In this document: positions 1 through 64,000 of the stretch, in pieces
Layout: each line of letters begins with the position of its first letter
How positions within the stretch are numbered: the stretch's first letter is position 1
Assembly: GCA_951406725.2 (NCBI GenBank)
Contig: OX597831.1
Coordinates: 70,432,001-70,496,000, forward strand
Source of the DNA: Octopus vulgaris
Lineage: Eukaryota
DNA length: 64,000 nucleotides
Reading direction: 5' to 3'
Translations under genes and position numbers: made by a program
The notes under the pieces: generated by a model
Database searches by the model: none
What the model was told of the DNA's origin: nothing
Seen by the model: only the letters and a program-made list of their open reading frames with translations

Positions 1-139
1 AGTACTCTGAATATTAAAGGGTTAATCTTGCATTATTTTGTAGCTATGAGATTTTGATGAGGTAACTGTTAATTTTTAGAATATTGTAAGCAGGTGTGAG
101 AAGCAATATCTGGCCAGTGTGGACATAAAACAGGTAGAA

Positions 140-800
140 GAAGATTTCACCTTTGTTCAGTTTTATTAGACATAGGGTCTTATAGGATCTTTACTTGTCA
201 ATGTCTTGACATGTCAGTCTATACTTTTTAGTTTAAGATAGAGTCTATAGCATTTTGAACTTACTATTTCTTTAGTCTTAAGGATTCAATTGCTTTTTCA
301 CTGAGACATTGCTTCATGTCCTTCATGTATGCCTACATTAAATATTTCAGCAGCTGTTTATTTTGTGTTTCGAAATATAAACAAGTGCTGCACCTAATTA
401 CTGGTATGGAGAGTTGATATCTCAGACCAATTATGTAGGTGCACCACTTGTTTATTTTGAATATCATCTGCAGTAATTCCTTCATACATGTTTCTCCCTA
501 AAATGTTCTTTTCTTACAGTTAGCCCTTCGTCCATTTCTATTTTATTTTTAAAAGTTCTTAAAAAACTTATTCTCGGTTGTAGTCAAAAAGTGTACTTTA
601 CTCAAAACTTTTTTCTTTTCATAATGACATCTGAAACAAGTGAAGATCCCTTACTCCATATGTTCCTTGTTTTAGACAACTTCTGTTCCTGCTATAATAT
701 TTTTCTGTAATATTTGACTGATTTCCTTTTTACATGCCTAACTTTTTATTTTTGACTCCATTAATGATTGAGAAATTTTTAATTTTCTATATGTTTGGGT
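140..800 (-). mobile_element. Highly degraded non-LTR retrotransposon (RT) remnant
   Basis: Minus-strand purine-rich, coding-like sequence with a YADDI-like remnant (ACTGCAGATGATATT) near 460-475; no open frame. Confidence 0.3.
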
Positions 801-879
801 TTAATTTTGTTTGCTTGGGTTTTTTCCCTCTCTCCCTCCTTCTCTTGCTATTCCTTCTAGCTAGGTAACTAAATATCTC

Positions 880-1322
880 CTTTATACCAATTTACACCAC
901 CCATATATACACCTGTTTCTGTCTCTCTCACACTCTAACCTTTCATTAACTGACACAAGATCCCCCCCTCCAATTCCCCCTCCCCTCTCAAAATTCCTTG
1001 TCTTGCAAGTTACTTGGGAACATTGCCAGTGCTGGTGCCACATAAAAAGCATCCAGTCCACACTGTAAAGTGGTTGGCATTTGGAAGGGCATCCAGCTGT
1101 GAAAATTATGCCAAACTGACCTCGCCTGTGCTGGTTCCATGTAAAAGGCACTCTGTCCAATCTACAGAGTGATTGGTGTCAGGAAGGGCATCCATCCGTA
1201 AAAACCCTGCCAAAACAGACACAGTAACCTTGGGTAGTTTTCTACTTGGCTGGCTCTTGTCAAACCATTCAACTCATGCCTGCATGGAAGATGGACGTTA
1301 AATGATGATGACGATGGTGATG
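880..1322 (+). mobile_element. RTE-LINE 3'UTR-derived fragment with internal tandem duplication and (GAT)n tail
   Basis: Ends GCATGGAAGATGGACGTTAAATGATGATG, homologous to the 3' end of the RTE at 29277-29480; the unit GTGCTGGTxCCA...GGAAGGGCATCCA occurs twice. Confidence 0.75.
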
Positions 1323-2401
1323 GAAATAAAGTGACCATTGCTTTTATGAAACTGCTATGTCTACATATATGTTTTGGTTTATGAGAGCGACACAGTAAAC
1401 AGTATTATACAAACACGTAGCCAACAGCTTCATTTGAACTGAGAAGATATTGGTTTCATTGATGGAGCTCATATCTGAATAAATCAGCAGATAATGAAGC
1501 ACTATGGAATAGTAATTCAATACTAAAACCTACTCTGATTGAAAAAGTTTCTGAGCAGCCTTTTATATTTATTTTGTTTATAGGCATGAAACATGACAGT
1601 TGTAAGTGAGGAAGAACACATGTTCAAAGACCTTTTTTTTTCCATTTCTCAATTATAAAGGAAGGAATGAACTCATAAAGCTGCGTCGGCAAGTCAAATA
1701 AATTTCCATGCAAAAATCTGCCGTCTGGGTGAAAGGTCGTTTTTAAAATGATCTTAAAAAGACTACTAAGGCTGGAAGTACAATTTAAAGAATTTACACC
1801 AGCCTTATATACAATTTTCCAAATCAGAGTCTAGAAAAAGATTTTGCAGCAGAAACATTTAATTGTTCTGTCCCTCTTCTTTTCAGGGATTTTCTTTTTT
1901 ACTTAAGGGTATTATGTTCCTTTCTCACTCTGCCACTTACCAGCTATACACAGACACTTAAATTGCGTTAGTTATCACTATTTTATCATTAAGTTCTCAT
2001 TATTGGTTCATTGAAAGACCTTTCTATTGTAATACTTTATTTCCACAATAGTCAAAATTATTGCCATATTAAGAACTTTCAATTGTTAAAACATTCTCAT
2101 CTTCTTTTTATTCCTATTTTCATGTTGTTCTGGTTTGGCTTTTATTGGTCACTGTTAAGATTTTATAAGGTTTGGTTTTGTAGTTTTATTACATTTTATT
2201 TGTTCTTCTTGTTTTAGGTCAATCTTTATACTTAACATTTTGAATAGTGTTAAATTTGATATTGTATTCTTGTTCTAAGCATCCTTGTTCTTCTTCTTTT
2301 TATTATTATTATTATATATGCTTTCTTCCACAAATTCTGTTTTCTTTCTATTTATTATAACGCTTTGGAATTCCAGAATATATCTTTCCTGATCAATATT
2401 C

Positions 2402-3270
2402 TATTGGGTTATCCCATAAATAATATGGTTTTCTCAATTGCATGAACTAAAAGTTGGAGGGGGATGGGATAAACTACCTGCATCAACTTGCTATAAAAGC
2501 AGATAGTAATTTTACCTTGTCCTTATTCTTAGTGCAAGTCTTGAAGAATACAGTTCAATGTTAACAGATTTTTTTTTCAAAGCTATAATGGAAGTGACAA
2601 AGGTGCATATTTTGCTTTATGAGTTCAACAAAGGCAACAACACAATGGAAAGTGCAAGGAATATTGATGCAGTATATCAGGATCAGATAATAAGTGTAAG
2701 CCAGTGTCAACAGTGGTTCCAGAAATTCCAAGCCAGAAACTACAACCTAGAAGATGAGCCTTGTCCTGGAAGATCTGTAGAGCTCAACAAGGAACAAACC
2801 CTGGTGGAACAAAATTCCATTGTAACTGTTGAGCAGAGAAGCTTGGATTTGGTCTTTCAACCATTTATTGATGCTAGTGCTAGAAGAAAAATGACCATCT
2901 TTGGTTTCAAGACAAAAGGTGTTCTTCCATCAAGATAATGCTTGGCCACATACAGTGAGGATGACATTCGAAAGGGTGGAGCAGTTTGGATGGGAAATGA
3001 TGCCCCACCCACCCCACCATGTTCACTGGTCATTGCTCCATCTGATTATCATTTATTCTGCAGTCTTCAAAATCATTTGGATAGAAAAAATAAGAATTCT
3101 ATAGACAAGGTCAGAACAGTACTGGAGGAGTATTTCTCATCATGGACAAGTGATTTTTGGGAGAAAGGCCTTGCCAGTCTACCAGATAGATGGAAGAGCA
3201 TTGTAGAAAATGAAAGAAAATATACTTTTGATTAAAAAAGAATTTTGTTTATCTTAATTTTGAAAAATTA
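2402..3270 (+). mobile_element. Tc1/mariner transposon, internally deleted and frameshifted
   Basis: 5' TIR TATTGGGTTATCCCATAAATAAT at 2402; ORFs 2558-3235 give HTH region (QWFQKF...LEDEPCPGR), HQDNAWPH and IAPSDYHLF motifs of a mariner DD34D transposase; first catalytic D region is missing. Confidence 0.9.
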
Positions 3271-4030
3271 AAAATCTGAAATTACGGATGCAAAAGTAAA
3301 AAAAATGTGGTAGACCGAACTGTGCAACATGTCCAAACCTGCTAGAAGGATCAGAATTCCTCTTCAAAGAGGGACAGAAATTCAAGATCAAATCTAATTT
3401 TACTTGTGCCTCTGAAAACATAATTTATGTCATAAAATGCTCTTGCTGCCACCAAGACTACGTGGGATCCACGGGACTATCACTCAGACGTAGATGCACA
3501 CTGCATCGACAACAGATTGCATTCCCAGAATACAGAATGATACCTTTTAGTGAGCACATTGAGAAATGCGCAAAGCAACTACTACCACAATTTTTAATCT
3601 TTCCATTTTACCAATGTGCTATCGGAACACCAACACAAATTAGACTACACAAGAAAACATTCTTCATTGAAAAGTACAAGCCCAGACTTAGCCATTCCAA
3701 CATACTTATACAGAGAAATTCACCCCAAAGGAAAGGCAAAAAATTTTAACCGATTATCTCTCTTACACCGGAAGAAATCACTTATTACCTCCCCTTATCT
3801 AGAACTCTTCTCAACATAAACATAACGATGTAAGAAATTTGAAAAGCTAAATGCGAAACTGGTCATTTCTTCTAAACTATGTCATTGTAAGAAAAAAATT
3901 TATAATATTCTTCAGACATATTAACTCAAATATATATTTTTTAACCTTTTAAAACAAGCCTTCGGTAGTTTTTTCACTTTTTACTATTTTCTATATATTC
4001 AACCACGTGCTTTCACAAACCAACTTTCTC
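3270..4030 (+). mobile_element. Penelope-like element 3' fragment (Neptune-type): Cys-rich linker, GIY-YIG endonuclease and pLTR
   Basis: Frame reads KCGRPNCATC...FTCASENIIYVIKCSCCHQDYVGSTGLSLRRRCTLH...FFIEKYKPRL; followed by a hammerhead motif and ending in (TA)n. Confidence 0.85.
3832..3871 (+). ncRNA. Degenerate minimal type-I hammerhead ribozyme in PLE pLTR
   Basis: AAGAAAT-TTGAAAA-GC-TAAAT-GC-GAAA-CTGG-TC-ATTTCTT: perfect 7-bp stem I, core two substitutions from CTGAAGA. Confidence 0.7.
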
Positions 4031-4189
4031 ATCTATATATATATATATATACATAGTTCATATAACTTAAATTGTTATAAATACAGTAGTCATATTTTAA
4101 TTGTGGGTTTTTGCTTTTCTATTAAGAACTCTACTTGCTTTGAGTACAAAGCAAATTTTTTTGGTTTCCCATTTTCTTTTGCTTTGGAT

Positions 4190-4378
4190 GTAATTTACAT
4201 AAAAAGCACCTAGTGCACTCTGTAAGGTGGTTGGCATTAAGAAGGGCATCCAGCTATAGAAACCTAACCAAAGCAGACAATGGAACCTGGTACATCCCCT
4301 GGCCTTACCAGTTCCCATCCAGCCATCCAACCCATGCCAGCATGGAAAACGGACATTAAATGCTGTTGATGATGATGG
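4190..4378 (+). mobile_element. RTE-tail-sharing short element
   Basis: CCATCCAACCCATGCCAGCATGGAAAACGGACATTAAATG...GATGATG matches the RTE 3' end. Confidence 0.8.
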
Positions 4379-4572
4379 TTATATCTGCAAACCCTGGGGG
4401 TTTTTTGCATGTTTTTAATTATTTTCAAAGCAGCTTTTAGCATTGGGATTGTTTTCTTTACTCAGTTCCCATGTTGTAGTTGACTTCATTTCCAGATCTT
4501 TATATTTGAATAATTTCTCATCACTTATTGGGACTGAAAATTGTTTTCCCTAGTTGTCATTGCGAATAATAT

Positions 4573-6205
4573 TTCAGCTGTTTGTATTAGTTATATATTG
4601 GTTTTTACTGGATATTTTTGTCAATCTTCAGAGGGTATTTTATTATCGATTGTTAACAATTGCATGGAGCCCATAACTCTGTATGTTTGTAGGAAATATA
4701 ACCTTTCTCTATTAGATTTTGCATGGTGAATTTTAAATATAGTCATTATTTGTCTTGCTTTACTCTCATCTTGCTAGTTTATTTCGTGTCTGGCTAAGAA
4801 TATTATAACTATAACTTATCACTGAGGCAGTTAGTGTGTTAATGTTTTTTGTATAGTAAAAGTATGTGCACACTGAATGCATTATGATATTTTAGGTAAA
4901 TAAATCTGTATATGTGTTAATTTTTCATGCACATATTAATTACCTTTGTTAATTGTGGAAAAGGTATCATGTTGGATTTTGGTGAGAAATGCACAAGTGA
5001 GGAGAGCTCAGTGACAGGGTGAATTGTTGTCATGAAGAATCCAATACTTTGCGCTACACAGATCTGGTCACTTTCACCAAATTCTTCCCTTAAATGCTTT
5101 GCAACGTAACAGTAGAACTCTCAATTGATGGTCTGGACCTGGGATTCAAATTCTTGAAACACAATAACACATTTCTGGGGGTGATGCTTATGGCAAGTTC
5201 TCCAGATCACTCATCGTCCTCTAGAGATGTTCTACCACTTTTGAAGCACCCATACCACTCAAAACATTACATACAACCCATTGCCTCACCATCATAACCT
5301 TGCCAAAGCATGTTCACTAAATTTGTAGCAGACTTTCCGAGGTTAACACAAAAGTTCCCGTTGGTTCTTTGTTCCTGTCCATGACAAAATCACAGGCTAC
5401 AGCATACATGTGATGACAAAAGCACAAATTTTACAAATTGCAAAGTAAACACAGCAATTTCACTCAGTACACTGCCTCATGACAGTCACTGCTAGCTCTC
5501 TCAGTGCAGGCAACAGTGTGCTATCATCTATTGGCATAATACAGAGCTAGTATGTGAACTCTTTGATATCACCTTGTATAGCGCATTCAGTGTGCAAATA
5601 CTTTTACCATAGAAAAACCTTTATGCAATAAGATTTTTAAATTCACTCACTACTACTAATTAGAGGAAAGTATTAAGAAGGCTTTGATCCTGTGATGTAA
5701 CGAAAATTACTTCAGTCTCAGTTTTGAGTTCTGCCTTTTTTAGACAGAATTATGATTTTTCTGTTTTGGGAAATTTTTTCCACCTGATTTTGTATGTTTA
5801 TTTTGGCTTATTTTTCTACTGCTTCATAATTTCTTTATTTGTTTTTCTTTACTTCTCTGAATACTCTTTCAACTTTTCTTTTTTTCTTTTCTTTTCTTTT
5901 GTTTACATATTTGATGGCTTCCTTTAAGACAGAAATCAGTGTTTCATTTTGTTGTTGCTTTTTAGCTGTTTGTATTAGTTATATTATTGGTTTTTACTAG
6001 ATATTTTTGTCAACCTTCAAAGGACATTTTATAATAGATTTTTAATTGCATGGAGCCCTTACCTCTGTATGCTTGTAGGAAATATAATCTTTGCATGGTG
6101 AATTTTAAATATAGTCATTATTCGTCTTGTTTTTCTCTCATCTTGCTAGTTTGTTTTGTATCTGGCTAAGAATATTACAACTATAACTTATTATTGAGGC
6201 AGCCA
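4573..6205. repeat. Diverged direct repeat pair (about 4573-4830 and 5963-6205), probably degraded LINE sequence
   Basis: Both copies run AGCTGTTTGTATTAGTTATAT...CTGGCTAAGAATATTAxAACTATAACTTATxxxTGAGGCAG. Confidence 0.8.
4975..5580 (-). mobile_element. Tc1/mariner-type remnant
   Basis: Terminus reads TACAAGGTGATATCAAAGAGTTC on the minus strand next to TA, a typical mariner TIR; interior is degenerate transposase-like sequence. Confidence 0.6.
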
Positions 6206-6611
6206 CTGTATTGATGTATTTGGTTTTTCTTTTCCTTTTTTGCATTTTGCTGTTTAAGTATTCATCTAATGCATCTCTGATATTCTTTTATACCCCTTAC
6301 ACTCACATTGTTCACTGTCTAGGTCATTGATTCCTGAATATTTGTATGTCTGCGTTTGTGGGAATTCTCTTATCTCTGCTTCATTATCTACCATCACATT
6401 AGTTTTCCTAATTAATTTTCCTCTCTATCTCTAATGTTACCATGGTACATTTTTCTAATCCAGTTCCACTTGCAAATCTGCATACTGCCTGCAGCAATTT
6501 CTATCTGTTAATCAGCTATAGCATATGACTTCAAATCGTTCTTACACAAAAGGTAGTTGATTGTTTCCTATAGCACTCATATCTGATTCCAGGTTAAAGT
6601 GGTTAGCATCA

Positions 6612-7000
6612 GGAGGTGCAATGGCCCAGTGGTTAGGGCAGCAGACTCGTGGCCATAGGATCGCGGTTTCGATTCCCAGAGTGGGCGTTGTGAGTGTTTA
6701 TTGAGCGAAAACACCTAAAGCTCCACGAGGCTCCGGCAGGGGATGGTGGTGATCCCTGCTGTACTCTTTCACCACAATTTTCTCTCACTCTTACTTCCTG
6801 TTTCTGTTGTACCTGTATTTCAAAGGGCCGGCCTTGTCACTCTCTGTGTCACGCTGAATGTCCCCGAGAACTACGTTAAGGGTACACGTGTCTGTGGAGT
6901 GCTCAGCCACTTACACATTAATTTCATGAGCAGGCTGTTCCGTTGATTCGGATCAACCGGAACCCTCATCGTCATAACCGACGGAGTGCTTCCATCCATA
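6612..7000 (+). mobile_element. tRNA(Arg)-like-head SINE (OR-type), tail 1
   Basis: A box TGGCCCAGTGG, B box GTTTCGATTCC; flanked by TSD GGTTAGCA(T/C)CAGGAG at 6601 and 7001; near-identical to 55447-55835. Confidence 0.9.
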
Positions 7001-7484
7001 GGTTAGCACCAGGAGTTCCTATCATGTTCCTCTCCTTTCAAGTTTTTTTGCCTATTTCCAGGCCACTTTTGTTGTGATGGCTTCCCCTTGTTTTTTTAAG
7101 ATACTGTACTCATTATTTTGAACAATGTAAACCACGGTGGTTCTGTTGCTGCTCATACACCACTTCAGAAATCTACTTCTCTTGCCGTTAGTATCACATT
7201 GATTTCTATCCTATATTACTTTGTATGTATTTAATCAATTATTTCTATATCATAGCATTATTCAAGTAGATTTTCCCGAAGCTACAAAACGACTTTGACA
7301 TAACACTGATGTAAGAAGATCTAAATGCCCTGCTTAACAGGATAGCAACTTGTTGCAGTGTAAATTCCCATGATTTATGAGTTGAGTACTTTGCATGCTG
7401 TTCAAACTCTATTTACATTGAGCTAATGAAAAATTATCAAATAGGTTGCTTGAGGAGTTCAAAACACTATAAAAAAAAAAATAC

Positions 7485-7600
7485 CTGAAAATGTTCTTTC
7501 TTGCCTCTGTGTCACATGGATTAGGAAACCAGCCAAAATTATCTGATGTAGAAAAACTGCCAATGTTCCTTGTTACATTCTTAGTGCATGGCATACAAAC
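7485..7600 (-). CDS. Candidate internal host exon (unknown protein)
   Basis: ATTTTAACAG acceptor, CAG|GTATTT donor; open frame VCMPCTKNVTRNIGSFSTSDNFGWFPNPCDTEARKNIFR. Confidence 0.3.
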
Positions 7601-7917
7601 CTGTTAAAATCAGTTCATTTTTTTCATCAACATTTCAGTATGCAAAATATGGCTGAAAATTTAAATGAAAATCAAATGTGAAATTTGTCATATCCAGTCA
7701 AAGAAATATATGTGTGTTGCCATAGTAACTATCAGAGACAGATGAAAACTCATTTGAGCAGTGGCCAATAAGTCTGCCAGATGCACTTCCGACTTTTTAG
7801 ACCTTTCCAATGGCACATACTTGCAGCCTGCCATAAAGGTTGCACAAGACGTTGCCATCTTAGATATGGAAAAAAGTTAACAAAATAATCACAAATTTTG
7901 TAAATAGTCCAAAGTAA

Positions 7918-8095
7918 CAAGGTGGCAAAATTCTTAGGATGCCAATGAAAATGCTTAGCGGCATTTTGTCCGTTTTTACATTCTAAGTTCAAATTCTTCT
8001 GTGGTCAACTTCGCTTTTCATCCTTTTGGAGTCAATAAAATAAGTGCAATTTGACCACTGGGAGGGGGGGAGGTGATGTAATCAACTTACCCTTA
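7918..8095 (+). mobile_element. OK-like SINE, diverged
   Basis: TTCTAAGTTCAAATTC...CTTTTCATCCTTTTGGAGTCAATAAAATAAGT, homologous to 41445-41640 and 59625-59800. Confidence 0.7.
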
Positions 8096-8339
8096 TAATC
8101 TATAAGAGATTTTATCTCAGGACAAATACTACAGTAACTGGCCTATCAATCATGTATATACATTAAGTATGATACATAGGCAGCTATTTTAATTAAATAC
8201 TGCCTTGATTGCATATACTGGATATGTATATACATACACATATACATATATACATACATACCTACATAAACACATACACATATATATATATATATATATA
8301 TGTACATACATACATACATATATGTGTGTACATATATAT

Positions 8340-8372
8340 ATGTCTGTGGTAAGAAGCTTGCTTCCCAACCAC

Positions 8373-8409
<37 letters not shown>

Positions 8410-8665
8410 CATTTGCACCAAAAGATATATATATATTTATGTGTGTGTCTGTGTTTGTCTCCCCACCCCCCGCCATCACTTGACAACAGATGCTGGTGAG
8501 TTTATGTCCCTGTAATTTAGCAGTTTGGCAAATGAGACCAATAGAATATATACTAGGCTTACAGCAAATAAATCCTGGGGTCAATTTCTCTGACTGAAGC
8601 CCTTTAAGGCAATGCTTCAGCGTGGCCATAGTCAAACTGACAAACAAGTATAAGAATAAAAAGAA
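8340..8665 (+). mobile_element. CORE-type SINE, internally deleted
   Basis: Head CTGTGGTAAGAAGCTTGCTTCCCAACCACATG, then (TA)n, then the 3' half ending ACAAGTATAAGAATAAAAGA. Confidence 0.75.
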
Positions 8666-9029
8666 TGTACATACTCACTTTTAGAACTTAGACCTTAAGA
8701 AAGACAGTTGAGATCAATATATTTAAACTCAGAATATAAAAATCTGGTAAAAATGCTACAAAGAGTATAGTGCAACAGTGTTACAATTCTGCTATTCCTA
8801 CTCTTTAGAATGAAAGTTAGTTGAGGTTTGAGCATAACAAACAGAATTTGTAATAGGAAGAATAATACAATCACAAATCAATAATCAAGGGACATTTTAA
8901 AATATAAGTAAGCATTGTGACATAAAATTTTTTTCCTGCCTCAAATCACTCTTTATATTTTTAAATACACTATGTTTCATTATAAGATGAAATATTCAGG
9001 GTTGGAAAGCTTGATTAAGTCTAACATGT

Positions 9030-9330
9030 GCCTAAACAACAGCAACAGCCCATATGAACGCCTTTTTGATCTTCATGTGTCTAACACACCTGGACATGCC
9101 TACAAAGTCAGAAAACAACACAGCTCCCATGACTTTCGGAAACATTTTCTCATGCTCAGAGTTGCTGAAGTATGGAACAAACTGCCTGCATCAGTTGTTG
9201 ACTGCCATGACACTGCATCCTTTAAGGCCCTCGTGCTTTCCGAAATCCGCTGAAACTACACCTGATTATATATACACTTTAGATGAGTTGTAGTGCACCT
9301 GAGCACTGTATACAATGTTTTTATTATTTT
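9030..9330 (+). mobile_element. CR1-like LINE 3' fragment
   Basis: GHAYKVRKQ...FRKHFLMLRVAEVWNKLPASVV...SFK, the typical CR1 ORF2 C-terminus, followed by a short 3'UTR and TTA-like tail. Confidence 0.85.
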
Positions 9331-9547
9331 ATGATTAGTTGTTATCATTGAGGAACTTGCATTTTTGTTTAAAATTATGAAGGATAATGGTTTCAAACTT
9401 CTTTGAGGTGACCAAAGCTAAATGATACAAACTTATGAAGCTACTTTCATTTAGTGAGTCCACTTTGCTTCATATACGAGTGATGCATTCCACTGCCTGG
9501 TACTGCCTGTTTACATTTAACTGGAATGGGATAACTAGGTAACTATA

Positions 9548-9773
9548 CTCTCTCTTTTTACTCTCTTTTACTTGTTTCAGTCATTTGACTGCGGCCATGC
9601 TGGAGCACCGCCTTTAATCAAGCAACTCGACCCCGGGACTTATTCTTTTGTAACCCCAGTACTTATTCTATCGGTCTCTTTTGCCGAACCGCTAAGTAAC
9701 GGGGACATAAACACACCAGCATCGGTTGTCAAGCAATGCTAGGGGAACAAACACAGATACACAAATACACACA

Positions 9774-9821
<48 letters not shown>

Positions 9822-9986
9822 TACGACAGGCTTCTTTCAGTTTCCATCTACCAAATCCACTCACAAGGCATTGGTCGGCCCGAGGCTATAGTAGAAGACA
9901 CTTGCCCAAGGTGCCACGCAGTGGGACTGAACCCGGAACCATGTGGTTGGTAAACAAGCTACTTACCACACAGCCACTCCTGCGCC
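9548..9986 (-). mobile_element. Full-length tRNA-derived CORE-type SINE (OR2-like) with internal (TA)n
   Basis: Minus strand GGCGCAGGAGTGGCTGTGTGG...GGTTCAGTCCC, CORE-like GCACCTTGGGCAAGT, (TA)n, tail ACAAGTAAAAGAG repeats. Confidence 0.92.
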
Positions 9987-11087
9987 TATATATTTTAGTA
10001 TCTTTATTAGTTACTTACTCAATATTGTGAGAGGTGGATAGAAACATATTCAGATTGTAGGAATCAAAATTTGAATCAATCCCTGTAGTAACAGTCTTGT
10101 TATTGCTTCATGACAGAGGGTACTAGTTTCTTTTTGATGAGGCTTTTTAAGAACCAACGTTTTAGGAAAAGTAAAGAGATGAGATACATTCATTCCTGTC
10201 TAAAGCAACCAACAAAGCAATTGTAAGTGAAAATAACTTCAGTTTGGAATTGAAACTATCCCACTGCAGTAGTTCACCAAGATCCTATACTGTACAACAG
10301 AATTTTAGAAACTGGAACAGAATATAATAGATATATAATAGAAGTGAGCACACTGTTTTGTATTAGAACACTCTGGAAGTAAATGATTCATTCTGTAAAT
10401 CTGTCATCAACTGATTCTTTCAATTCGATTCTTTCACATAAGACTTCAGAAGATAGTCTGATGCAAAGCATTCAATCAGTCTTGTGTCACGGCCATAAAA
10501 CCAATTTGATCATTGAACCATCAGTGGATAGGTGGTGGTGAAATGTTGGTCCTGACTGTCTGTGTTGTTTGTGCAGTGTGTGAGTAGGTGGGTATAGTGG
10601 TAGTAAACGAAATTTAAACAGAAAGAGACATAGTCAGTTTAGAAAAATAGATAATGGAAGCAATTTCAATGGCTAAGTGTTGCCAGGATGAGGAGAAACG
10701 TGCCAAGTTAGCGTCAAGTTTCAGTAAATAACACCTTACTTAGTGAAGATGTGTGCTATCAGAATTCTATTTTGTGTCTCATTTCTTTCATGCTCCTCTG
10801 CTGCTCCTCTGCTTTACTCTGTTACAAATTAAACAACAATGTAGACTTACTGGAATAGTATGAGTAGGTTTCAAATGTAAATTGACAGCTAACTAGCTGA
10901 TAGATTGATAGATAAAGATTGATTGGTATATGTGTGTATGTATGTATATCACATTTATACGTACACAGGTTAGATAGACAGACAACACTTACACAAACAC
11001 AGACAGATTATATAGAAAGATAAATCTATGGTTAATCAGATATATAGATAATTTAATAAATAATTAGCAATAACAATAAGAAACAGG

Positions 11088-11212
11088 CAATCACATGGTT
11101 TTGGGTTCAGTTCTACTACTTGACACCTTAGACAAGTTTCTTCTCCAACTGTCCTGGGTTGACCAAAGCCTTGTGAGTGGATTTGATAAATAGAAACCGA
11201 GAGAAGCCTGTA

Positions 11213-11266
<54 letters not shown>

Positions 11267-11332
11267 TACTCTTTTACTCTTTTACACTTTTACTTGTTTC
11301 AGTCATTTGACTGTGGCCATGTTGGAGCACCA
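11088..11332. mobile_element. CORE-type SINE fragments (+ head, - tail) joined at (TA)n
   Basis: 11088-11215 matches the SINE head on +; 11268-11332 matches the SINE tail on -. Confidence 0.7.
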
Positions 11333-11752
11333 ATACAGTGTACATTTAAACACATAAGAGGCATCCATCATTAGGACTTCTTGCACACTAGAGAGAACAG
11401 TTAAATTCCAAACCACTATTAGGGATAAAATTTTGAAGGGAATGAAAAATAAAAAAATATTTACCATCTAACTCCTGGACCAATGGTTTCAGACTTTTTT
11501 TAGCAAATAAAATAATTTGCTAGGCGAAGTCTTCTTCAGCAGGTAAACCTTAGATTAAATATATCCTCTTGGAGATTTTAGGTAAAATTATACTAATGTG
11601 TCCATCTGTTTTAATTTAATTAAATTCTATGTCTTTATGCAGCTGAGGATTGCTCTGCATTTAAATTGATGTAATGATTGCATTGTTCAATTAAATGGAG
11701 TTGCATGAAACGATTGCACTGCATTACCTCTGGATATCATTGTTACTCATCT

Positions 11753-11833
<81 letters not shown>

Positions 11834-11899
11834 GCATGCATATATATATATATATGTTTGTGCACATATATATGTATGTGTGTGTGTGGTGATTCCTTG

Positions 11900-12100
11900 T
11901 TTGAACATTGCATAAGAGTTGTGAGTGTCATTGACATGCAAGTCAAATATTCAAATATTCAGCAAAAGCATGTCTGGCTTTAGGGAAAACTACCTCACCT
12001 AGAAAGACGGTTAGTGAGAGGGTGGTCATCTGGGCATAGAATATCTGCTTGAGTAAACTCCATCCTATCCATGCAAGCATGGAAAAGTGTATGTTAAAAA
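11900..12100 (+). mobile_element. RTE-tail-sharing SINE fragment
   Basis: Ends CCATCCTATCCATGCAAGCATGGAAAAGTGTATGTTAAAA. Confidence 0.6.
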
Positions 12101-12255
12101 TGCTATGTACACACACATGTATAATAGGCACATGCATACACATACACGAAGAAGCATACACACACAAATGTATATATGAATGTATGTATGTATGTATGTA
12201 TGTATGTATGTATGTATGTATGTATGTATGTATGTGTATATATATATATATATAC

Positions 12256-12465
12256 ATTGTGGCTGCCCCCTCGTTATCGAGTATGGCCATTGCACAAAGC
12301 TTAACTGTTACTGGTGCTGTGATCGAATGTGACTTTTTAGCCCAGCTAAAGATCTACAATATCTTGTACAAAATTGGCAACTAAAACCTTTACCGGTAAT
12401 AGCCGGCTGTAGTTGTAACAGGGCTTCATGTACCTTTGCATGTTGTTTAAGTCCTCCTGCCAAAT

Positions 12466-12468
<3 letters not shown>
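12256..12468 (-). mobile_element. RTE/BovB-like LINE 3' fragment encoding a C2H2 zinc finger, inserted in (TA)n
   Basis: Translates ...GFSCQFCTRYCRSLAGLKSHIRSQHQ*, then a short 3'UTR; (TA)n on both sides. Confidence 0.7.
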
Positions 12469-12512
<44 letters not shown>

Positions 12513-12554
12513 GTATATAAGAGAGACACACACACACACACATTTATAAATAAA

Positions 12555-12740
12555 TTGGTTTCAAATTTTGGCACCAGGCCAGCAAGTTCGAGGAAGGGTG
12601 TAAGTACCAGTCATCAACTGGTACTTATTCTATTGACTCCAAAAGGATGAAAGGCAAAGCTGACTTTGGTGGAATTTAAACTGAAAACGTAAAGATGAAC
12701 AAAATGCCACTAAACTTCTTACCCAGTGTGCTGATGGTTC
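12555..12740 (-). mobile_element. OK-like SINE, diverged
   Basis: AAAAGGATGAAAGGCAAAGCTGACTTTGGTGGAATTTAAACT is the reverse complement of the OK-like body. Confidence 0.7.
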
Positions 12741-13754
12741 TTTAGAAAGTTATAGAATTAAGACCTGAATATAGAAGCAGAAGATAGGTAGATGCATAAA
12801 TAGATGTATGTAGATAAATGGATGGCAGAAAAGGTAGGAAATGTGAGAAATACACACGTAGAGTGAGTCAGAGAGAAGTAACTGACAAACTGACATATTG
12901 GAACAATGACAAGGTTATTAATTAATAGTCAATTATATCAGCTGAATGGAATCTGTCTCACCAATTAATTAGGCAAATTCAGTGCTATATATTTTTTTTA
13001 AATATTACATCTCTGCTACCAACTTAGCTGTTTCAATCTCCATCTCGGTTGCTTTTGTCGTTAAGAGCAATGCTACCATAACAGGTTGATATCTTTCCTG
13101 TTTTCATTGGCATTACATTTCCTTTGGTATATTGCCCAATTTCTTCTTGTGTAAGAACTTTTGCACAAATACATATTTTTATATACATATATATGATACT
13201 CACACACATTCTCTCTCTTTCACACACACACACATACAAACACACTCACACATTGATAATGGAAGCAGTCTATCATGGACCATAACCATAGCACAAATAC
13301 ATATTTTTACATACATAAATATGATACTCACTTTCTCTCTCTCTCTCTCTCATGCATACACACACATACACACACACACACAGAGGGATGATAGTAAAAT
13401 TGATAATCAAAGCATCTCTATCACAGACCAACAACTGGATCACTAATTCCCACTTTGAAGGATATGCGTTTGCAATCCAGGAGCAGGAAATATCAGTCAA
13501 ATACCTGATGCACAAGAGGGACAGAGACACAAGAAAAGCAACAAAATGTGATAACCAGTGCAGACTTTGTGGAAGATATCACCCTCATCATAAGCAGTTG
13601 TCTATAAATATCATGATTGTATTATCTATGAATGAGATATGATGCTGTAGCTAAGACATTGTATAATGAGATCTGCTGGAAGGATAATCTTGAGGCAATG
13701 GAAATAAGACCAGTAGAAGCCATAGCCACTCATTAGTAGAAATCATAGCCATAT

Positions 13755-14180
13755 ACTCTTACTCTTTACTCTTTTACTTGTTTCAGTCATTTGACTGCGG
13801 CCATGCTGGAGCACCGCCTTTTAGTCGTGCAAATCGACCCCGGACTTATTCTTTGTAAGCCCAGTACTTATTCTATCGGTCTCTTTTGCCGAACCGCTAA
13901 GTGACGGGGACGTAAACACACCAGCATTGGTTGTCAAGCAATGCTAGAGGGACAAACACAGACACACAGACATACACGCACACACACATATATATATATA
14001 TATATATACATATATACGACAGGCTTCTTTCAGTTTCCGTCTACCAAATCCACTCACAAGGCATTGGTCGGCCCGGGGCTATAGCAGAAGACACTTGCCC
14101 AAGATGCCACGCAGTGGGACTGAACCCGGAACCATGTGGTTGGTTAGCAAGCTACTTACCACACAGCCACTCCTGTGCCT
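13755..14180 (-). mobile_element. Full-length CORE-type SINE nested in the R4/Dong-like element
   Basis: Near-identical to 9548-9986. Confidence 0.92.
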
Positions 14181-14536
14181 GGAGGAGTGTATCTGTGAAA
14201 AGCTCATTAAAATGTAAACATAAAAGACCTGACATAGTGATTTGGGATAGGGAAGAGAAACTGCGTACAGTTGTGGAAATCAGCTGCCCGGTGTATGTTA
14301 ATATAAAACTGACGATCAATGGAAAAAGAGAATACTTATGCTGAACTGTTGAGAAATCTGCAGTTGCTTTATCCAGATTCCAAGCTCAGGTTTATATCTG
14401 TAATTACTGGTGCACTGGGATATGTAACACACTGCCTAAGTGCCAATCTTGAGAAATTAGACTTCTCAAAACCAGAAAGGAGAAAGCTGATTCAAAGACT
14501 ACAGATCCAATCCATTAATGAAACTATAAAAATCTG

Positions 14537-14741
14537 AAAAAGAGGTAATTTCTACTCTGCTCCTCTGGAAGCTATCTACTCGCAATACCAGAGGGCGCAC
14601 ACTCTCCTACCCTGATGTAATCTCCAGGGATACAGGCATCCAGCAACAGGACCTCCGTAATGCCATGATGGACTGTGAAGTCTGGCGTAGCATGGTAAAT
14701 TCCATTGTCTCGACCACGGTTGAACAATGATGATGATGATG
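14537..14741 (+). mobile_element. 5'-truncated RTE-type LINE 3' end with (GAT)n tail and TSD
   Basis: Encodes EVISTLLLWKLSTRNTRGRTLSYPDVISRDTG...AMMDCEVWRSMV; TSD ATAAAAATCTG at 14526-14536 and 14742-14752. Confidence 0.85.
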
Positions 14742-14933
14742 ATAAAAATCTGCAAAACTTTCTAGAAGCTTATCATTTAAGTATAAATGCACATGTCTAG
14801 ACGTGCAACTATATGCATGAGGAAAAATACATGCACACATAAAGTGAGACATACAAATCTGCACATGCACAGACTCCAAATTCTATACATATATACACAT
14901 ACATGCGAAAATACCCTGTTGGTGTTGAAATTC

Positions 14934-16434
14934 GGCACAGTCATGCCTTTGGATGTCAGAAGTGAAAGTAGAAAAATATGACGTCAGACGTCAACTTCGT
15001 GTATTTACGTCGTCATGTTTAAACTTTCGTTTATTTACGTACCACCACGCTAGGTTTATAAAAGCTTGAAGTTAATTTTTAAAATAAATGTGATACTTAT
15101 TCTGTTTAAACTTTATAAATAAATATATTCTTGCATTATTCATTATTGTTTTTAAAAAAGAAATCACACCAAATCCGCACAAATGAACCCCCATGACCAT
15201 CACCGCGATTACATACACCAATCAGAATGACCACTGACCACCACGTGCGTAATTCAAACTTTGAAATTTATTCAGTTAGAAAATCTTTCAGTGTAATATC
15301 AACACGTGCGAAACAATTTTCAATATGGCTTTTGCATATCCAAGTTTAAGAGGAATTAGTCACCGTGATATTACCATTGCCATGGCTACAACAGCAGATA
15401 GCATTAATTGGCTTAAGAGACATGGCCTTTTGAATACCCAGAAAATATGTATATCGTGTGGAGGTAGCATGAGTGAAATAGCGAAAAAAAGTATATCGGA
15501 TGAAGTAATATGGTCGTGTGGAAGGCCTTGTAGAAAATCCGTGTCAATTAGAAAAGGAACATTTTTAGAAAATAGCAAATTGAAGTGTCAACAAATCATA
15601 GATATATTATATTACTGGGCCAAAGAAGATTTAGCAAAAGGAATAGGACAGGAATGTCATTTAGCAAATGTAGCCGTGACAGATTGGAGGAATTTTTGCC
15701 GCGATATATGTGCAGAATATTATGTTGCACAGAATATTAAGCTGGGAGGACCCAACAGAATCGTAGAGATAGACGAAAGCGCGTTTGTTAGAAGAAAATA
15801 TAATGTTGGCCATCGGGTTAAAACGCAGTGGGTGTTTGGTGCTTTAGAAAGAGATACCAGAAGATGTATTTTAGTGGCAGTGGAAGATCAGACAGCGGAC
15901 ACTCTTTTACAAATTATACGAGAGCGTATATTGCCTGGTACAACCATAATTTCCGACCTTTGGCGTTCGTATAATACACTCAGTCAGCTAGGATACAGAC
16001 ATTTGACCGTGAATCATTCAATAAATTTTGTTGATCCAGTAACATTTGCCACAACCAACCACAGAGAATGTTTATGGAAACACGTAAAGAATCGAAATAG
16101 AAGAGAATGTGGAACAGCCAGAAATTTACTTCAGACCCATCTCATCGAATTCATGTGGCGCTATGAATTTAAGGACGATATATTCGGAAAGTTGATAGAG
16201 AGCAAATTCGACAGCTATATCCATGTGTTTGAGATATAGAGGGTATAAGTATCAAGACAGAATGAGTATCGCATTTATTTTTAAACTTAACTTCAAGTTT
16301 ATATTTTGATAATCTCTCCGTTGAAAATAATATTTTTACATTCTAAATAATTTGCGTTTATTAATTTGATATATTTACACGCGTTTTTGATTTTGCGTTT
16401 TTTAATTTGATAAATTATACGGAAAGAAAGTGCC
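14934..16434 (+). mobile_element. Full-length Merlin (IS1595/ISXO2-like) DNA transposon
   Basis: Perfect 8-bp TSD TGAAATTC (14926-14933, 16435-16442); imperfect TIRs GGCACAGTCATGCC and reverse complement GGCACTTTCTTTCC; single transposase ORF inside. Confidence 0.93.
15325..16239 (+). CDS. Merlin/ISXO2-like DDE transposase, 304 aa
   Basis: N-terminal Zn ribbon (CISC...WSC..PC), VEIDES, WVFGALER, PGTTIISDLWRSY, HLTVNHS.NFVDP, TNHRECLW motifs. Confidence 0.92.
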   Translation: MAFAYPSLRGISHRDITIAMATTADSINWLKRHGLLNTQKICISCGGSMSEIAKKSISDEVIWSCGRPCRKSVSIRKGTFLENSKLKCQQIIDILYYWAKEDLAKGIGQECHLANVAVTDWRNFCRDICAEYYVAQNIKLGGPNRIVEIDESAFVRRKYNVGHRVKTQWVFGALERDTRRCILVAVEDQTADTLLQIIRERILPGTTIISDLWRSYNTLSQLGYRHLTVNHSINFVDPVTFATTNHRECLWKHVKNRNRRECGTARNLLQTHLIEFMWRYEFKDDIFGKLIESKFDSYIHVFEI

Positions 16435-16519
16435 TGAAATTCTTATGAAGGAGTCTTGGATTTAAATTAGAAACTGGCTCTTTCTATATTAGCAAGAAAT
16501 CTTGAAATAAAACTGGAAT

Positions 16520-16985
16520 ATGACACACATACATACACACATACATACATACATACATACATACATACATACATACATACATACACATACACACACACAC
16601 ATACATACATATATATATATACACACATACATACACACACATACATACACACATACATACATACATACATACATACATACATGCATACATACATACATAC
16701 ATACATACATACATACACATATACACACACATACACACTTACATACATACATATATACACACATACATACATACATACATACATACACACACATACATAC
16801 ACACATACATACATACATACATACATACATACATACATACATACATACATACATACATACATACGTACATACATACATACATACATACATACACTTATAC
16901 ACACACATACACACTTACATAATACATATATACACACATACATACATACATACATACACACTTACATACATACATATATACACAC

Positions 16986-17016
<31 letters not shown>

Positions 17017-17040
17017 CATACATACATACATACATACAAT
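16520..17040. repeat. (TACA)n/(CA)n compound microsatellite
   Basis: About 520 bp of ACAT repeats. Confidence 0.95.
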
Positions 17041-17377
17041 TTGTTGAGTATAGAATAGGAGCCATCAAATTCTCTGCTTGAAAACACATCCTTTAGTGAC
17101 TCAGTTATGTATATCTCTCATACAGTTTATCATATTAGGATATAACTTCCAAGTCTAATCTTCATGTCCAAGCTTCACTCTACTCAACCATTATTATTCT
17201 GAAAGTCAGCCTACTTACATAAAAAGTTAGTTACTTCATGCCACTCATTTTTTCATAGGTTATCCACAACCAGGACTTCCAATTCATTGAATTCAAAGTT
17301 GCCTTCCTCCACTCCTCCAATCTCTGCCGTTCCTGATTTTGTAACTCCTCCAACTACGAACAATTCGTTGACTCTCT

Positions 17378-18650
17378 CTCTTACTCTTTACTCTTTTACT
17401 TGTTTCAGTCATTTGACTGTGGCCATGCTGGAGCACCACCTTTAGTCGAGCAACTCGACCCCGGGACTTATTCTTTTGTAAGCCCAGTACTTATTCTATC
17501 GGTCTCTTTTTGTCGAACCGCTAAGTGACGGGGACGTAAACACACCAGCAGCGGTTGTCAAGCAATGCTAGGGGGACAAACACAGACACACAAAGATACA
17601 CTCAAACACATATATATATATACATATATATATAGGCGCAGGAGTAGCTGTGTGGTAAGTAGCTTGCTTATGAACTACATGGTTCCGGGTTCAGTCCCAC
17701 TGTGTGGCACCTTGGGCAAGTGTCTTCTACTATAGGCTCGGGCCGACCAAAGCCTTGTGAGTGGATTTGGTAGACGGAAACTGAAAGAAGCCTGTCGTAT
17801 GTATATATATATGTATGTGCGTGTATGTTTGTGTGTCTCTGTTTGTCCCCCTGGCATTGTTTGACAACCGATGCTGGTGTGTTTATGTCCCCGCCACTTA
17901 GCGGTTCGGCAAAAGAGACCGATAGAATAAGTACTGGGCTTACAAAGAATAAGTCCTGGGGTTGAGTTGCTCGATTAAAGGCGGTGCTCCAGCATGGCCA
18001 CAGTCAAATGACTGAAACAAGTAAAAAGAGAAAAAAAAAAAGATATAGGCGCAGGAGTGGCTGTGTGGTAAGTAGCTTGCTAACCAACCACATGGTTTCG
18101 GGTTCAGTCCCACTGCGTGGCATCTTGGGCAAGTGTCTTCTGCTATAGCCCCGGGCCGACCAATGCCTTGTGAGTGGATTTGGTAGACGGAAACTGAAAG
18201 AAGCCTGTCGTATATATGTATATATATATATATATATACATATATGTATGTGTGTGTCTGTGTTTGTCACCCTTGCATTGCTTGACAACCGATGCTGGTG
18301 TGTTTACGTCCCCGTCACTTAGCGGTTCGGCAAAAGAGACCGAAAGAATAAGTACTGGGCTTACAAAGAATAAGTCCCGGGGTCGATTTGCTCGACTAAA
18401 GGCAGTGCTCCAGCATGGCCGCAGTCAAATGACTGAAACAAGTAAAGAGTAAAAGAGAGTATATGACGGGCTTCTTTCAGTTTCTGTCTACCAAATCCAC
18501 TCACAAGGCTTTGGTCGGCCCAAGGCTATAGTAGAAGACACTTGCCCAAGGTGCCACACAGTGGGACTGAACCCGGAACCATGTGGTTGGTAAGCAAGCT
18601 ATTTACCACACAGTCACTCCTGTGCCTACTTACCACACAGCCACTCCTGA
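17378..18650. mobile_element. Nested CORE-type SINE cluster: a minus-strand copy split at its (TA)n by two tandem plus-strand copies (17635-18035, 18048-18460)
   Basis: 3' half on - at 17378-17610, 5' half on - at 18463-18650, two complete + copies between them. Confidence 0.88.
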
Positions 18651-18699
18651 CTATTTCAGAAATTAAGATACATATCTCATTTTAGCAATCTCTAAGTTA

Positions 18700-19000
18700 C
18701 AGCGACGTGGGTTCCAGGTGATCCAATCAATGGATCAGCCTGCTCAGGAAATTAATGTGCAAGTGGCTGGAGCACTCCACAGACACACGTACCCTTAAAA
18801 TAGTTCTCAAGGAGATCTAGCATGATACAGAATATGACAAAGCTGCCTTTTTGAATTCCAAGTACAACTCATTTTTGCCAGCTGAGGACAGGAGCAACGA
18901 GAAATAATGTCTTTCTCAACGACACAACATACCATCTGGAATTGAACTCACAAATCTACGATTGTGAGCTGATTTACCCTAACCACCAAGTCATGCACCT
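18700..19000 (-). mobile_element. Older SINE sharing tail 1 but with a different (CORE-like) body
   Basis: CAGCCTGCTCAGGAAATTAATGTGCAAGTGGCTGGAGCACTCCACAGACAC matches tail 1; body TCTTTCTCAACGACACAAC is MIR/CORE-like on the reverse strand. Confidence 0.7.
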
Positions 19001-20275
19001 ATCTCATTCTATTACTCTCTAAAAGCCATCATGTTTTTGTCATTTCACCAATAGAGTTTCAATGTTGCAATTTGACTTAAAATGACAGAATAGCTTCAGC
19101 TTCTCTTGACTTGAAGTTTGAAACTACCTTGGGAAAGTTTCATAGAATTTGCATTCCATTTGGAAAACGGTTCTACATCAAAAATGCTACATTTGAATCT
19201 GAAATCCCTATTCTTAAGAACTTCAATGTTCACAATTCTTGGATATTATCTTCATCAGATTCAGCAGCTAGGCTCTCAGAACCTACAATTCATGCATGAA
19301 GATGAAATGATAACCGCTCTTGTTAATTCAGTTGTCTGAGGCAAGGCAACTCAGCCATGAAATCCATAACCAATCTACAATATAAACTGTCTCTATTTAG
19401 ACATTGCTATTATGTTTACACAATCAGTAATAAAAGATTTTAGTCATTCAGAGAGTCAAACTATGCATGAAATGTAGACCAGTAAGAAACTGAGATTATT
19501 ATTAAACTATGCTAGGGCAGATAAGTGCTGTCGTTTCTTCAGACTAATATCTAGTATAATGATTGATTGAATTACACTTCTAAATCTGTGATCAGCAGTG
19601 AAAATATCCATAAATAGTTGTGAAATTAAAACAACCAATGCAGCAAAATATCAACTCAGCTTCTGAAATTGTCTTCTATAATAATCCCAATCATGTCTCC
19701 AGTATTTATCTCTGTTATTAATTTGATTGACTCTTGTAAGATGAAAGATAAATTTGATTACAGTAAGATTTAAATTCAGAACATAACTAAATATTCCAGC
19801 TCAAACTGTAACCTTGTACAGTGAGTGAGTGATGAATCAGGGTTCTCAGAAGTCATTAAGCTGGCAACAGGTAGATAGAAACAATCAGGCAGAAGGGATT
19901 TTTTTCTATTTATTAATTTTAGATTTAGAATAGAAAAATGTAAAAATAGAAAAAAATGTAAAAATTAAATAACACATGAAAAGAATAAAACAAAACCCAT
20001 TATATAAGATAATTAGGGAAGTAGTGTAATGATAAGCAAGGCTGTGTCTCATTAAAGATTAAAACTTAGGATGCATTCCAGTACAGCAACACCTTAATTA
20101 ACAGTTCAAGATTGAAAAGGAGATTCTTATCCAGAAAAGATTCCTACTATTTCTCATTGCAGTAAAGGACCCACAACAAAACGATGGGTAACTATAAAAC
20201 TGTTAAATAAGATGAAATATTAGGAAATAAATTTTTCAATACTAGCAAAAAGGTTCTCCACAATTCTATTGGTTT

Positions 20276-21500
20276 ATGAGGGTCAGCCAAAAAGTTCATT
20301 AGCCAAATAAGATACTCTCATGGAATGTGACCAAATGAGGTTTATTTTTCAATGTAGACCTCATTTAGGTCCACACACTTCTTCCATTGGTGTTGCAGTA
20401 CTTGGATCTCATTAGTGAAGAAGATTCCATCCTGTTGGTCAAAAAGTCATCAATAGCCAATAAGATGTCATCATCACTGTGATACTGATTCCCAGTCAAG
20501 TGTTTTGTCATGCTAGGGAACGGATGATTGTCAGATGAGGCCAAATCAGGGGGATAGCGATGGTTATCAATCCGTTCAAAGCCACAGTCATGCACAGCAG
20601 CCATTGAAACCAAGGGCTTGTGTGCATTTTTCTGATGAAACAAAACCCCTTTCATCAGTTTTCTAAGGCTTTTCATCTTGATAGCGCTTTGTAATTACCT
20701 CAGCAAGTTGACATAGGGTTCTCTATTGATGGTGTGGCTTTTTTGAAGATAACCAATTAACACAATGTCTTTTGCATCTCAAAAAACTGAGGCCATCACC
20801 TTCTCTGTAGACGAAACAACTTTGGCTTTCTTTGGAGTAGGTGAAGTGGGAATTTTCTGTTGCAGAGACTGTATTTGTCTATAGCTCAAAGTGATGAAAC
20901 CAATACTCATCCTGGGTTAGAAAGGAAGCTATCTGGGTCTGTTTGAAACAATGTCATATTTCCCTGTAATGTGATTCGTCCAATGTGCTTTTGATCAAGA
21001 GTCAGAAGACAGGGCACCCTCCTGAGCAGAAACCTTCATCATACTAAGTTCATTGAGCAGAATATTCTTAACTCTTACATGGAATAAACTAAGAGCATTG
21101 GCTATTTGATTTATAGAAAATGTCCTGTCATCAATCACCCTGTGGTGGACATGATCTATGTTTTCTTTGGTGGTGGCAGTTGCAGGATATCCAGACATAG
21201 TGTCATCTTCAAGACTCTCCCTTCCCCTTCTAAATTCAGCTGCCCATCACTCCTAAGCATGTCAGCATGAACGTTCTTGGGAGCTAAACCCTTTTTTTTT
21301 CTGCAGGAACTTGATAGCACTAGGATGCCAAATTTTGTCCCTTTTCAAGAGAAGTTGCTACTAGTTCCTTTTACTTTGAAAGAAATAATATGGAAAGAAA
21401 CTATATAGTTTCTTACTTAGAAAGAAACAATAAGAAGGGTTGCAATTAATGCATGCAACATTTCATGGCTATACCCCAACACCTTCATAATCAGAACCAT
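20276..21500 (-). mobile_element. Tc1/mariner transposon, degenerate, near full length
   Basis: Terminus TGAGGGTCAGCCAAAAAGTTCAT; minus ORFs with SGYPATATTKENID and GVLFHQKNAH...YPPDLASSDNHPF. Confidence 0.88.
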
Positions 21501-21563
21501 TGAAATGAAATGTCAGCATTATTTTCATTTTTGCATAATTTAGATGACAACTTATTCACCACC

Positions 21564-21693
<130 letters not shown>

Positions 21694-21699
21694 CCCCTA

Positions 21700-21962
21700 T
21701 TATCCTTCTAGCGTCTATCGTCTGACCTCTGACTTCTGCCTGAAATCAGAACGCCATGATGGACTGTTAGCTCCTACATGCATTTTTTTCTCTCCGTATT
21801 TCTCTCCTTGTTTCTTTTCTGTGTATCTTTCTGTCGAAGAGCATAGGCTCGAAACGTAAAAGACTTGTTTTATTTCTATTCCTGAGCGCTATACTAATAC
21901 AATTGTTTGTTTGTACTCCACCTGCTTTCGTCCTTTGTTTATTTTCGTAAACCTTCCCGTTA
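21700..21962 (+). mobile_element. PLE pLTR-like fragment flanked by (CT)n(TA)n and (TA)n
   Basis: Contains a hammerhead motif and a pyrimidine-rich tail; homologous to 48670-48795. Confidence 0.7.
21826..21863 (+). ncRNA. Minimal hammerhead-like ribozyme, A6U core variant
   Basis: TCTTT-CTGTCGA-A-GAGC-ATAG-GCTC-GAAA-CG-TA-AAAGA: 5-bp stem I, 4-bp stem II, palindromic ACGT stem III. Confidence 0.7.
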
Positions 21963-22357
21963 TATATATATATATAACAGGTTTTTTATAGAGTTCCCAT
22001 ATAAAATAAGGCATTGGCCTCCCAGAAGTTTAGTAGGCCCATCTATGAAGAGTGCTACACAGTGGAATTATGTCTAGAACAATGTGCTGGTGAAGTAAAC
22101 TTCTGAAGATGCTTATGGCTTGGAAGAATACAATTCACTTTTGAGACAAGATCATTTTGGAAAGAGGAATGACATTTAGACTTAGTTCTTCTCAATAAAA
22201 GATATTATAAGCTGAAGGGAAAAGAAAAGATCAAGATACAATATTTAGGGAGCAGCTTTATGTAGCTGAAGGCCAATATGACTAATTTACCCAGAGGGAG
22301 GAGAAATTTTGTTTACTGATACTGAACAAAATAAGACGATTTGAATTACAAGATTTA

Positions 22358-22445
<88 letters not shown>

Positions 22446-23437
22446 CCCTTCCTCTCTCTCTCTCTCTCTCTTCCTGTATCTCTCCTCTTTTTTTCTATCT
22501 CTTGCTCTTATTCTTACACCCTTCTTCTTTCTCTATCTTATCTAGAGAAAAGAAGTACTTTGTTTTGTCAACAATAATCAATATTGAATACTTTATAAAG
22601 AAAACAAACTCCAGAAACAATTTCTTACACACAAAAACAAGGAATTGAAAAATGGATAGATCTAACTATTTGGCATTAGCTAATTCTGTATGCATAGCAC
22701 ACTTGCAAACTAAGTACCTCAACAAATGAAATTGTATGAATATTTCTGGAAAAAAAAAATGAAAGCATTTTTTTAATACTGCTGAATATTGAAAGAAGCT
22801 TGTTATTCTGAATAGATTCTAACTTTTTGGAATAAATGAAATTTGCTCTGCAACTTTTGTTTTATTTATTCAATTAAAAATTTAGAAAATATTTTATTAA
22901 CTTAAATAGTAATGTTTCACAAGTTATATGATTTTGTAGGATATATGAAGAGAGAGGGAGAGAGAAGGATTGAATGTAAGAATATCCTACACAGATACCA
23001 AGAAATTCAGAATTGATATTCAGCATTTTAAAATCAGTGAACTGTAGTCCAGTTCTACTCAGACTAAGATTTGGTATAACTGTCTTTCTGCCTACCATTC
23101 CACATGCATTCTTCTAAATTGTAAACATTTCATCCCATCTGCCTTATAAGAATACTTACTCTGCTGCAGTACTAATGAAGGTGCCTCATTTAACATGCTA
23201 GGAATAACAGCCAATCTTCATCTGCCCATGCTATTTTGTTTTAAATGAAGGGTATATGATGTGATGTAGTTATTCATAATTGTAGAAAGTGGTTTGGTCA
23301 TGATTCAAATGCTTTTAACCATAGGTCTACTCCTTCAGGGTTAACAACAACCACCATGTAGCAGCAAGAGACCCTCTACATGGTTAAATGACCTGTTAGA
23401 AACTGCAAACAAATATTCTAGAAATTGTACCTGCGTA

Positions 23438-23850
23438 GGTGCAGGAGTGGCTGTGTGGTAAGTAGCTTTCTAACCAACCACATGGTTCCGGGTTCAATCC
23501 CACTGCGTGGCATCTTGGGCAAGTGTCTTCTGCTATAGCCCCGGGCCGACCAATGCCTTGTGTGTGGATTTGGTAGATGGAAAATGAAAGAAGCCTGTTG
23601 TATATATGTATATATATGTATATGTATGTGTGTGTGTGTGTTTGTGTGTCTGTGTTTGTCTCCCTAGCATTGCTTGACAACCGATGCTGGTGTGTTTATG
23701 TCCCCGTCACTTAGCGGTTTGGCAAAAGAGAACGATAGAATAAGTACTAGGCTTATAAAGAATAAGTCCTGGGGTCGATTTGCTCAACTAAAGGCGGTGC
23801 TCCAGCATAGCCACAGTCAACTGAATGAAACAAGTAAAAGAGTAAAGGAG
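23438..23850 (+). mobile_element. Full-length CORE-type SINE
   Basis: GGTGCAGGAGTGGCTGTGTGG...ACAAGTAAAAGAGTAAAGGAG. Confidence 0.92.
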
Positions 23851-24837
23851 TACCATCTTCAAAAGGGTATACTCACTGGATAATGTACTTAAAAGATACT
23901 CAACCTGAAATGAAACGGTGGGATAATAGTTGAACATTGAAAGCTTTTAAACAGAAGGTTTGTTTTGTCAAGGCTTAACTTACTCTGTTATATGGTACCT
24001 GCACTTTAACCTTTCCATTAACAATGTAAATGTCTCTTCTATTCTTTACTTTGGTAGTCTAAAAGTAACTGTAGCCATAACATTGGGAATCAAGGGTCCA
24101 CAATATTCGTGCCAATCTATAAGGAAATTGATTTCTCAATTGTGACACAAACTTCAGAAAATCAACTAAATAAACAATCATTTATCATCAAGTTAGTTTT
24201 ACAAGATTGATTTTATTTTGAACTGAAGAGTAAGCAAAAATATCTGACCTGTGTAAAGAACTGAATTTTAAATATTGACTAAGAAGTTAATTTTCTCAGA
24301 AAACAATGATGAATTGTACAATAGCTTTTCTACTAAATAGCTGTCACTTTACCTGTTAACAAAGATCAGATTTTGCTTCTAAGCATGAAACTTAAATTTT
24401 CTGTTAAATTAATTTCTAATTCATTGAAATTATTTTCCTTTTACATTGAGATTCACAAACAACTGCTTCAAGGTTTCCATTTTCTTTCTCCAAATAAACG
24501 GCAAATTTCATTAAAATTCTTTGCACATTGTCATTTAGTACATCACTACCAAATCTAAATTCATGCTACTGACCAACTTATTTCATTTGAGTCACTTTGT
24601 AATTAAGCAAAAAGCATGTAATGACCAATAAAGGCTTCATTGATAGCTATAAAATGCTTAAATGCATACACAGAAAAAGATAATGAATTGTATAATGAAG
24701 AGCAATGTCCTGAAACTTCTTTGTTATGGAGAAGCCTTTAATGTAATCTTCAGTCAATTATGAAATATAACTGCAGTGTACAAGAGAGCTGACCATAACA
24801 AGGAAATACATAAAGTGAATCCTTTGATGTGGTTTTT

Positions 24838-25051
24838 CTCTTTTTATCTTCAAGTCATCAAACTGTGATCATGCAGGGGCCACCGCCTTGAAGAATTTTA
24901 GTCAAAACAATCAACCCCAGTGCTTATTGTTTTTGAAAGCTTGGTACTTATAACATCAGTTCTTTTGTCGAACTGCTAAGTTACAGGGACTTAAATACAC
25001 CAACACCAGTTGATAGGTGGTAAGGGGAGGGGAACAAACACAGACACAAAG

Positions 25052-25125
<74 letters not shown>

Positions 25126-25290
25126 GTATATACAACAGGCTTCTTTCAGTTTCCATCTACCAAAAACACTCAAAAAGCTTTGGGTAGCTGAAGGCTATAG
25201 TAGAAGAGAATTGTCCAAGGTGCCATGCAGTGGGGGTGAACCTAGAACCATGTAGTTGGGAAGCAAACTTCTGACCACACAGTCACATGC
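24838..25290 (-). mobile_element. CORE-type SINE, older subfamily
   Basis: Diverged match to both halves with internal (CA)n(TA)n. Confidence 0.8.
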
Positions 25291-25729
25291 TACAATTGGT
25301 TGGTCACTATTTTGAATTGTGTCTCTTAGAATGTATTCATATCAAACATCCAATGAAAATATATGTATGCATGTGAGTGTAAATAACACCAAATCTTCAT
25401 CTGCCCATGCTGTTTTGTTTTAAATGAAGGATATATGATGTAACGTAGTTATTCATAATTGTAGAAAGTGGTTTGGTCATGACAGAAATGCTTTTAACCA
25501 TAGGTCTGCTCCTTCGGGGTTAACGACAACCGCCATGTAGCAGCAAGAGACCCTCTACATGGTTAAATGACCTGTTAGAAACTGCAAACAAGTATTCTAG
25601 AAATTGTACCTTGCCATCTTCAAAAGGGTAAATCTCACTGGATAATGGACTTAAAAGATACTCAACCTGAAATGAAACGGTATACACACATACACACACA
25701 TACACATGCACACACACACATATAATTAT

Positions 25730-26260
25730 CATCGTTCATACACTTTTTAGTGCTTGCATAGATCAGATGGAATTTGTTGAGGCAGATTTTCTATGGATGG
25801 ATACCCTTCCTGTCACCAAGCACAGTAGCAATATTTCTCCACAGAATACTGAAAGCAAACAATGTCACTTGTATGATGGTGATACTCATTTACATTCATC
25901 ACATGATGTTAAAACAAGGGTGCAAACACACACAAATACGTCGGGTTTCTTTCACTTTCACTTTCTGTCTGCCAAATCTACTCACAAGGCTTTGTTCAGC
26001 CTGAGGCAATAATAGGAGATACTTGCTCAAGATACCATGCAGTAGGGCAGAATCTAAGACTACGTGATTGGGAAGAAGCAAGCTTTCTTAACCATACAGT
26101 CACAAGTGTATGCTAGGCTGTGTGGTTAAGAAGTTTGCTTACCATCCACGTGGTTTCATGTTCATTCTCACTGCCCAGCATCTTAGGTAAGTACCTTACA
26201 ATACCCTTGGGTCAACCAAAGCCTTTTTTAGTGGCTTTGGTAGGCAGAATCTAAACACTG
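25730..26260. mobile_element. Diverged SINE fragments (RTE-tail type on -, CORE heads on - and +)
   Basis: GATGGATACCCTTCCTGTCACC tail motif; head motifs at 25940-26105 (-) and 26110-26260 (+). Confidence 0.6.
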
Positions 26261-26484
26261 TTGAGTGTATGCATGTGTGTGAGTGTGCTCATGTCTCCTT
26301 TTCTGGGTTGCATGTGAATATAGATCTTGTTATATCCAAATTGATTTCCTCATTGATGATTTTATAAAGCTATATGAAGCACTTTGGTATGAGACACAAA
26401 ATTAAAATGAATATTTATATTAATATTTTCTCATGTCTATTAGCTTGCACTATAATATGTTTTATATTAAGTATCACTTCTGCA

Positions 26485-26517
<33 letters not shown>

Positions 26518-26637
26518 TTCTTTTAACCTGAGTTGACCTTGAAAGGATTTGAATTCTGAACAGTCAGAAGAAATTCTGCAAACGATGCAATCCAACCCCT
26601 AACAGTCGTTAATTCTCACTACTTCTCTCTTTCTGTG

Positions 26638-26736
<99 letters not shown>

Positions 26737-26789
26737 GCATACACACACACATAGTGAATTTGGTTTGTTTAATGACTCTCCCAAGACAA

Positions 26790-26825
<36 letters not shown>

Positions 26826-26946
26826 GTATGTATGTATATATGTTTGTGGGCATATATGTATTTATGCATACACATACATGGATACATATATACATATAGA
26901 CACGCACACCAAGCATAATCCAGTGAAGTATAAAAATATCACTTAC

Positions 26947-27198
26947 ATTGGGTCACAGAACACTGACTGGCAAATTTTAGACTAATATATTTTCTGTCAA
27001 TAAATCTACACACGATTCTCACTGCTAGTTTACCATTTTTCTTTTTATATCTCATCTTTTTGCGAAGTCTTTTATTATTATTTTTTTTTCTCTTTTCTTG
27101 AGAGATTTCTTTACTCTCTTTTAGCAGTAACATGGACAGCTTCAATGTGATTTCTTTCCAGAATTCTATCAATGGTTCAATAATGGCTGGATTTAGAA
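26947..27198 (-). CDS. Candidate symmetric (phase 1-1) host exon, Lys/Arg-rich
   Basis: CTTTCATTTCAG acceptor, GTAAGT donor, 252 bp, only one frame open: LNPAIIEPLIEFWKEITLKL...KRKKNNNKRLRKKMRYKKK...SQCSVTQ. Confidence 0.4.
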
Positions 27199-28004
27199 CT
27201 GAAATGAAAGGAAGGAAAAAAAATGCAGAAAAAATAAATAAGATAAATCAATTTAAATCGAAGGATGCAACTAAATTTAAAATAGTAGGCAATCAAGGGA
27301 GAAATATGTAAATAGTGTGCTAAGAATTACAATTGGCAATCTGAAGTTGAGACAGAGATAGAAGTTTATAGGCATACTAGTATATCCATACCATCAAAAA
27401 TGGCAGTTATATATTCATCATTTTTTTTTTTTCAGTTTTGAAAGAATTAAGCTGAAAATAGTATTTGATAACTGCATCATCATGACATACATTCCATTTA
27501 TTTGATAAAGATTTATATAGTAAAAGTAATTAAAGTTTTATTGAAAATGTTTTGGAAGTCCACATTCAAAGAGAATTAAATATGAGGGAAAGTTAAATAT
27601 AAAATGTTTTTACATTTTATGGAGTTGAAAACAATAAAATTGTCTTTTAAGATTTCTCCAACAATAATTCTGTTAAATTACTGGTGAGCATCTGCCATCA
27701 AAAACGACTGCATTTCAAATATATATTTAAAGTTATTCATATTAATGACTGATGCCAAAAAATGCAGAATAATTCTACAGAGCTTATTGTTCACAGTCTT
27801 GTTACTTTGGTTCATGTGAATCATATTACTGACAACATCCATTGGAAATTATGCTCCTTAAAAGGGGCTGAACCCATAACCTTATTTTAAATTCTACTAC
27901 AAAACGTTGGGATAAAAAGTTGTATAAACAGTATAAATAAACAATTTAGTGGGACAGAAAAGATATGTAGGTGCAGAAAAGATATGTAGGGGACAGAAAA
28001 GATA

Positions 28005-28365
28005 TGTATGACTGTGTGATAAGAAGTCTGCTTCCCAACTATATGGTTCTGGGTTCAGTCCCACTGTGTGGAATCTTAGGCAGGTGTCTTCTATTATAAT
28101 CTCGGGCTGACCAAAGTCTTGGGAGCAGATTAGGTTGAAGGAAACTGAAAGGAGCCTGTTGTATATGCGTGCATGTCTTTGTGTGTGTTTGTCCTCCATC
28201 ACAGCTTGTCAACTGGTGTTGGTGTATTTAAATCCTGGTAATTTAGCAGTTCAACAAAAGAGACTAATAGAACAAGTACCAGGCTTTAAAAATGATATGA
28301 AGTACTGGAGTTGATTTGTTTGACTGAAATTCTTCAAGTCTAATGATTGAAACAAGAAAAAGAAA
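28005..28365 (+). mobile_element. CORE-type SINE, diverged
   Basis: Head ATGACTGTGTGATAAGAAGTCTGCTTCCC...GGTTCAGTCCCAC; tail GAAACAAGAAAAAGA. Confidence 0.8.
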
Positions 28366-28629
28366 ATCAATATAAGATAACAAAAATCATTGGGACGAGA
28401 AAAACCCTGGAAAGAAGAGCAGAGACAAGTTTGTAAATTCTAGCTGCACAGTGTTTGCTGGTATGGAAATGACAGTGCAAACTGCCTTTACACACACCCA
28501 GGACTGAGCCACAATTGCATGAGGCAGGACAAAAACTTCCCTCCGAAGAGAGCACAGGATAAATAAAGATACCAAAGGGGTAAAACTGGCACACCACCTG
28601 TACCGAAAGATGGAATGCACCTACAACAA

Positions 28630-28985
28630 GAGTTACATGCAATATACGAGTCGACTGATGACAATAATATGCAATTAATGCTGGAACATTCCAGGCCCTA
28701 CTCTATCAGCAGACAAAGTTAAATGTAATGCAGACAAACCATACTGGCCCTGGAAGGATTGCAGTCCCTGAAACACAATCAGTGTGTGACCTGGGCATTG
28801 ACATGAGTAATGAAGCATCCTCTCATCTGTGTATTACTAAGTTGGCAAGGAAATGCAGGCAGCTGACCAGGTGGATTCATAGAACTTTCTGCACAAGAAA
28901 GCAGGAAAGCATAATAGTTCTCTGGAAGGCATTGGTCTTAAGCTGTCTTAAATATTGCTCGCAACTATGTGCACAAAAGCTGCAC
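28630..28985 (+). mobile_element. CR1-like RT fragment
   Basis: SVCDLGIDMS...KCRQLTRWIHRTF...LWKALVLSCLKYCSQL; related to 43600-44000 on the opposite strand. Confidence 0.8.
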
Positions 28986-29276
28986 AATTTTATGCATGAG
29001 TAAATATGGTGTGTGTGTGTGTGCATATATATGTATATATATATATATATATACACACACGCACACATAAATATGTGTGTATATGTTGTATATATATATT
29101 ATGTATATGTATATATATATATATATATATACATACACACACACACATAAATATGTGTGTATATGTTGTATATATATATTATTTATATATATATATATAT
29201 ATATATACATACATACACACACACACATAAATATGTGTGTATATGTTGTATATATATATATATATATATTATGTAT

Positions 29277-32565
<3,289 letters not shown>

Positions 32566-32925
32566 AAATAATTATTTTCAGTGTAGTGCAGAAAGAAAAA
32601 TAGAACTTTAAACACTAAATTTTTCTGGCATGAGGTATTTCCATATACATTTAATGTTTCAGTTTCCAATAATTCGATATATGTATGCATGTGCATGATT
32701 AAATATTGTGTGTGACTGAATATGGCTGCATGTATTTGTGTATATGCCTGTGTATGTGTGTATGTATATTTGTGTGTATGTCTATATGGATGATGATAGA
32801 TTCTTCCAGTTTCCTCATTGTTTCTATAATTAAGAGCAGAACAATTTTCAAATTTTATTGTTACATTATAATAACCTATGACATAGTTATATATATATAT
32901 ATGTATGTATGTTTGTGTATATATA

Positions 32926-32958
<33 letters not shown>

Positions 32959-33084
32959 GTTTGTGTATATATACATGTGTATGTATATATATATATACAT
33001 ACATGTGTATGTATATATATATATATGTATATCCCTCTCTCTCTCTTTCGGAGAGGCACAAGCACCTACACGTACATGTACACA

Positions 33085-33240
33085 CACGGCAGTAACTTCC
33101 ACCTACCGAATTCAATCACAATGCTCCGGTCAGCTCGGGGCTATAGTGGAAGACACCTACCCGAAGTGCCACGCAGTGGGACTGAACCCGAAACCATATA
33201 GCTAGAAAGCAAGCTCCCTAACCACACAGCCATGCCCGCA
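33085..33240 (-). mobile_element. CORE-type SINE head
   Basis: GTGCCACGCAGTGGGACTGAACCCGAAACC...CCACACAGCCATGCCCGCA. Confidence 0.8.
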
Positions 33241-33309
33241 TATATATATATACCACTTGTGATGGTATTTTGATAATACCATCCCTATATTTATTTATAT
33301 ATATAAATA

Positions 33310-33340
<31 letters not shown>

Positions 33341-33639
33341 GTATATATACATGTGTATGTGTGTATGTATATATATATATATATATGAGATACAAATCAT
33401 ATTTTGTAGTTTGAAATTAAGGAAGGTCTGTTGAGTCAAATAAGAATAGTGAGAATGATTTTACTTATATATGCTTGTATATCTGTACGTTTCTTAATTT
33501 ATTTATTAGACTTCTGCTAATAAAAAAAGGAACTGGTTTCTTACAAAGAAGCAAAGCTTTTTTGCTGGAATTTGGATAACAAAATTAGATATTACATGCT
33601 GAACTTGCATATTTTTACTGTTTTGCTCACAGATGATAT

Positions 33640-34200
33640 CAGTGATTTCCATAATAGCCAGACTCTTTCTCTGCCAAAAATCCTAACTTTCTAGAAGCCA
33701 TGTACATTTACTAACATAACCAACTACACTAATAAATAGTGATAAAGATGGGAATCTGCAATCGATATGGAAGCAGTTATCCATAAACATTCTCCTCACT
33801 GATTTTGAAAGAGATGTACTGGGCAGCTAACTTCTATGTCTACACATTATTTTTCTTTTCTGTCCCAAATAATTATATCAGGCTTGCTATGTTTGCACTT
33901 GGAAAGAGGTTTGGTGTGAACGTTCCATCAATATTCCTTGTGTTGATATGCATGTACATGTTCAATAACCGTGGAGTGGTTTGTATTTATTCCTGGGCAG
34001 CCTTTTCTGTGGATAACATCGTATATAATCCGAGCATTAACATCATGTCACAATGGGAGGTAGAACAGTGATGACATTTTTTAGCAGCTGCTGATTACAC
34101 ATTGTACATTCCCCAAAGATAGGTTATATTATCAACATTATATATTTTATAGCTATCTCCTGCACTTGGATGGCAAAAGCTTGACTTTTAAGACGTGATG
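33640..34200 (-). mobile_element. Possible MULE transposase remnant
   Basis: Minus strand NIDGTFTPNLF resembles the MULE DGTF motif; otherwise heavily degraded. Confidence 0.3.
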
Positions 34201-34412
34201 TAATAGCCATAAATCTAAGAAAGGTTACACTTCATGTTAATGTTATTGCTATCCTCATATTTATGAGAAACATATCCATGCATAACCTATTTGTGATATG
34301 TAGAGTGTATCTCTTCCAAATCTTCTGAGTTATGCTAGTTATGCTCTTCTGGTTTCACATGAGAGATTATCAGAAAGTGAGTGCTAGTGTCTATGGAATA
34401 TCTAGCCACATA

Positions 34413-34819
34413 TACTCTTTTACTCTTTTACTTGTTTCAGTCATTTGACTGCGGCCATGCTGGAGCACCGCCTTTAGTCGAGCAAATCGACCCTGGGACT
34501 TATTCTTTGTAAGCCCAGTACTTATTCTATCGGTCTCTTTTGCCAAACCACTAAATGACGGGGACGTAAACACACCAGCATCGGTTGTCAAGCGATGCTA
34601 GGGGGACAAACACAGACACACAAACACACACATATATATATATATATACATATATACGACAGGCTTCTTTCAGTTTCCGTCTACCAAATCCACTCACAAG
34701 GCATTGGTCGGCCCGGGGCTATAGCAGAAGACACTTGCCCAAGATGCCACGCAGTGGGACTGAACCCGGAACCATGTGGTTGGTTAGCAAGCTACTTACC
34801 ACACAGTCACTCCTGCGCC
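34413..34819 (-). mobile_element. Full-length CORE-type SINE
   Basis: Near-identical to 13755-14180. Confidence 0.92.
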
Positions 34820-35973
34820 TATATATCAATTAAATGAGTAGGTAGTTCAGTTTATCAAACGACTGAATACTCATGGTTGAATCTGAGGAGGATCCAAGAT
34901 GTATGATCTTTGTGTGTATAGTTGCAAGGGTTGCAGAATATCTGTATATATCTGTCTGAGTGCATCTAAAGTAATGTGGTTTAAAAGTGTATGGCACATG
35001 GGCAAGTGTCCGTGTAACAGAATGGGTGGTGTTTAGAAGTAATGATGATACAACTGGTCTGGTGTTGGCAAGTATTTCAGAGTGGGTTAAGATTGTATTG
35101 ACTAAGGTAAGGTCTTTTACTTGACAGTCAACCCTGAACCAGCAGACTTATTATCAAAGATGTTCCAGCCATGACCATCTCATCATTTGGTATATCCAGG
35201 GTTATTTAGACTGATTTATTCTTTCAATTTTTTAGACACTGTTCTTTCTAGCAAATCTAGCAAATCAAGCAATCACAGGAAATTTTAGCTGACTAACAAA
35301 TGTTGGATAAATTGAGTTGATAGAATCTGTAGTAATTAAGAAAGAGTGAGTGGCATTGTTGGAGATGGAGTGAAATGATAACAAAGAATAGACATTAAAT
35401 ATTTAAATGTCTCTGATGATTTATTGTTAATACAATAATAATTTTTCAGACTATTAACCACATTTTCAAAGATGAAAACTATTTTAATATTTACATCTAT
35501 ACTTTGTCACAATGTGTTTAACCTCCATTTATTGTTTTATTCCTGAATATATACAGAGTATCAAACTGGGTTGAGAACCTTTATTTCTAAACTTAGGAGT
35601 ATTAACACTTTTACTCACTGGGCCAGAAGGGTAATTTGACATTGAACCTTTATTTTGGATTTATTTTGACATTGAACCTTCATCTCATTTTCCAAAAATT
35701 ACCTATATTTACAAATAGTCCCTACCTCCCTCATTTTACTTAATAAAACAAAAACTGTTCTAAAGAAATATTTATTCAGGTAAAAAAAGGGAAAGAAATA
35801 TATGTAGGTATGTAGGTGCAAGCATGACTATGTGGTAAGAAGCTAGCTTTCCAATTACATGGTTCCAAGTTCAGTCCTACAGCATGGCACCTATAGTATT
35901 CAACTATAGCCTCAGGTTGACCAAAGGCTTGCGAGTGGATTTGACAGACGGAAACTGAAAGAAGTCTATCGTA

Positions 35974-36014
<41 letters not shown>

Positions 36015-36138
36015 CGTATAAGATAAAACTTACTTGGAAAGGATGTGTTGTGTTCGATCATATAATAGTATAAATAATATATAAATATATGCATATGCAT
36101 ACATATATGTACATACCTACATATATATGTATATATAC

Positions 36139-36913
36139 ATGCATGTATGGGTACAGGACATGAAAAACCGTAGACACGAGAAAACGAAAACATAAAAACA
36201 AAAACATAGAAAACAAACATTTTTCTGAACAATAGAAAAAAAACAACAGAGAAACGAGACAGGCAACATAAAGAATATTCCCCTCATCAGTTGTTCCAGT
36301 TTCATCTACTCAACGTTTTGAAGGTAAGGACAATACGCAACTTCGTTGAAACAGTCCTTCCCACAAAGCAAGTTAAATAAAATTTGGGATTTTTTGCGGA
36401 GAGTGAAAGTGGTAACAAAAACAGGACAGTGAGAACAAGACAGGCAAAAAAAATACCGTCAGGGCTGTTAAACCAAAATGATGTGAAAAATTATGAATGC
36501 TGGAAAGACAAGCTATGAGAGACAGGTAAAAGCATGTCTTGTCTTTACGAAGGAAGTGAGAGAAAGAAAATAGCGATGAGAGAGTCAAGGAGGAAGAGTG
36601 AGAGAGAGAGAGAGAGAGGGGAAACGGTGAAGGGAAGAAGAGAAGAATAGGAAAAAAGTTCCAAATTTTATTTAATTTGCTTTGTGGGAAGGACTCTTTC
36701 AACGAAGTTGCGTATTGTCCTTACCTTCAAAACATGGAGTAGATGAAACATGAACAACTGATGAGGGGAATGTTCTTTACATTGCCTGTCTCGTTTCTCT
36801 GTTGTTTTTTTTCTGTTGTTCAGAAATAAAGTTTGTTTTCTATGCTTTTGTTTTTATGTTTTTGTTTTCTCATTGTGTCTACGTTTTTTGATGCCCTGTA
36901 CCCATATATGCAT
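36139..36913. repeat. Inverted repeat element (arms about 36139-36388 and 36661-36913), PLE-terminus-like
   Basis: ATGGGTACAGG...TAAATAAAATTTGG versus CCAAATTTTATTTA...CCTGTACCCAT; purine-rich spacer; (TA)n on both sides. Confidence 0.9.
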
Positions 36914-36924
36914 ATATATATATA

Positions 36925-37360
36925 CGTAAAGTATACTAGCCATCTCAATATGGCTAACCACTAAGGCTGGGTGTTACTGTAGCTTTTAGCCCCAGGAGAT
37001 CATCGTCTCCAGCTGGCTTTAGGCACACTTTCTGTGCCCTTATGATTTTTGCAAAGGGAGGTCATCCCTCTCTCGTAAACCTAAGTGATACGCACGGACT
37101 GCAGTTTCGAGGTATTTGCCTCTTGTCAACATACGGTAATCACCGGTTTTCGATGAAGAGAGACCTGTTTGCAAATATCTATTTAATGTTTTTCCCACTA
37201 ACTACTGTCACTGATTTCAAAAAACTGTCTGCAAGTAATAATAAATCTCTGAACGAGATGTAAACAGTAACCGCTCGACATCGTAAAGTACTGAGACGGC
37301 TAGTATACTTTACGTTGTCGAGCGGTTACTGTTTATATCTCGTTCAGAGATTTATTATTG
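36925..37360 (-). mobile_element. 357-nt hammerhead-containing monomer plus inverted junction-spanning copy (retrozyme or PLE pLTR-like)
   Basis: CGTAAAGTA at 36925 and 37282; 37289-37360 is the reverse complement of end+start sequence. Confidence 0.8.
37091..37135 (-). ncRNA. Minimal type-I hammerhead ribozyme with two core transitions
   Basis: Minus strand CGTATG-TTGACAA-GAGG-CAAATA-CCTC-GAAA-CTGCAG-TC-CGTGCG; palindromic stem III ACTGCAGT, GUC cleavage triplet. Confidence 0.8.
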
Positions 37361-37397
37361 CTCTCTCTCTCTCTATATATATATATATACACACATA

Positions 37398-37445
<48 letters not shown>

Positions 37446-38477
37446 TATACACATACATACACACATACACATATATACATACATACATAAATAAACATGT
37501 CTCTATGTCTGGCTTGGTCCACCCACACCCACTGCTTAACAACTGGTGTGCTTATATTCCTGTAACTTAGTAGTTCATCAAAAGAAACCAATAGAATAAG
37601 TACTAGGCTTAAAGAAATAAGTCCTGGAGTCAATTTGTTTGACTAAATCGCTTCAAGGTGGTGCCCCAACATGGCCTCAGTCAAAAGACTGAAACAAGTG
37701 AAAGATACTAACATTCCTTTGAAATGGTAAATACCATTTTTGTTTTTTTTATAAAGTTTTATGAAAAGACTTCTTATCTTCTAAAGGAAAGAATTCAACT
37801 ACTTTTATTTTTTGGGTGAGATAAAGTGAGAGAGATTAATTATGTGCTGCAGTCAGGGTGTCTGGGGGAAGAGAATAAATTCAACTTCTAAACTATCCAA
37901 TAATGAACAAAACTACAGGTTAACAGTGATAAATGGTTCTGAAGTTAGTGGCAGAAAAAAGGTCATGCACATATTCTCATTTACACATATAAACATACAA
38001 GCAAATTATAGGTAGTGTAATTTCAAGTACTTGCTTGCACCATATATGGTGCAAGCAAGTATGTATACATTCAAGCAAGAATATATATATAGCAAGAATA
38101 TATGTATACATATATGTATACATTCAAGCAAGTATGTATACATGCAAGCAAGAATGTATACATTCACAGTTTCTTTCTATTTACATTCAAAATAGAAACT
38201 TTTCAATACACACTCACATGTGCATGTATACACATACACACACACACACATATATATATGTATGTATATATATATATATATATATATAAATATATATATA
38301 TGTATGTATATATATATATAATTTACAAAATAAGGGCAAACGAAAAATTCTAATGCCAAACTTTTCTTTTACCCTTATTTTATAAATTATTTATAAATTT
38401 AACCTTTAAAGGTATCTTTTGTTATGCTGGCCATTGATAAAATGTTTTTCTCTGAAAAAATTTTGTCCTACATTAGT

Positions 38478-38514
<37 letters not shown>

Positions 38515-38520
38515 ATTGAA

Positions 38521-38903
38521 GGTGCAGGAGTGGCTGTGTGGTAAATAGCTTGCTTACCAACGACATGGTTCCGGGTTCAGTTCCACTGTATCGCACCTTG
38601 GGCAAGAGTCTTCTACTTATAGCCTCAGGCTAACCAAAGCTTTGTGAGTGAATTTGATAGACAGAAACTGAAAGAAGCCCATCAAGTGTGTGTGTTTGTG
38701 TGCCTATGTTTGTCTCCACAACATTACTTGACAACTGATGCTGATGTGTGTACATCCCTGTAACCTAGCAGTTCAGCAAAAAAGACCGATAGAATGAATA
38801 CTAGGCTTACAAAGAGTAAGTCCTGGGGTCGATTTGCCTGACTAAAGGCAATGCTCCAGCATGGCCACAGTCAAATGGCCGAAACAAATAAAAGAATAAA
38901 AGG
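38521..38903 (+). mobile_element. CORE-type SINE
   Basis: GGTGCAGGAGTGGCTGTGTGG...GAAACAAATAAAAGAATAAAAGG. Confidence 0.9.
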
Positions 38904-38915
38904 ATATATACACAC

Positions 38916-38948
<33 letters not shown>

Positions 38949-39344
38949 TACACATTCCTCTATTCCCATTGAGCATACACTTTTACTAACACTACAAATT
39001 TTTAAATTTTAATTAATATTATTTACATCTACTTCTAACATCATTGTAATTAGAAGAACCATAAATCTTCTCTCACTGTAGTTGGGATTACAATTCTAGA
39101 ACTTCATTATCCTTTTCAATCACTTTATAACCATCCTAACCCCTTCCCTACCATTCTTGCCATCTAATGACTCTGACCAATGCTGGTGGTCAGCCATGAG
39201 GTGAAAGTGGCATCTGCTATTTTTCCTCTCTTATCTGTCTGTGTGTAGATATTGCCTAACTGAGTGGTTGCCAACCCTTTTCAGGCTGCTACCCCCTTGC
39301 CCCCAACTCACCACCACAAACCACTTTCTGCAGCAAATTCAAAA

Positions 39345-39586
39345 CAACTCTTTACACTTTTACTCTTTTACTTCTTTCAGTCATTTGACTGTGGCCATGC
39401 TGGAGCACCGCCTTTAGTCGAGCAAATCAACCCCGGGACTTATTCTTTGTAAGCCCAGTACTTATTCTATCGGTCCCTTTTGCCAAACTGCTAAGTGACG
39501 GGGATGTAAACACACCAGCATCGGTTGTCAAGCAATGCTAGGGGGACAAACACAGACACACAAACACACTCACACAAACACACACA

Positions 39587-39627
<41 letters not shown>

Positions 39628-39790
39628 GACAGGCTTCTTTCAGTTTCTGTCTACCAAATCCACTCACAAGGCATTGGTCGGCCCAGGGCTATAGCAGAAG
39701 ACACTTGTCCAAGATGCCATGCAGTGGGACTGAACCCAGAACCATGTGGTTGGTTAGCAAGCTACTTACCACACAGCCACTCCTGCACCT
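39345..39790 (-). mobile_element. Full-length CORE-type SINE
   Basis: Near-identical to other young copies. Confidence 0.92.
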
Positions 39791-40031
39791 ATTTTATTTT
39801 ACAAATAATACTTAACCCAATTAACCTATTATTTTGTTGTCTTTACATCCATCGTCCCCTTTTGGCCACCTCATTATCACCCCACTTTTCTTCAGCACCT
39901 CCTGGATCTTTCCACCTATCCTCCAAGGGGGCAGTATCGCTTACTTTAGGAACCACTGTCCTAATCCCTTTTGCCAAACACATCCTTGCTACACTGACTA
40001 CTCTCATGCATCTACCATTATATCTATCCTT

Positions 40032-40322
40032 GTTTGTTCCTTCTCAAGCCATGCCTGGCTCATAAGGGTTTCTTGGCGTATAGTTTCCCCACCTGGACGG
40101 GACGCCAGTCCATCGCAGGTAAGCTGCAAGATGCAGGAGGAAAGAGTGAGAGAAAGTTGTTGCAAAAGAGTCAGCAGAAGTTTTGCCATTACCTTCTGCC
40201 GGAACTGTGTGGAGCTTAGGTGTTTTTGCTCGTAAACACACACATAGCCCGGTCTGAGATTCGAACCCATGATCCCTCGACCGCGAGTCCATTGCTCTAA
40301 CCACTAGGCCATGTGCCTCCAC
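40032..40322 (-). mobile_element. tRNA(Arg)-like-head SINE, tail 2
   Basis: Head GTGGAGGCACATGGCCTAGTGGTTAGAGC...GGTTCGAATC; TSD ATATCTATCCTT at 40020-40031 and 40323-40334. Confidence 0.88.
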
Positions 40323-40674
40323 ATATCTATCCTTCACACTGTAGCATAGCATTCCAATCCTAAATCACTCTCTATTCAAAAATGGAACTAGTAACATCCT
40401 TTATCCTTTGCCTTGGATTATCATCAAATCTTCACCTATAGAATTGCTAATGGATTTTTATCTTTTACCTATAACTTTATAACTTTATAATGTCTTTGAT
40501 CATGGAACTACCAAACAACATATACTTTTCGTTCTGATCCTTTCTTTATTTCTTGAAGTACAAATATCCTCAATTAGGGATATTTTTCATTTCTATAATT
40601 TCTGACTTCTCTTTCTCCAATGACGTAATACATAGCTTAAGGAATCCTTACTCAATATAATGATCCACATTAAG

Positions 40675-40888
40675 ACAACAAGTTGGCAAAATCATTATCA
40701 CACTGGACAAAATGCATCACGCATCTTATCCGTCTTTATATCCTGAGTTTAAATTCTACCATGGTTGATTTCCTCTTTCATCCTTTTAGGGTCAATAAAA
40801 TAAGTACCAGTTGAAATCTGGGGTTGATGTAATTGACTTACCTTTTTCCTCAAAGTTGCTGGCCTTGTGCTAAAATTTGAAACCAGTA
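40675..40888 (+). mobile_element. OK-like SINE, diverged
   Basis: CTTTCATCCTTTTAGGGTCAATAAAATAAGTACCAGTTG...AAAATTTGAAACCA. Confidence 0.75.
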
Positions 40889-41442
40889 TCATGATCCATA
40901 TGCTTGGCTATCCTAGAAACAGCTGTAAGAAACAACCTTTTTATCATAAGTATTCTGCACTATGTTGCATTCATTAGTGACATTAAAAAGAACATATTTT
41001 CATCTTTTTTAACACTTGATGTATACAAAATGTATTCATTTATGCATAATGTGTTGGCAAGAAAAAGTATAGATATATGTCTAAGGAGAACAAATATATA
41101 TATGCTTATATTAATATGTATGCCTTGATTTGTTTTCCATTCAGTTAAATTCACTGCATCACTTATATCCCTATACTTTCTGACTTATTATCTGTCGCTC
41201 ACCTCACCTATTTGTGAACTTACCTGAATCCCTGTCCTTATCCCCACTTACTTGTTTCTCCCTCACAATTCACCTTTACATTCACTCTCTTGTGTCTTGA
41301 GTGCATGCCCTAACATCTCATCTCCATCATCTTCACCTTTCCAACTGGGGTGGCCATAACTGGGGTGGCAAGACACATGTCCATATCCCTCTGTCGCATT
41401 CTTACTTCTCAGCACTTGGCATAAGCCTCTCTATGCAATTCT

Positions 41443-41640
41443 CGGGCGAACTGCATAGCCGTATTTTGTCTGCTGTTACGTTCTGAGTTCAAATTCCGCC
41501 GAGGTCGACTTTGCCTTTCATCCTTTCGGGGTCAATAAATTAGGTACCACTTATGCACTGGGGTTGATGTAATCAACTTAATCTGTTTGTCTGTCCTTGT
41601 TTGTCTCCGTGTTTAGCCCCTTGTGGGTAATAAAGAAACA
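41443..41640 (+). mobile_element. OK-like SINE
   Basis: GTTCTGAGTTCAAATTCCGCCGAGGTCGACTTTGCCTTTCATCCTTTCGGGGTC...GTGGGTAATAAAGAAA. Confidence 0.85.
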
Positions 41641-41659
41641 CATCTTGAAAGCTACTTCA

Positions 41660-41853
41660 TAACCCCGCTAGTGCTGGGGACATGGAAAGGCATCAAGTAT
41701 ACTCTGTGAACTGTTTGATGTTAGGAAGAGCATCGAGCCATGGAACTATTACCAAAACAGACATTGGAACTCAGTGCAGTTCTTTGACCTGTTTGATCCT
41801 GCTAAATCATCCAGCCCATGCCAGCATCGACAACTGATGCTAAATGATGATGA
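41660..41853 (+). mobile_element. RTE-tail-sharing fragment
   Basis: CATCCAGCCCATGCCAGCATC...TAAATGATGATGA. Confidence 0.7.
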
Positions 41854-42513
41854 AGTGAGCAACCAGAACCATTACAGAAGTGGAAAAATTGCCTTACAAT
41901 ATTTGTACCACTTCTTTACCTTCTAAATTTAAATCCTGCTAAATCATCTTTGGTTTTCATCCTTTTGGAGTTGATAAAATCAAATACTAGGAAAATATTG
42001 AGGTCAATAGAATTGACTAACCTTCTCTACTTAAAATTGCTGGCTTTGTGCCTAAATCAGAACCCATTACATTTTACCTCTAAATTTGATAAAATTCAAT
42101 TTAATATATTCAAATCTATCAAATACTTTTGAAAACTTCGTAGGAAAATTATATTTATGTTGTATTTGTGAGATACATTCTTCTGTTGTTGTTGCTATTC
42201 TGTTATTGTTGTTGTTGTTGTTGTTGTTACTGTATGGCTGCAGACAGCTTGCACATCAAGTTCAATGCATCCAATTAAATTCAAGCAATTAAGGTATATT
42301 AGTTAAATAACGCAAGTACGTGATTTACAGATGCGGAAAAATTGTGTCTAAATTGAATCTAATAATAAGGAATTTGCTGAATAGAAATCCTCTGTTTTCC
42401 TAATATAATATAATGATATATTTTCTGACATTATTTTCAGTATATAAACAATGATATTATTGATATTATCTTAAAGCAAGCAAGGTGCACAGCATTTCAG
42501 TCACACTCACACA

Positions 42514-42560
<47 letters not shown>

Positions 42561-42564
<4 letters not shown>

Positions 42565-42755
42565 TTTACTCTTTTACTTGTTTCAGTCATTTGACTGTGG
42601 CCATGCTGAAGAACCACCTTTAGTCGAGCAAATCGACCCCGGGACTTATTCTTTGTAAGCCCAGTACTTATTCTATCGGTCTCTTTTGCTGAACCGCTAA
42701 GTGACGGGGAGGTAAACACACCAGCATCGGTTGTCAAGCAATGCTAGGGGGACAA

Positions 42756-42796
<41 letters not shown>

Positions 42797-42967
42797 CATA
42801 TATACGACAGGCCTCTTTCAGTTTCCGTCTACCAAATCCACTCACAAGGCATTGGTCGGCCAGGGGCTATAGCAGAAGACACTTGCCCAAGATCCCACAC
42901 AGTGGGACTGAACCAGGAACCATGTGGCTGGTTAGCAAGCTACTTACAACACAGCCACTCCTGTGCC
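42561..42967 (-). mobile_element. Full-length CORE-type SINE
   Basis: Near-identical to other young copies. Confidence 0.92.
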
Positions 42968-43119
42968 ATATATATATAAAGCTGTATAATAATATATCAT
43001 AATAATATATATTCTCTGATTTGATGCACCAATTTTAATACAAACAAATGACAAAAAAATGATGAGCTAACCCTTTAACCAATTTCAGATCAAAAGCTGT
43101 GGTCATGCTGGAGCATCAC

Positions 43120-45640
43120 CGTTGGTTTTACCACGCTTTCATTATTTGAAACCCCCTCTGATACGTGGCGTTTAGAGAATGTACGAGTTTGGTGCCGTTG
43201 CCCTCATCTATATTTCCTGCCATGAGGTAGGTTCATTGAGAACCCTTGACAAGGGGAGCTCCAGTTTCGTTTTGAAGACACCTACATACACAGAATGCTG
43301 ACTTTTCAGGCATTTGGAAGAATACTAAAGAGCTGTGGGCACTTGAAATCCAAACTGTTGCAGTATCTGGTCCTATATTTTGATGACGATGTTGGGATCC
43401 TTGGCACAGTGAAGTGGTGCCCCATTCTGCTGTTTGTGTAACTTTCAATGCCAAATTTTGGTATAAGTCCTTCTAGGATCTTCTAGATGTACATCATTGC
43501 ATATCTTTCTCACCTTCGTTCTAGGGAGTAAAGTCTTAACTTTTTCAGCCTTTCCCAGAAGCCAACATGTTGCAGTAAGATGATTTTCTTTGTGTAGCTT
43601 TGCTGCATTGCTTCAAGTTCCATTATTAATTTTACATTGTGGTGACCATATTTAGGAGCAGTAGTCAATGTGACTGAGGATATGTGTCTACCAAAGGACT
43701 ATCAGGGTTTCCAGTTCTCTCATTTTGAATGTTTAGAAGATCCATCCTGCTACCCATCTGCACTTTATTGCCAAATTAGTAATATACACTTGGAAAGATG
43801 AATCATTACTCATGCCAATGCCCACGTTACACACTGATTTTGATTCAGGGATTGCAATTCCTCCTGGGCCAGTGTATCCTGTCTACATTTTCTTCAGCTT
43901 TGTGTGCTTGTAGTAAAAGGCTTGGAATTTTCCAGCATTAAACTGCACGTTTTTGTCCTCAGCCCACTTGTTCAATGCATCCAACTCCAGTTGCACATGT
44001 GCAATATTTCCAGGATTCTGTATCCTCTGAGAGACTTTTGTGTCATCTGCATATCTAGTAAGGGTGGCTATCTGAGCAGCTGAGGGCATGTTTGTGAGGA
44101 CCACTATGAAAAGCAGCTGTATGACACTGCCCTGTGGAACACCACATACTATTTGTTTCCTTTAAGGTGGCTTCATTGGCCACCACTACCTGACTTCTAT
44201 CTTTTAGGAAGTTGTGTAGAGCCACTCTCCAAGTTTTCTCATTATGCCAAGAACATGCCATACCCTGGTCGACTTTATCAAAGGCTTTTGCAAAGTTGAG
44301 ATATATCATGTCCACGTTTGAGTTGTTGAGCAGCTGCTTTAACACCCAGTCATAATGCTGTAAGTGCTGTGTTAAGAAACTTCTACCTGGTCAAAAACTG
44401 TGCTGGGTGTCAGTCAACAAGTCATTTTCTTCAAGGAATACAATTCATTCCATCAACTTTGCTGATGTGTGAGGTCAGAGAGATAAGCCAGTAATGTTTA
44501 GCATCTGCTCTGATTCCTCCCTTGTGGAAATAACATATTATTCCCCGCTTCAATTTGTGTGGGAGCTTACCACTTGCAAAGAAGCTCTGCAAAAGAAGTG
44601 CAGTGCTTTTGCAAGGGCTCATTTGCATCTTGAGAAGGATTGCAGGGAATTCATCTGGGCCAGCAGCTGCTGAGTTTGTGCCTACCTCATTTATGGCCAG
44701 TATTACATCTTCTTTAATGTTAGTATAATTAATTATTATCACCTCTTTGATTACAGATAAAGTAGCAAAGAAATTTGCTGGTTTGTTCACATGCCTGTGT
44801 TCCAAATGGGTAGTGATCATGCTTTTGAATTGTTCATTTAGTGTTTTACATACCCTCATTGGGCTTCTTGTGGGGGAGCCATTCTTTTGGAAGAGGGACC
44901 CTATCTTGTAATGTACAGATGTTTCTTTGGCAAAGTTAAAGAAAGCTTTAGGGTTTGATATTTTCTATAATCCAAACCTCCTTATCTACTCTCTTTTCTT
45001 CATGGGATTGATGTAGTCTTTTCTCAATCTCCAAGTACAAGAAAAAATTTTTGTTCAGCTGCCACTCTTTAGATGAGGCTGGTTGGCTGTTGGGGCATAC
45101 GCTACGTCTGCATATCGTCTTTAAGAAATAGACAGTGTGCATTCTTTCCCCTTTGGTGCTTTCTATTTGTCTGCTTCCTGGGAAAGAACTTTGTTTTAGG
45201 CCCATGCAGTTTTGGTAAGGCTTCAGGTGGACAAAACAGCAGTTTGTACTGTGATCGTGCCAGCAGTTTCCTTGCAGGTAAAATCTGCATATATTTTCCT
45301 TTACACCTTGCCATTCCTTGTTTCAGAGAGCTTTTGTTTTATCATTTATAAGATTTTATTTTCTTTCTTTGTCATTCCTTTCCTTTCTTTGGCTGTCAAC
45401 TATGGGAGGTGGGGCAGGGCCAGTATCAGTGTTTCTTTCATTTGTAAGTTTCTCAGTCGTTGCTTTGGCTTTGTTCTTTTGGGGGTCTTCTGGGCCAAGG
45501 AGGCTTTTCTATTCTTCTTTTACTTTCTCCATCTTTGCTGCAATCAGTTCCCAGAATGGCATCAAGGGTGTCAATATGCGGTCTAATGAGAGCATAAGAA
45601 CAGAGGAATTCAAGTTCCCTCAGCTCTATCTGGGCTGTGA
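43120..45640 (-). mobile_element. CR1-like LINE, degenerate ORF2 and 3'UTR
   Basis: SAAAGPDEFPAILLK, LISLTSHISKV, VDMIYLNFAKAFDKVD, RYADDTKV in successive frames. Confidence 0.9.
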
Positions 45641-46241
45641 TTAAGGTGAAACTATTACTCTTAGTGCCATCATGATGATGTTGTTTGGGGCATTACTGTC
45701 AGAAATTTTCCAGGCCCACAGAAACAATTGCAGCTCCTTGATTGACTAATTTTGCAACTGAGAGGAGAGAGAGAGAGAGATAGAAAAAGAAAGAAATATG
45801 AAAGGGGAAGAGAGAACGAGAAAAATAGAGAGAAGAGAGAGAGAGAGAGATGGGAGGAGTGTATAAGTATGAACCTGCAGATATGTGTGCGTATGTATAC
45901 ACAAACATAAACTTTATAGGAAGAGAGAGGTAAAGGGAAAAGAAGCAAGGGGAAGAGAAAAGAGATTAAGAGAAACTCATACCTATATATTCATGTATAT
46001 ATACATACATACATGCACACATGAACATGTGGACATGTGTATGTGTGTGCATGAATATACCTATAAATATGTTTTATAGATATATTCATATGCATGTGCA
46101 TACATATAAAGGCTCTCACACATGCATGTAAAGGGGATTGATAGACAGAGAGGCAGAGAGACAGACAGATCAGTATAATGTATGTATAGAGAGACAAAGA
46201 TACAATGATGGGAACTGACTCAACACCGGATATGTTATGCT

Positions 46242-46546
46242 CAGGGGTTCTCAACCATTCTTTATCTATGGAACCCCATAGCCATTCAATGCTTATAGAA
46301 ACTTCATTCAAAATTCTTATTTTGCTTTTCATTCATTAACTTGTGTAGGTTGAACTATGTAAAACGTTAGAGAAAGAAACCTAATTGTATCTTGCAATGA
46401 ATAGCAAAACATACAGCTAATGCAAAATTTCTTCAGGGGCTCTTAAAATACTATTGTGGATCTCATATCTACTATTTTGTTGTATGGATCCCAGAAATCT
46501 TACATGGACCCTCAGGGGCGATATGGACCCCAATTGAGAACCACTG
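46242..46546. mobile_element. hAT (Charlie-like) MITE
   Basis: TIRs CAGGGGTTCTCAA / TTGAGAACCACTG; degenerate 8-bp TSD GTTATGCT / ATTATGAT. Confidence 0.85.
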
Positions 46547-46957
46547 ATTATGATAAAGATAAGATTATCAGCAGGAAAGACGATACTAAACTTTGTTTTT
46601 CTCACTTTGCCTCACAACTGGCTAGGTTGGAAACAAAATTGAATGAAATTCTCCACTCTTGAATACTTGGCTCCAGTGATCTGGATGTGTGTGATTTTTG
46701 ACTAAGAAAACATAAACAAAACTTCCTATTAAAGCAATTCCTGTATTTGGTATTTTGAGCAAGAAATTGCAGTCTTCGGGAGTGTAATTTCTCAGAGAAA
46801 TGAGAAATGTATGGTCAATGCAGTTAAGTCGTTTCTACTCAAACCACATTTTGAGTCAGTTTTGATATTTTGATGTCAGAAAAGTTTTCTTTATAACTGC
46901 ATACAGGCTGATCAAATTAGAAATTTTCTTTTTAAATACAGTGTCCTAGTCATGATA

Positions 46958-47360
46958 TCTTTATATATAAAAGTGAGGTTGTGTGCTGTCTGTCTCCTAC
47001 GATTTAGATTCCTAACTACTCCCACATTTTGCGGTGCAGTTTAACCAAAAGCGGGTATCTTATAGTCGTTATTCATATCGAGCCCTTCTAGGTATTAGCG
47101 TGCATCTACAATGAATCTACGATTTAAAAAAAAATTTACCATAATTTTTTTCCATTTTAATGCATATTTTTCCGCTATTATATAAGGGAAGTAACTCTCT
47201 AAAAATGTCTACGATGAGTCAACGAATTTTAAAAAAATTTACCATCATTTTTTTTCCATTTTTAATGCATTTTTTTTCTATTTTATGGCTATAACTCTCT
47301 AAAAATGCTTATATAGTTATTTCCCTTACAAACCCGAGCAACGCCAGGCGATACTGCTAG
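46958..47360 (+). mobile_element. Non-autonomous Helitron with two internal tandem units
   Basis: A|TC...CTAG|T termini, no TSD, subterminal hairpin CCCGAGCAACGCCAGG. Confidence 0.9.
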
Positions 47361-47619
47361 TATGATATATTTAAACCAGAGATCACTTCCCTTTTAGTTG
47401 CTTTGATCTAATCTGGAGGTTCTCAAATGTTTTCAGGTGCTTATTTTCAAACGTTCTAACACACCTGTGCCAGGTAAGGTAGATATGGAGAGGTACCAAA
47501 GGTCTGAAGAGAAGGTTTAGGAGAGATGAGGGTCCCAGACAGAACGAAGTTCAGTCCGGCAGGATGAAACTGGGGTCACCACGTGAGTGTATGTTATAAA
47601 TGGTTCCAATGTACAGAAG

Positions 47620-48795
47620 ACAAAGACAAGTGATGGAACAATCAGGTGTATTAGTTTGATGCTTAGGAAGAATGGAGAAGTCTTTGACATTTTAAAGTTG
47701 CATTAGTCCACAAAAAGGAATGAGATGGAAAACAAGAAAATTGCAGCAAAGTTGCATGATAGTGTTGTGAGACATGGCATGCAGGCCATCATATAACTGG
47801 TTTGGCATTCTGCTTTTATTTTTCTCTTCTGTTTTACGAATTCAATGTGCATTCAATGTGCACAGGCACATTGCATGTTCATACTTCATTTTCTGGTTCC
47901 TACACAAAATTATTTTACGGATCACAATCATCATCATCATCATCATCATCGTTTAGCGTCCGTTTTCCATGCTAGCATGGGTTAATCATCTCACAAATTT
48001 GTGTTCGTGAAGAGTTCTTCATGTTCCGAGGTTAACATGTGTGGAGGTTAACAGCTTAACATGATGGAAGAAAGAGGAAATTGGAAGAAAGAGGCCAAGT
48101 GATGAGGAGATAAGAATGACCTGGCTGAGCTGGGGTGTGCAAGTATGTATGTAAGAATAGAGTTTGTGAGTGTGTGTGTGGGGGGAACAAGCTTAAAATT
48201 ATGCGAGCCTGTGTGTATGTGTGTGTGGGAGTGTGTATAGGAGTGTGTGAGTGTGTGTGTGTGTGTATAAGTAAACCAGTGTGTGCGTTATGTGCTCCAT
48301 ATATTTATGTGTATGTATATGTGGACATGTGTATTTGCGTGGCAGTGTGAGAGATTGTAGGTAGTGTGTGTGTGTGTGCAAATGCTTGAGTGTAGCAATT
48401 AATGTGTGTTTGTGCGAGTAGTGTGTACATGTGTGTGTGTTTGTACATGATGTGTGTGTGTGGCCTTATAGTGTGCACACACAAGCTCACATAATTTTAA
48501 GCCTGCCCACACATATATACACATGCTTGCCCCATTCACATGTACACATTCACACCATTCTTACATACACGCACTTGTGCACTCCAATTCAAACTGGTCA
48601 CTGTTATCTCCCCTTCACTTGGCCTTGTCCAGTCATTTCATCCCAATGCATTGTTTCTCTATCCATTTTTTACCTCTCATCCCTTTCTGTCAAAGAGTGT
48701 AGGCTCAAAATGTCAAAACTTTTCCTTTCTTTTGGAGTATCAAACTAATACACCTGCTTGTTGTTTTCTCGCCTGTCTTCTGTACATTTGAACCA
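47620..48795. mobile_element. Inverted pair of PLE pLTR-like sequences around (TG)n/(CA)n-rich spacer
   Basis: GGTTCCAATGTACAGAAGACA...CAGGTGTATTAGTTTGAT versus ATCAAACTAATACACCTG...TGTCTTCTGTACATTTGAACC; inner arms 48092-48160 and 48555-48625; degenerate hammerhead at about 48683-48720. Confidence 0.75.
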
Positions 48796-48804
48796 TATAT
48801 ATAC

Positions 48805-48875
<71 letters not shown>

Positions 48876-49080
48876 AAATAAGAAAATGGAGAAATACATC
48901 TAAATCAATTATCAACTACCAGATAATACCCAATCACATAATTTATTAAACCACTACATATGAACACTAAGGTCAAACATATTAATATAGAACAAAACAG
49001 TGTACATGAAGGAGTAATATGGTACAATAAGTACAGTATGTATAAGAGAATATAAAAATATAAATATACATATAAACTAC

Positions 49081-49207
49081 ATCTTACAGCTGTTTCGGCC
49101 ATGCAGATATGGGTGTCTCATTTTGCTCATATTAGCCATGTGTGATAGGTCAATATGTAGTTATAAATGAGACACTTACAAAAATATCCCAAGGCCTCTT
49201 CGGAGAT
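49081..49207 (-). ncRNA. Type-I hammerhead with about 100-nt extended stem II (core CCGAAGA)
   Basis: Minus strand ATCT-CCGAAGA-GGCC...GTGTCTCATTT...AAATGAGACAC...GGCC-GAAA-CAGCTG-TA-AGAT. Confidence 0.8.
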
Positions 49208-49232
49208 TATGAAATACAAACTAAATTAACAG

Positions 49233-49610
49233 ATTAAGGTTCAGAAAATGGAGATGTAATATTAATGTAATTTATTAACTGTAAAAATTCAACATGGTCT
49301 CTTACAGCTGTTTCGATTTTGCCCAAAGAATTGAATTCCAGTGATTAAAACATTTTATTGGGCAAAATCTCGTCAGAGGAAAAGAAAATACATACGGTTA
49401 GGTAATTAGATGCTCTAGAAGAATAACATCTAATAATTTAACTGTATGTCTTTTCGATTCCTCTGATGAGATTTTGCCCGATAAAATGTTTTAATCACTA
49501 GAATTTAATTCTTTGGGCAAAAATCAAAACAGATGAAAGAGAACATGTTGAATTTTTGCAGTTAATAAATTATATTAATGCTACATCTCCATTTTCTGAA
49601 TCTTAATTTG
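49233..49610. repeat. Fold-back inverted repeat, about 180-bp arms, about 14-nt loop
   Basis: TTCAGAAAATGGAGATGTA...ATTAGATG / CATCTAAT...TACATCTCCATTTTCTGAA; the right arm carries a mutated hammerhead (CTGATGAG at 49463, GAAA changed to AAAA). Confidence 0.9.
49298..49381 (-). ncRNA. Type-I hammerhead with intact core and long stem II
   Basis: Minus strand TCCT-CTGACGA-GATTTTGCCCA...TGGGCAAAATC-GAAA-CAGCTG-TA-AGAG. Confidence 0.85.
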
Positions 49611-49909
49611 AATATTTATTTGTATGAGGAATACTATTATTCACAAAAACATAATAGGCAACAAACCAGAAATTCATCGGGTATTTTTTATCCCTTAATG
49701 AGGATATTTTACCTCTGTTTAAACTTATATATACATATGTATATATATAAACAATTGCAGCATGGAAGGTGTTTGTAAGCCATTTAAGAAACACACAAAA
49801 GCCGTTCGATTCACTTCAACATTTAAGTTTAATTTGTCAAAATTTTTTTGTCGCTTTAAGACCGCGCCCTGTTCACTGACAAAACTCCGTATGCAAGTAC
49901 ATCTCCGTA

Positions 49910-49912
49910 ATA

Positions 49913-49948
<36 letters not shown>

Positions 49949-50214
49949 TGTATGTATGTATGTATATATGTATTTATGTATGTATGTATGTTTGTATGTA
50001 TGTGCGTGTGTGTATGTATGTATGTATGTATGTATGTATGTATGTATGTATTTATGTATGTATGTATGTTTGTATGTATGTGCGTGTGTGTATGTATGTA
50101 TGTATGTATGTCTCTCTGTGTGTGTGTGTATGTATGTATGTATGTATGTATGTATGTATGTATGTTTGTATGTATGTGCGTGTGTGTATGTATGTATGTA
50201 TGTATGTATGTCTC

Positions 50215-50245
<31 letters not shown>

Positions 50246-50300
50246 ATGTGTGTGTGTGCATATATATGCACACACACATACACACACAAACACACATACG
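49910..50300. repeat. (TATG)n compound microsatellite with higher-order repeat units
   Basis: Recurring TTTGTATGTATGTGCGTGTGTG block three times. Confidence 0.95.
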
Positions 50301-51228
50301 TATTCTTGTATAAATATGTTTTGTGGCATAATGTGTAATGTTTTGCAATAAATCCATGTTGCGAATGCATGGAAGAATTGGCAGAACATGAGAGAAAGGA
50401 AGCATATATATATAATGGTAGAATAAATGTGATTACGGTAAAGAGGTGAAGAAAACGTTTTCTGGGATGGTTGAGGTGGACAGTAGCAAGAATAAGTGAT
50501 AGATTGAAAATGAGAAGAAGCCTGAGGAAGATGGAATGATGACAGAAAGAAGGTGAGCGTAGGGTGTATTGCATAGAAACAGGTCCAGTGCAGTGTTTTA
50601 TACATAGGCCCTGTGATGGGCAAGAGAAGTTGAGTGATGAAGATAGGGATTTAGATGCAGACACTTTCCTTATCATCCATCATAAAAACAAGTGACAAGT
50701 TTTATGGGAGATGATTAATGAGCTTATGAGTATGTTAAACAGTTTCTGTGGTGTGTGTCACACTTTTGTTGGCAGCTATTAACAATGTTATTAACACTTT
50801 CCATAATTATTAGCAACTCGTCATTATTTATCCCTAAATTAATATCAGTTGTATTAAGACTACACTCACTCCCATTCTATCTCCTTTCCTTGTCATAAAT
50901 ACACAACCTCCATCATGTCATTTGTATACACACAGCTCTCTGTGGGGATATTGTCAATTAAACAATTAAATGTTCTGCAGTTCCAAATTTCTCATCGCAA
51001 CCTCTCAATTATTCTTCAAATTTCTGTCACCTGTCCACATCTCAATTATATCCTGTTAATTATATTTGTACCTCTCAACTTTTATACTCTCTGTTTTAAC
51101 GATTGCTTCCATATTAGTCAAAATTATTTCCCACACTCAATTTTCCACTTTCTTGTCACAAAACCAAATGTGTGTGATATTGATATTGAATTATGCGTAA
51201 TATATTGCAAGTAATTTATTATTGCATT

Positions 51229-51628
51229 ACTCTTTTACTCTTTTACTTGTTTCAGTCATTTGACTGCAGCCATGTTGGAGCACCGCCTTTAGTCGAGCAA
51301 ATCGACCCCGGGACTTATTCTTTGTAAGCCCAGTACTTGTTCTATTGGTCTCTTTTGCCGAACCGCTAAGTGACAGGGACGTAAACACACCAGCATCGGT
51401 TGTCAAGCAATGCTAGGGGGACAAACACAGACACACAAACATACACGCACATACATATATATACATATATACGACAGGCTTCTTTCAGTTTCTGTCTACC
51501 AAATCCACTCACAAGGCTTTGGTCGGCGCGGGGCTATAGCAGAAGACACTTGCCCAAGATGCCACGCAGTGGGACTGAACCCGGAACCATGTGGTTGGTT
51601 AGCAAGCTACTTACCACACAGCCACTCC
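51229..51628 (-). mobile_element. CORE-type SINE
   Basis: Near-identical to other young copies, lacking a few 5' bases. Confidence 0.92.
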
Positions 51629-52153
51629 ATTGATGGGGATTTAAAATTAAGATAATCCTCTTTTCATCTGTTGTTTTTGTTCTGAACATAGTAAGATGAA
51701 TACAAAATAGTTTCACAGATAAAATGACTGATTGGATAGAGTATAGAGTCATCAACTAGTGGATTATAATTTGTAATTAACGGAAGACGATTTGTGCTTG
51801 TTTGGGAACAGAACACTTTGTCTCTCATTATTTCAGTTCATGTACTTCGAAGATACAAAACAATATTTTCCGTGAAATTTACCTGGAAGAGAAAACTATC
51901 TTTTTCAGGGTAAAATTTGGCAAAAAAATGACTTTACCATCAATCTTATGGACTCTTGAAATTCACTGTATGTTTAAATGTTTTTACTATTTCTTCCATT
52001 TTATTAAAATCAATGCATCATATTATAATCCTTCATATGTTTACATGATCTTATCATTCATTGAAGGTAGATTTGCCTTATGAACTCCAGGACAATGCCT
52101 CTTTCAGATACACACATACATAAAATTCAGTGTGAGACCTAAAGAAAACCTAA

Positions 52154-52450
52154 TCTTTATAAATAAAAGTGAAGTTGTGTGTCTGTCTCCTACGATTTAG
52201 ATTCCTAACTACTCCCACATTTTGCGGTGCAGTGTAACCAAAAGTGGGTATCTTATAGTCGTGATTCATATCGAGCCCTTCTGGGTATTAGCGCACGTCT
52301 ACGATGAGTCTACGATTTAAAAAAAATTTACCATCATTATTTCCCATTTTTAATGCATTTTTTGCTATTATATAAGGGAAGTGACTCTCTAAAAATGCTT
52401 ATATAGTTATTTCCCTTACAAACCCGAGCAACGCCGGGCGATACTGCTAG
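52154..52450 (+). mobile_element. Non-autonomous Helitron with one internal unit
   Basis: A|TCTTTATAAATAAAAG...CCCGAGCAACGCCGGGCGATACTGCTAG|T. Confidence 0.92.
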
Positions 52451-53414
52451 TCAGTTATAAAGTACTTTCAGTGCTTACACGCATAAAGAAAACTTTCGTG
52501 TAGCTTCAACTTATAACAAGTAAGGTGACTGGTCATGCAAGATTTAAGTTACTTAACAGACAATTGATAGCAACAGTTAGAGACATAAACCTTTGCTATC
52601 AATTGCTATAAGGTGACATCTTATCAACTTGGTAAATTAAGTTTATCTATTAGATATAGGGGAGACATATTCCCCGGAAAATCCCTTGTAGTTCCATAAA
52701 TTTTCATTCACACCATTAAAGCAAAAAAAAAAAAAACTCATTATTCAATGCAGCCTGCAACGACACATATTTTGAAACTGTCACATAATTATTTTCACCT
52801 TTTAAGGATCATTCAGTTATACAAAAATTCTTGGCATGTTAATGTAATTTCGATAGAATTTAATTACCTTTTTTTTTAAAACTTCTTCAGTTCTTCGAGA
52901 ATCCTTTGGTTTATTAGTGACAAAATTCCATAAATGATTTAATTCCTTCAACAACTTTGCAAATAGTTAGCACATTTAATTTTTTATTGTCTATTTTTTG
53001 ACAAGGAATTTTTAATTAACTTATAATTATCAGAAGAAAGTCATATGGCATCAACAGGAGACTTTATTGAGTTAAGTTATCTGTAACAGGTGCTTTAATT
53101 TCCCTCGTGGAAGGAAAGTTCTGTGACTAGTAGCAAAAAGAGAGATAAATAAATATATTGAAATCCTATTGTTGCTCATGATATCTGATGGCATTGTAAA
53201 GCTACGTTACATGTGTATCTTTACAGACATCTTTGTGCTAGATTTGATTAACTCTGAGCTGCTTTCTATGAACTAAATAAACAAAATATACAACAGCGTG
53301 GATGACAAAGAAAGTAAGCTGGTGTAATAAAATATTCATGCTGTATATAAACTTATACAAATGTGGAAGTCTACACAAACAATGACACATCTATCTATAT
53401 ATATATGTGTGTGT

Positions 53415-53455
<41 letters not shown>

Positions 53456-53501
53456 GGAGAGACAAATAGACAGACAGAAAGCTATATGTTTATATATTTA
53501 A

Positions 53502-53899
53502 CTAGCAGTATGGCCTGGCATTGCTCGGGTTTGTAAGGGAAATAACTATATAAGCATTTTTAGAGAATTATAGCCAAAAAGTAGCAAAAAAATACATTAA
53601 AAATGGAAAAAGAATGATGGTATTTTTTTTTTTAAATCGTGGACTCATCGTAGGCATTTTTAGAGAGTTACTTCCCTAATATAATTGCGAAAAAATGCAT
53701 TAAAATGGAAAAAAATGATGGTAAATTTTTTTTTAAATCGTAGACTCATCGTAGACGTGCGCTAATACCCAGAATGGTTCGATATGAATCACGACTATAA
53801 GATACCCGCTTTTGGTTAAACTGCACCGCAAAATGTGGGAGTAGTTAGGAATCTAAATCGTAGGAGACAGACACACAACTTGACTTTTATATATAAAGA
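53502..53899 (-). mobile_element. Non-autonomous Helitron with two internal units
   Basis: Reverse complement of 46958-47360, with the same TC/CTAG ends. Confidence 0.92.
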
Positions 53900-53904
53900 T
53901 AACA

Positions 53905-54240
53905 AATTGATTCAGCTCTACATTACACAAGTTTCAGGGGTGCAAATGTACATCTACATCTTCAGATGCATGGAATCAAGATAGGAAGAATTTAAATATG
54001 GCTTCCAGGCAGGAATATTTAAAGAGGGCCACCATTGGTCAGTTTGATTCAAATGATTTGTTTGATAAAATAACAAATAGTTTTATAAGTGCTACCACAT
54101 AGTGAAGGTAAGAGTATAGTGATGTCAGGAATTCAACAATATACGGTCAGGCACTCATGGGCATTGGACATTTTTGTTAGGGATATAGTGAGGGAGGTTA
54201 ATGTCAAATATAGAGCAGTCATTACAAGACTTACGAGAAA
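53905..54240 (-). mobile_element. PLE 3' remnant with hammerhead at 53919-53970
   Basis: Minus strand YFIKQ...PSLN-like GIY-YIG end, followed by TGCAT-CTGAAGA...GAAAC-TTGT-GTA-ATGTA. Confidence 0.6.
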
Positions 54241-54257
54241 GATGTAAATATTAATTA

Positions 54258-54658
54258 ACTCTTTACTCTTTTACTTGTTTCAGCCATTTGACTGCTGCCA
54301 TGCTGGAGCACCGCCTTTAGTCGAGCAAATCGACCCCAGGACTTATTCTTTGTAAGCCCAGTACTTATTCTATCGGTCTCTTTTGCCGAACCGCTAAGTG
54401 ACAGGGACGTAAACACACCAGCATCGGTTGTCAAGCAATGCTAGGGGGACAAACACACACACACAAACACACACACACATATATATACATATATACGACA
54501 GGCTTCTTTCAGTTTCCGTCTATCAAATCCACTCACAAGACATTGGTCAGCCCGGGGCTATAGCAGAAGACACTTGCCCAAGATGCCACGCAGTAGGACT
54601 GAACCCGGAACCATTTGGTTGGTAAGCAAGCTACCTACCACACAGCCACTCCTGTGCC
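54258..54658 (-). mobile_element. Full-length CORE-type SINE
   Basis: Near-identical to other young copies. Confidence 0.92.
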
Positions 54659-54794
54659 TAAAACATTTATTTTAGAAAAATGTATGTTTTTTTTTCTACT
54701 CTTTCTTGATTGAACTATGCCAAACCTAGTTAAATGAAATTAAATAAGAATGACACGTGCTTGTGATTATAAAACATAATATGTGTTACCCTCA

Positions 54795-54945
54795 TAGAGT
54801 GGTTGGTGTTAAGAAGGATATCCAACTGCAGAAACAATGTCAAAGCCGACTGGAACCTGGTACGACTCGTCAGGTTACCAGTTTTCAGTCAAACTGTCCC
54901 ACCCCTGCCAGCATGGAAAATGGACGTTAAATGATGATGATGATG
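54795..54945 (+). mobile_element. RTE-tail-sharing fragment
   Basis: GCCAGCATGGAAAATGGACGTTAAATGATGATGATGATG. Confidence 0.8.
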
Positions 54946-55148
54946 TTGTAATATATAGTATATATACATGCTGTTAATAATCGCAATTGTATGTGCATTG
55001 TAATGTACATATAGTCAATGTATCAGGCTTGTTTGAGGACATGCTGAAAAAATGTAGTCCAAATATGTCATTTAGAGAATTGAAAAATGTACTTTTCAAC
55101 AGAATTGTTAAAAAAATAAATGAACAATAAAACAGCATACAAATTAAC

Positions 55149-55274
55149 CGCATCTTCTATATATCTGCAAAAGTAATCTATAGAAGCATCTGAGTCATAA
55201 AACTTAGGCATGTTACACAACGATGATAAATGTTTTATGATAAGTACAACAGAGTCTAACAAGAAGCTCATGAA
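55149..55274 (-). CDS. Candidate host exon (unknown protein)
   Basis: CTAAC branch-like motif and CAG acceptor, weak GTTAAT donor, 126 bp open: FMSFLLDSVVLIIKHLSSLCNMPKFYDSDASIDYFCRYIEDA. Confidence 0.2.
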
Positions 55275-55446
55275 CTGTCAGATAGGGGTTAGAATGTAGA
55301 ATAAGTGTGAGAAGGATAACATTCAGAAAGTTTCCAGTATTCAAGGCATGGAATCACAGGTTCCGTTATTCTGCTCAACTCTTCCTGTTAACCTATATTT
55401 GAAGAATAAAAGAGGCTGCTGTTTCAATGTATGATAGTATCAATGC

Positions 55447-55835
55447 GTGGAGACGCAATGGCCCAGTAGTTAGGGCAGCGGACTCGCGGTCGTAGGATCG
55501 CAGTTTCGATTCCCAGACTGGGCGTTGTGAGTGTTTATTGAGCGAAAACACCTAAAAGCTCCATGAGGCTCTGGCAGGGATGGTGGTGAACCCTGCTATA
55601 CTTTCTCTCACCACAATTTTCTCTCACTCTTACTTCCTGTTTCTGTTGTACCTGTATTTCAAAAGAGCCGGCCTTGTCACTCTCTGTGTCACGCTGAATA
55701 TCCCCGAGAACTATGCTAAGGGTACACGTGTCTGTGGAGTGCTCAGCCACTTACACGTTAATTTCACGAGCAGGCTGTTCTGTTGATTGGATCAACCGGA
55801 ACCCTCATCGTCGTAACCGACGGAGTGCTTCCATC
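55447..55835 (+). mobile_element. tRNA(Arg)-like-head SINE, tail 1
   Basis: Perfect TSD TAGTATCAATGC at 55435-55446 and 55836-55847. Confidence 0.93.
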
Positions 55836-56094
55836 TAGTATCAATGCTCAAATTGATTAATTGGAAAAGTGTTTGTTGTGGTAGTCAGTTTTTAGAACCA
55901 TACATGCACACGTGCGTGCACACACACACACACACACTATGCACATATATTGATACATACTTATGGAAAAAAATAATCATAAAGGACAAAAACGTATGAG
56001 ATGTAAGAAATAAAGTAAAAACGATCACAGATGGAGTTTCCTTTCATCAGCTGTCAGTTGGCAGTAAAGCTGTCTTCAGTACCTTATGACATGA

Positions 56095-57450
56095 TTACTA
56101 AGAGCTTGATGAGACCAAGGAAGGTTGAAATCATGTGATTTGATGGTCTTGGTGTGATACAAATAAGCATGCGTTTTGTGCCAAAAGCCTACGTGAGAGT
56201 TTCTCTCAAGGTGTCTACTGTAGCAAAGTTTGATCTAACAGAAGATGCAGTTCAGGTGCGAATAAATATTACCTCTCCATACTGATACTACCTTTATTGC
56301 TAATTGGATTATTTCTGTTTGCTTTTCAGCTCATTCAATCTTGTTTAAATTGATTTTAAATTTGGCATAATTGACGTAGTTTTGTATGCTAATTATTGAA
56401 AGGAAATCCATTTTCACCATAAATTAATAAACAAACAGGGAATAGCTTTAAAAGTTCGCAAATTTTGTGTAATTTTAACCAATTGAAAGCTAGACATATA
56501 GGTGCCCGTTTCCATAGTAACAAGCGAAGCTGTTCTGTAGAGTGCTAACTCATGTGTAGCTCTCCTGTCTAAACCACGTGTGATTTTACATTGTATTTTT
56601 CTGCTTGTACCCATCTCTTGCTGCCTGTGAAACGAATGGATATTTTCCTAAATAGAAGTATGACTGATACTAACTCATGTAACCTTTCATATGTGATGGA
56701 GTCCTTGAAAACTGAGGTGTGCACAAAATTTGGTTTTTTTAATTTTCACTTTCTGTGTTGTATTCATGATCTGGACTACATTTTGTTTTTTCATAATTTA
56801 TCGCTTTTACTACAGAATATGTTGTTTACTGTTTTTCTTTGTCATTTTTCAAATTGAATTTCTATTAAAGGCTTAAACATATTTTCTAAACGTAATGTTG
56901 ACATGAATATTTTGTCATTGTATTGTTGTCATCATGCACAAAATGACAGCTTCCAAATTTTGTTTTTGATTGGGTAAAAAAGATCAAAATTTAAACTTCT
57001 GTAATTTGAAACAAAAATTTTCTGGAGCAAGTAAATAATGACCTGAGATTCAGCAAGAAAAATTACATTAATACACCAAATTTGAAAATTTTCACTTAAT
57101 TTTAGAATTAAAAAAGTGAAGGCAAACAAAAGATTACTGGCTAATTGTGACACCAGTGCCTGTTCTGACACTGATTTTCTATATATTGCAGCTGGGGGGG
57201 GTGGGGGTGGGGAGTTGCTGTTATCTCTAGCAGTCAAGTATCCACCATTGATAAGACCAAGGAAGGTCAAAACCATGTGATCTGGTGATCTCAGTTTTGG
57301 AGTTGGTAAGATGTTATCTCCCCACTATTAATATAAACAAGTGTACACTTTACCAGATTCTGTATGAGAGCTTCTCTCAGTAATTTATGCAGTAAAGTTT
57401 GTTCTAACAGAACCTCCACGTTTTAGTGGGAATAAATATTACCCCTCAAT
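56095..57450 (+). mobile_element. Old PLE-like remnant with two direct pLTR-like repeats (56095-56280, 57243-57450), each beginning with a degenerate hammerhead
   Basis: TTGATGAGACCAAGGAAGGTTGAAA and TTGATAAGACCAAGGAAGGTCAAAA; both end GAATAAATATTACC. Confidence 0.6.
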
Positions 57451-57599
57451 GCTTTAAAGATGAGGCAACAACAAAAGATAGAAAGGTATATTTAGATCTT
57501 TTGACTGAGACCCAAAAAAAAGATATGGAACAGTGCGGTGACTGAAAAATCTATGAAACAGATAATAAACATACACAGAATCCTCGAAATCAGTGAGCT

Positions 57600-59400
57600 T
57601 TTTCAACTGAAATATAATTATATAGAACTAATGCTTGGAAAAAGTAAATGTTTAGTTTTAATTTGTTTGAGCAATAATACTTCCTCTTTACCGTAGTAAT
57701 CTCTGGGAACTTTTTTCTTGTAGCTCCTGGCATCTCTGTTCAGAAATAATTTTGTCATAATGAGTTGAAATTGTTATTAGTTTGAAGTAGTAGTTGATGA
57801 AGGGATCCCTCTGACTACACTCATTTTGCAATTTTACTTTGCCATGTCCTCTATGTTTTCATTGCCCTTTTAGCTTCTATTCTTTCAGTTTGGGTTTCAT
57901 TTCTTTCATTTCACTTGACAAAAACCTATTGGACACTAAAGAGAAAAATTAATACATTATGCCATTTTTCATGAGAAGGTAGTTGCATGAGGACATTTTC
58001 AGAAAGCTCCCTATGGTGTAGATATCTTCTATATCAATATGGTACAATCAACAATTTCTCTCTCAATAAGGAAGTTTGAGATACATTTATAACTTTTGTT
58101 GACCAGATATTTAGCAGCTATCTTCTGTACGTGCATAACAAAAGCCTAGCTTTCTTAGTGAGATGTAAGGTATCTATTTCAGCTCCCAGAAAGGTTACTA
58201 TCCTTGTCAACATTGATGCTGTTCTCTAGCTTGTAGGATATTTCTAAGAGCACTTCGTCGGTTATGACGATGAGGGTTCCGGTTGATCCGAATCAACGGA
58301 ACAGCCTGCTCATGAAATTAACATGTAAGTGGCTGAGCACTCCACAGACACGTGCACCCTTAATGTAGTTCTCGGGGATATTCAGTGTAATACAGAGAGT
58401 GACAAGGCCAGCTCCTTGAAATACAGGTACAACAGAAACAGGAAGTAAGAGTGAGAGAAAGTTGTGGTGAAAGAGTACAGCAGGGATCACAACCATCCCC
58501 TGCCGGAGCCTCGTGGAGCTTTTAGGTGTTTTCACTCAATAAACACTCACAACGCCCGGTCTGGGAATCGAAACCGCGATCTTAAGACGGCGAGTGAAAT
58601 ATGTCTTCTTACATACACTTCATTCCTTATCTCTTTCATAAAACAATAAAATAGCAAGGGTTTATTTTATTTCTTGTTGACCTTTCCACTTCACATCGAA
58701 TTTTGTGCCTGAGGAAGACGTTATTTTATACTTAGAATGTTAAATGCTTCATTTCTTCAGAGAGTTCAGAACTGAATAAGATTAGTCTGTCATACCACTT
58801 ATTTCTACACCAGAACGAACAAAAAGCTGGCTCCTCCAAGAACACATGTACTGTTATTTGTCTGTAGAGATCCAAATGGAATTTAGTGTGATTTTAAACA
58901 ATTTATTTATTTGTGTCTCACCACCAACACTGAAAACATTCCCCATCCTTGGGAAGCTTGGTGCATTATAAGAGCATAAGAGCCTGTCAGTGTGCATCTA
59001 TGGTGGGAAAAAGAATGAATCAGTAATTTATTGATAAGCAACTTATCTAAAATTTCTGTTCTGCTCCTAATGTTTAATCAACTTTTCCCTCTGGACTTTC
59101 GAAATATTATCAGCAAGTAGTTTCAGATTTAAAAGCTATTAGAATTTCACCCATCTGGGATAGATTTTTCATAACTCATCCAGAAGCATAAGTAGCTGTC
59201 TCCAAAGTGTAAAGAATTAACAGTATTTTTTCTCTTTAGACCAGTATTGAATACCATGCATATTTTTAATAATTTCAGATTAGTTTAAGTTTATTGGAAC
59301 TGTGAAACTTTTAAAGACCCGATGTTTTTAGTAATAAGAAGTGCTCACAAACACTTGTAATATAGAAGTACTAAATACCAAAATCTTGTAGTAAACATTT
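57600..59400 (-). mobile_element. Highly degraded non-LTR RT remnant
   Basis: GTCAGAGGGATCCCTT (QGDPL-like) near 57800-57815; no open frame. Confidence 0.35.
58248..58597 (-). mobile_element. tRNA(Arg)-like-head SINE, tail 1, slightly 5'-truncated
   Basis: Reverse complement of 6612-7000. Confidence 0.9.
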
Positions 59401-59487
59401 GTGATGCTCTATAGCTCCAATTACTACAATCTTACTGTAAGAAAAATGCCAACAGTTTGACATTATTGTATGCATGCAATATTTTTT

Positions 59488-59800
59488 TCTACTCTAGGCA
59501 CAAGGCCCGAAATTTTTGGGGAGGGGGCCAGTCGATTAGATCGACCCCAGTATGCAACTGGTACTTAATTTATCAATCCCAAAAGGATGAAAGGAAAAAT
59601 CGACCTCCGCGGAATTTAAACCCAGTCTGCCGTTACTTTCTGGGTTCAAATTCCGCCGAGGTCGACTTTGCCTTTCATCCTTTCGGGGTCGATTAAATAA
59701 GTACCAGTTATGCACTGGGGTCGATGTAATCGACTCAATCCGTTTGTCTGTCCTTGTTTGTCCCCTCTATGTTTAGCCCCTTGTGGGTAGTAAAGAAATA
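59488..59800. mobile_element. Two OK-like SINE parts fused in inverted orientation (59488-59623 -, 59625-59800 +)
   Basis: AAAGGATGAAAGGAAAAATCGACCTCCGCGGAATTT faces AAATTCCGCCGAGGTCGACTTTGCCTTTCATCCTTT. Confidence 0.85.
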
Positions 59801-60532
59801 TATATACTCTGTTTACTTTACAATAATCCAGGTGTAGAAAGTATTTGAATGGAAAGGTAACTCCAGCAACAACTTCATTCTTTCCTTGATTTCAGAGACC
59901 CAGCTGTGCTGATATCTTCGGCTGATTTCATTTTAGGGATTCATTCCACCAGTTTTACTCATGCTGCAAAATATTTTGGTCTACTGTCATTATATTTTGA
60001 GTCCAATACTCTTGTAAATGGTAACATTATCTTTCCTCAATCATCTCTTCACTGGTTATAATTCCATTCACATCTAGGGTGTATTATGTTAATGAAATAT
60101 CTGAATGTAATTTTTATCACTTTTTACTGCTTGAATATATATTTATTCATTTATTTATGTATTTATTTATTTATGTATTTATTTATTTATATATTTATAT
60201 ATCAGATATTTCACTCTTAATTAATTATTGTAAACTTTTAATAAGGAAATATAATTAATAAATACATTAATTAGGAAACTTAAAGCATGTAATTGTAAAG
60301 CTACATACATATCAACGATGACATCTTTGTGTTAGTTTGATTAACTTTTTGCTCACTATTCTGTGAATTAGATAAACAGATTATCCATATAATCGGAAAT
60401 GTGACAGATATAGTTAGGCATAATATACAACTCACATATACTTCATGAATGCTTAAAAATCAGAACATACACATCACCATCATCATCATCATTCTGTGTC
60501 TGTTTTCTATGCTAGGTCGAGCATATATATAT

Positions 60533-60846
60533 GTCACCGTCACTGTGACCGACCAGGCTATATCAGATGTTGCTACACATCGCTGGTCACAATGCGCTTC
60601 ACATTGTTTTGGCCTTCAAATGACACCACCCCGCTGGCTAAGTGAGCAGGCCAACAGAAGAAAGAACGAGAGAAAGTTGTGGTGAAAGAGTACAGCAGGG
60701 ATCGCCCCACCCTCCCTGCTGGAGCCTCATGGAGCTTTAGGTGTTTTTGCACAATAAACACTCACAACGGCCGGTCTGGGAATCAAAACCACGATCCTAC
60801 GACCGCGAGTCCACTGCCCTAACCACTGGGCCATTGTGCCTCCACA
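60533..60846 (-). mobile_element. tRNA(Arg)-like-head SINE, tail 3
   Basis: Same head and body as 6612, but tail ends GGTCGGTCACAGTGACGGTGAC; (TA)n on both sides. Confidence 0.88.
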
Positions 60847-60889
60847 TATATATATATATATATATATATATACAGCTTGGTTTTCTGTC

Positions 60890-61152
60890 ACTTATGACAA
60901 CAGGTGTTCTACTTTATCGGTTCAATGGAAAAGCTTGCTTGTGAAATTAACATGCATGTAGCAGAGGACTTCACAGACATGCATTCTTCTAATGTTGTTC
61001 TAAGGGAGATTCTGTGTGACATACTGAATGTGACAAGGCAGCTACAACTCATCTTCGCCACCAGAGTAGACTGGAGGGATGTGAAAGAAAGTGTTGAATT
61101 CATAACCTTATGCTTATGAGCTGAACACCTTGACTTCTAAGCCACATGCCTT
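60890..61152 (-). mobile_element. Older SINE related to 18700-19000
   Basis: GTGAAATTAACATGCATGTAGCAGAGGACTTCACAGAC...CTTCTAAGCCACATGCCTTC. Confidence 0.65.
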
Positions 61153-61195
61153 CATATATATATATATGTGCATGTGTGTGTATATATATATATAT

Positions 61196-61482
61196 ATATA
61201 TTAGAAGAAATGAGGTACTCAGAAAATCGGATGGTTTATATTTACAGATATTTATTTGTATATTACATTTTTTACATATATATATCATATAACTTAGATC
61301 ATTAGCACTTTCTCCCATTCTAGTGGGGTTTTCAAATTTGAAAACCCCACTAGAATGGGAGAAAGTGCTAATACATGATCTAAGTTATATGATATATATA
61401 TATAAAAAATGTAATATACAAATAAATATCTGTAAATATAAACCATCCGATTTTCTGAGTACCTCATTTCTTCTAATATATA
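61196..61482. repeat. Near-perfect spacer-less palindrome, about 140-bp arms
   Basis: Centre ...GGGGTTTTCAAA|TTTGAAAACCCC... between 61336 and 61337. Confidence 0.95.
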
Positions 61483-61609
61483 ATACCTGTACATCATCTC
61501 CAAACCTTCCAATATATATATGTATATATATATATGAACAAATGAGAAACAGAGAAAAATAGATTCATGAGATTCTTTATTAATTACAACAATCATTTTG
61601 TTTTATTAT

Positions 61610-61887
61610 TATCCAGTCCCCATAAACTGTATTAATATTCCTCGCGCTTTCCATTGCTTTGTTGCTTTTATTGAACTCGTCAATATACTCCTTTGTTATT
61701 TGCATCATATTTTGGAAAAAAAACTTGAAATTGAACTGAACTCTTCAAAATTTGCACTAAGAATAAGTACAAGATAAAATTACTACCTGCTATAATAGCA
61801 ACATGATGCAGGTACTTTATCCTGTACCCTTCCAACTTTTAGTTCATGCAATTGAAAAAACTGCATTATTTATGGGATGACCCAATA
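61610..61887 (-). mobile_element. 5' fragment of the same mariner family as 2402-3270
   Basis: Ends GCATTATTTATGGGATGACCCAATA (TIR); interior is the reverse complement of about 2402-2680. Confidence 0.85.
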
Positions 61888-62199
61888 TGCATATAAATCT
61901 GATATTTATGCATAACACGGCCTGCATTAAAAACTTAAGTTAAATTTAAAGCAGTTCGTGTGCAGTTTTGAAGGCATTTTCTATGAAACTCCACCCAGAT
62001 GTAACTGCACTGTGTTATCTTTACGAATGTAACAATAAAGACTATAGCTTTGTTTCAGTTTGTTGACCACTCATTAGATTACTGGTATCTTGTCAACTTT
62101 CTACCCACAGTGAGAACTTTATGGTAATTGCATGCAATTTCAATCAAATGGAAACCAGAACTTAATTATAATGGCCAGACTAATTTTTATATGCAGATT

Positions 62200-63000
62200 A
62201 TGCAAATCGGTTTATCTATTACAAACAGCCAGTATTTTTGAAGGATACTAGTAGTCATTGGATGATGCATGGAGTTCGTTCTTATTGGTGAGATCATATC
62301 ATGTGATCAAAGATTTCTATAAGATAACTAGGCACAGAAGGGCTGCTGAATTTTTATTTTTTCTTTGTTGGTGGGTCTGAAGGAAGGGGCAGTGCCCATG
62401 ATCTATGCTAGACATCCAAGACCAGAGAAATTGATGCCTTTACTGTTGATCTTGAACCTTTGAAAGTTAAAACTTTTAGAAAAAAAGATGTGAGCAGTTA
62501 AGGAATTCTACAGTGTTGACATTCTAGTAAGGAAAGACCAAGCACTATGATTAGCTATATTAAGGGTATGCTTTAACTAGGAGTGATCCTTAGTGACAGT
62601 TAGTCAACAACTGGAGTGATTTTGATGTCCTTAGCCATAGTTAAGAGGAGTATAGAGTGATGATGGCTTTATTTTTTCTTTTCTGATATGAAAAATTGAG
62701 AAATAATTGTTTTATTGATATTAAAAAGCACAAGATATCCAAATTGATGAATGCTTTTGTGGTCTATATTCATGGAATGGGTACATATTTAGCATATGGT
62801 GCCTAGGCCACAAATGGATAATACATGGCTGGAGAATGTTGAGGACAAATAAATGTTCTGCCATCTGTGTTAGACTTGGTGATGTTAGATGTATTGGCAT
62901 GTAAGTCATTGATGTATAGAAGGAAAGACAGTGAGAGACAAAACCGAACTCTGGGCCTTACTAACTTGGTAGAATAGGAGACAACTCTAATGTAATAGAA
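62200..63000 (-). mobile_element. Degraded CR1/Jockey-like RT remnant
   Basis: Minus strand SVLSLTVFLLYINDL-like stretch near 62900-62955. Confidence 0.45.
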
Positions 63001-63034
63001 AGAATAGTCTTTCTTGCCCTCACAAAAAGTGTCA

Positions 63035-63196
63035 AAACTTGCTTCTCAACCAAACGGTTCTGGGTCCAGTCCCACTGTGCAGTGCCCTGGGCAAGTATCT
63101 TCTACCATAGCCTCAGGCCAACGAAAACCTTGAGTGGATTTGGTAGATGGTAAGTGAAAGAAGTCCATCATGTGTGTATATACATACATACATACA

Positions 63197-63231
<35 letters not shown>

Positions 63232-63260
63232 TAGTGAGGAAAACGGACGTTAAACGATGA

Positions 63261-63297
<37 letters not shown>

Positions 63298-63367
63298 TGT
63301 ATGTATGTATATACACACATGATGGACTTCTTTCACTTACCATCTACCAAATCCACTCAAGGTTTTC

Positions 63368-63415
<48 letters not shown>

Positions 63416-63620
63416 GTGCACGCACGTGTGTGTGTGTGTGTTTGTCCCTCACCACCACTTGACAACTAGTGCTGGTGTGTTTCTGTTCCTGTAACTTAAC
63501 AATTTGGCAAAGGAGACCAACAGAATAAGTACCAGGCTTTCTGAAATAAGTACTGGGGTTGATTCGGGTGACTAAAAAATTCTCCTAGGCTGCAATTTAA
63601 TGACTGAAACAAGTAAAAAA
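63035..63620 (+). mobile_element. CORE-type SINE containing an internal inverted duplication and a 33-bp RTE tail
   Basis: Head 63035-63175, 3' half 63425-63620; 63121-63229 is mirrored at 63263-63369. Confidence 0.85.
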
Positions 63621-64000
63621 AAAATAAGAGAAAAAGAAAAACAATGAAACTGAACTATTGGTGGATAGCTTAAAATTGGATAACAGGATGCTTCATTGAT
63701 GACTGCAGTATGAAACTTAAGTCTTCTTGTGAAGGGCTACAGTGTGATGTTTTGATATATGCTGTTTCTCATGAAAATAAAGGCTGGAGTTATGTATCTT
63801 GGACTGCCCCTTGAATATAGCCCAAGTAATTCTGAACAGAGCATTTCCTGATCCACAAGTTTGCAGATAAAACAGGACAGGAAGGTATAATTTTTCTAGT
63901 TTCTAAACCTAAAGGAGTACGTGTGTTAAATGAACCTTGCATTGAAGTCACTGTCTGTGAGTATTACGAAATTCTTTGGAATGCTTTCAGATGGAGTGAA

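Follow-up and report, generated by a model that had tools for sequence, protein, structure and literature searches.

The repeat studied here lies at positions 36925 to 37290 of a 64-kb stretch of Octopus vulgaris DNA, referred to as the window. Two copies of the 9-nt sequence CGTAAAGTA, at 36925-36933 and 37282-37290, give the period of 357 nt that a sequence-only reading had assigned to the unit. The minus strand is the sense strand of the unit since it carries the hammerhead ribozyme described below. In this orientation, the full copy (36925-37290, minus strand) consists of the 357-nt unit and the 9-nt terminal repeat, and its 3' end at 36925, which abuts a (TA)n microsatellite, is the inner, tail-less end of the repeat family. 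An inverted, 5'-truncated copy is joined to it head-to-head at 37289-37360 (plus strand). The reverse complement of this arm reads as 37236-37290 followed directly by 36934-36950, with identity at 67 of 72 positions. In the arm, the final 17 nt of the unit are followed by the period point and then by 55 nt made up of the 9-nt repeat and a 46-nt 'tail', the outer end of which maps to unit position 37236. Only 9 nt of the junction at the period point are present in the forward copy, and the earlier claim that the inverted copy joins the end of the unit to its start was confirmed.

The two copies overlap by 2 nt (TA) at 37289-37290, and the hairpin arms are separated by a 15-nt spacer. In sense terms, the locus consists of a 366-nt and a 72-nt copy placed head-to-head, with both 3' ends directed outward into microsatellite DNA, read from the sequence as a (TA)n target on the left (36903-36924) and a (CT)n(TA)n target on the right (37361-37440). 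The ends of the two copies, at 36925 and at the equivalent of 37236, are 46 nt apart. No discrete target-site duplication was discernible in these flanks. Directly to the left of the element, positions 36130-36922 contain a structure with inverted 270-bp arms (91% identity) and a 257-bp spacer, set in TA-rich repeats; no hammerhead was found there in the scans, and the structure is possibly the stump of a Penelope-like element (PLE) devoid of a ribozyme, or a MITE.

The unit has a GC content of 42%. The longest stop-to-stop frames located wholly within it encode 101 residues in the antisense (plus) orientation and 53 residues in the sense orientation, and tblastn comparison of five PLE proteins with the unit gave a best E value of 0.97, in agreement with the earlier proposal that the unit is devoid of coding capacity. 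An ORF encoding RT and GIY-YIG modules between pLTRs is absent from the locus (36925-37360), and a tRNA search on the unit was negative. No second copy of the 357-nt family was found in the 64-kb window. A 56-nt match at 27713-27762 (71%, AT-rich) was considered for this role and set aside.

A type I hammerhead is located at 37091-37135 (minus strand). It comprises a 6-bp helix I, a 4-bp helix II with the CAAAUA loop of the Rfam consensus and of the Schistosoma ribozyme, and the GAAA and GUC motifs, and was detected at 37129 by a type I descriptor. In a control with 200 block-wise dinucleotide shuffles of the window, no match was obtained with the strict descriptor, which required at least 6 bp in helix I and at least 4 bp in helix II, and 0.02 matches per shuffle were obtained with a loose descriptor. 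The Rfam family RF00163 aligned with 45 of 45 positions in a targeted 73-nt scan only, with a score of 18.9 bits (E value of 0.012) that falls below the gathering score of 34. This family was not listed in the 436-nt scan of 36925-37360 and was absent among the best 150 of the 226 Rfam matches for the whole window. Matches of the hairpin to miRNA and sRNA families scored below the gathering thresholds and were discarded as generic hairpin matches. The core UUGACAA (37129-37123, minus strand) harbors the U3-A8 covariant of the C3-G8 pair, which occurs in Schistosoma PLEs (PMC4209133) and has been reported to be active in vitro (PMC3088659). Cleavage is predicted to occur after GUC, between 37097 and 37096.

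Helix III is formed by the 8-nt palindrome ACUGCAGU (37098-37105, minus strand), which is predicted to pair between two hammerheads. When two strands were co-folded, they paired through an 8-bp intermolecular helix III and reached a minimum free energy of -42.5 kcal/mol, versus -16.4 kcal/mol for one strand. In the minimum-energy fold of the monomer, helices I and II were formed and the active core was not. These models predict that the ribozyme works as a dimer via its palindromic helix III. The bases of the tertiary-contact triad conserved in hammerheads (PMC2632901) are present, namely U 37090 and C 37136 in an internal loop and A 37113 in loop 2, and may engage in the corresponding contact. 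In PLEs, the hammerhead is as a rule of a minimal form devoid of helix III and of tertiary contacts (PMC7761336; PMC6155905), and the minimal class also displays a long helix II (PMC4209133; PMC6155905). The octopus motif has a helix III, a CAAAUA loop, the U and C of the internal loop, and a helix II limited to 4 bp, and its helix sizes and short palindromic helix III are those of the canonical metazoan geometry (PMC4209133). Thus, the site, the type and the palindrome noted in the sequence-only reading were retained, but not the qualifier 'minimal': by its sequence features, including the RF00163 alignment and the contact bases, the hammerhead at 37091-37135 is of the canonical type I.

The unit was predicted to fold at -110.1 kcal/mol (z score of -4.58; none of 100 shuffles as stable), and the circular form gave a z score of -4.7. 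The opposite strand also folded with a z score of -4.04, so that the fold alone does not set the strand. A long imperfect stem (37041-37182, minus strand) extends helix I and bears the internal loop containing U 37090 and C 37136. A 3'-terminal stem is predicted between an arm at 36964-36983 (minus strand) and the tail segment at about 37264-37290, enclosing the inner 3' end; within it, 36973-36980 paired with 37264-37271 in both the linear and the circular folds. Taken alone, this domain gave a weakly significant z score of -1.6, and we regard it as a candidate recognition structure for the RT. When 27 listed variants of the family (40 of 82 rows listed) were placed on the single-copy fold, 6 kept a pair, 8 broke a pair, and 13 were located at unpaired positions, so that the wider fold is weakly supported by covariation.

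Parts of the stretch were found in 20 of the 24 sequencing runs listed, which carried four organism labels. The family was analysed at a threshold of 82% likeness in runs X1, X2, X11, and X18, which originate from four studies and provided 2464, 4860, 264, and 79 contigs aligned to 36925-37290, respectively. Runs X1 and X2 are DNA-like, X11 and X18 are guessed to be RNA, and no run is recorded as RNA; the 3'-weighted profile described below is based on contigs from such runs and was not counted for or against expression or circles. Only the shape of the depth profile was used because contig depth is one figure per contig rather than a copy number and because diverged subfamilies add to the gradient. 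In all four runs, summed depth at the 3' end was 53- to 190-fold above the trough at 37159-37210, with a second, 13- to 42-fold rise at the tail segment. Depth over the hammerhead core amounted to 2 to 6% of the 3' value, compared to 20 to 34% over 37237-37262. Most copies of the family appear to be short 3' stumps lacking the ribozyme. The step at the 37237 bin was 1.9- to 6.0-fold. The inverted arm of the locus ends at this step and carries the majority letter at 37236. The rise was gradual in X2 (1.9-fold at 37237, and already up from 37211), indicating that the outer 3' end is not one sharp site in that run. Part of the gradient may originate from sister subfamilies below 82% likeness, as loose contig ends were detected at 37040 and 37116. 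Loose ends at 36926 (33 and 42) showed low agreement (0.53 to 0.61) and may include diverged tails. The loose ends at 36987, present in all four runs, carry a sister-subfamily tail matching the complementary strand of the 3' stem arm, which suggests that the pairing of the 3' stem may be conserved across subfamilies. In X2, depth falls across the GUC from about 400k (37079) to 67k (37109), a decrease that might have pointed to cleaved templates. This interpretation was rejected since depth falls equally, from 986k to 144k, at 37033-37062, and no accumulation of ends appeared among those listed.

Same-strand joints going back by 357 nt were present in at least 16 contigs (6 in X1, 7 in X2, 1 in X11, and 2 in X18), with sides of 25 to 41 nt; one such joint per run could be the arm of this very locus. 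Opposite-strand joints at other positions of the unit numbered at least three among the rows listed (15 of 17), each in one contig. No contig spanning the whole monomer was listed in the four runs, and a degenerate 25-nt motif of the unit had no match in viral or metagenome contigs.

The depth share of C3 was 1.9% in X1, 0.9% in X2, 13.7% in X11, and 48.5% in X18, the latter value corresponding to one contig. The rarity of C3 in the two large runs indicates that U3 is the norm in the family. The view that the core of this copy is mutated was therefore abandoned, UUGACAA being the usual form of a covariant reported to be active. G8 accounted for 49, 11, 43, and 25% of depth in X1, X2, X11, and X18, respectively, the X1 value probably being contributed mostly by one deep variant contig. 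A loose end at 37116 shared by 11 contigs in X2 reads the canonical core, which suggests that a C3-G8 sister group may exist. At 37131, 91 to 100% of depth turns a G-U pair of helix I into G-C. Variation clustered in loop 2 among the variants listed. Variants that would damage helix II or III were located, among the 40 of 82 rows listed, at 37109 (10 to 33% of depth) and at 37100 (0 to 23%).

In published descriptions, PLE insertions are 5'-truncated and bear, at the 5' end, a truncated copy in inverted orientation; a tail of 30 to 40 bp may be present at one end (PMC8557442; PMC3846280). The octopus locus displays a head-to-head inverted 5'-truncated copy and (TA)n flanks, and its family a 3'-weighted depth gradient. 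Its two 3' ends correspond to the optional tail, although their 46-nt distance exceeds the published length. Mobilisation of the PLE type, as put forward from the sequence, was thus supported by the inverted copy, the two 3' ends, and the (TA)n target. For an Anolis PLE studied in vitro, the tail was found to be the stretch between two internal start sites of the RT, the enzyme cut and extended both strands of AT-rich DNA, and insertion proceeded mainly from unprocessed RNA, unimpaired by mutations in the ribozyme (PMC11167929).

The junction between 37290 and 36925 had been taken as evidence for a circular or tandem template. The two arms together indicate a template of at least 412 nt, longer than one unit, and this part of the proposal was kept. 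The junction itself most plausibly represents the inner start site of the RT rather than a circularisation scar since it matches the inner 3' end of the family, and a circle generated by the hammerhead would close at 37097/37096. The long copy extends 194 nt past the GUC, indicating that the template was either uncleaved or re-ligated. A tandem or partial-tandem transcript fits these observations as well as a re-ligated circle.

Together, these results lead us to propose, with a probability of about 0.78, that the element is a short, non-autonomous retroelement of the retrozyme type, equipped with a hammerhead, and that the RT/GIY-YIG protein of a PLE copies it in trans. In the corresponding scheme, an RNA of at least 412 nt (tandem, partial-tandem, or re-ligated circle) would be bound at its structured 3' domain, and the PLE endonuclease would nick both strands of the (TA)n target. 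Internal starts of the RT would take place 172 and 218 nt downstream from the GUC, at two sites separated by about 46 nt. One cDNA, of 366 nt, would traverse the hammerhead in its uncleaved or re-ligated state, the other would stop after 72 nt, and the two would be joined at the 2-nt TA microhomology. The hammerhead itself would most likely cut multimeric transcripts as a dimer, releasing monomers, with or without subsequent circularisation.

Potential helpers were searched for in the window and in contig collections. A PLE fragment at 3300-3749 (plus strand) contains the motifs of a CxxC linker and of a GIY-YIG module and is 91% identical to the homologue P0001. Pfam reported no family for this fragment, and its identification rests on these motifs and on its homologues, of which P0002 matched the RT family PF00078 and two others the GIY-YIG family PF01541. 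A degenerate hammerhead-like motif of the U3-A8 type is located at 3832-3871 (core at 3839), 90 nt after the stop codon of the GIY-YIG frame. About 170 nt further, the fragment (3300-4035) ends in (TA)n, the corresponding distance in the unit being 172 nt. Alignment searches with PLE proteins confirmed none of 22 candidates in viral contigs and 4 of 108 in metagenome contigs (loci L001 to L004). Locus L001 is a near-complete PLE encoding RT, CxxC linker, and GIY-YIG modules. The same 7-nt core occurs there 69 nt after the stop codon, followed by (TA)n, with a helix I of only 3 bp; the motif was obtained in one of the four loci by a relaxed scan run without a shuffle control, and the scan detected no hammerhead in the other three. 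At positions 1-3176 of L001, an N-terminal frame of 308 residues, open at its 5' end, overlaps the 754-residue RT-endonuclease frame. No nucleotide or protein similarity was detected between the unit and the 3300-4035 fragment or L001 to L004, so that these sequences indicate a clade rather than a parent. As judged from the CxxC linker, the helper probably belongs to the Neptune/Nematis type, and this module has been hypothesised to mediate the targeting of microsatellites (PMC8557442).

Mussel retrozymes are 350- to 390-bp hammerhead repeats expressed as circles, with PLEs as candidate helpers (PMC7229834; PMC7761336). The octopus unit falls within the sequence features of retrozymes, being short (about 150 to 450 nt), low in GC, non-coding, self-paired, and equipped with a type I hammerhead. 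It resembles those of Mytilus galloprovincialis in all these respects, including unit length and the canonical form of the ribozyme, and in the continuity of the sequence across the period point (PMC7229834). It differs from them by its U3-A8 core, by the apparent dominance of 3' stumps, and by an explicit PLE tail and inverted copy, neither inversion nor truncation being mentioned in the main text of that study (PMC7229834). In addition, the Mytilus retrozymes are known as circles, whereas the family of 36925-37360 is known from DNA and contig sequences. With endonuclease-positive PLEs (PMC3846280; PMC8557442; PMC11167929), the locus shares the head-to-head inverted 5'-truncated copy, the tail at one end, the microhomology joint, the AT-rich or (TA)n target, and a hammerhead upstream from the 3' end, with a U3-A8 pair as in the Cercyon PLEs of Schistosoma (PMC4209133). 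In contrast to these PLEs, the unit has no ORF, a period of 357 nt rather than about 3 kb, a canonical hammerhead, and a 46-nt tail.

Retrozymes of Xenopus are homologous to pLTRs (bioRxiv 10.64898/2026.07.22.740005). These elements and the MRC1-type elements of Chlamys (PMC8557442) are, like the octopus unit, short, non-coding, and continuous head-to-tail, and are moved by PLE enzymes, as is proposed for the octopus unit. Unlike the Xenopus retrozymes, the 357-nt unit has no matching pLTR in 3700-4040 or in L001 to L004. Similarity to the SINE-like Sm-alpha hammerhead repeats of Schistosoma (RF00163; PMC2632901; PMC6765202) extends to helix sizes, the CAAAUA loop 2, and the U and C at the contact positions, but not to helix sequences or to the core, and no tRNA that would indicate a Pol III promoter was found in the unit. 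The kind of element is thus already described, as mussel retrozymes and as animal retrozymes regarded as non-autonomous derivatives of PLEs, and the octopus family is a further member. As the sequence-only reading had anticipated, no cephalopod hammerhead or retrozyme family was found in a mainly open literature; repeat libraries (Repbase, Dfam, Zenodo) and the supplements of earlier surveys may contain one. Hammerheads, retrozymes, and ribozymes are not mentioned for O. vulgaris in the accessible part of the supplement of PMC13282606. The terms octopus and cephalopod do not appear in the available text of PMC7229834, nor do octop and squid in that of PMC7761336.

A stricter version of the proposed reading, nested within it, supposes tandem arrays, dimeric cleavage, and abundant ligated 357-nt circles serving as the RT template. 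The size and GC content (42%) of the unit, its circular fold (z score of -4.7), the canonical hammerhead with its contact bases and palindromic helix III, the recurrence of the 357-nt joint across runs, and the 194 nt copied beyond the GUC from an uncleaved or re-ligated template all suit this version. An uncleaved tandem transcript accounts for the same facts, however, and no array or multimer was found among the contigs listed. Moreover, the reconstituted PLE used mainly unprocessed RNA and tolerated ribozyme mutations (PMC11167929), and only one of nine Xenopus retrozyme dimers was cleaved in vitro (bioRxiv 10.64898/2026.07.22.740005). We consider it a possible but rather doubtful refinement. 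Alternatively, an autonomous PLE might have left the locus as an ordinary pLTR stump; the 357-nt period would then be local or reflect a minor, internally deleted form, and most long copies would be attached to an RT-endonuclease ORF. Its layout is that of a textbook PLE insertion (PMC8557442; PMC3846280), PLEs account for 6.83% of the O. vulgaris assembly with 190 families (PMC13282606), and other head-to-head palindromes occur in (TA)n-rich DNA of the window. Unaligned sequence was also present in the contigs, with 375 bases upstream (in sense terms) of 37240 in record 8 of X1 and sequence on both sides in record 24 of X18. A 27-codon frame starting with ATG crosses the period point, as do the starts of PLE ORFs, but a frame of this length is expected by chance. 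The sequence upstream from the hammerhead is non-coding and returns to the tail segment, and record 7 of X1, records 29 and 32 of X2, and records 23 and 24 of X18 link the hammerhead, the middle, and the tail segment. The absence of any tblastn match of the unit to PLE proteins and the canonical form of the hammerhead, in a group where minimal forms prevail, also render this explanation improbable.

An origin of the inverted copy at the DNA level, by fold-back or recombination, or an assembly artefact limited to one locus, would be consistent with the location of the hairpin beside microsatellites, and the 9-nt repeat could permit a second template switch. Against this origin, two switches would be needed, the arm differs at 5 of 72 positions and bears the family letter at 37236, and the same-strand joint was found in at least 16 contigs from four runs and four studies. 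We regard such an origin as very improbable. The preferred reading remains a non-autonomous retroelement copied by a PLE protein in trans.

In its most far-reaching form, this reading would describe a cephalopod retrozyme of high copy number; its RNA, a circle of 357 nt, would directly serve a Neptune-type PLE protein as template, with two RT starts 46 nt apart in a stem formed only at the junction and reverse transcription through the re-ligated site. This form is speculative, and in our estimate unlikely. If true, retrozyme circles would be connected with target-primed reverse transcription by PLEs through a direct structural footprint, and the U3-A8 core shared with the helper lineage would mark a common origin. 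The link between retrozyme circles and PLEs has been treated as a hypothesis, PLEs being the favoured helpers on the basis of co-occurrence and pLTR homology (bioRxiv 10.64898/2026.07.22.740005; PMC7761336). The preprint argues from co-occurrence, homology, and trees rather than from insertion ends, for a sample of 31 vertebrates, 3 insects, and 1 anthozoan that includes no mollusc (bioRxiv 10.64898/2026.07.22.740005). A unit combining a canonical ribozyme with the full end signature of PLEs offers a compact system for studying retrozyme mobility and the role of hammerheads in PLEs. Such a system could show whether RT starts are fixed, whether 5' truncations accumulate at the GUC, as from a cleaved template, or pass through it, as from an uncleaved or circular one, and which PLE protein binds the 3' stem. 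If no circles exist, the family is one more non-autonomous PLE family. The family also suggests that part of the unclassified short repeats of a host are 3' stumps of such an element.

Other candidate mobile elements were noted in the window. A second head-to-head palindrome at 49214-49625 (85% identity) harbors a hammerhead at 49376 (minus strand) with a 12-bp helix II, a canonical core, a palindromic helix III, and a weak helix I, and is a probable PLE pLTR stump. Further local palindromes were observed at 61154-61525, 63121-63369, and 59530-59735, and in the first of these the joint lies off centre and (TA)n flanks are present, as in the inverted stumps of PLEs. A mariner transposase fragment (Mos1 HTH) is present at 2510-2938 (plus strand). 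An ISXO2-like transposase frame of 319 residues (PF12762) is located at 15280-16239 (plus strand), flanked by 48-bp inverted repeats near 15058-15105 and 16257-16304, and is presumably of the Merlin type. A frameshifted LINE at 29650-32373 (minus strand) matches RT and PHD-finger domains; we take it to be RTE-like. Finally, two SINE-like repeats, also present elsewhere in the window and assumed to resemble Octopus SINEs, form a cluster of nested copies in direct and inverted orientation at 17387-18628.

What the first reader, a model, noticed from the sequence alone, without database searches (positions are those of the whole stretch)
49081..49610. Tandem hammerheads with identical palindromic stem III and unusually long stem II hairpins, plus a mirrored antisense copy
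Seen: two minus-strand hammerheads about 220 nt apart share GAAACAGCTGTAAGA but have unrelated stem II extensions (about 100 nt and about 55 nt, both base-paired). A third, mutated copy lies on the plus strand in a fold-back arm. Known: minimal PLE hammerheads with palindromic stem III cleave as dimers and normally have short stem II. Inference: a heterologous pair could dimerise in cis and excise an RNA of about 220 nt; the long stem II may be a protein-binding or small-RNA-precursor hairpin, and the antisense arm could sequester one ribozyme.
Basis: partly seen in the sequence, partly recalled or inferred. Interest (0 to 1): 0.72.

Follow-up and report, generated by a model that had tools for sequence, protein, structure and literature searches.

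The report
Long-stem hammerheads in two retroelement remnants
These are real self-cutting RNA motifs of the kind carried by Penelope-type jumping genes, unusual for a very long second stem that standard searches miss, but the 'pair' is two different repeat families that happen to abut, and the mirror copy is the usual inverted scar of such an insertion.

Summary
Two minus-strand minimal type I hammerheads (HH1, HH2) have cleavage sites 218 nt apart, the same palindromic stem III and unrelated stem II arms of 55 and 100 nt. A decayed mirror copy of HH1 (HH3) lies in a 200-bp inverted repeat. Contigs of four public runs show that HH1 and HH2 belong to separate repeat families, about tenfold apart in summed depth, with almost no cover across their junction. 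Other head-to-head copies of the HH1 family break at other places, and the family's majority letters restore HH3's core. So this is most likely a 5'-truncated Penelope-like (PLE) insertion with its usual inverted copy, abutting the 3' end of a second family at a (TA)n tract. No RT or endonuclease ORF was tested. A purposeful heterodimer is not supported: cross stem I is only 2-3 bp, and any RNA holding the mirror arm buries HH1 (about 130 kcal/mol). What is new is that the long stem II is a family trait outside the published descriptor (3-7 bp, loop 3-10 nt) and below Rfam. One published PLE hammerhead has a similar span. Covariation and cleavage are not shown.

The parts
49299..49381 (-). HH1: minimal type I hammerhead. 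Core CUGACGA 49376-49370; stem II 49369-49315 (12-bp base, 55-nt span); GAAA from 49314; palindromic stem III strand 49311-49304; predicted cleavage after 49303; weak stem I (2 unbroken pairs)
49081..49207 (-). HH2: minimal type I hammerhead with U4C core CCGAAGA 49203-49197; stem II 49196-49097 (4-bp base, 100-nt span, inner 11-bp helix); same palindrome 49093-49086; predicted cleavage after 49085; 4-bp stem I
49458..49541 (+). HH3: locally decayed copy of the HH1-family hammerhead (core 49463-49469 intact; changes at 49526, 49533, 49536). Majority letters in other copies restore the core
   Evidence: (table 3)
49214..49412 (-). left arm of a head-to-head inverted repeat: the inverted, 5'-truncated copy of the HH1-family 3' end (pLTR-like)
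49427..49625 (+). right arm of the inverted repeat: HH1-family 3' end, 87% identical to the left arm; 14-nt spacer 49413-49426
   Evidence: centre bridged by X1 record 1 with 1 other letter
49626..49726 (+). low-copy extension of the right arm, linked to it in other copies by joints 49613/49616 to 49685, ending at a TA-rich tract; possible optional 3' extension
   Evidence: tables 2 and 5
48876..49229 (-). 3' end of a second, much more abundant repeat family that carries HH2; depth is highest at its 3' end, which abuts (TA)n. It overlaps the left arm by an AT-rich stretch of about 7-15 nt
   Evidence: tables 2, 7, 8
48795..48873 (.). (TA)n microsatellite, 39.5 copies; likely insertion target
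   Evidence: another copy in X14 also runs into (TA)n here (table 7)

Best explanation
The locus is a relic of two retroelement insertions of the Penelope-like type. Family A (HH1/HH3) left a 5'-truncated 3' end of about 200-300 bp plus an inverted copy joined head to head, the usual PLE scar. Family B (HH2) left its last 350 bp with the 3' end on a (TA)n tract and its truncated 5' end joined to the A arm by AT-rich microhomology, either by a second insertion or by a template switch in one event. In the parent elements each hammerhead most likely works as in other PLEs. The palindromic stem III pairs with a second copy of the same family (tandem pLTRs or two RNAs), and slow, probably protein-assisted cleavage trims the element RNA about 200 nt from its 3' end. 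The long stem II is a tolerated or structural extension: stem II only has to close the core, and these minimal ribozymes show no recognisable loop I-II contact. Shown here: the motifs, two depth classes, single-arm copies, other inversion breakpoints, intact family cores, long stem II in other copies. Inferred: PLE identity, order of events, dimer cleavage, protein help. At this locus the ribozymes are probably silent, since read-through RNA folds into a 200-bp hairpin.
For: Depth classes, as rough multiples of single-copy depth in X1/X2/X7: HH2 segment about 400-4,800 (2,900-11,800 at the 3' end); HH1 arms about 20-500; junction bin 49230-49264 about 4/7/3. Sixteen of 32 listed pieces cover the HH3 core and stem II on one arm only, with 19-38 other letters. 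Loose ends at 49220 in X1 and X2 (2 contigs each) and X14 record 12 (41 unmatched letters past 49228) show HH2 copies that go on with other sequence. Same-strand joints 49295/49548, 49329/49520, 49321/49439 and 49371/49418-49423, each at single-copy depth, mark other head-to-head copies with other breakpoints. Majority letters restore G12, the palindrome and U16.1 (shares 0.59-0.75, 0.82-0.96 and 0.89-0.93 in three runs). The families share nothing detectable beyond the 15-mer (tails: 248 and 257 of 300 shuffles as good). Literature: opposite-strand min-HHR pairs 100-700 bp apart (PMC4209133); inverted 5'-truncated copies and (TA)n targets (PMC8557442); head-to-head inverted pLTRs of about 200 bp and microhomology junctions (PMC3846280); PLEs insert next to other PLEs (PMC6765202); protein-assisted cleavage of one PLE hammerhead (PMC11167929).
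Against: No RT or GIY-YIG ORF is linked to either family. No genome is held, and none of the 5 window ORFs scanned hit a GIY-YIG family. Summed contig depth is not a copy number, and only 32 of 15,754 pieces, 15 of 43 joints and 40 of 223 variant rows were shown. The junction bin is not empty (3-7 times single copy), so a few other A-B chimeras are not excluded. X2 record 19 runs 26 letters through the same fold-back centre with 22 other letters, so this centre may recur. Neither family matched the published Naiad, Chlamys or Hydra consensus files by short-word search: of 10 sequence words, 7 had no hit and the 5 hits of the other 3 were in unrelated contexts; line breaks can hide words. HH2 has U4C, which lowers activity in vitro (PMC3088659); whether the family shares it is not shown.
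Confidence: 0.74

Rival explanations
1. One reading: HH1 and HH2 are a selected heterologous pair that dimerises in cis through the shared palindrome and cuts out a 218-nt RNA, switched off by the antisense arm.
For: Same orientation, identical 8-nt palindrome (duplex -13.1 kcal/mol). The nested double-hammerhead is sterically allowed, and cross stem III has P 0.51-0.95 without the arm. 218 nt lies in the size range of animal retrozyme monomers (170-400 nt, PMC7229834).
Against: Two families of unlike abundance; junction nearly uncovered; HH2 copies continue with other sequence. Cross stem I is 2 and 3 bp against 4 bp for HH2 with itself. The full fold costs 11-12 kcal/mol without the arm and 128-131 with it. 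On the minus strand the arm is transcribed before HH1, so read-through RNA always holds it. The excised piece would end in HH2's long arm and is not a repeat monomer (no such tandem).
Confidence: 0.06
2. The two families are non-autonomous hammerhead elements (solo or dispersed retrozyme- or SINE-like derivatives of pLTRs) moved by a PLE in trans. The long stem II is their cis signal or part of a rod-like RNA fold.
For: No ORF seen; very high depth for family B. Non-LTR retrozymes are proposed to derive from pLTRs (bioRxiv 10.64898/2026.07.22.740005, abstract and part 1). The inner helix is kept while the apex changes length in a subfamily (joint 49119 to 49157, depth 2107 in X2; loose end at 49123).
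Against: Retrozymes are tandem repeats with canonical type I hammerheads (PMC7229834). Here there is no tandem and the motifs are minimal. Highest depth at the 3' end and inversions at varied breakpoints fit truncated long elements. Family A contigs carry up to 317 further letters upstream (X1 record 7).
Confidence: 0.15
3. The fold-back is a DNA-level element (MITE or foldback transposon) or an assembly artefact, and the hammerhead-like words are incidental.
For: A 200-bp inverted repeat folds at z -26.8; no Rfam hammerhead match at gathering score or at E up to 10.
Against: X1 record 1 bridges the centre with 1 other letter. Most copies hold one arm only. Family majority letters rebuild the exact catalytic core. 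0 of 30 shuffled windows gave a motif with a 3-bp stem I.
Confidence: 0.05

Closest known systems
Minimal type I hammerheads (min-HHR) in pLTRs of metazoan Penelope-like elements (Cervera and de la Pena 2014, PMC4209133)
   Same: Conserved core, G10.1-C11.1, palindromic stem III needing a dimer, short stem I, AU-rich flanks, solo truncated copies, opposite-strand pairs 100-700 bp apart.
   Different: Stem II span is 55 and 100 nt here, against at most about 23 nt in the 56 rows of their figure S3 and 3-7 bp plus a 3-10 nt loop in their descriptor. No extra nucleotide after A9. U4C in HH2.
Hydra-clade PLE hammerheads (Craig et al. 2021, PMC8557442, file S2)
   Same: (TA)n targets, hammerhead near the 3' end. 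Stem III reads ACAG..CUGU then A or C in 4 of 26 Hydra rows; several rows lack the extra nucleotide after the core.
   Different: Those have a 0-3 nt loop III (one row shows loop III as three ambiguous letters) and a 3-10 nt loop II; here loop III is absent and stem II is long. Clade membership needs the ORF and was not tested.
PLE-X1_sMoe and PLE-X1_sTam hammerheads of spike mosses (PMC8557442, file S2)
   Same: Long stem II region: 9 bp plus a 35-nt loop (span 53) and 4 bp plus a 29-nt loop.
   Different: Plant EN-minus elements in rDNA, flagged as deviating from the canonical structure. No 100-nt span among the 34 rows listed.
Inverted pLTR structures of Adineta vaga Penelope elements (Arkhipova et al. 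2013, PMC3846280)
   Same: Head-to-head inverted repeats of about 200 bp, unequal arms, optional extension on one arm, microhomology junctions, insertion into another Penelope family.
   Different: No ORF and no target-site duplication found here; the one-sided extension is about 100 nt, not 31.
Non-LTR retrozymes (Cervera and de la Pena 2020, PMC7229834)
   Same: Two type I hammerheads 170-400 nt apart in an animal genome.
   Different: Not a tandem of one monomer; hammerheads minimal and from unrelated families.

Membership tests
Type I hammerhead ribozyme (minimal, PLE-type) | Core C3-U4-G5-A6-N7-G8-A9 and G12-A13-A14, A15.1-U16.1, H17 | tested here: met
   HH1 complete. HH2 complete but for U4C, a known natural variant of lower activity. 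HH3 broken locally, intact in majority letters.
Type I hammerhead ribozyme (minimal, PLE-type) | Stem II closing on G10.1-C11.1 | tested here: met
   12 and 4 unbroken pairs starting G-C; P 0.99 for HH1 but 0.2-0.35 for HH2.
Type I hammerhead ribozyme (minimal, PLE-type) | Palindromic stem III allowing a dimer | tested here: met
   8 of 8 Watson-Crick pairs between two copies.
Type I hammerhead ribozyme (minimal, PLE-type) | Stem I of 3 bp or more | tested here: inconclusive
   HH2 4 bp; HH1 2 unbroken pairs, 4 with a bulge. A 2-bp helix I is reported for D. virilis.
Type I hammerhead ribozyme (minimal, PLE-type) | Short stem II as in the published descriptor (3-7 bp, loop 3-10 nt) | tested here: not met
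   Spans 55 and 100 nt against the descriptor. A search convention, not a catalytic requirement, hence a variant.
Type I hammerhead ribozyme (minimal, PLE-type) | Self-cleavage | not testable with these tools
   Needs an in vitro assay; contigs cannot show RNA ends.
Type I hammerhead ribozyme (minimal, PLE-type) | Covariation in the stems across copies | tested here: inconclusive
   Only 40 of 223 variant rows visible, and no copy sequences. Of the 7 shown rows tested inside stem II: 3 unpaired, 2 keep a pair by a one-sided change (family A), 2 break the locus pair (family B), 0 compensatory.
Rfam hammerhead families | Score at the gathering threshold | tested here: not met
   0 matches in the window; no hammerhead family among 19 matches at E up to 10 in 48500-50000.
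Penelope-like retroelement (EN+) | RT plus GIY-YIG ORF | not testable with these tools
   No genome held. No such ORF beside the locus; 0 of 5 window ORFs scanned hit GIY-YIG.
Penelope-like retroelement (EN+) | Hammerhead near the 3' end within a pLTR-sized repeat | tested here: met
   Cleavage sites 210 and 189 nt from the TA tracts; repeat extent.
Penelope-like retroelement (EN+) | 5' truncation with head-to-head inverted copy | tested here: met
   This locus and four other breakpoint types.
Penelope-like retroelement (EN+) | Microsatellite target, (TA)n in Hydra and many Naiad families | tested here: met
   (TA)39 abuts family B; TA-rich tract at 49726; one loose end in X14 shows the same in other copies.
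Non-LTR retrozyme | Tandem repeats of one monomer, each with a canonical type I hammerhead | tested here: not met
   No such tandem in 46500-52000; spacer and tails unrelated.

The most novel reading that the evidence does not exclude
There is an overlooked, abundant class of retroelement hammerheads whose stem II is a 55-100 nt rod kept by selection as a docking site for the element's RT-EN protein, which would switch on cleavage or set where reverse transcription starts. Such motifs would escape every short-loop descriptor, and could explain some of the PLE families reported to have only a widely spaced 'half core' (8 of 54 Naiad rows in PMC8557442). Because unrelated families share one palindromic stem III, their RNAs could also cross-activate in trans.
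Probability: 0.2. Interest if true: 0.68.

Novelty: new variant of a known kind. Interest (0 to 1): 0.38.

Why it matters
If the long stem II is a conserved family trait of active ribozymes, published hammerhead counts in such animal genomes miss whole families with hundreds to thousands of copies, and claims that some PLE clades lack hammerheads need a rerun with a long-stem descriptor. The open question of what PLE hammerheads do, and why they need help, would gain a handle: a large deletable arm with a natural short-apex variant as control. The particular arrangement at this locus matters little; it is most likely insertion debris.

Tried and rejected
Own genome: none held, so no direct copy collection, alignment or covariance model. 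Rfam: 0 at gathering score; 19 matches at E up to 10, all hairpin or microsatellite look-alikes far below their cut-offs. Collection scans for relatives: viral contigs 0; prokaryote genomes 0; metagenomes 55 loci for a 17-mer, of which 2 of 55 had a core-like heptamer before GGCC within 300 nt (spans 14 and 4), and none matched the window over more than 28 nt, so they were treated as chance. Sequencing runs: no RNA holder listed on record; run X14 is only guessed to be RNA, so its contigs are not used as evidence of expression. 'Opposite strand' joints were set aside: 3 of the 4 in the arms fall within 6 nt of the mirror position, as expected for one-arm contigs laid on both arms. Homology between the tails of families A and B looked possible by eye but failed against shuffles. 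The site at 40916 shows no similarity to either family outside the 15-mer (4 tests). The bacterial promoter scan is not meaningful here (4 found, 6.0 expected). Earlier findings: nothing by sequence, place or the long word list; the 8 of 36 shown for 'hammerhead long stem II' concern bacteria and phages. Lunse et al. 2017 (PMC5785218), the paper closest to this topic, is not held; I saw its title only, and it may describe long stem II variants. Literature searches for a prior report: (0 papers for hammerhead + retrotransposon + 'extended stem II'); in the passages I read none described these motifs, but subscription journals and Repbase entries are outside the library.

Full report
Observation. 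A descriptor asking for a CYGANGA core, a stem II of at least 4 bp with a span up to 300 nt, GAAA, a palindrome and UH found 2 motifs in the 64-kb window, both on the minus strand: HH1 (49376-49303, stem II span 55) and HH2 (49203-49085, span 100). Thirty Markov-shuffled windows gave 5 loose hits in all and none with a 3-bp stem I. The shared 15-mer is expected 0.0003 times. HH3 on the plus strand is a mirror of HH1 with three changes in the catalytic right half, inside a head-to-head inverted repeat with 174 of 200 identical columns and a 14-nt spacer. Rfam sees none of them. The window is AT-rich, microsatellite-laden animal-type DNA with RT/endonuclease and transposase relics. Its repeat landscape looks cephalopod-like to me, which is recall and was not tested.

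Two families, not one element. No genome is held, so I laid contigs of 4 of the 24 listed public runs (3 organism labels) on 48880-49900 at 80% likeness. Summed depth is no copy number, but it falls into clear classes. Relative to single-copy depth it is about 400-4,800 over the HH2 segment and highest, about 2,900-11,800, at the end that abuts (TA)39. It is about 20-500 over the two arms and about 3-7 in the bin 49230-49264 between them. Part of that dip arises because one-arm contigs are laid on the other arm, so it overstates the gap for family A, but it still caps A-B chimeras at a few. HH2 copies go on upstream with other sequence: loose ends at 49220 in X1 and X2, and 41 unmatched letters in X14 record 12. 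Sixteen of the 32 pieces shown cover the HH3 core and stem II on a single arm with 19-38 other letters; a 17th is the locus itself, which bridges the palindrome centre with 1 other letter. Outside the 15-mer the two families are not alike beyond shuffles.

The mirror copy. Four same-strand joints (49295/49548, 49329/49520, 49321/49439, 49371/49418-49423), each at single-copy depth, are other head-to-head copies of family A with other breakpoints; one of them lacks the ribozyme altogether. That is the pattern of an integration by-product. Inverted 5'-truncated copies next to the pLTR are described as common for PLEs (PMC8557442, passages; PMC3846280, passages), and opposite-strand min-HHR pairs 100-700 bp apart were already noted in Schistosoma (PMC4209133). 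The family's majority letters at 49526, 49533 and 49536 restore G12, the palindrome and U16.1 in three runs, so HH3 decayed after insertion. Against this reading, X2 record 19 runs 26 letters across the same centre, so this centre may occur more than once, and only 15 of 43 joints were shown.

The long stem II. It is a family trait. The one-arm contigs carry the 55-nt arm, and X2 record 17 and X14 record 12 cover all of HH2 without gaps. A subfamily in X2 skips 37 nt (49120-49156) at the apex and keeps the inner helix, and the majority letter at 49123 differs from the locus in all four runs. Length change confined to the apex is mild support for a maintained hairpin and speaks against a fixed small-RNA precursor; that 37-nt stretch alone folds no better than shuffles (z -0.2). 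Covariation could not be tested properly. Among the 40 of 223 variant rows shown, I checked 16 that fall in or next to the ribozymes; 7 lie in stem II, and none is compensatory. Published metazoan min-HHRs have spans up to about 23 nt (56 rows), and the descriptor allows 3-7 bp and a loop of 3-10. The 26 Hydra-clade rows have loops of 3-10 nt, but two spike-moss PLEs have loops of 35 and 29 nt. So a 55-nt span has a precedent and a 100-nt span has none in what I read. Craig et al. also list 8 Naiad families with core halves 35-50 nt apart that fit no descriptor.

Could the pair work in cis? In a double hammerhead each core takes its stem I partner from the other ribozyme. Here that gives 2 and 3 bp, against 4 bp for HH2 with itself. 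Without the mirror arm the cross stem III is well populated (P 0.51-0.95) and the full fold costs 11-12 kcal/mol in a nearest-neighbour model that ignores core stabilisation, so some cleavage in vitro is possible. With the arm, which is transcribed first on this strand, HH1 is buried and the fold costs 128-131 kcal/mol. HH2 also has U4C, said to lower activity considerably in vitro while allowing viroid infectivity (PMC3088659). An RNA starting in the 14-nt spacer would be needed; nothing here points to one.

Mechanism, best estimate. Shown: motifs, family structure, intact family-A core, recurring inversions, a (TA)n end. Inferred from PLE biology: these are pLTR hammerheads that cleave slowly as same-family dimers about 200 nt from the element's 3' end, probably with protein help as reported for one anole PLE (PMC11167929, passages); this locus is a truncated inverted insertion of family A joined by microhomology to a truncated copy of family B. 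PLEs tend to insert in or beside other PLEs (PMC6765202, passages). Not shown: an RT or GIY-YIG ORF, transcription, cleavage. I therefore call them PLE-type hammerheads and the repeats probable, not proven, PLEs; the stem III sequence and (TA)n target resemble the Hydra clade.

What I read. PMC4209133: main text parts 1-2 of 4 and the whole supplementary PDF. PMC8557442: passages, supplement parts 1-2 of 59 and three word searches. PMC3088659: passages and section 8. Passages only: PMC11167929, PMC7229834, PMC6765202, PMC10085705, PMC13282606, PMC3846280, PMC6962438. Lunse et al. 2017: title only; it could lower the novelty.

Verdict. It is a new variant of a known kind: the arrangement is ordinary retroelement debris, and the long stem II as a trait of two abundant families is the part worth following. 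Interest 0.38.

Noticed in passing
window 40916-40930 (+): A third exact copy of the 15-mer (0.0003 expected), with no CYGANGA core closing a stem II within 300 nt upstream and no similarity to either family in its flanks. It may be the right half of a third, older hammerhead cut off by a repeat inserted just upstream (about 40750-40885; SINE-like by recall).
   Followed up: partly
window 48881-48892 and 49242-49253 / 49586-49597: Both families carry the same 12-nt word (TCTCCATTTTCT in element sense) shortly before a TTTGTAT near their ends, though the tails are otherwise unalignable. It could be a shared 3' recognition signal or chance in AT-rich DNA.
   Followed up: no
window 49755-49894: An extremely abundant short repeat, summed depth 10^5-10^6 in all four runs, far above the hammerhead families; it lies between a TA tract and a (TATG)85 array.
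   Followed up: no
window 29650-32373 (-): Near-complete non-LTR retrotransposon in three frames: endonuclease, RT and a weak PHD-like insert (Pfam); RTE-like by recall.
   Followed up: partly
window 15280-16239 (+): Open 319-aa frame with an ISXO2/IS1595-like DDE transposase domain (E 9e-18); Merlin-type by recall.
   Followed up: partly
window 47105-47307: Two diverged direct copies of a unit of about 103 nt.
   Followed up: no
L028:~600-660 (+): A metagenome contig with a core-like UUGAUGA, a 14-nt GGCC stem II and the same palindromic stem III, i.e. a possible short-stem relative; stem I is poor.
   Followed up: no
PMC8557442 supplement, 3' ends of Naiad consensus sequences shown: In at least three snippets (Naiad_Bfor, Naiad_Obim and one unnamed) a GAAAC word comes before a CUGAUGA word within about 80 nt, the order of a permuted (type II-like) hammerhead. 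Seen by eye only; it may bear on the claim that Naiads lack hammerheads.
   Followed up: no
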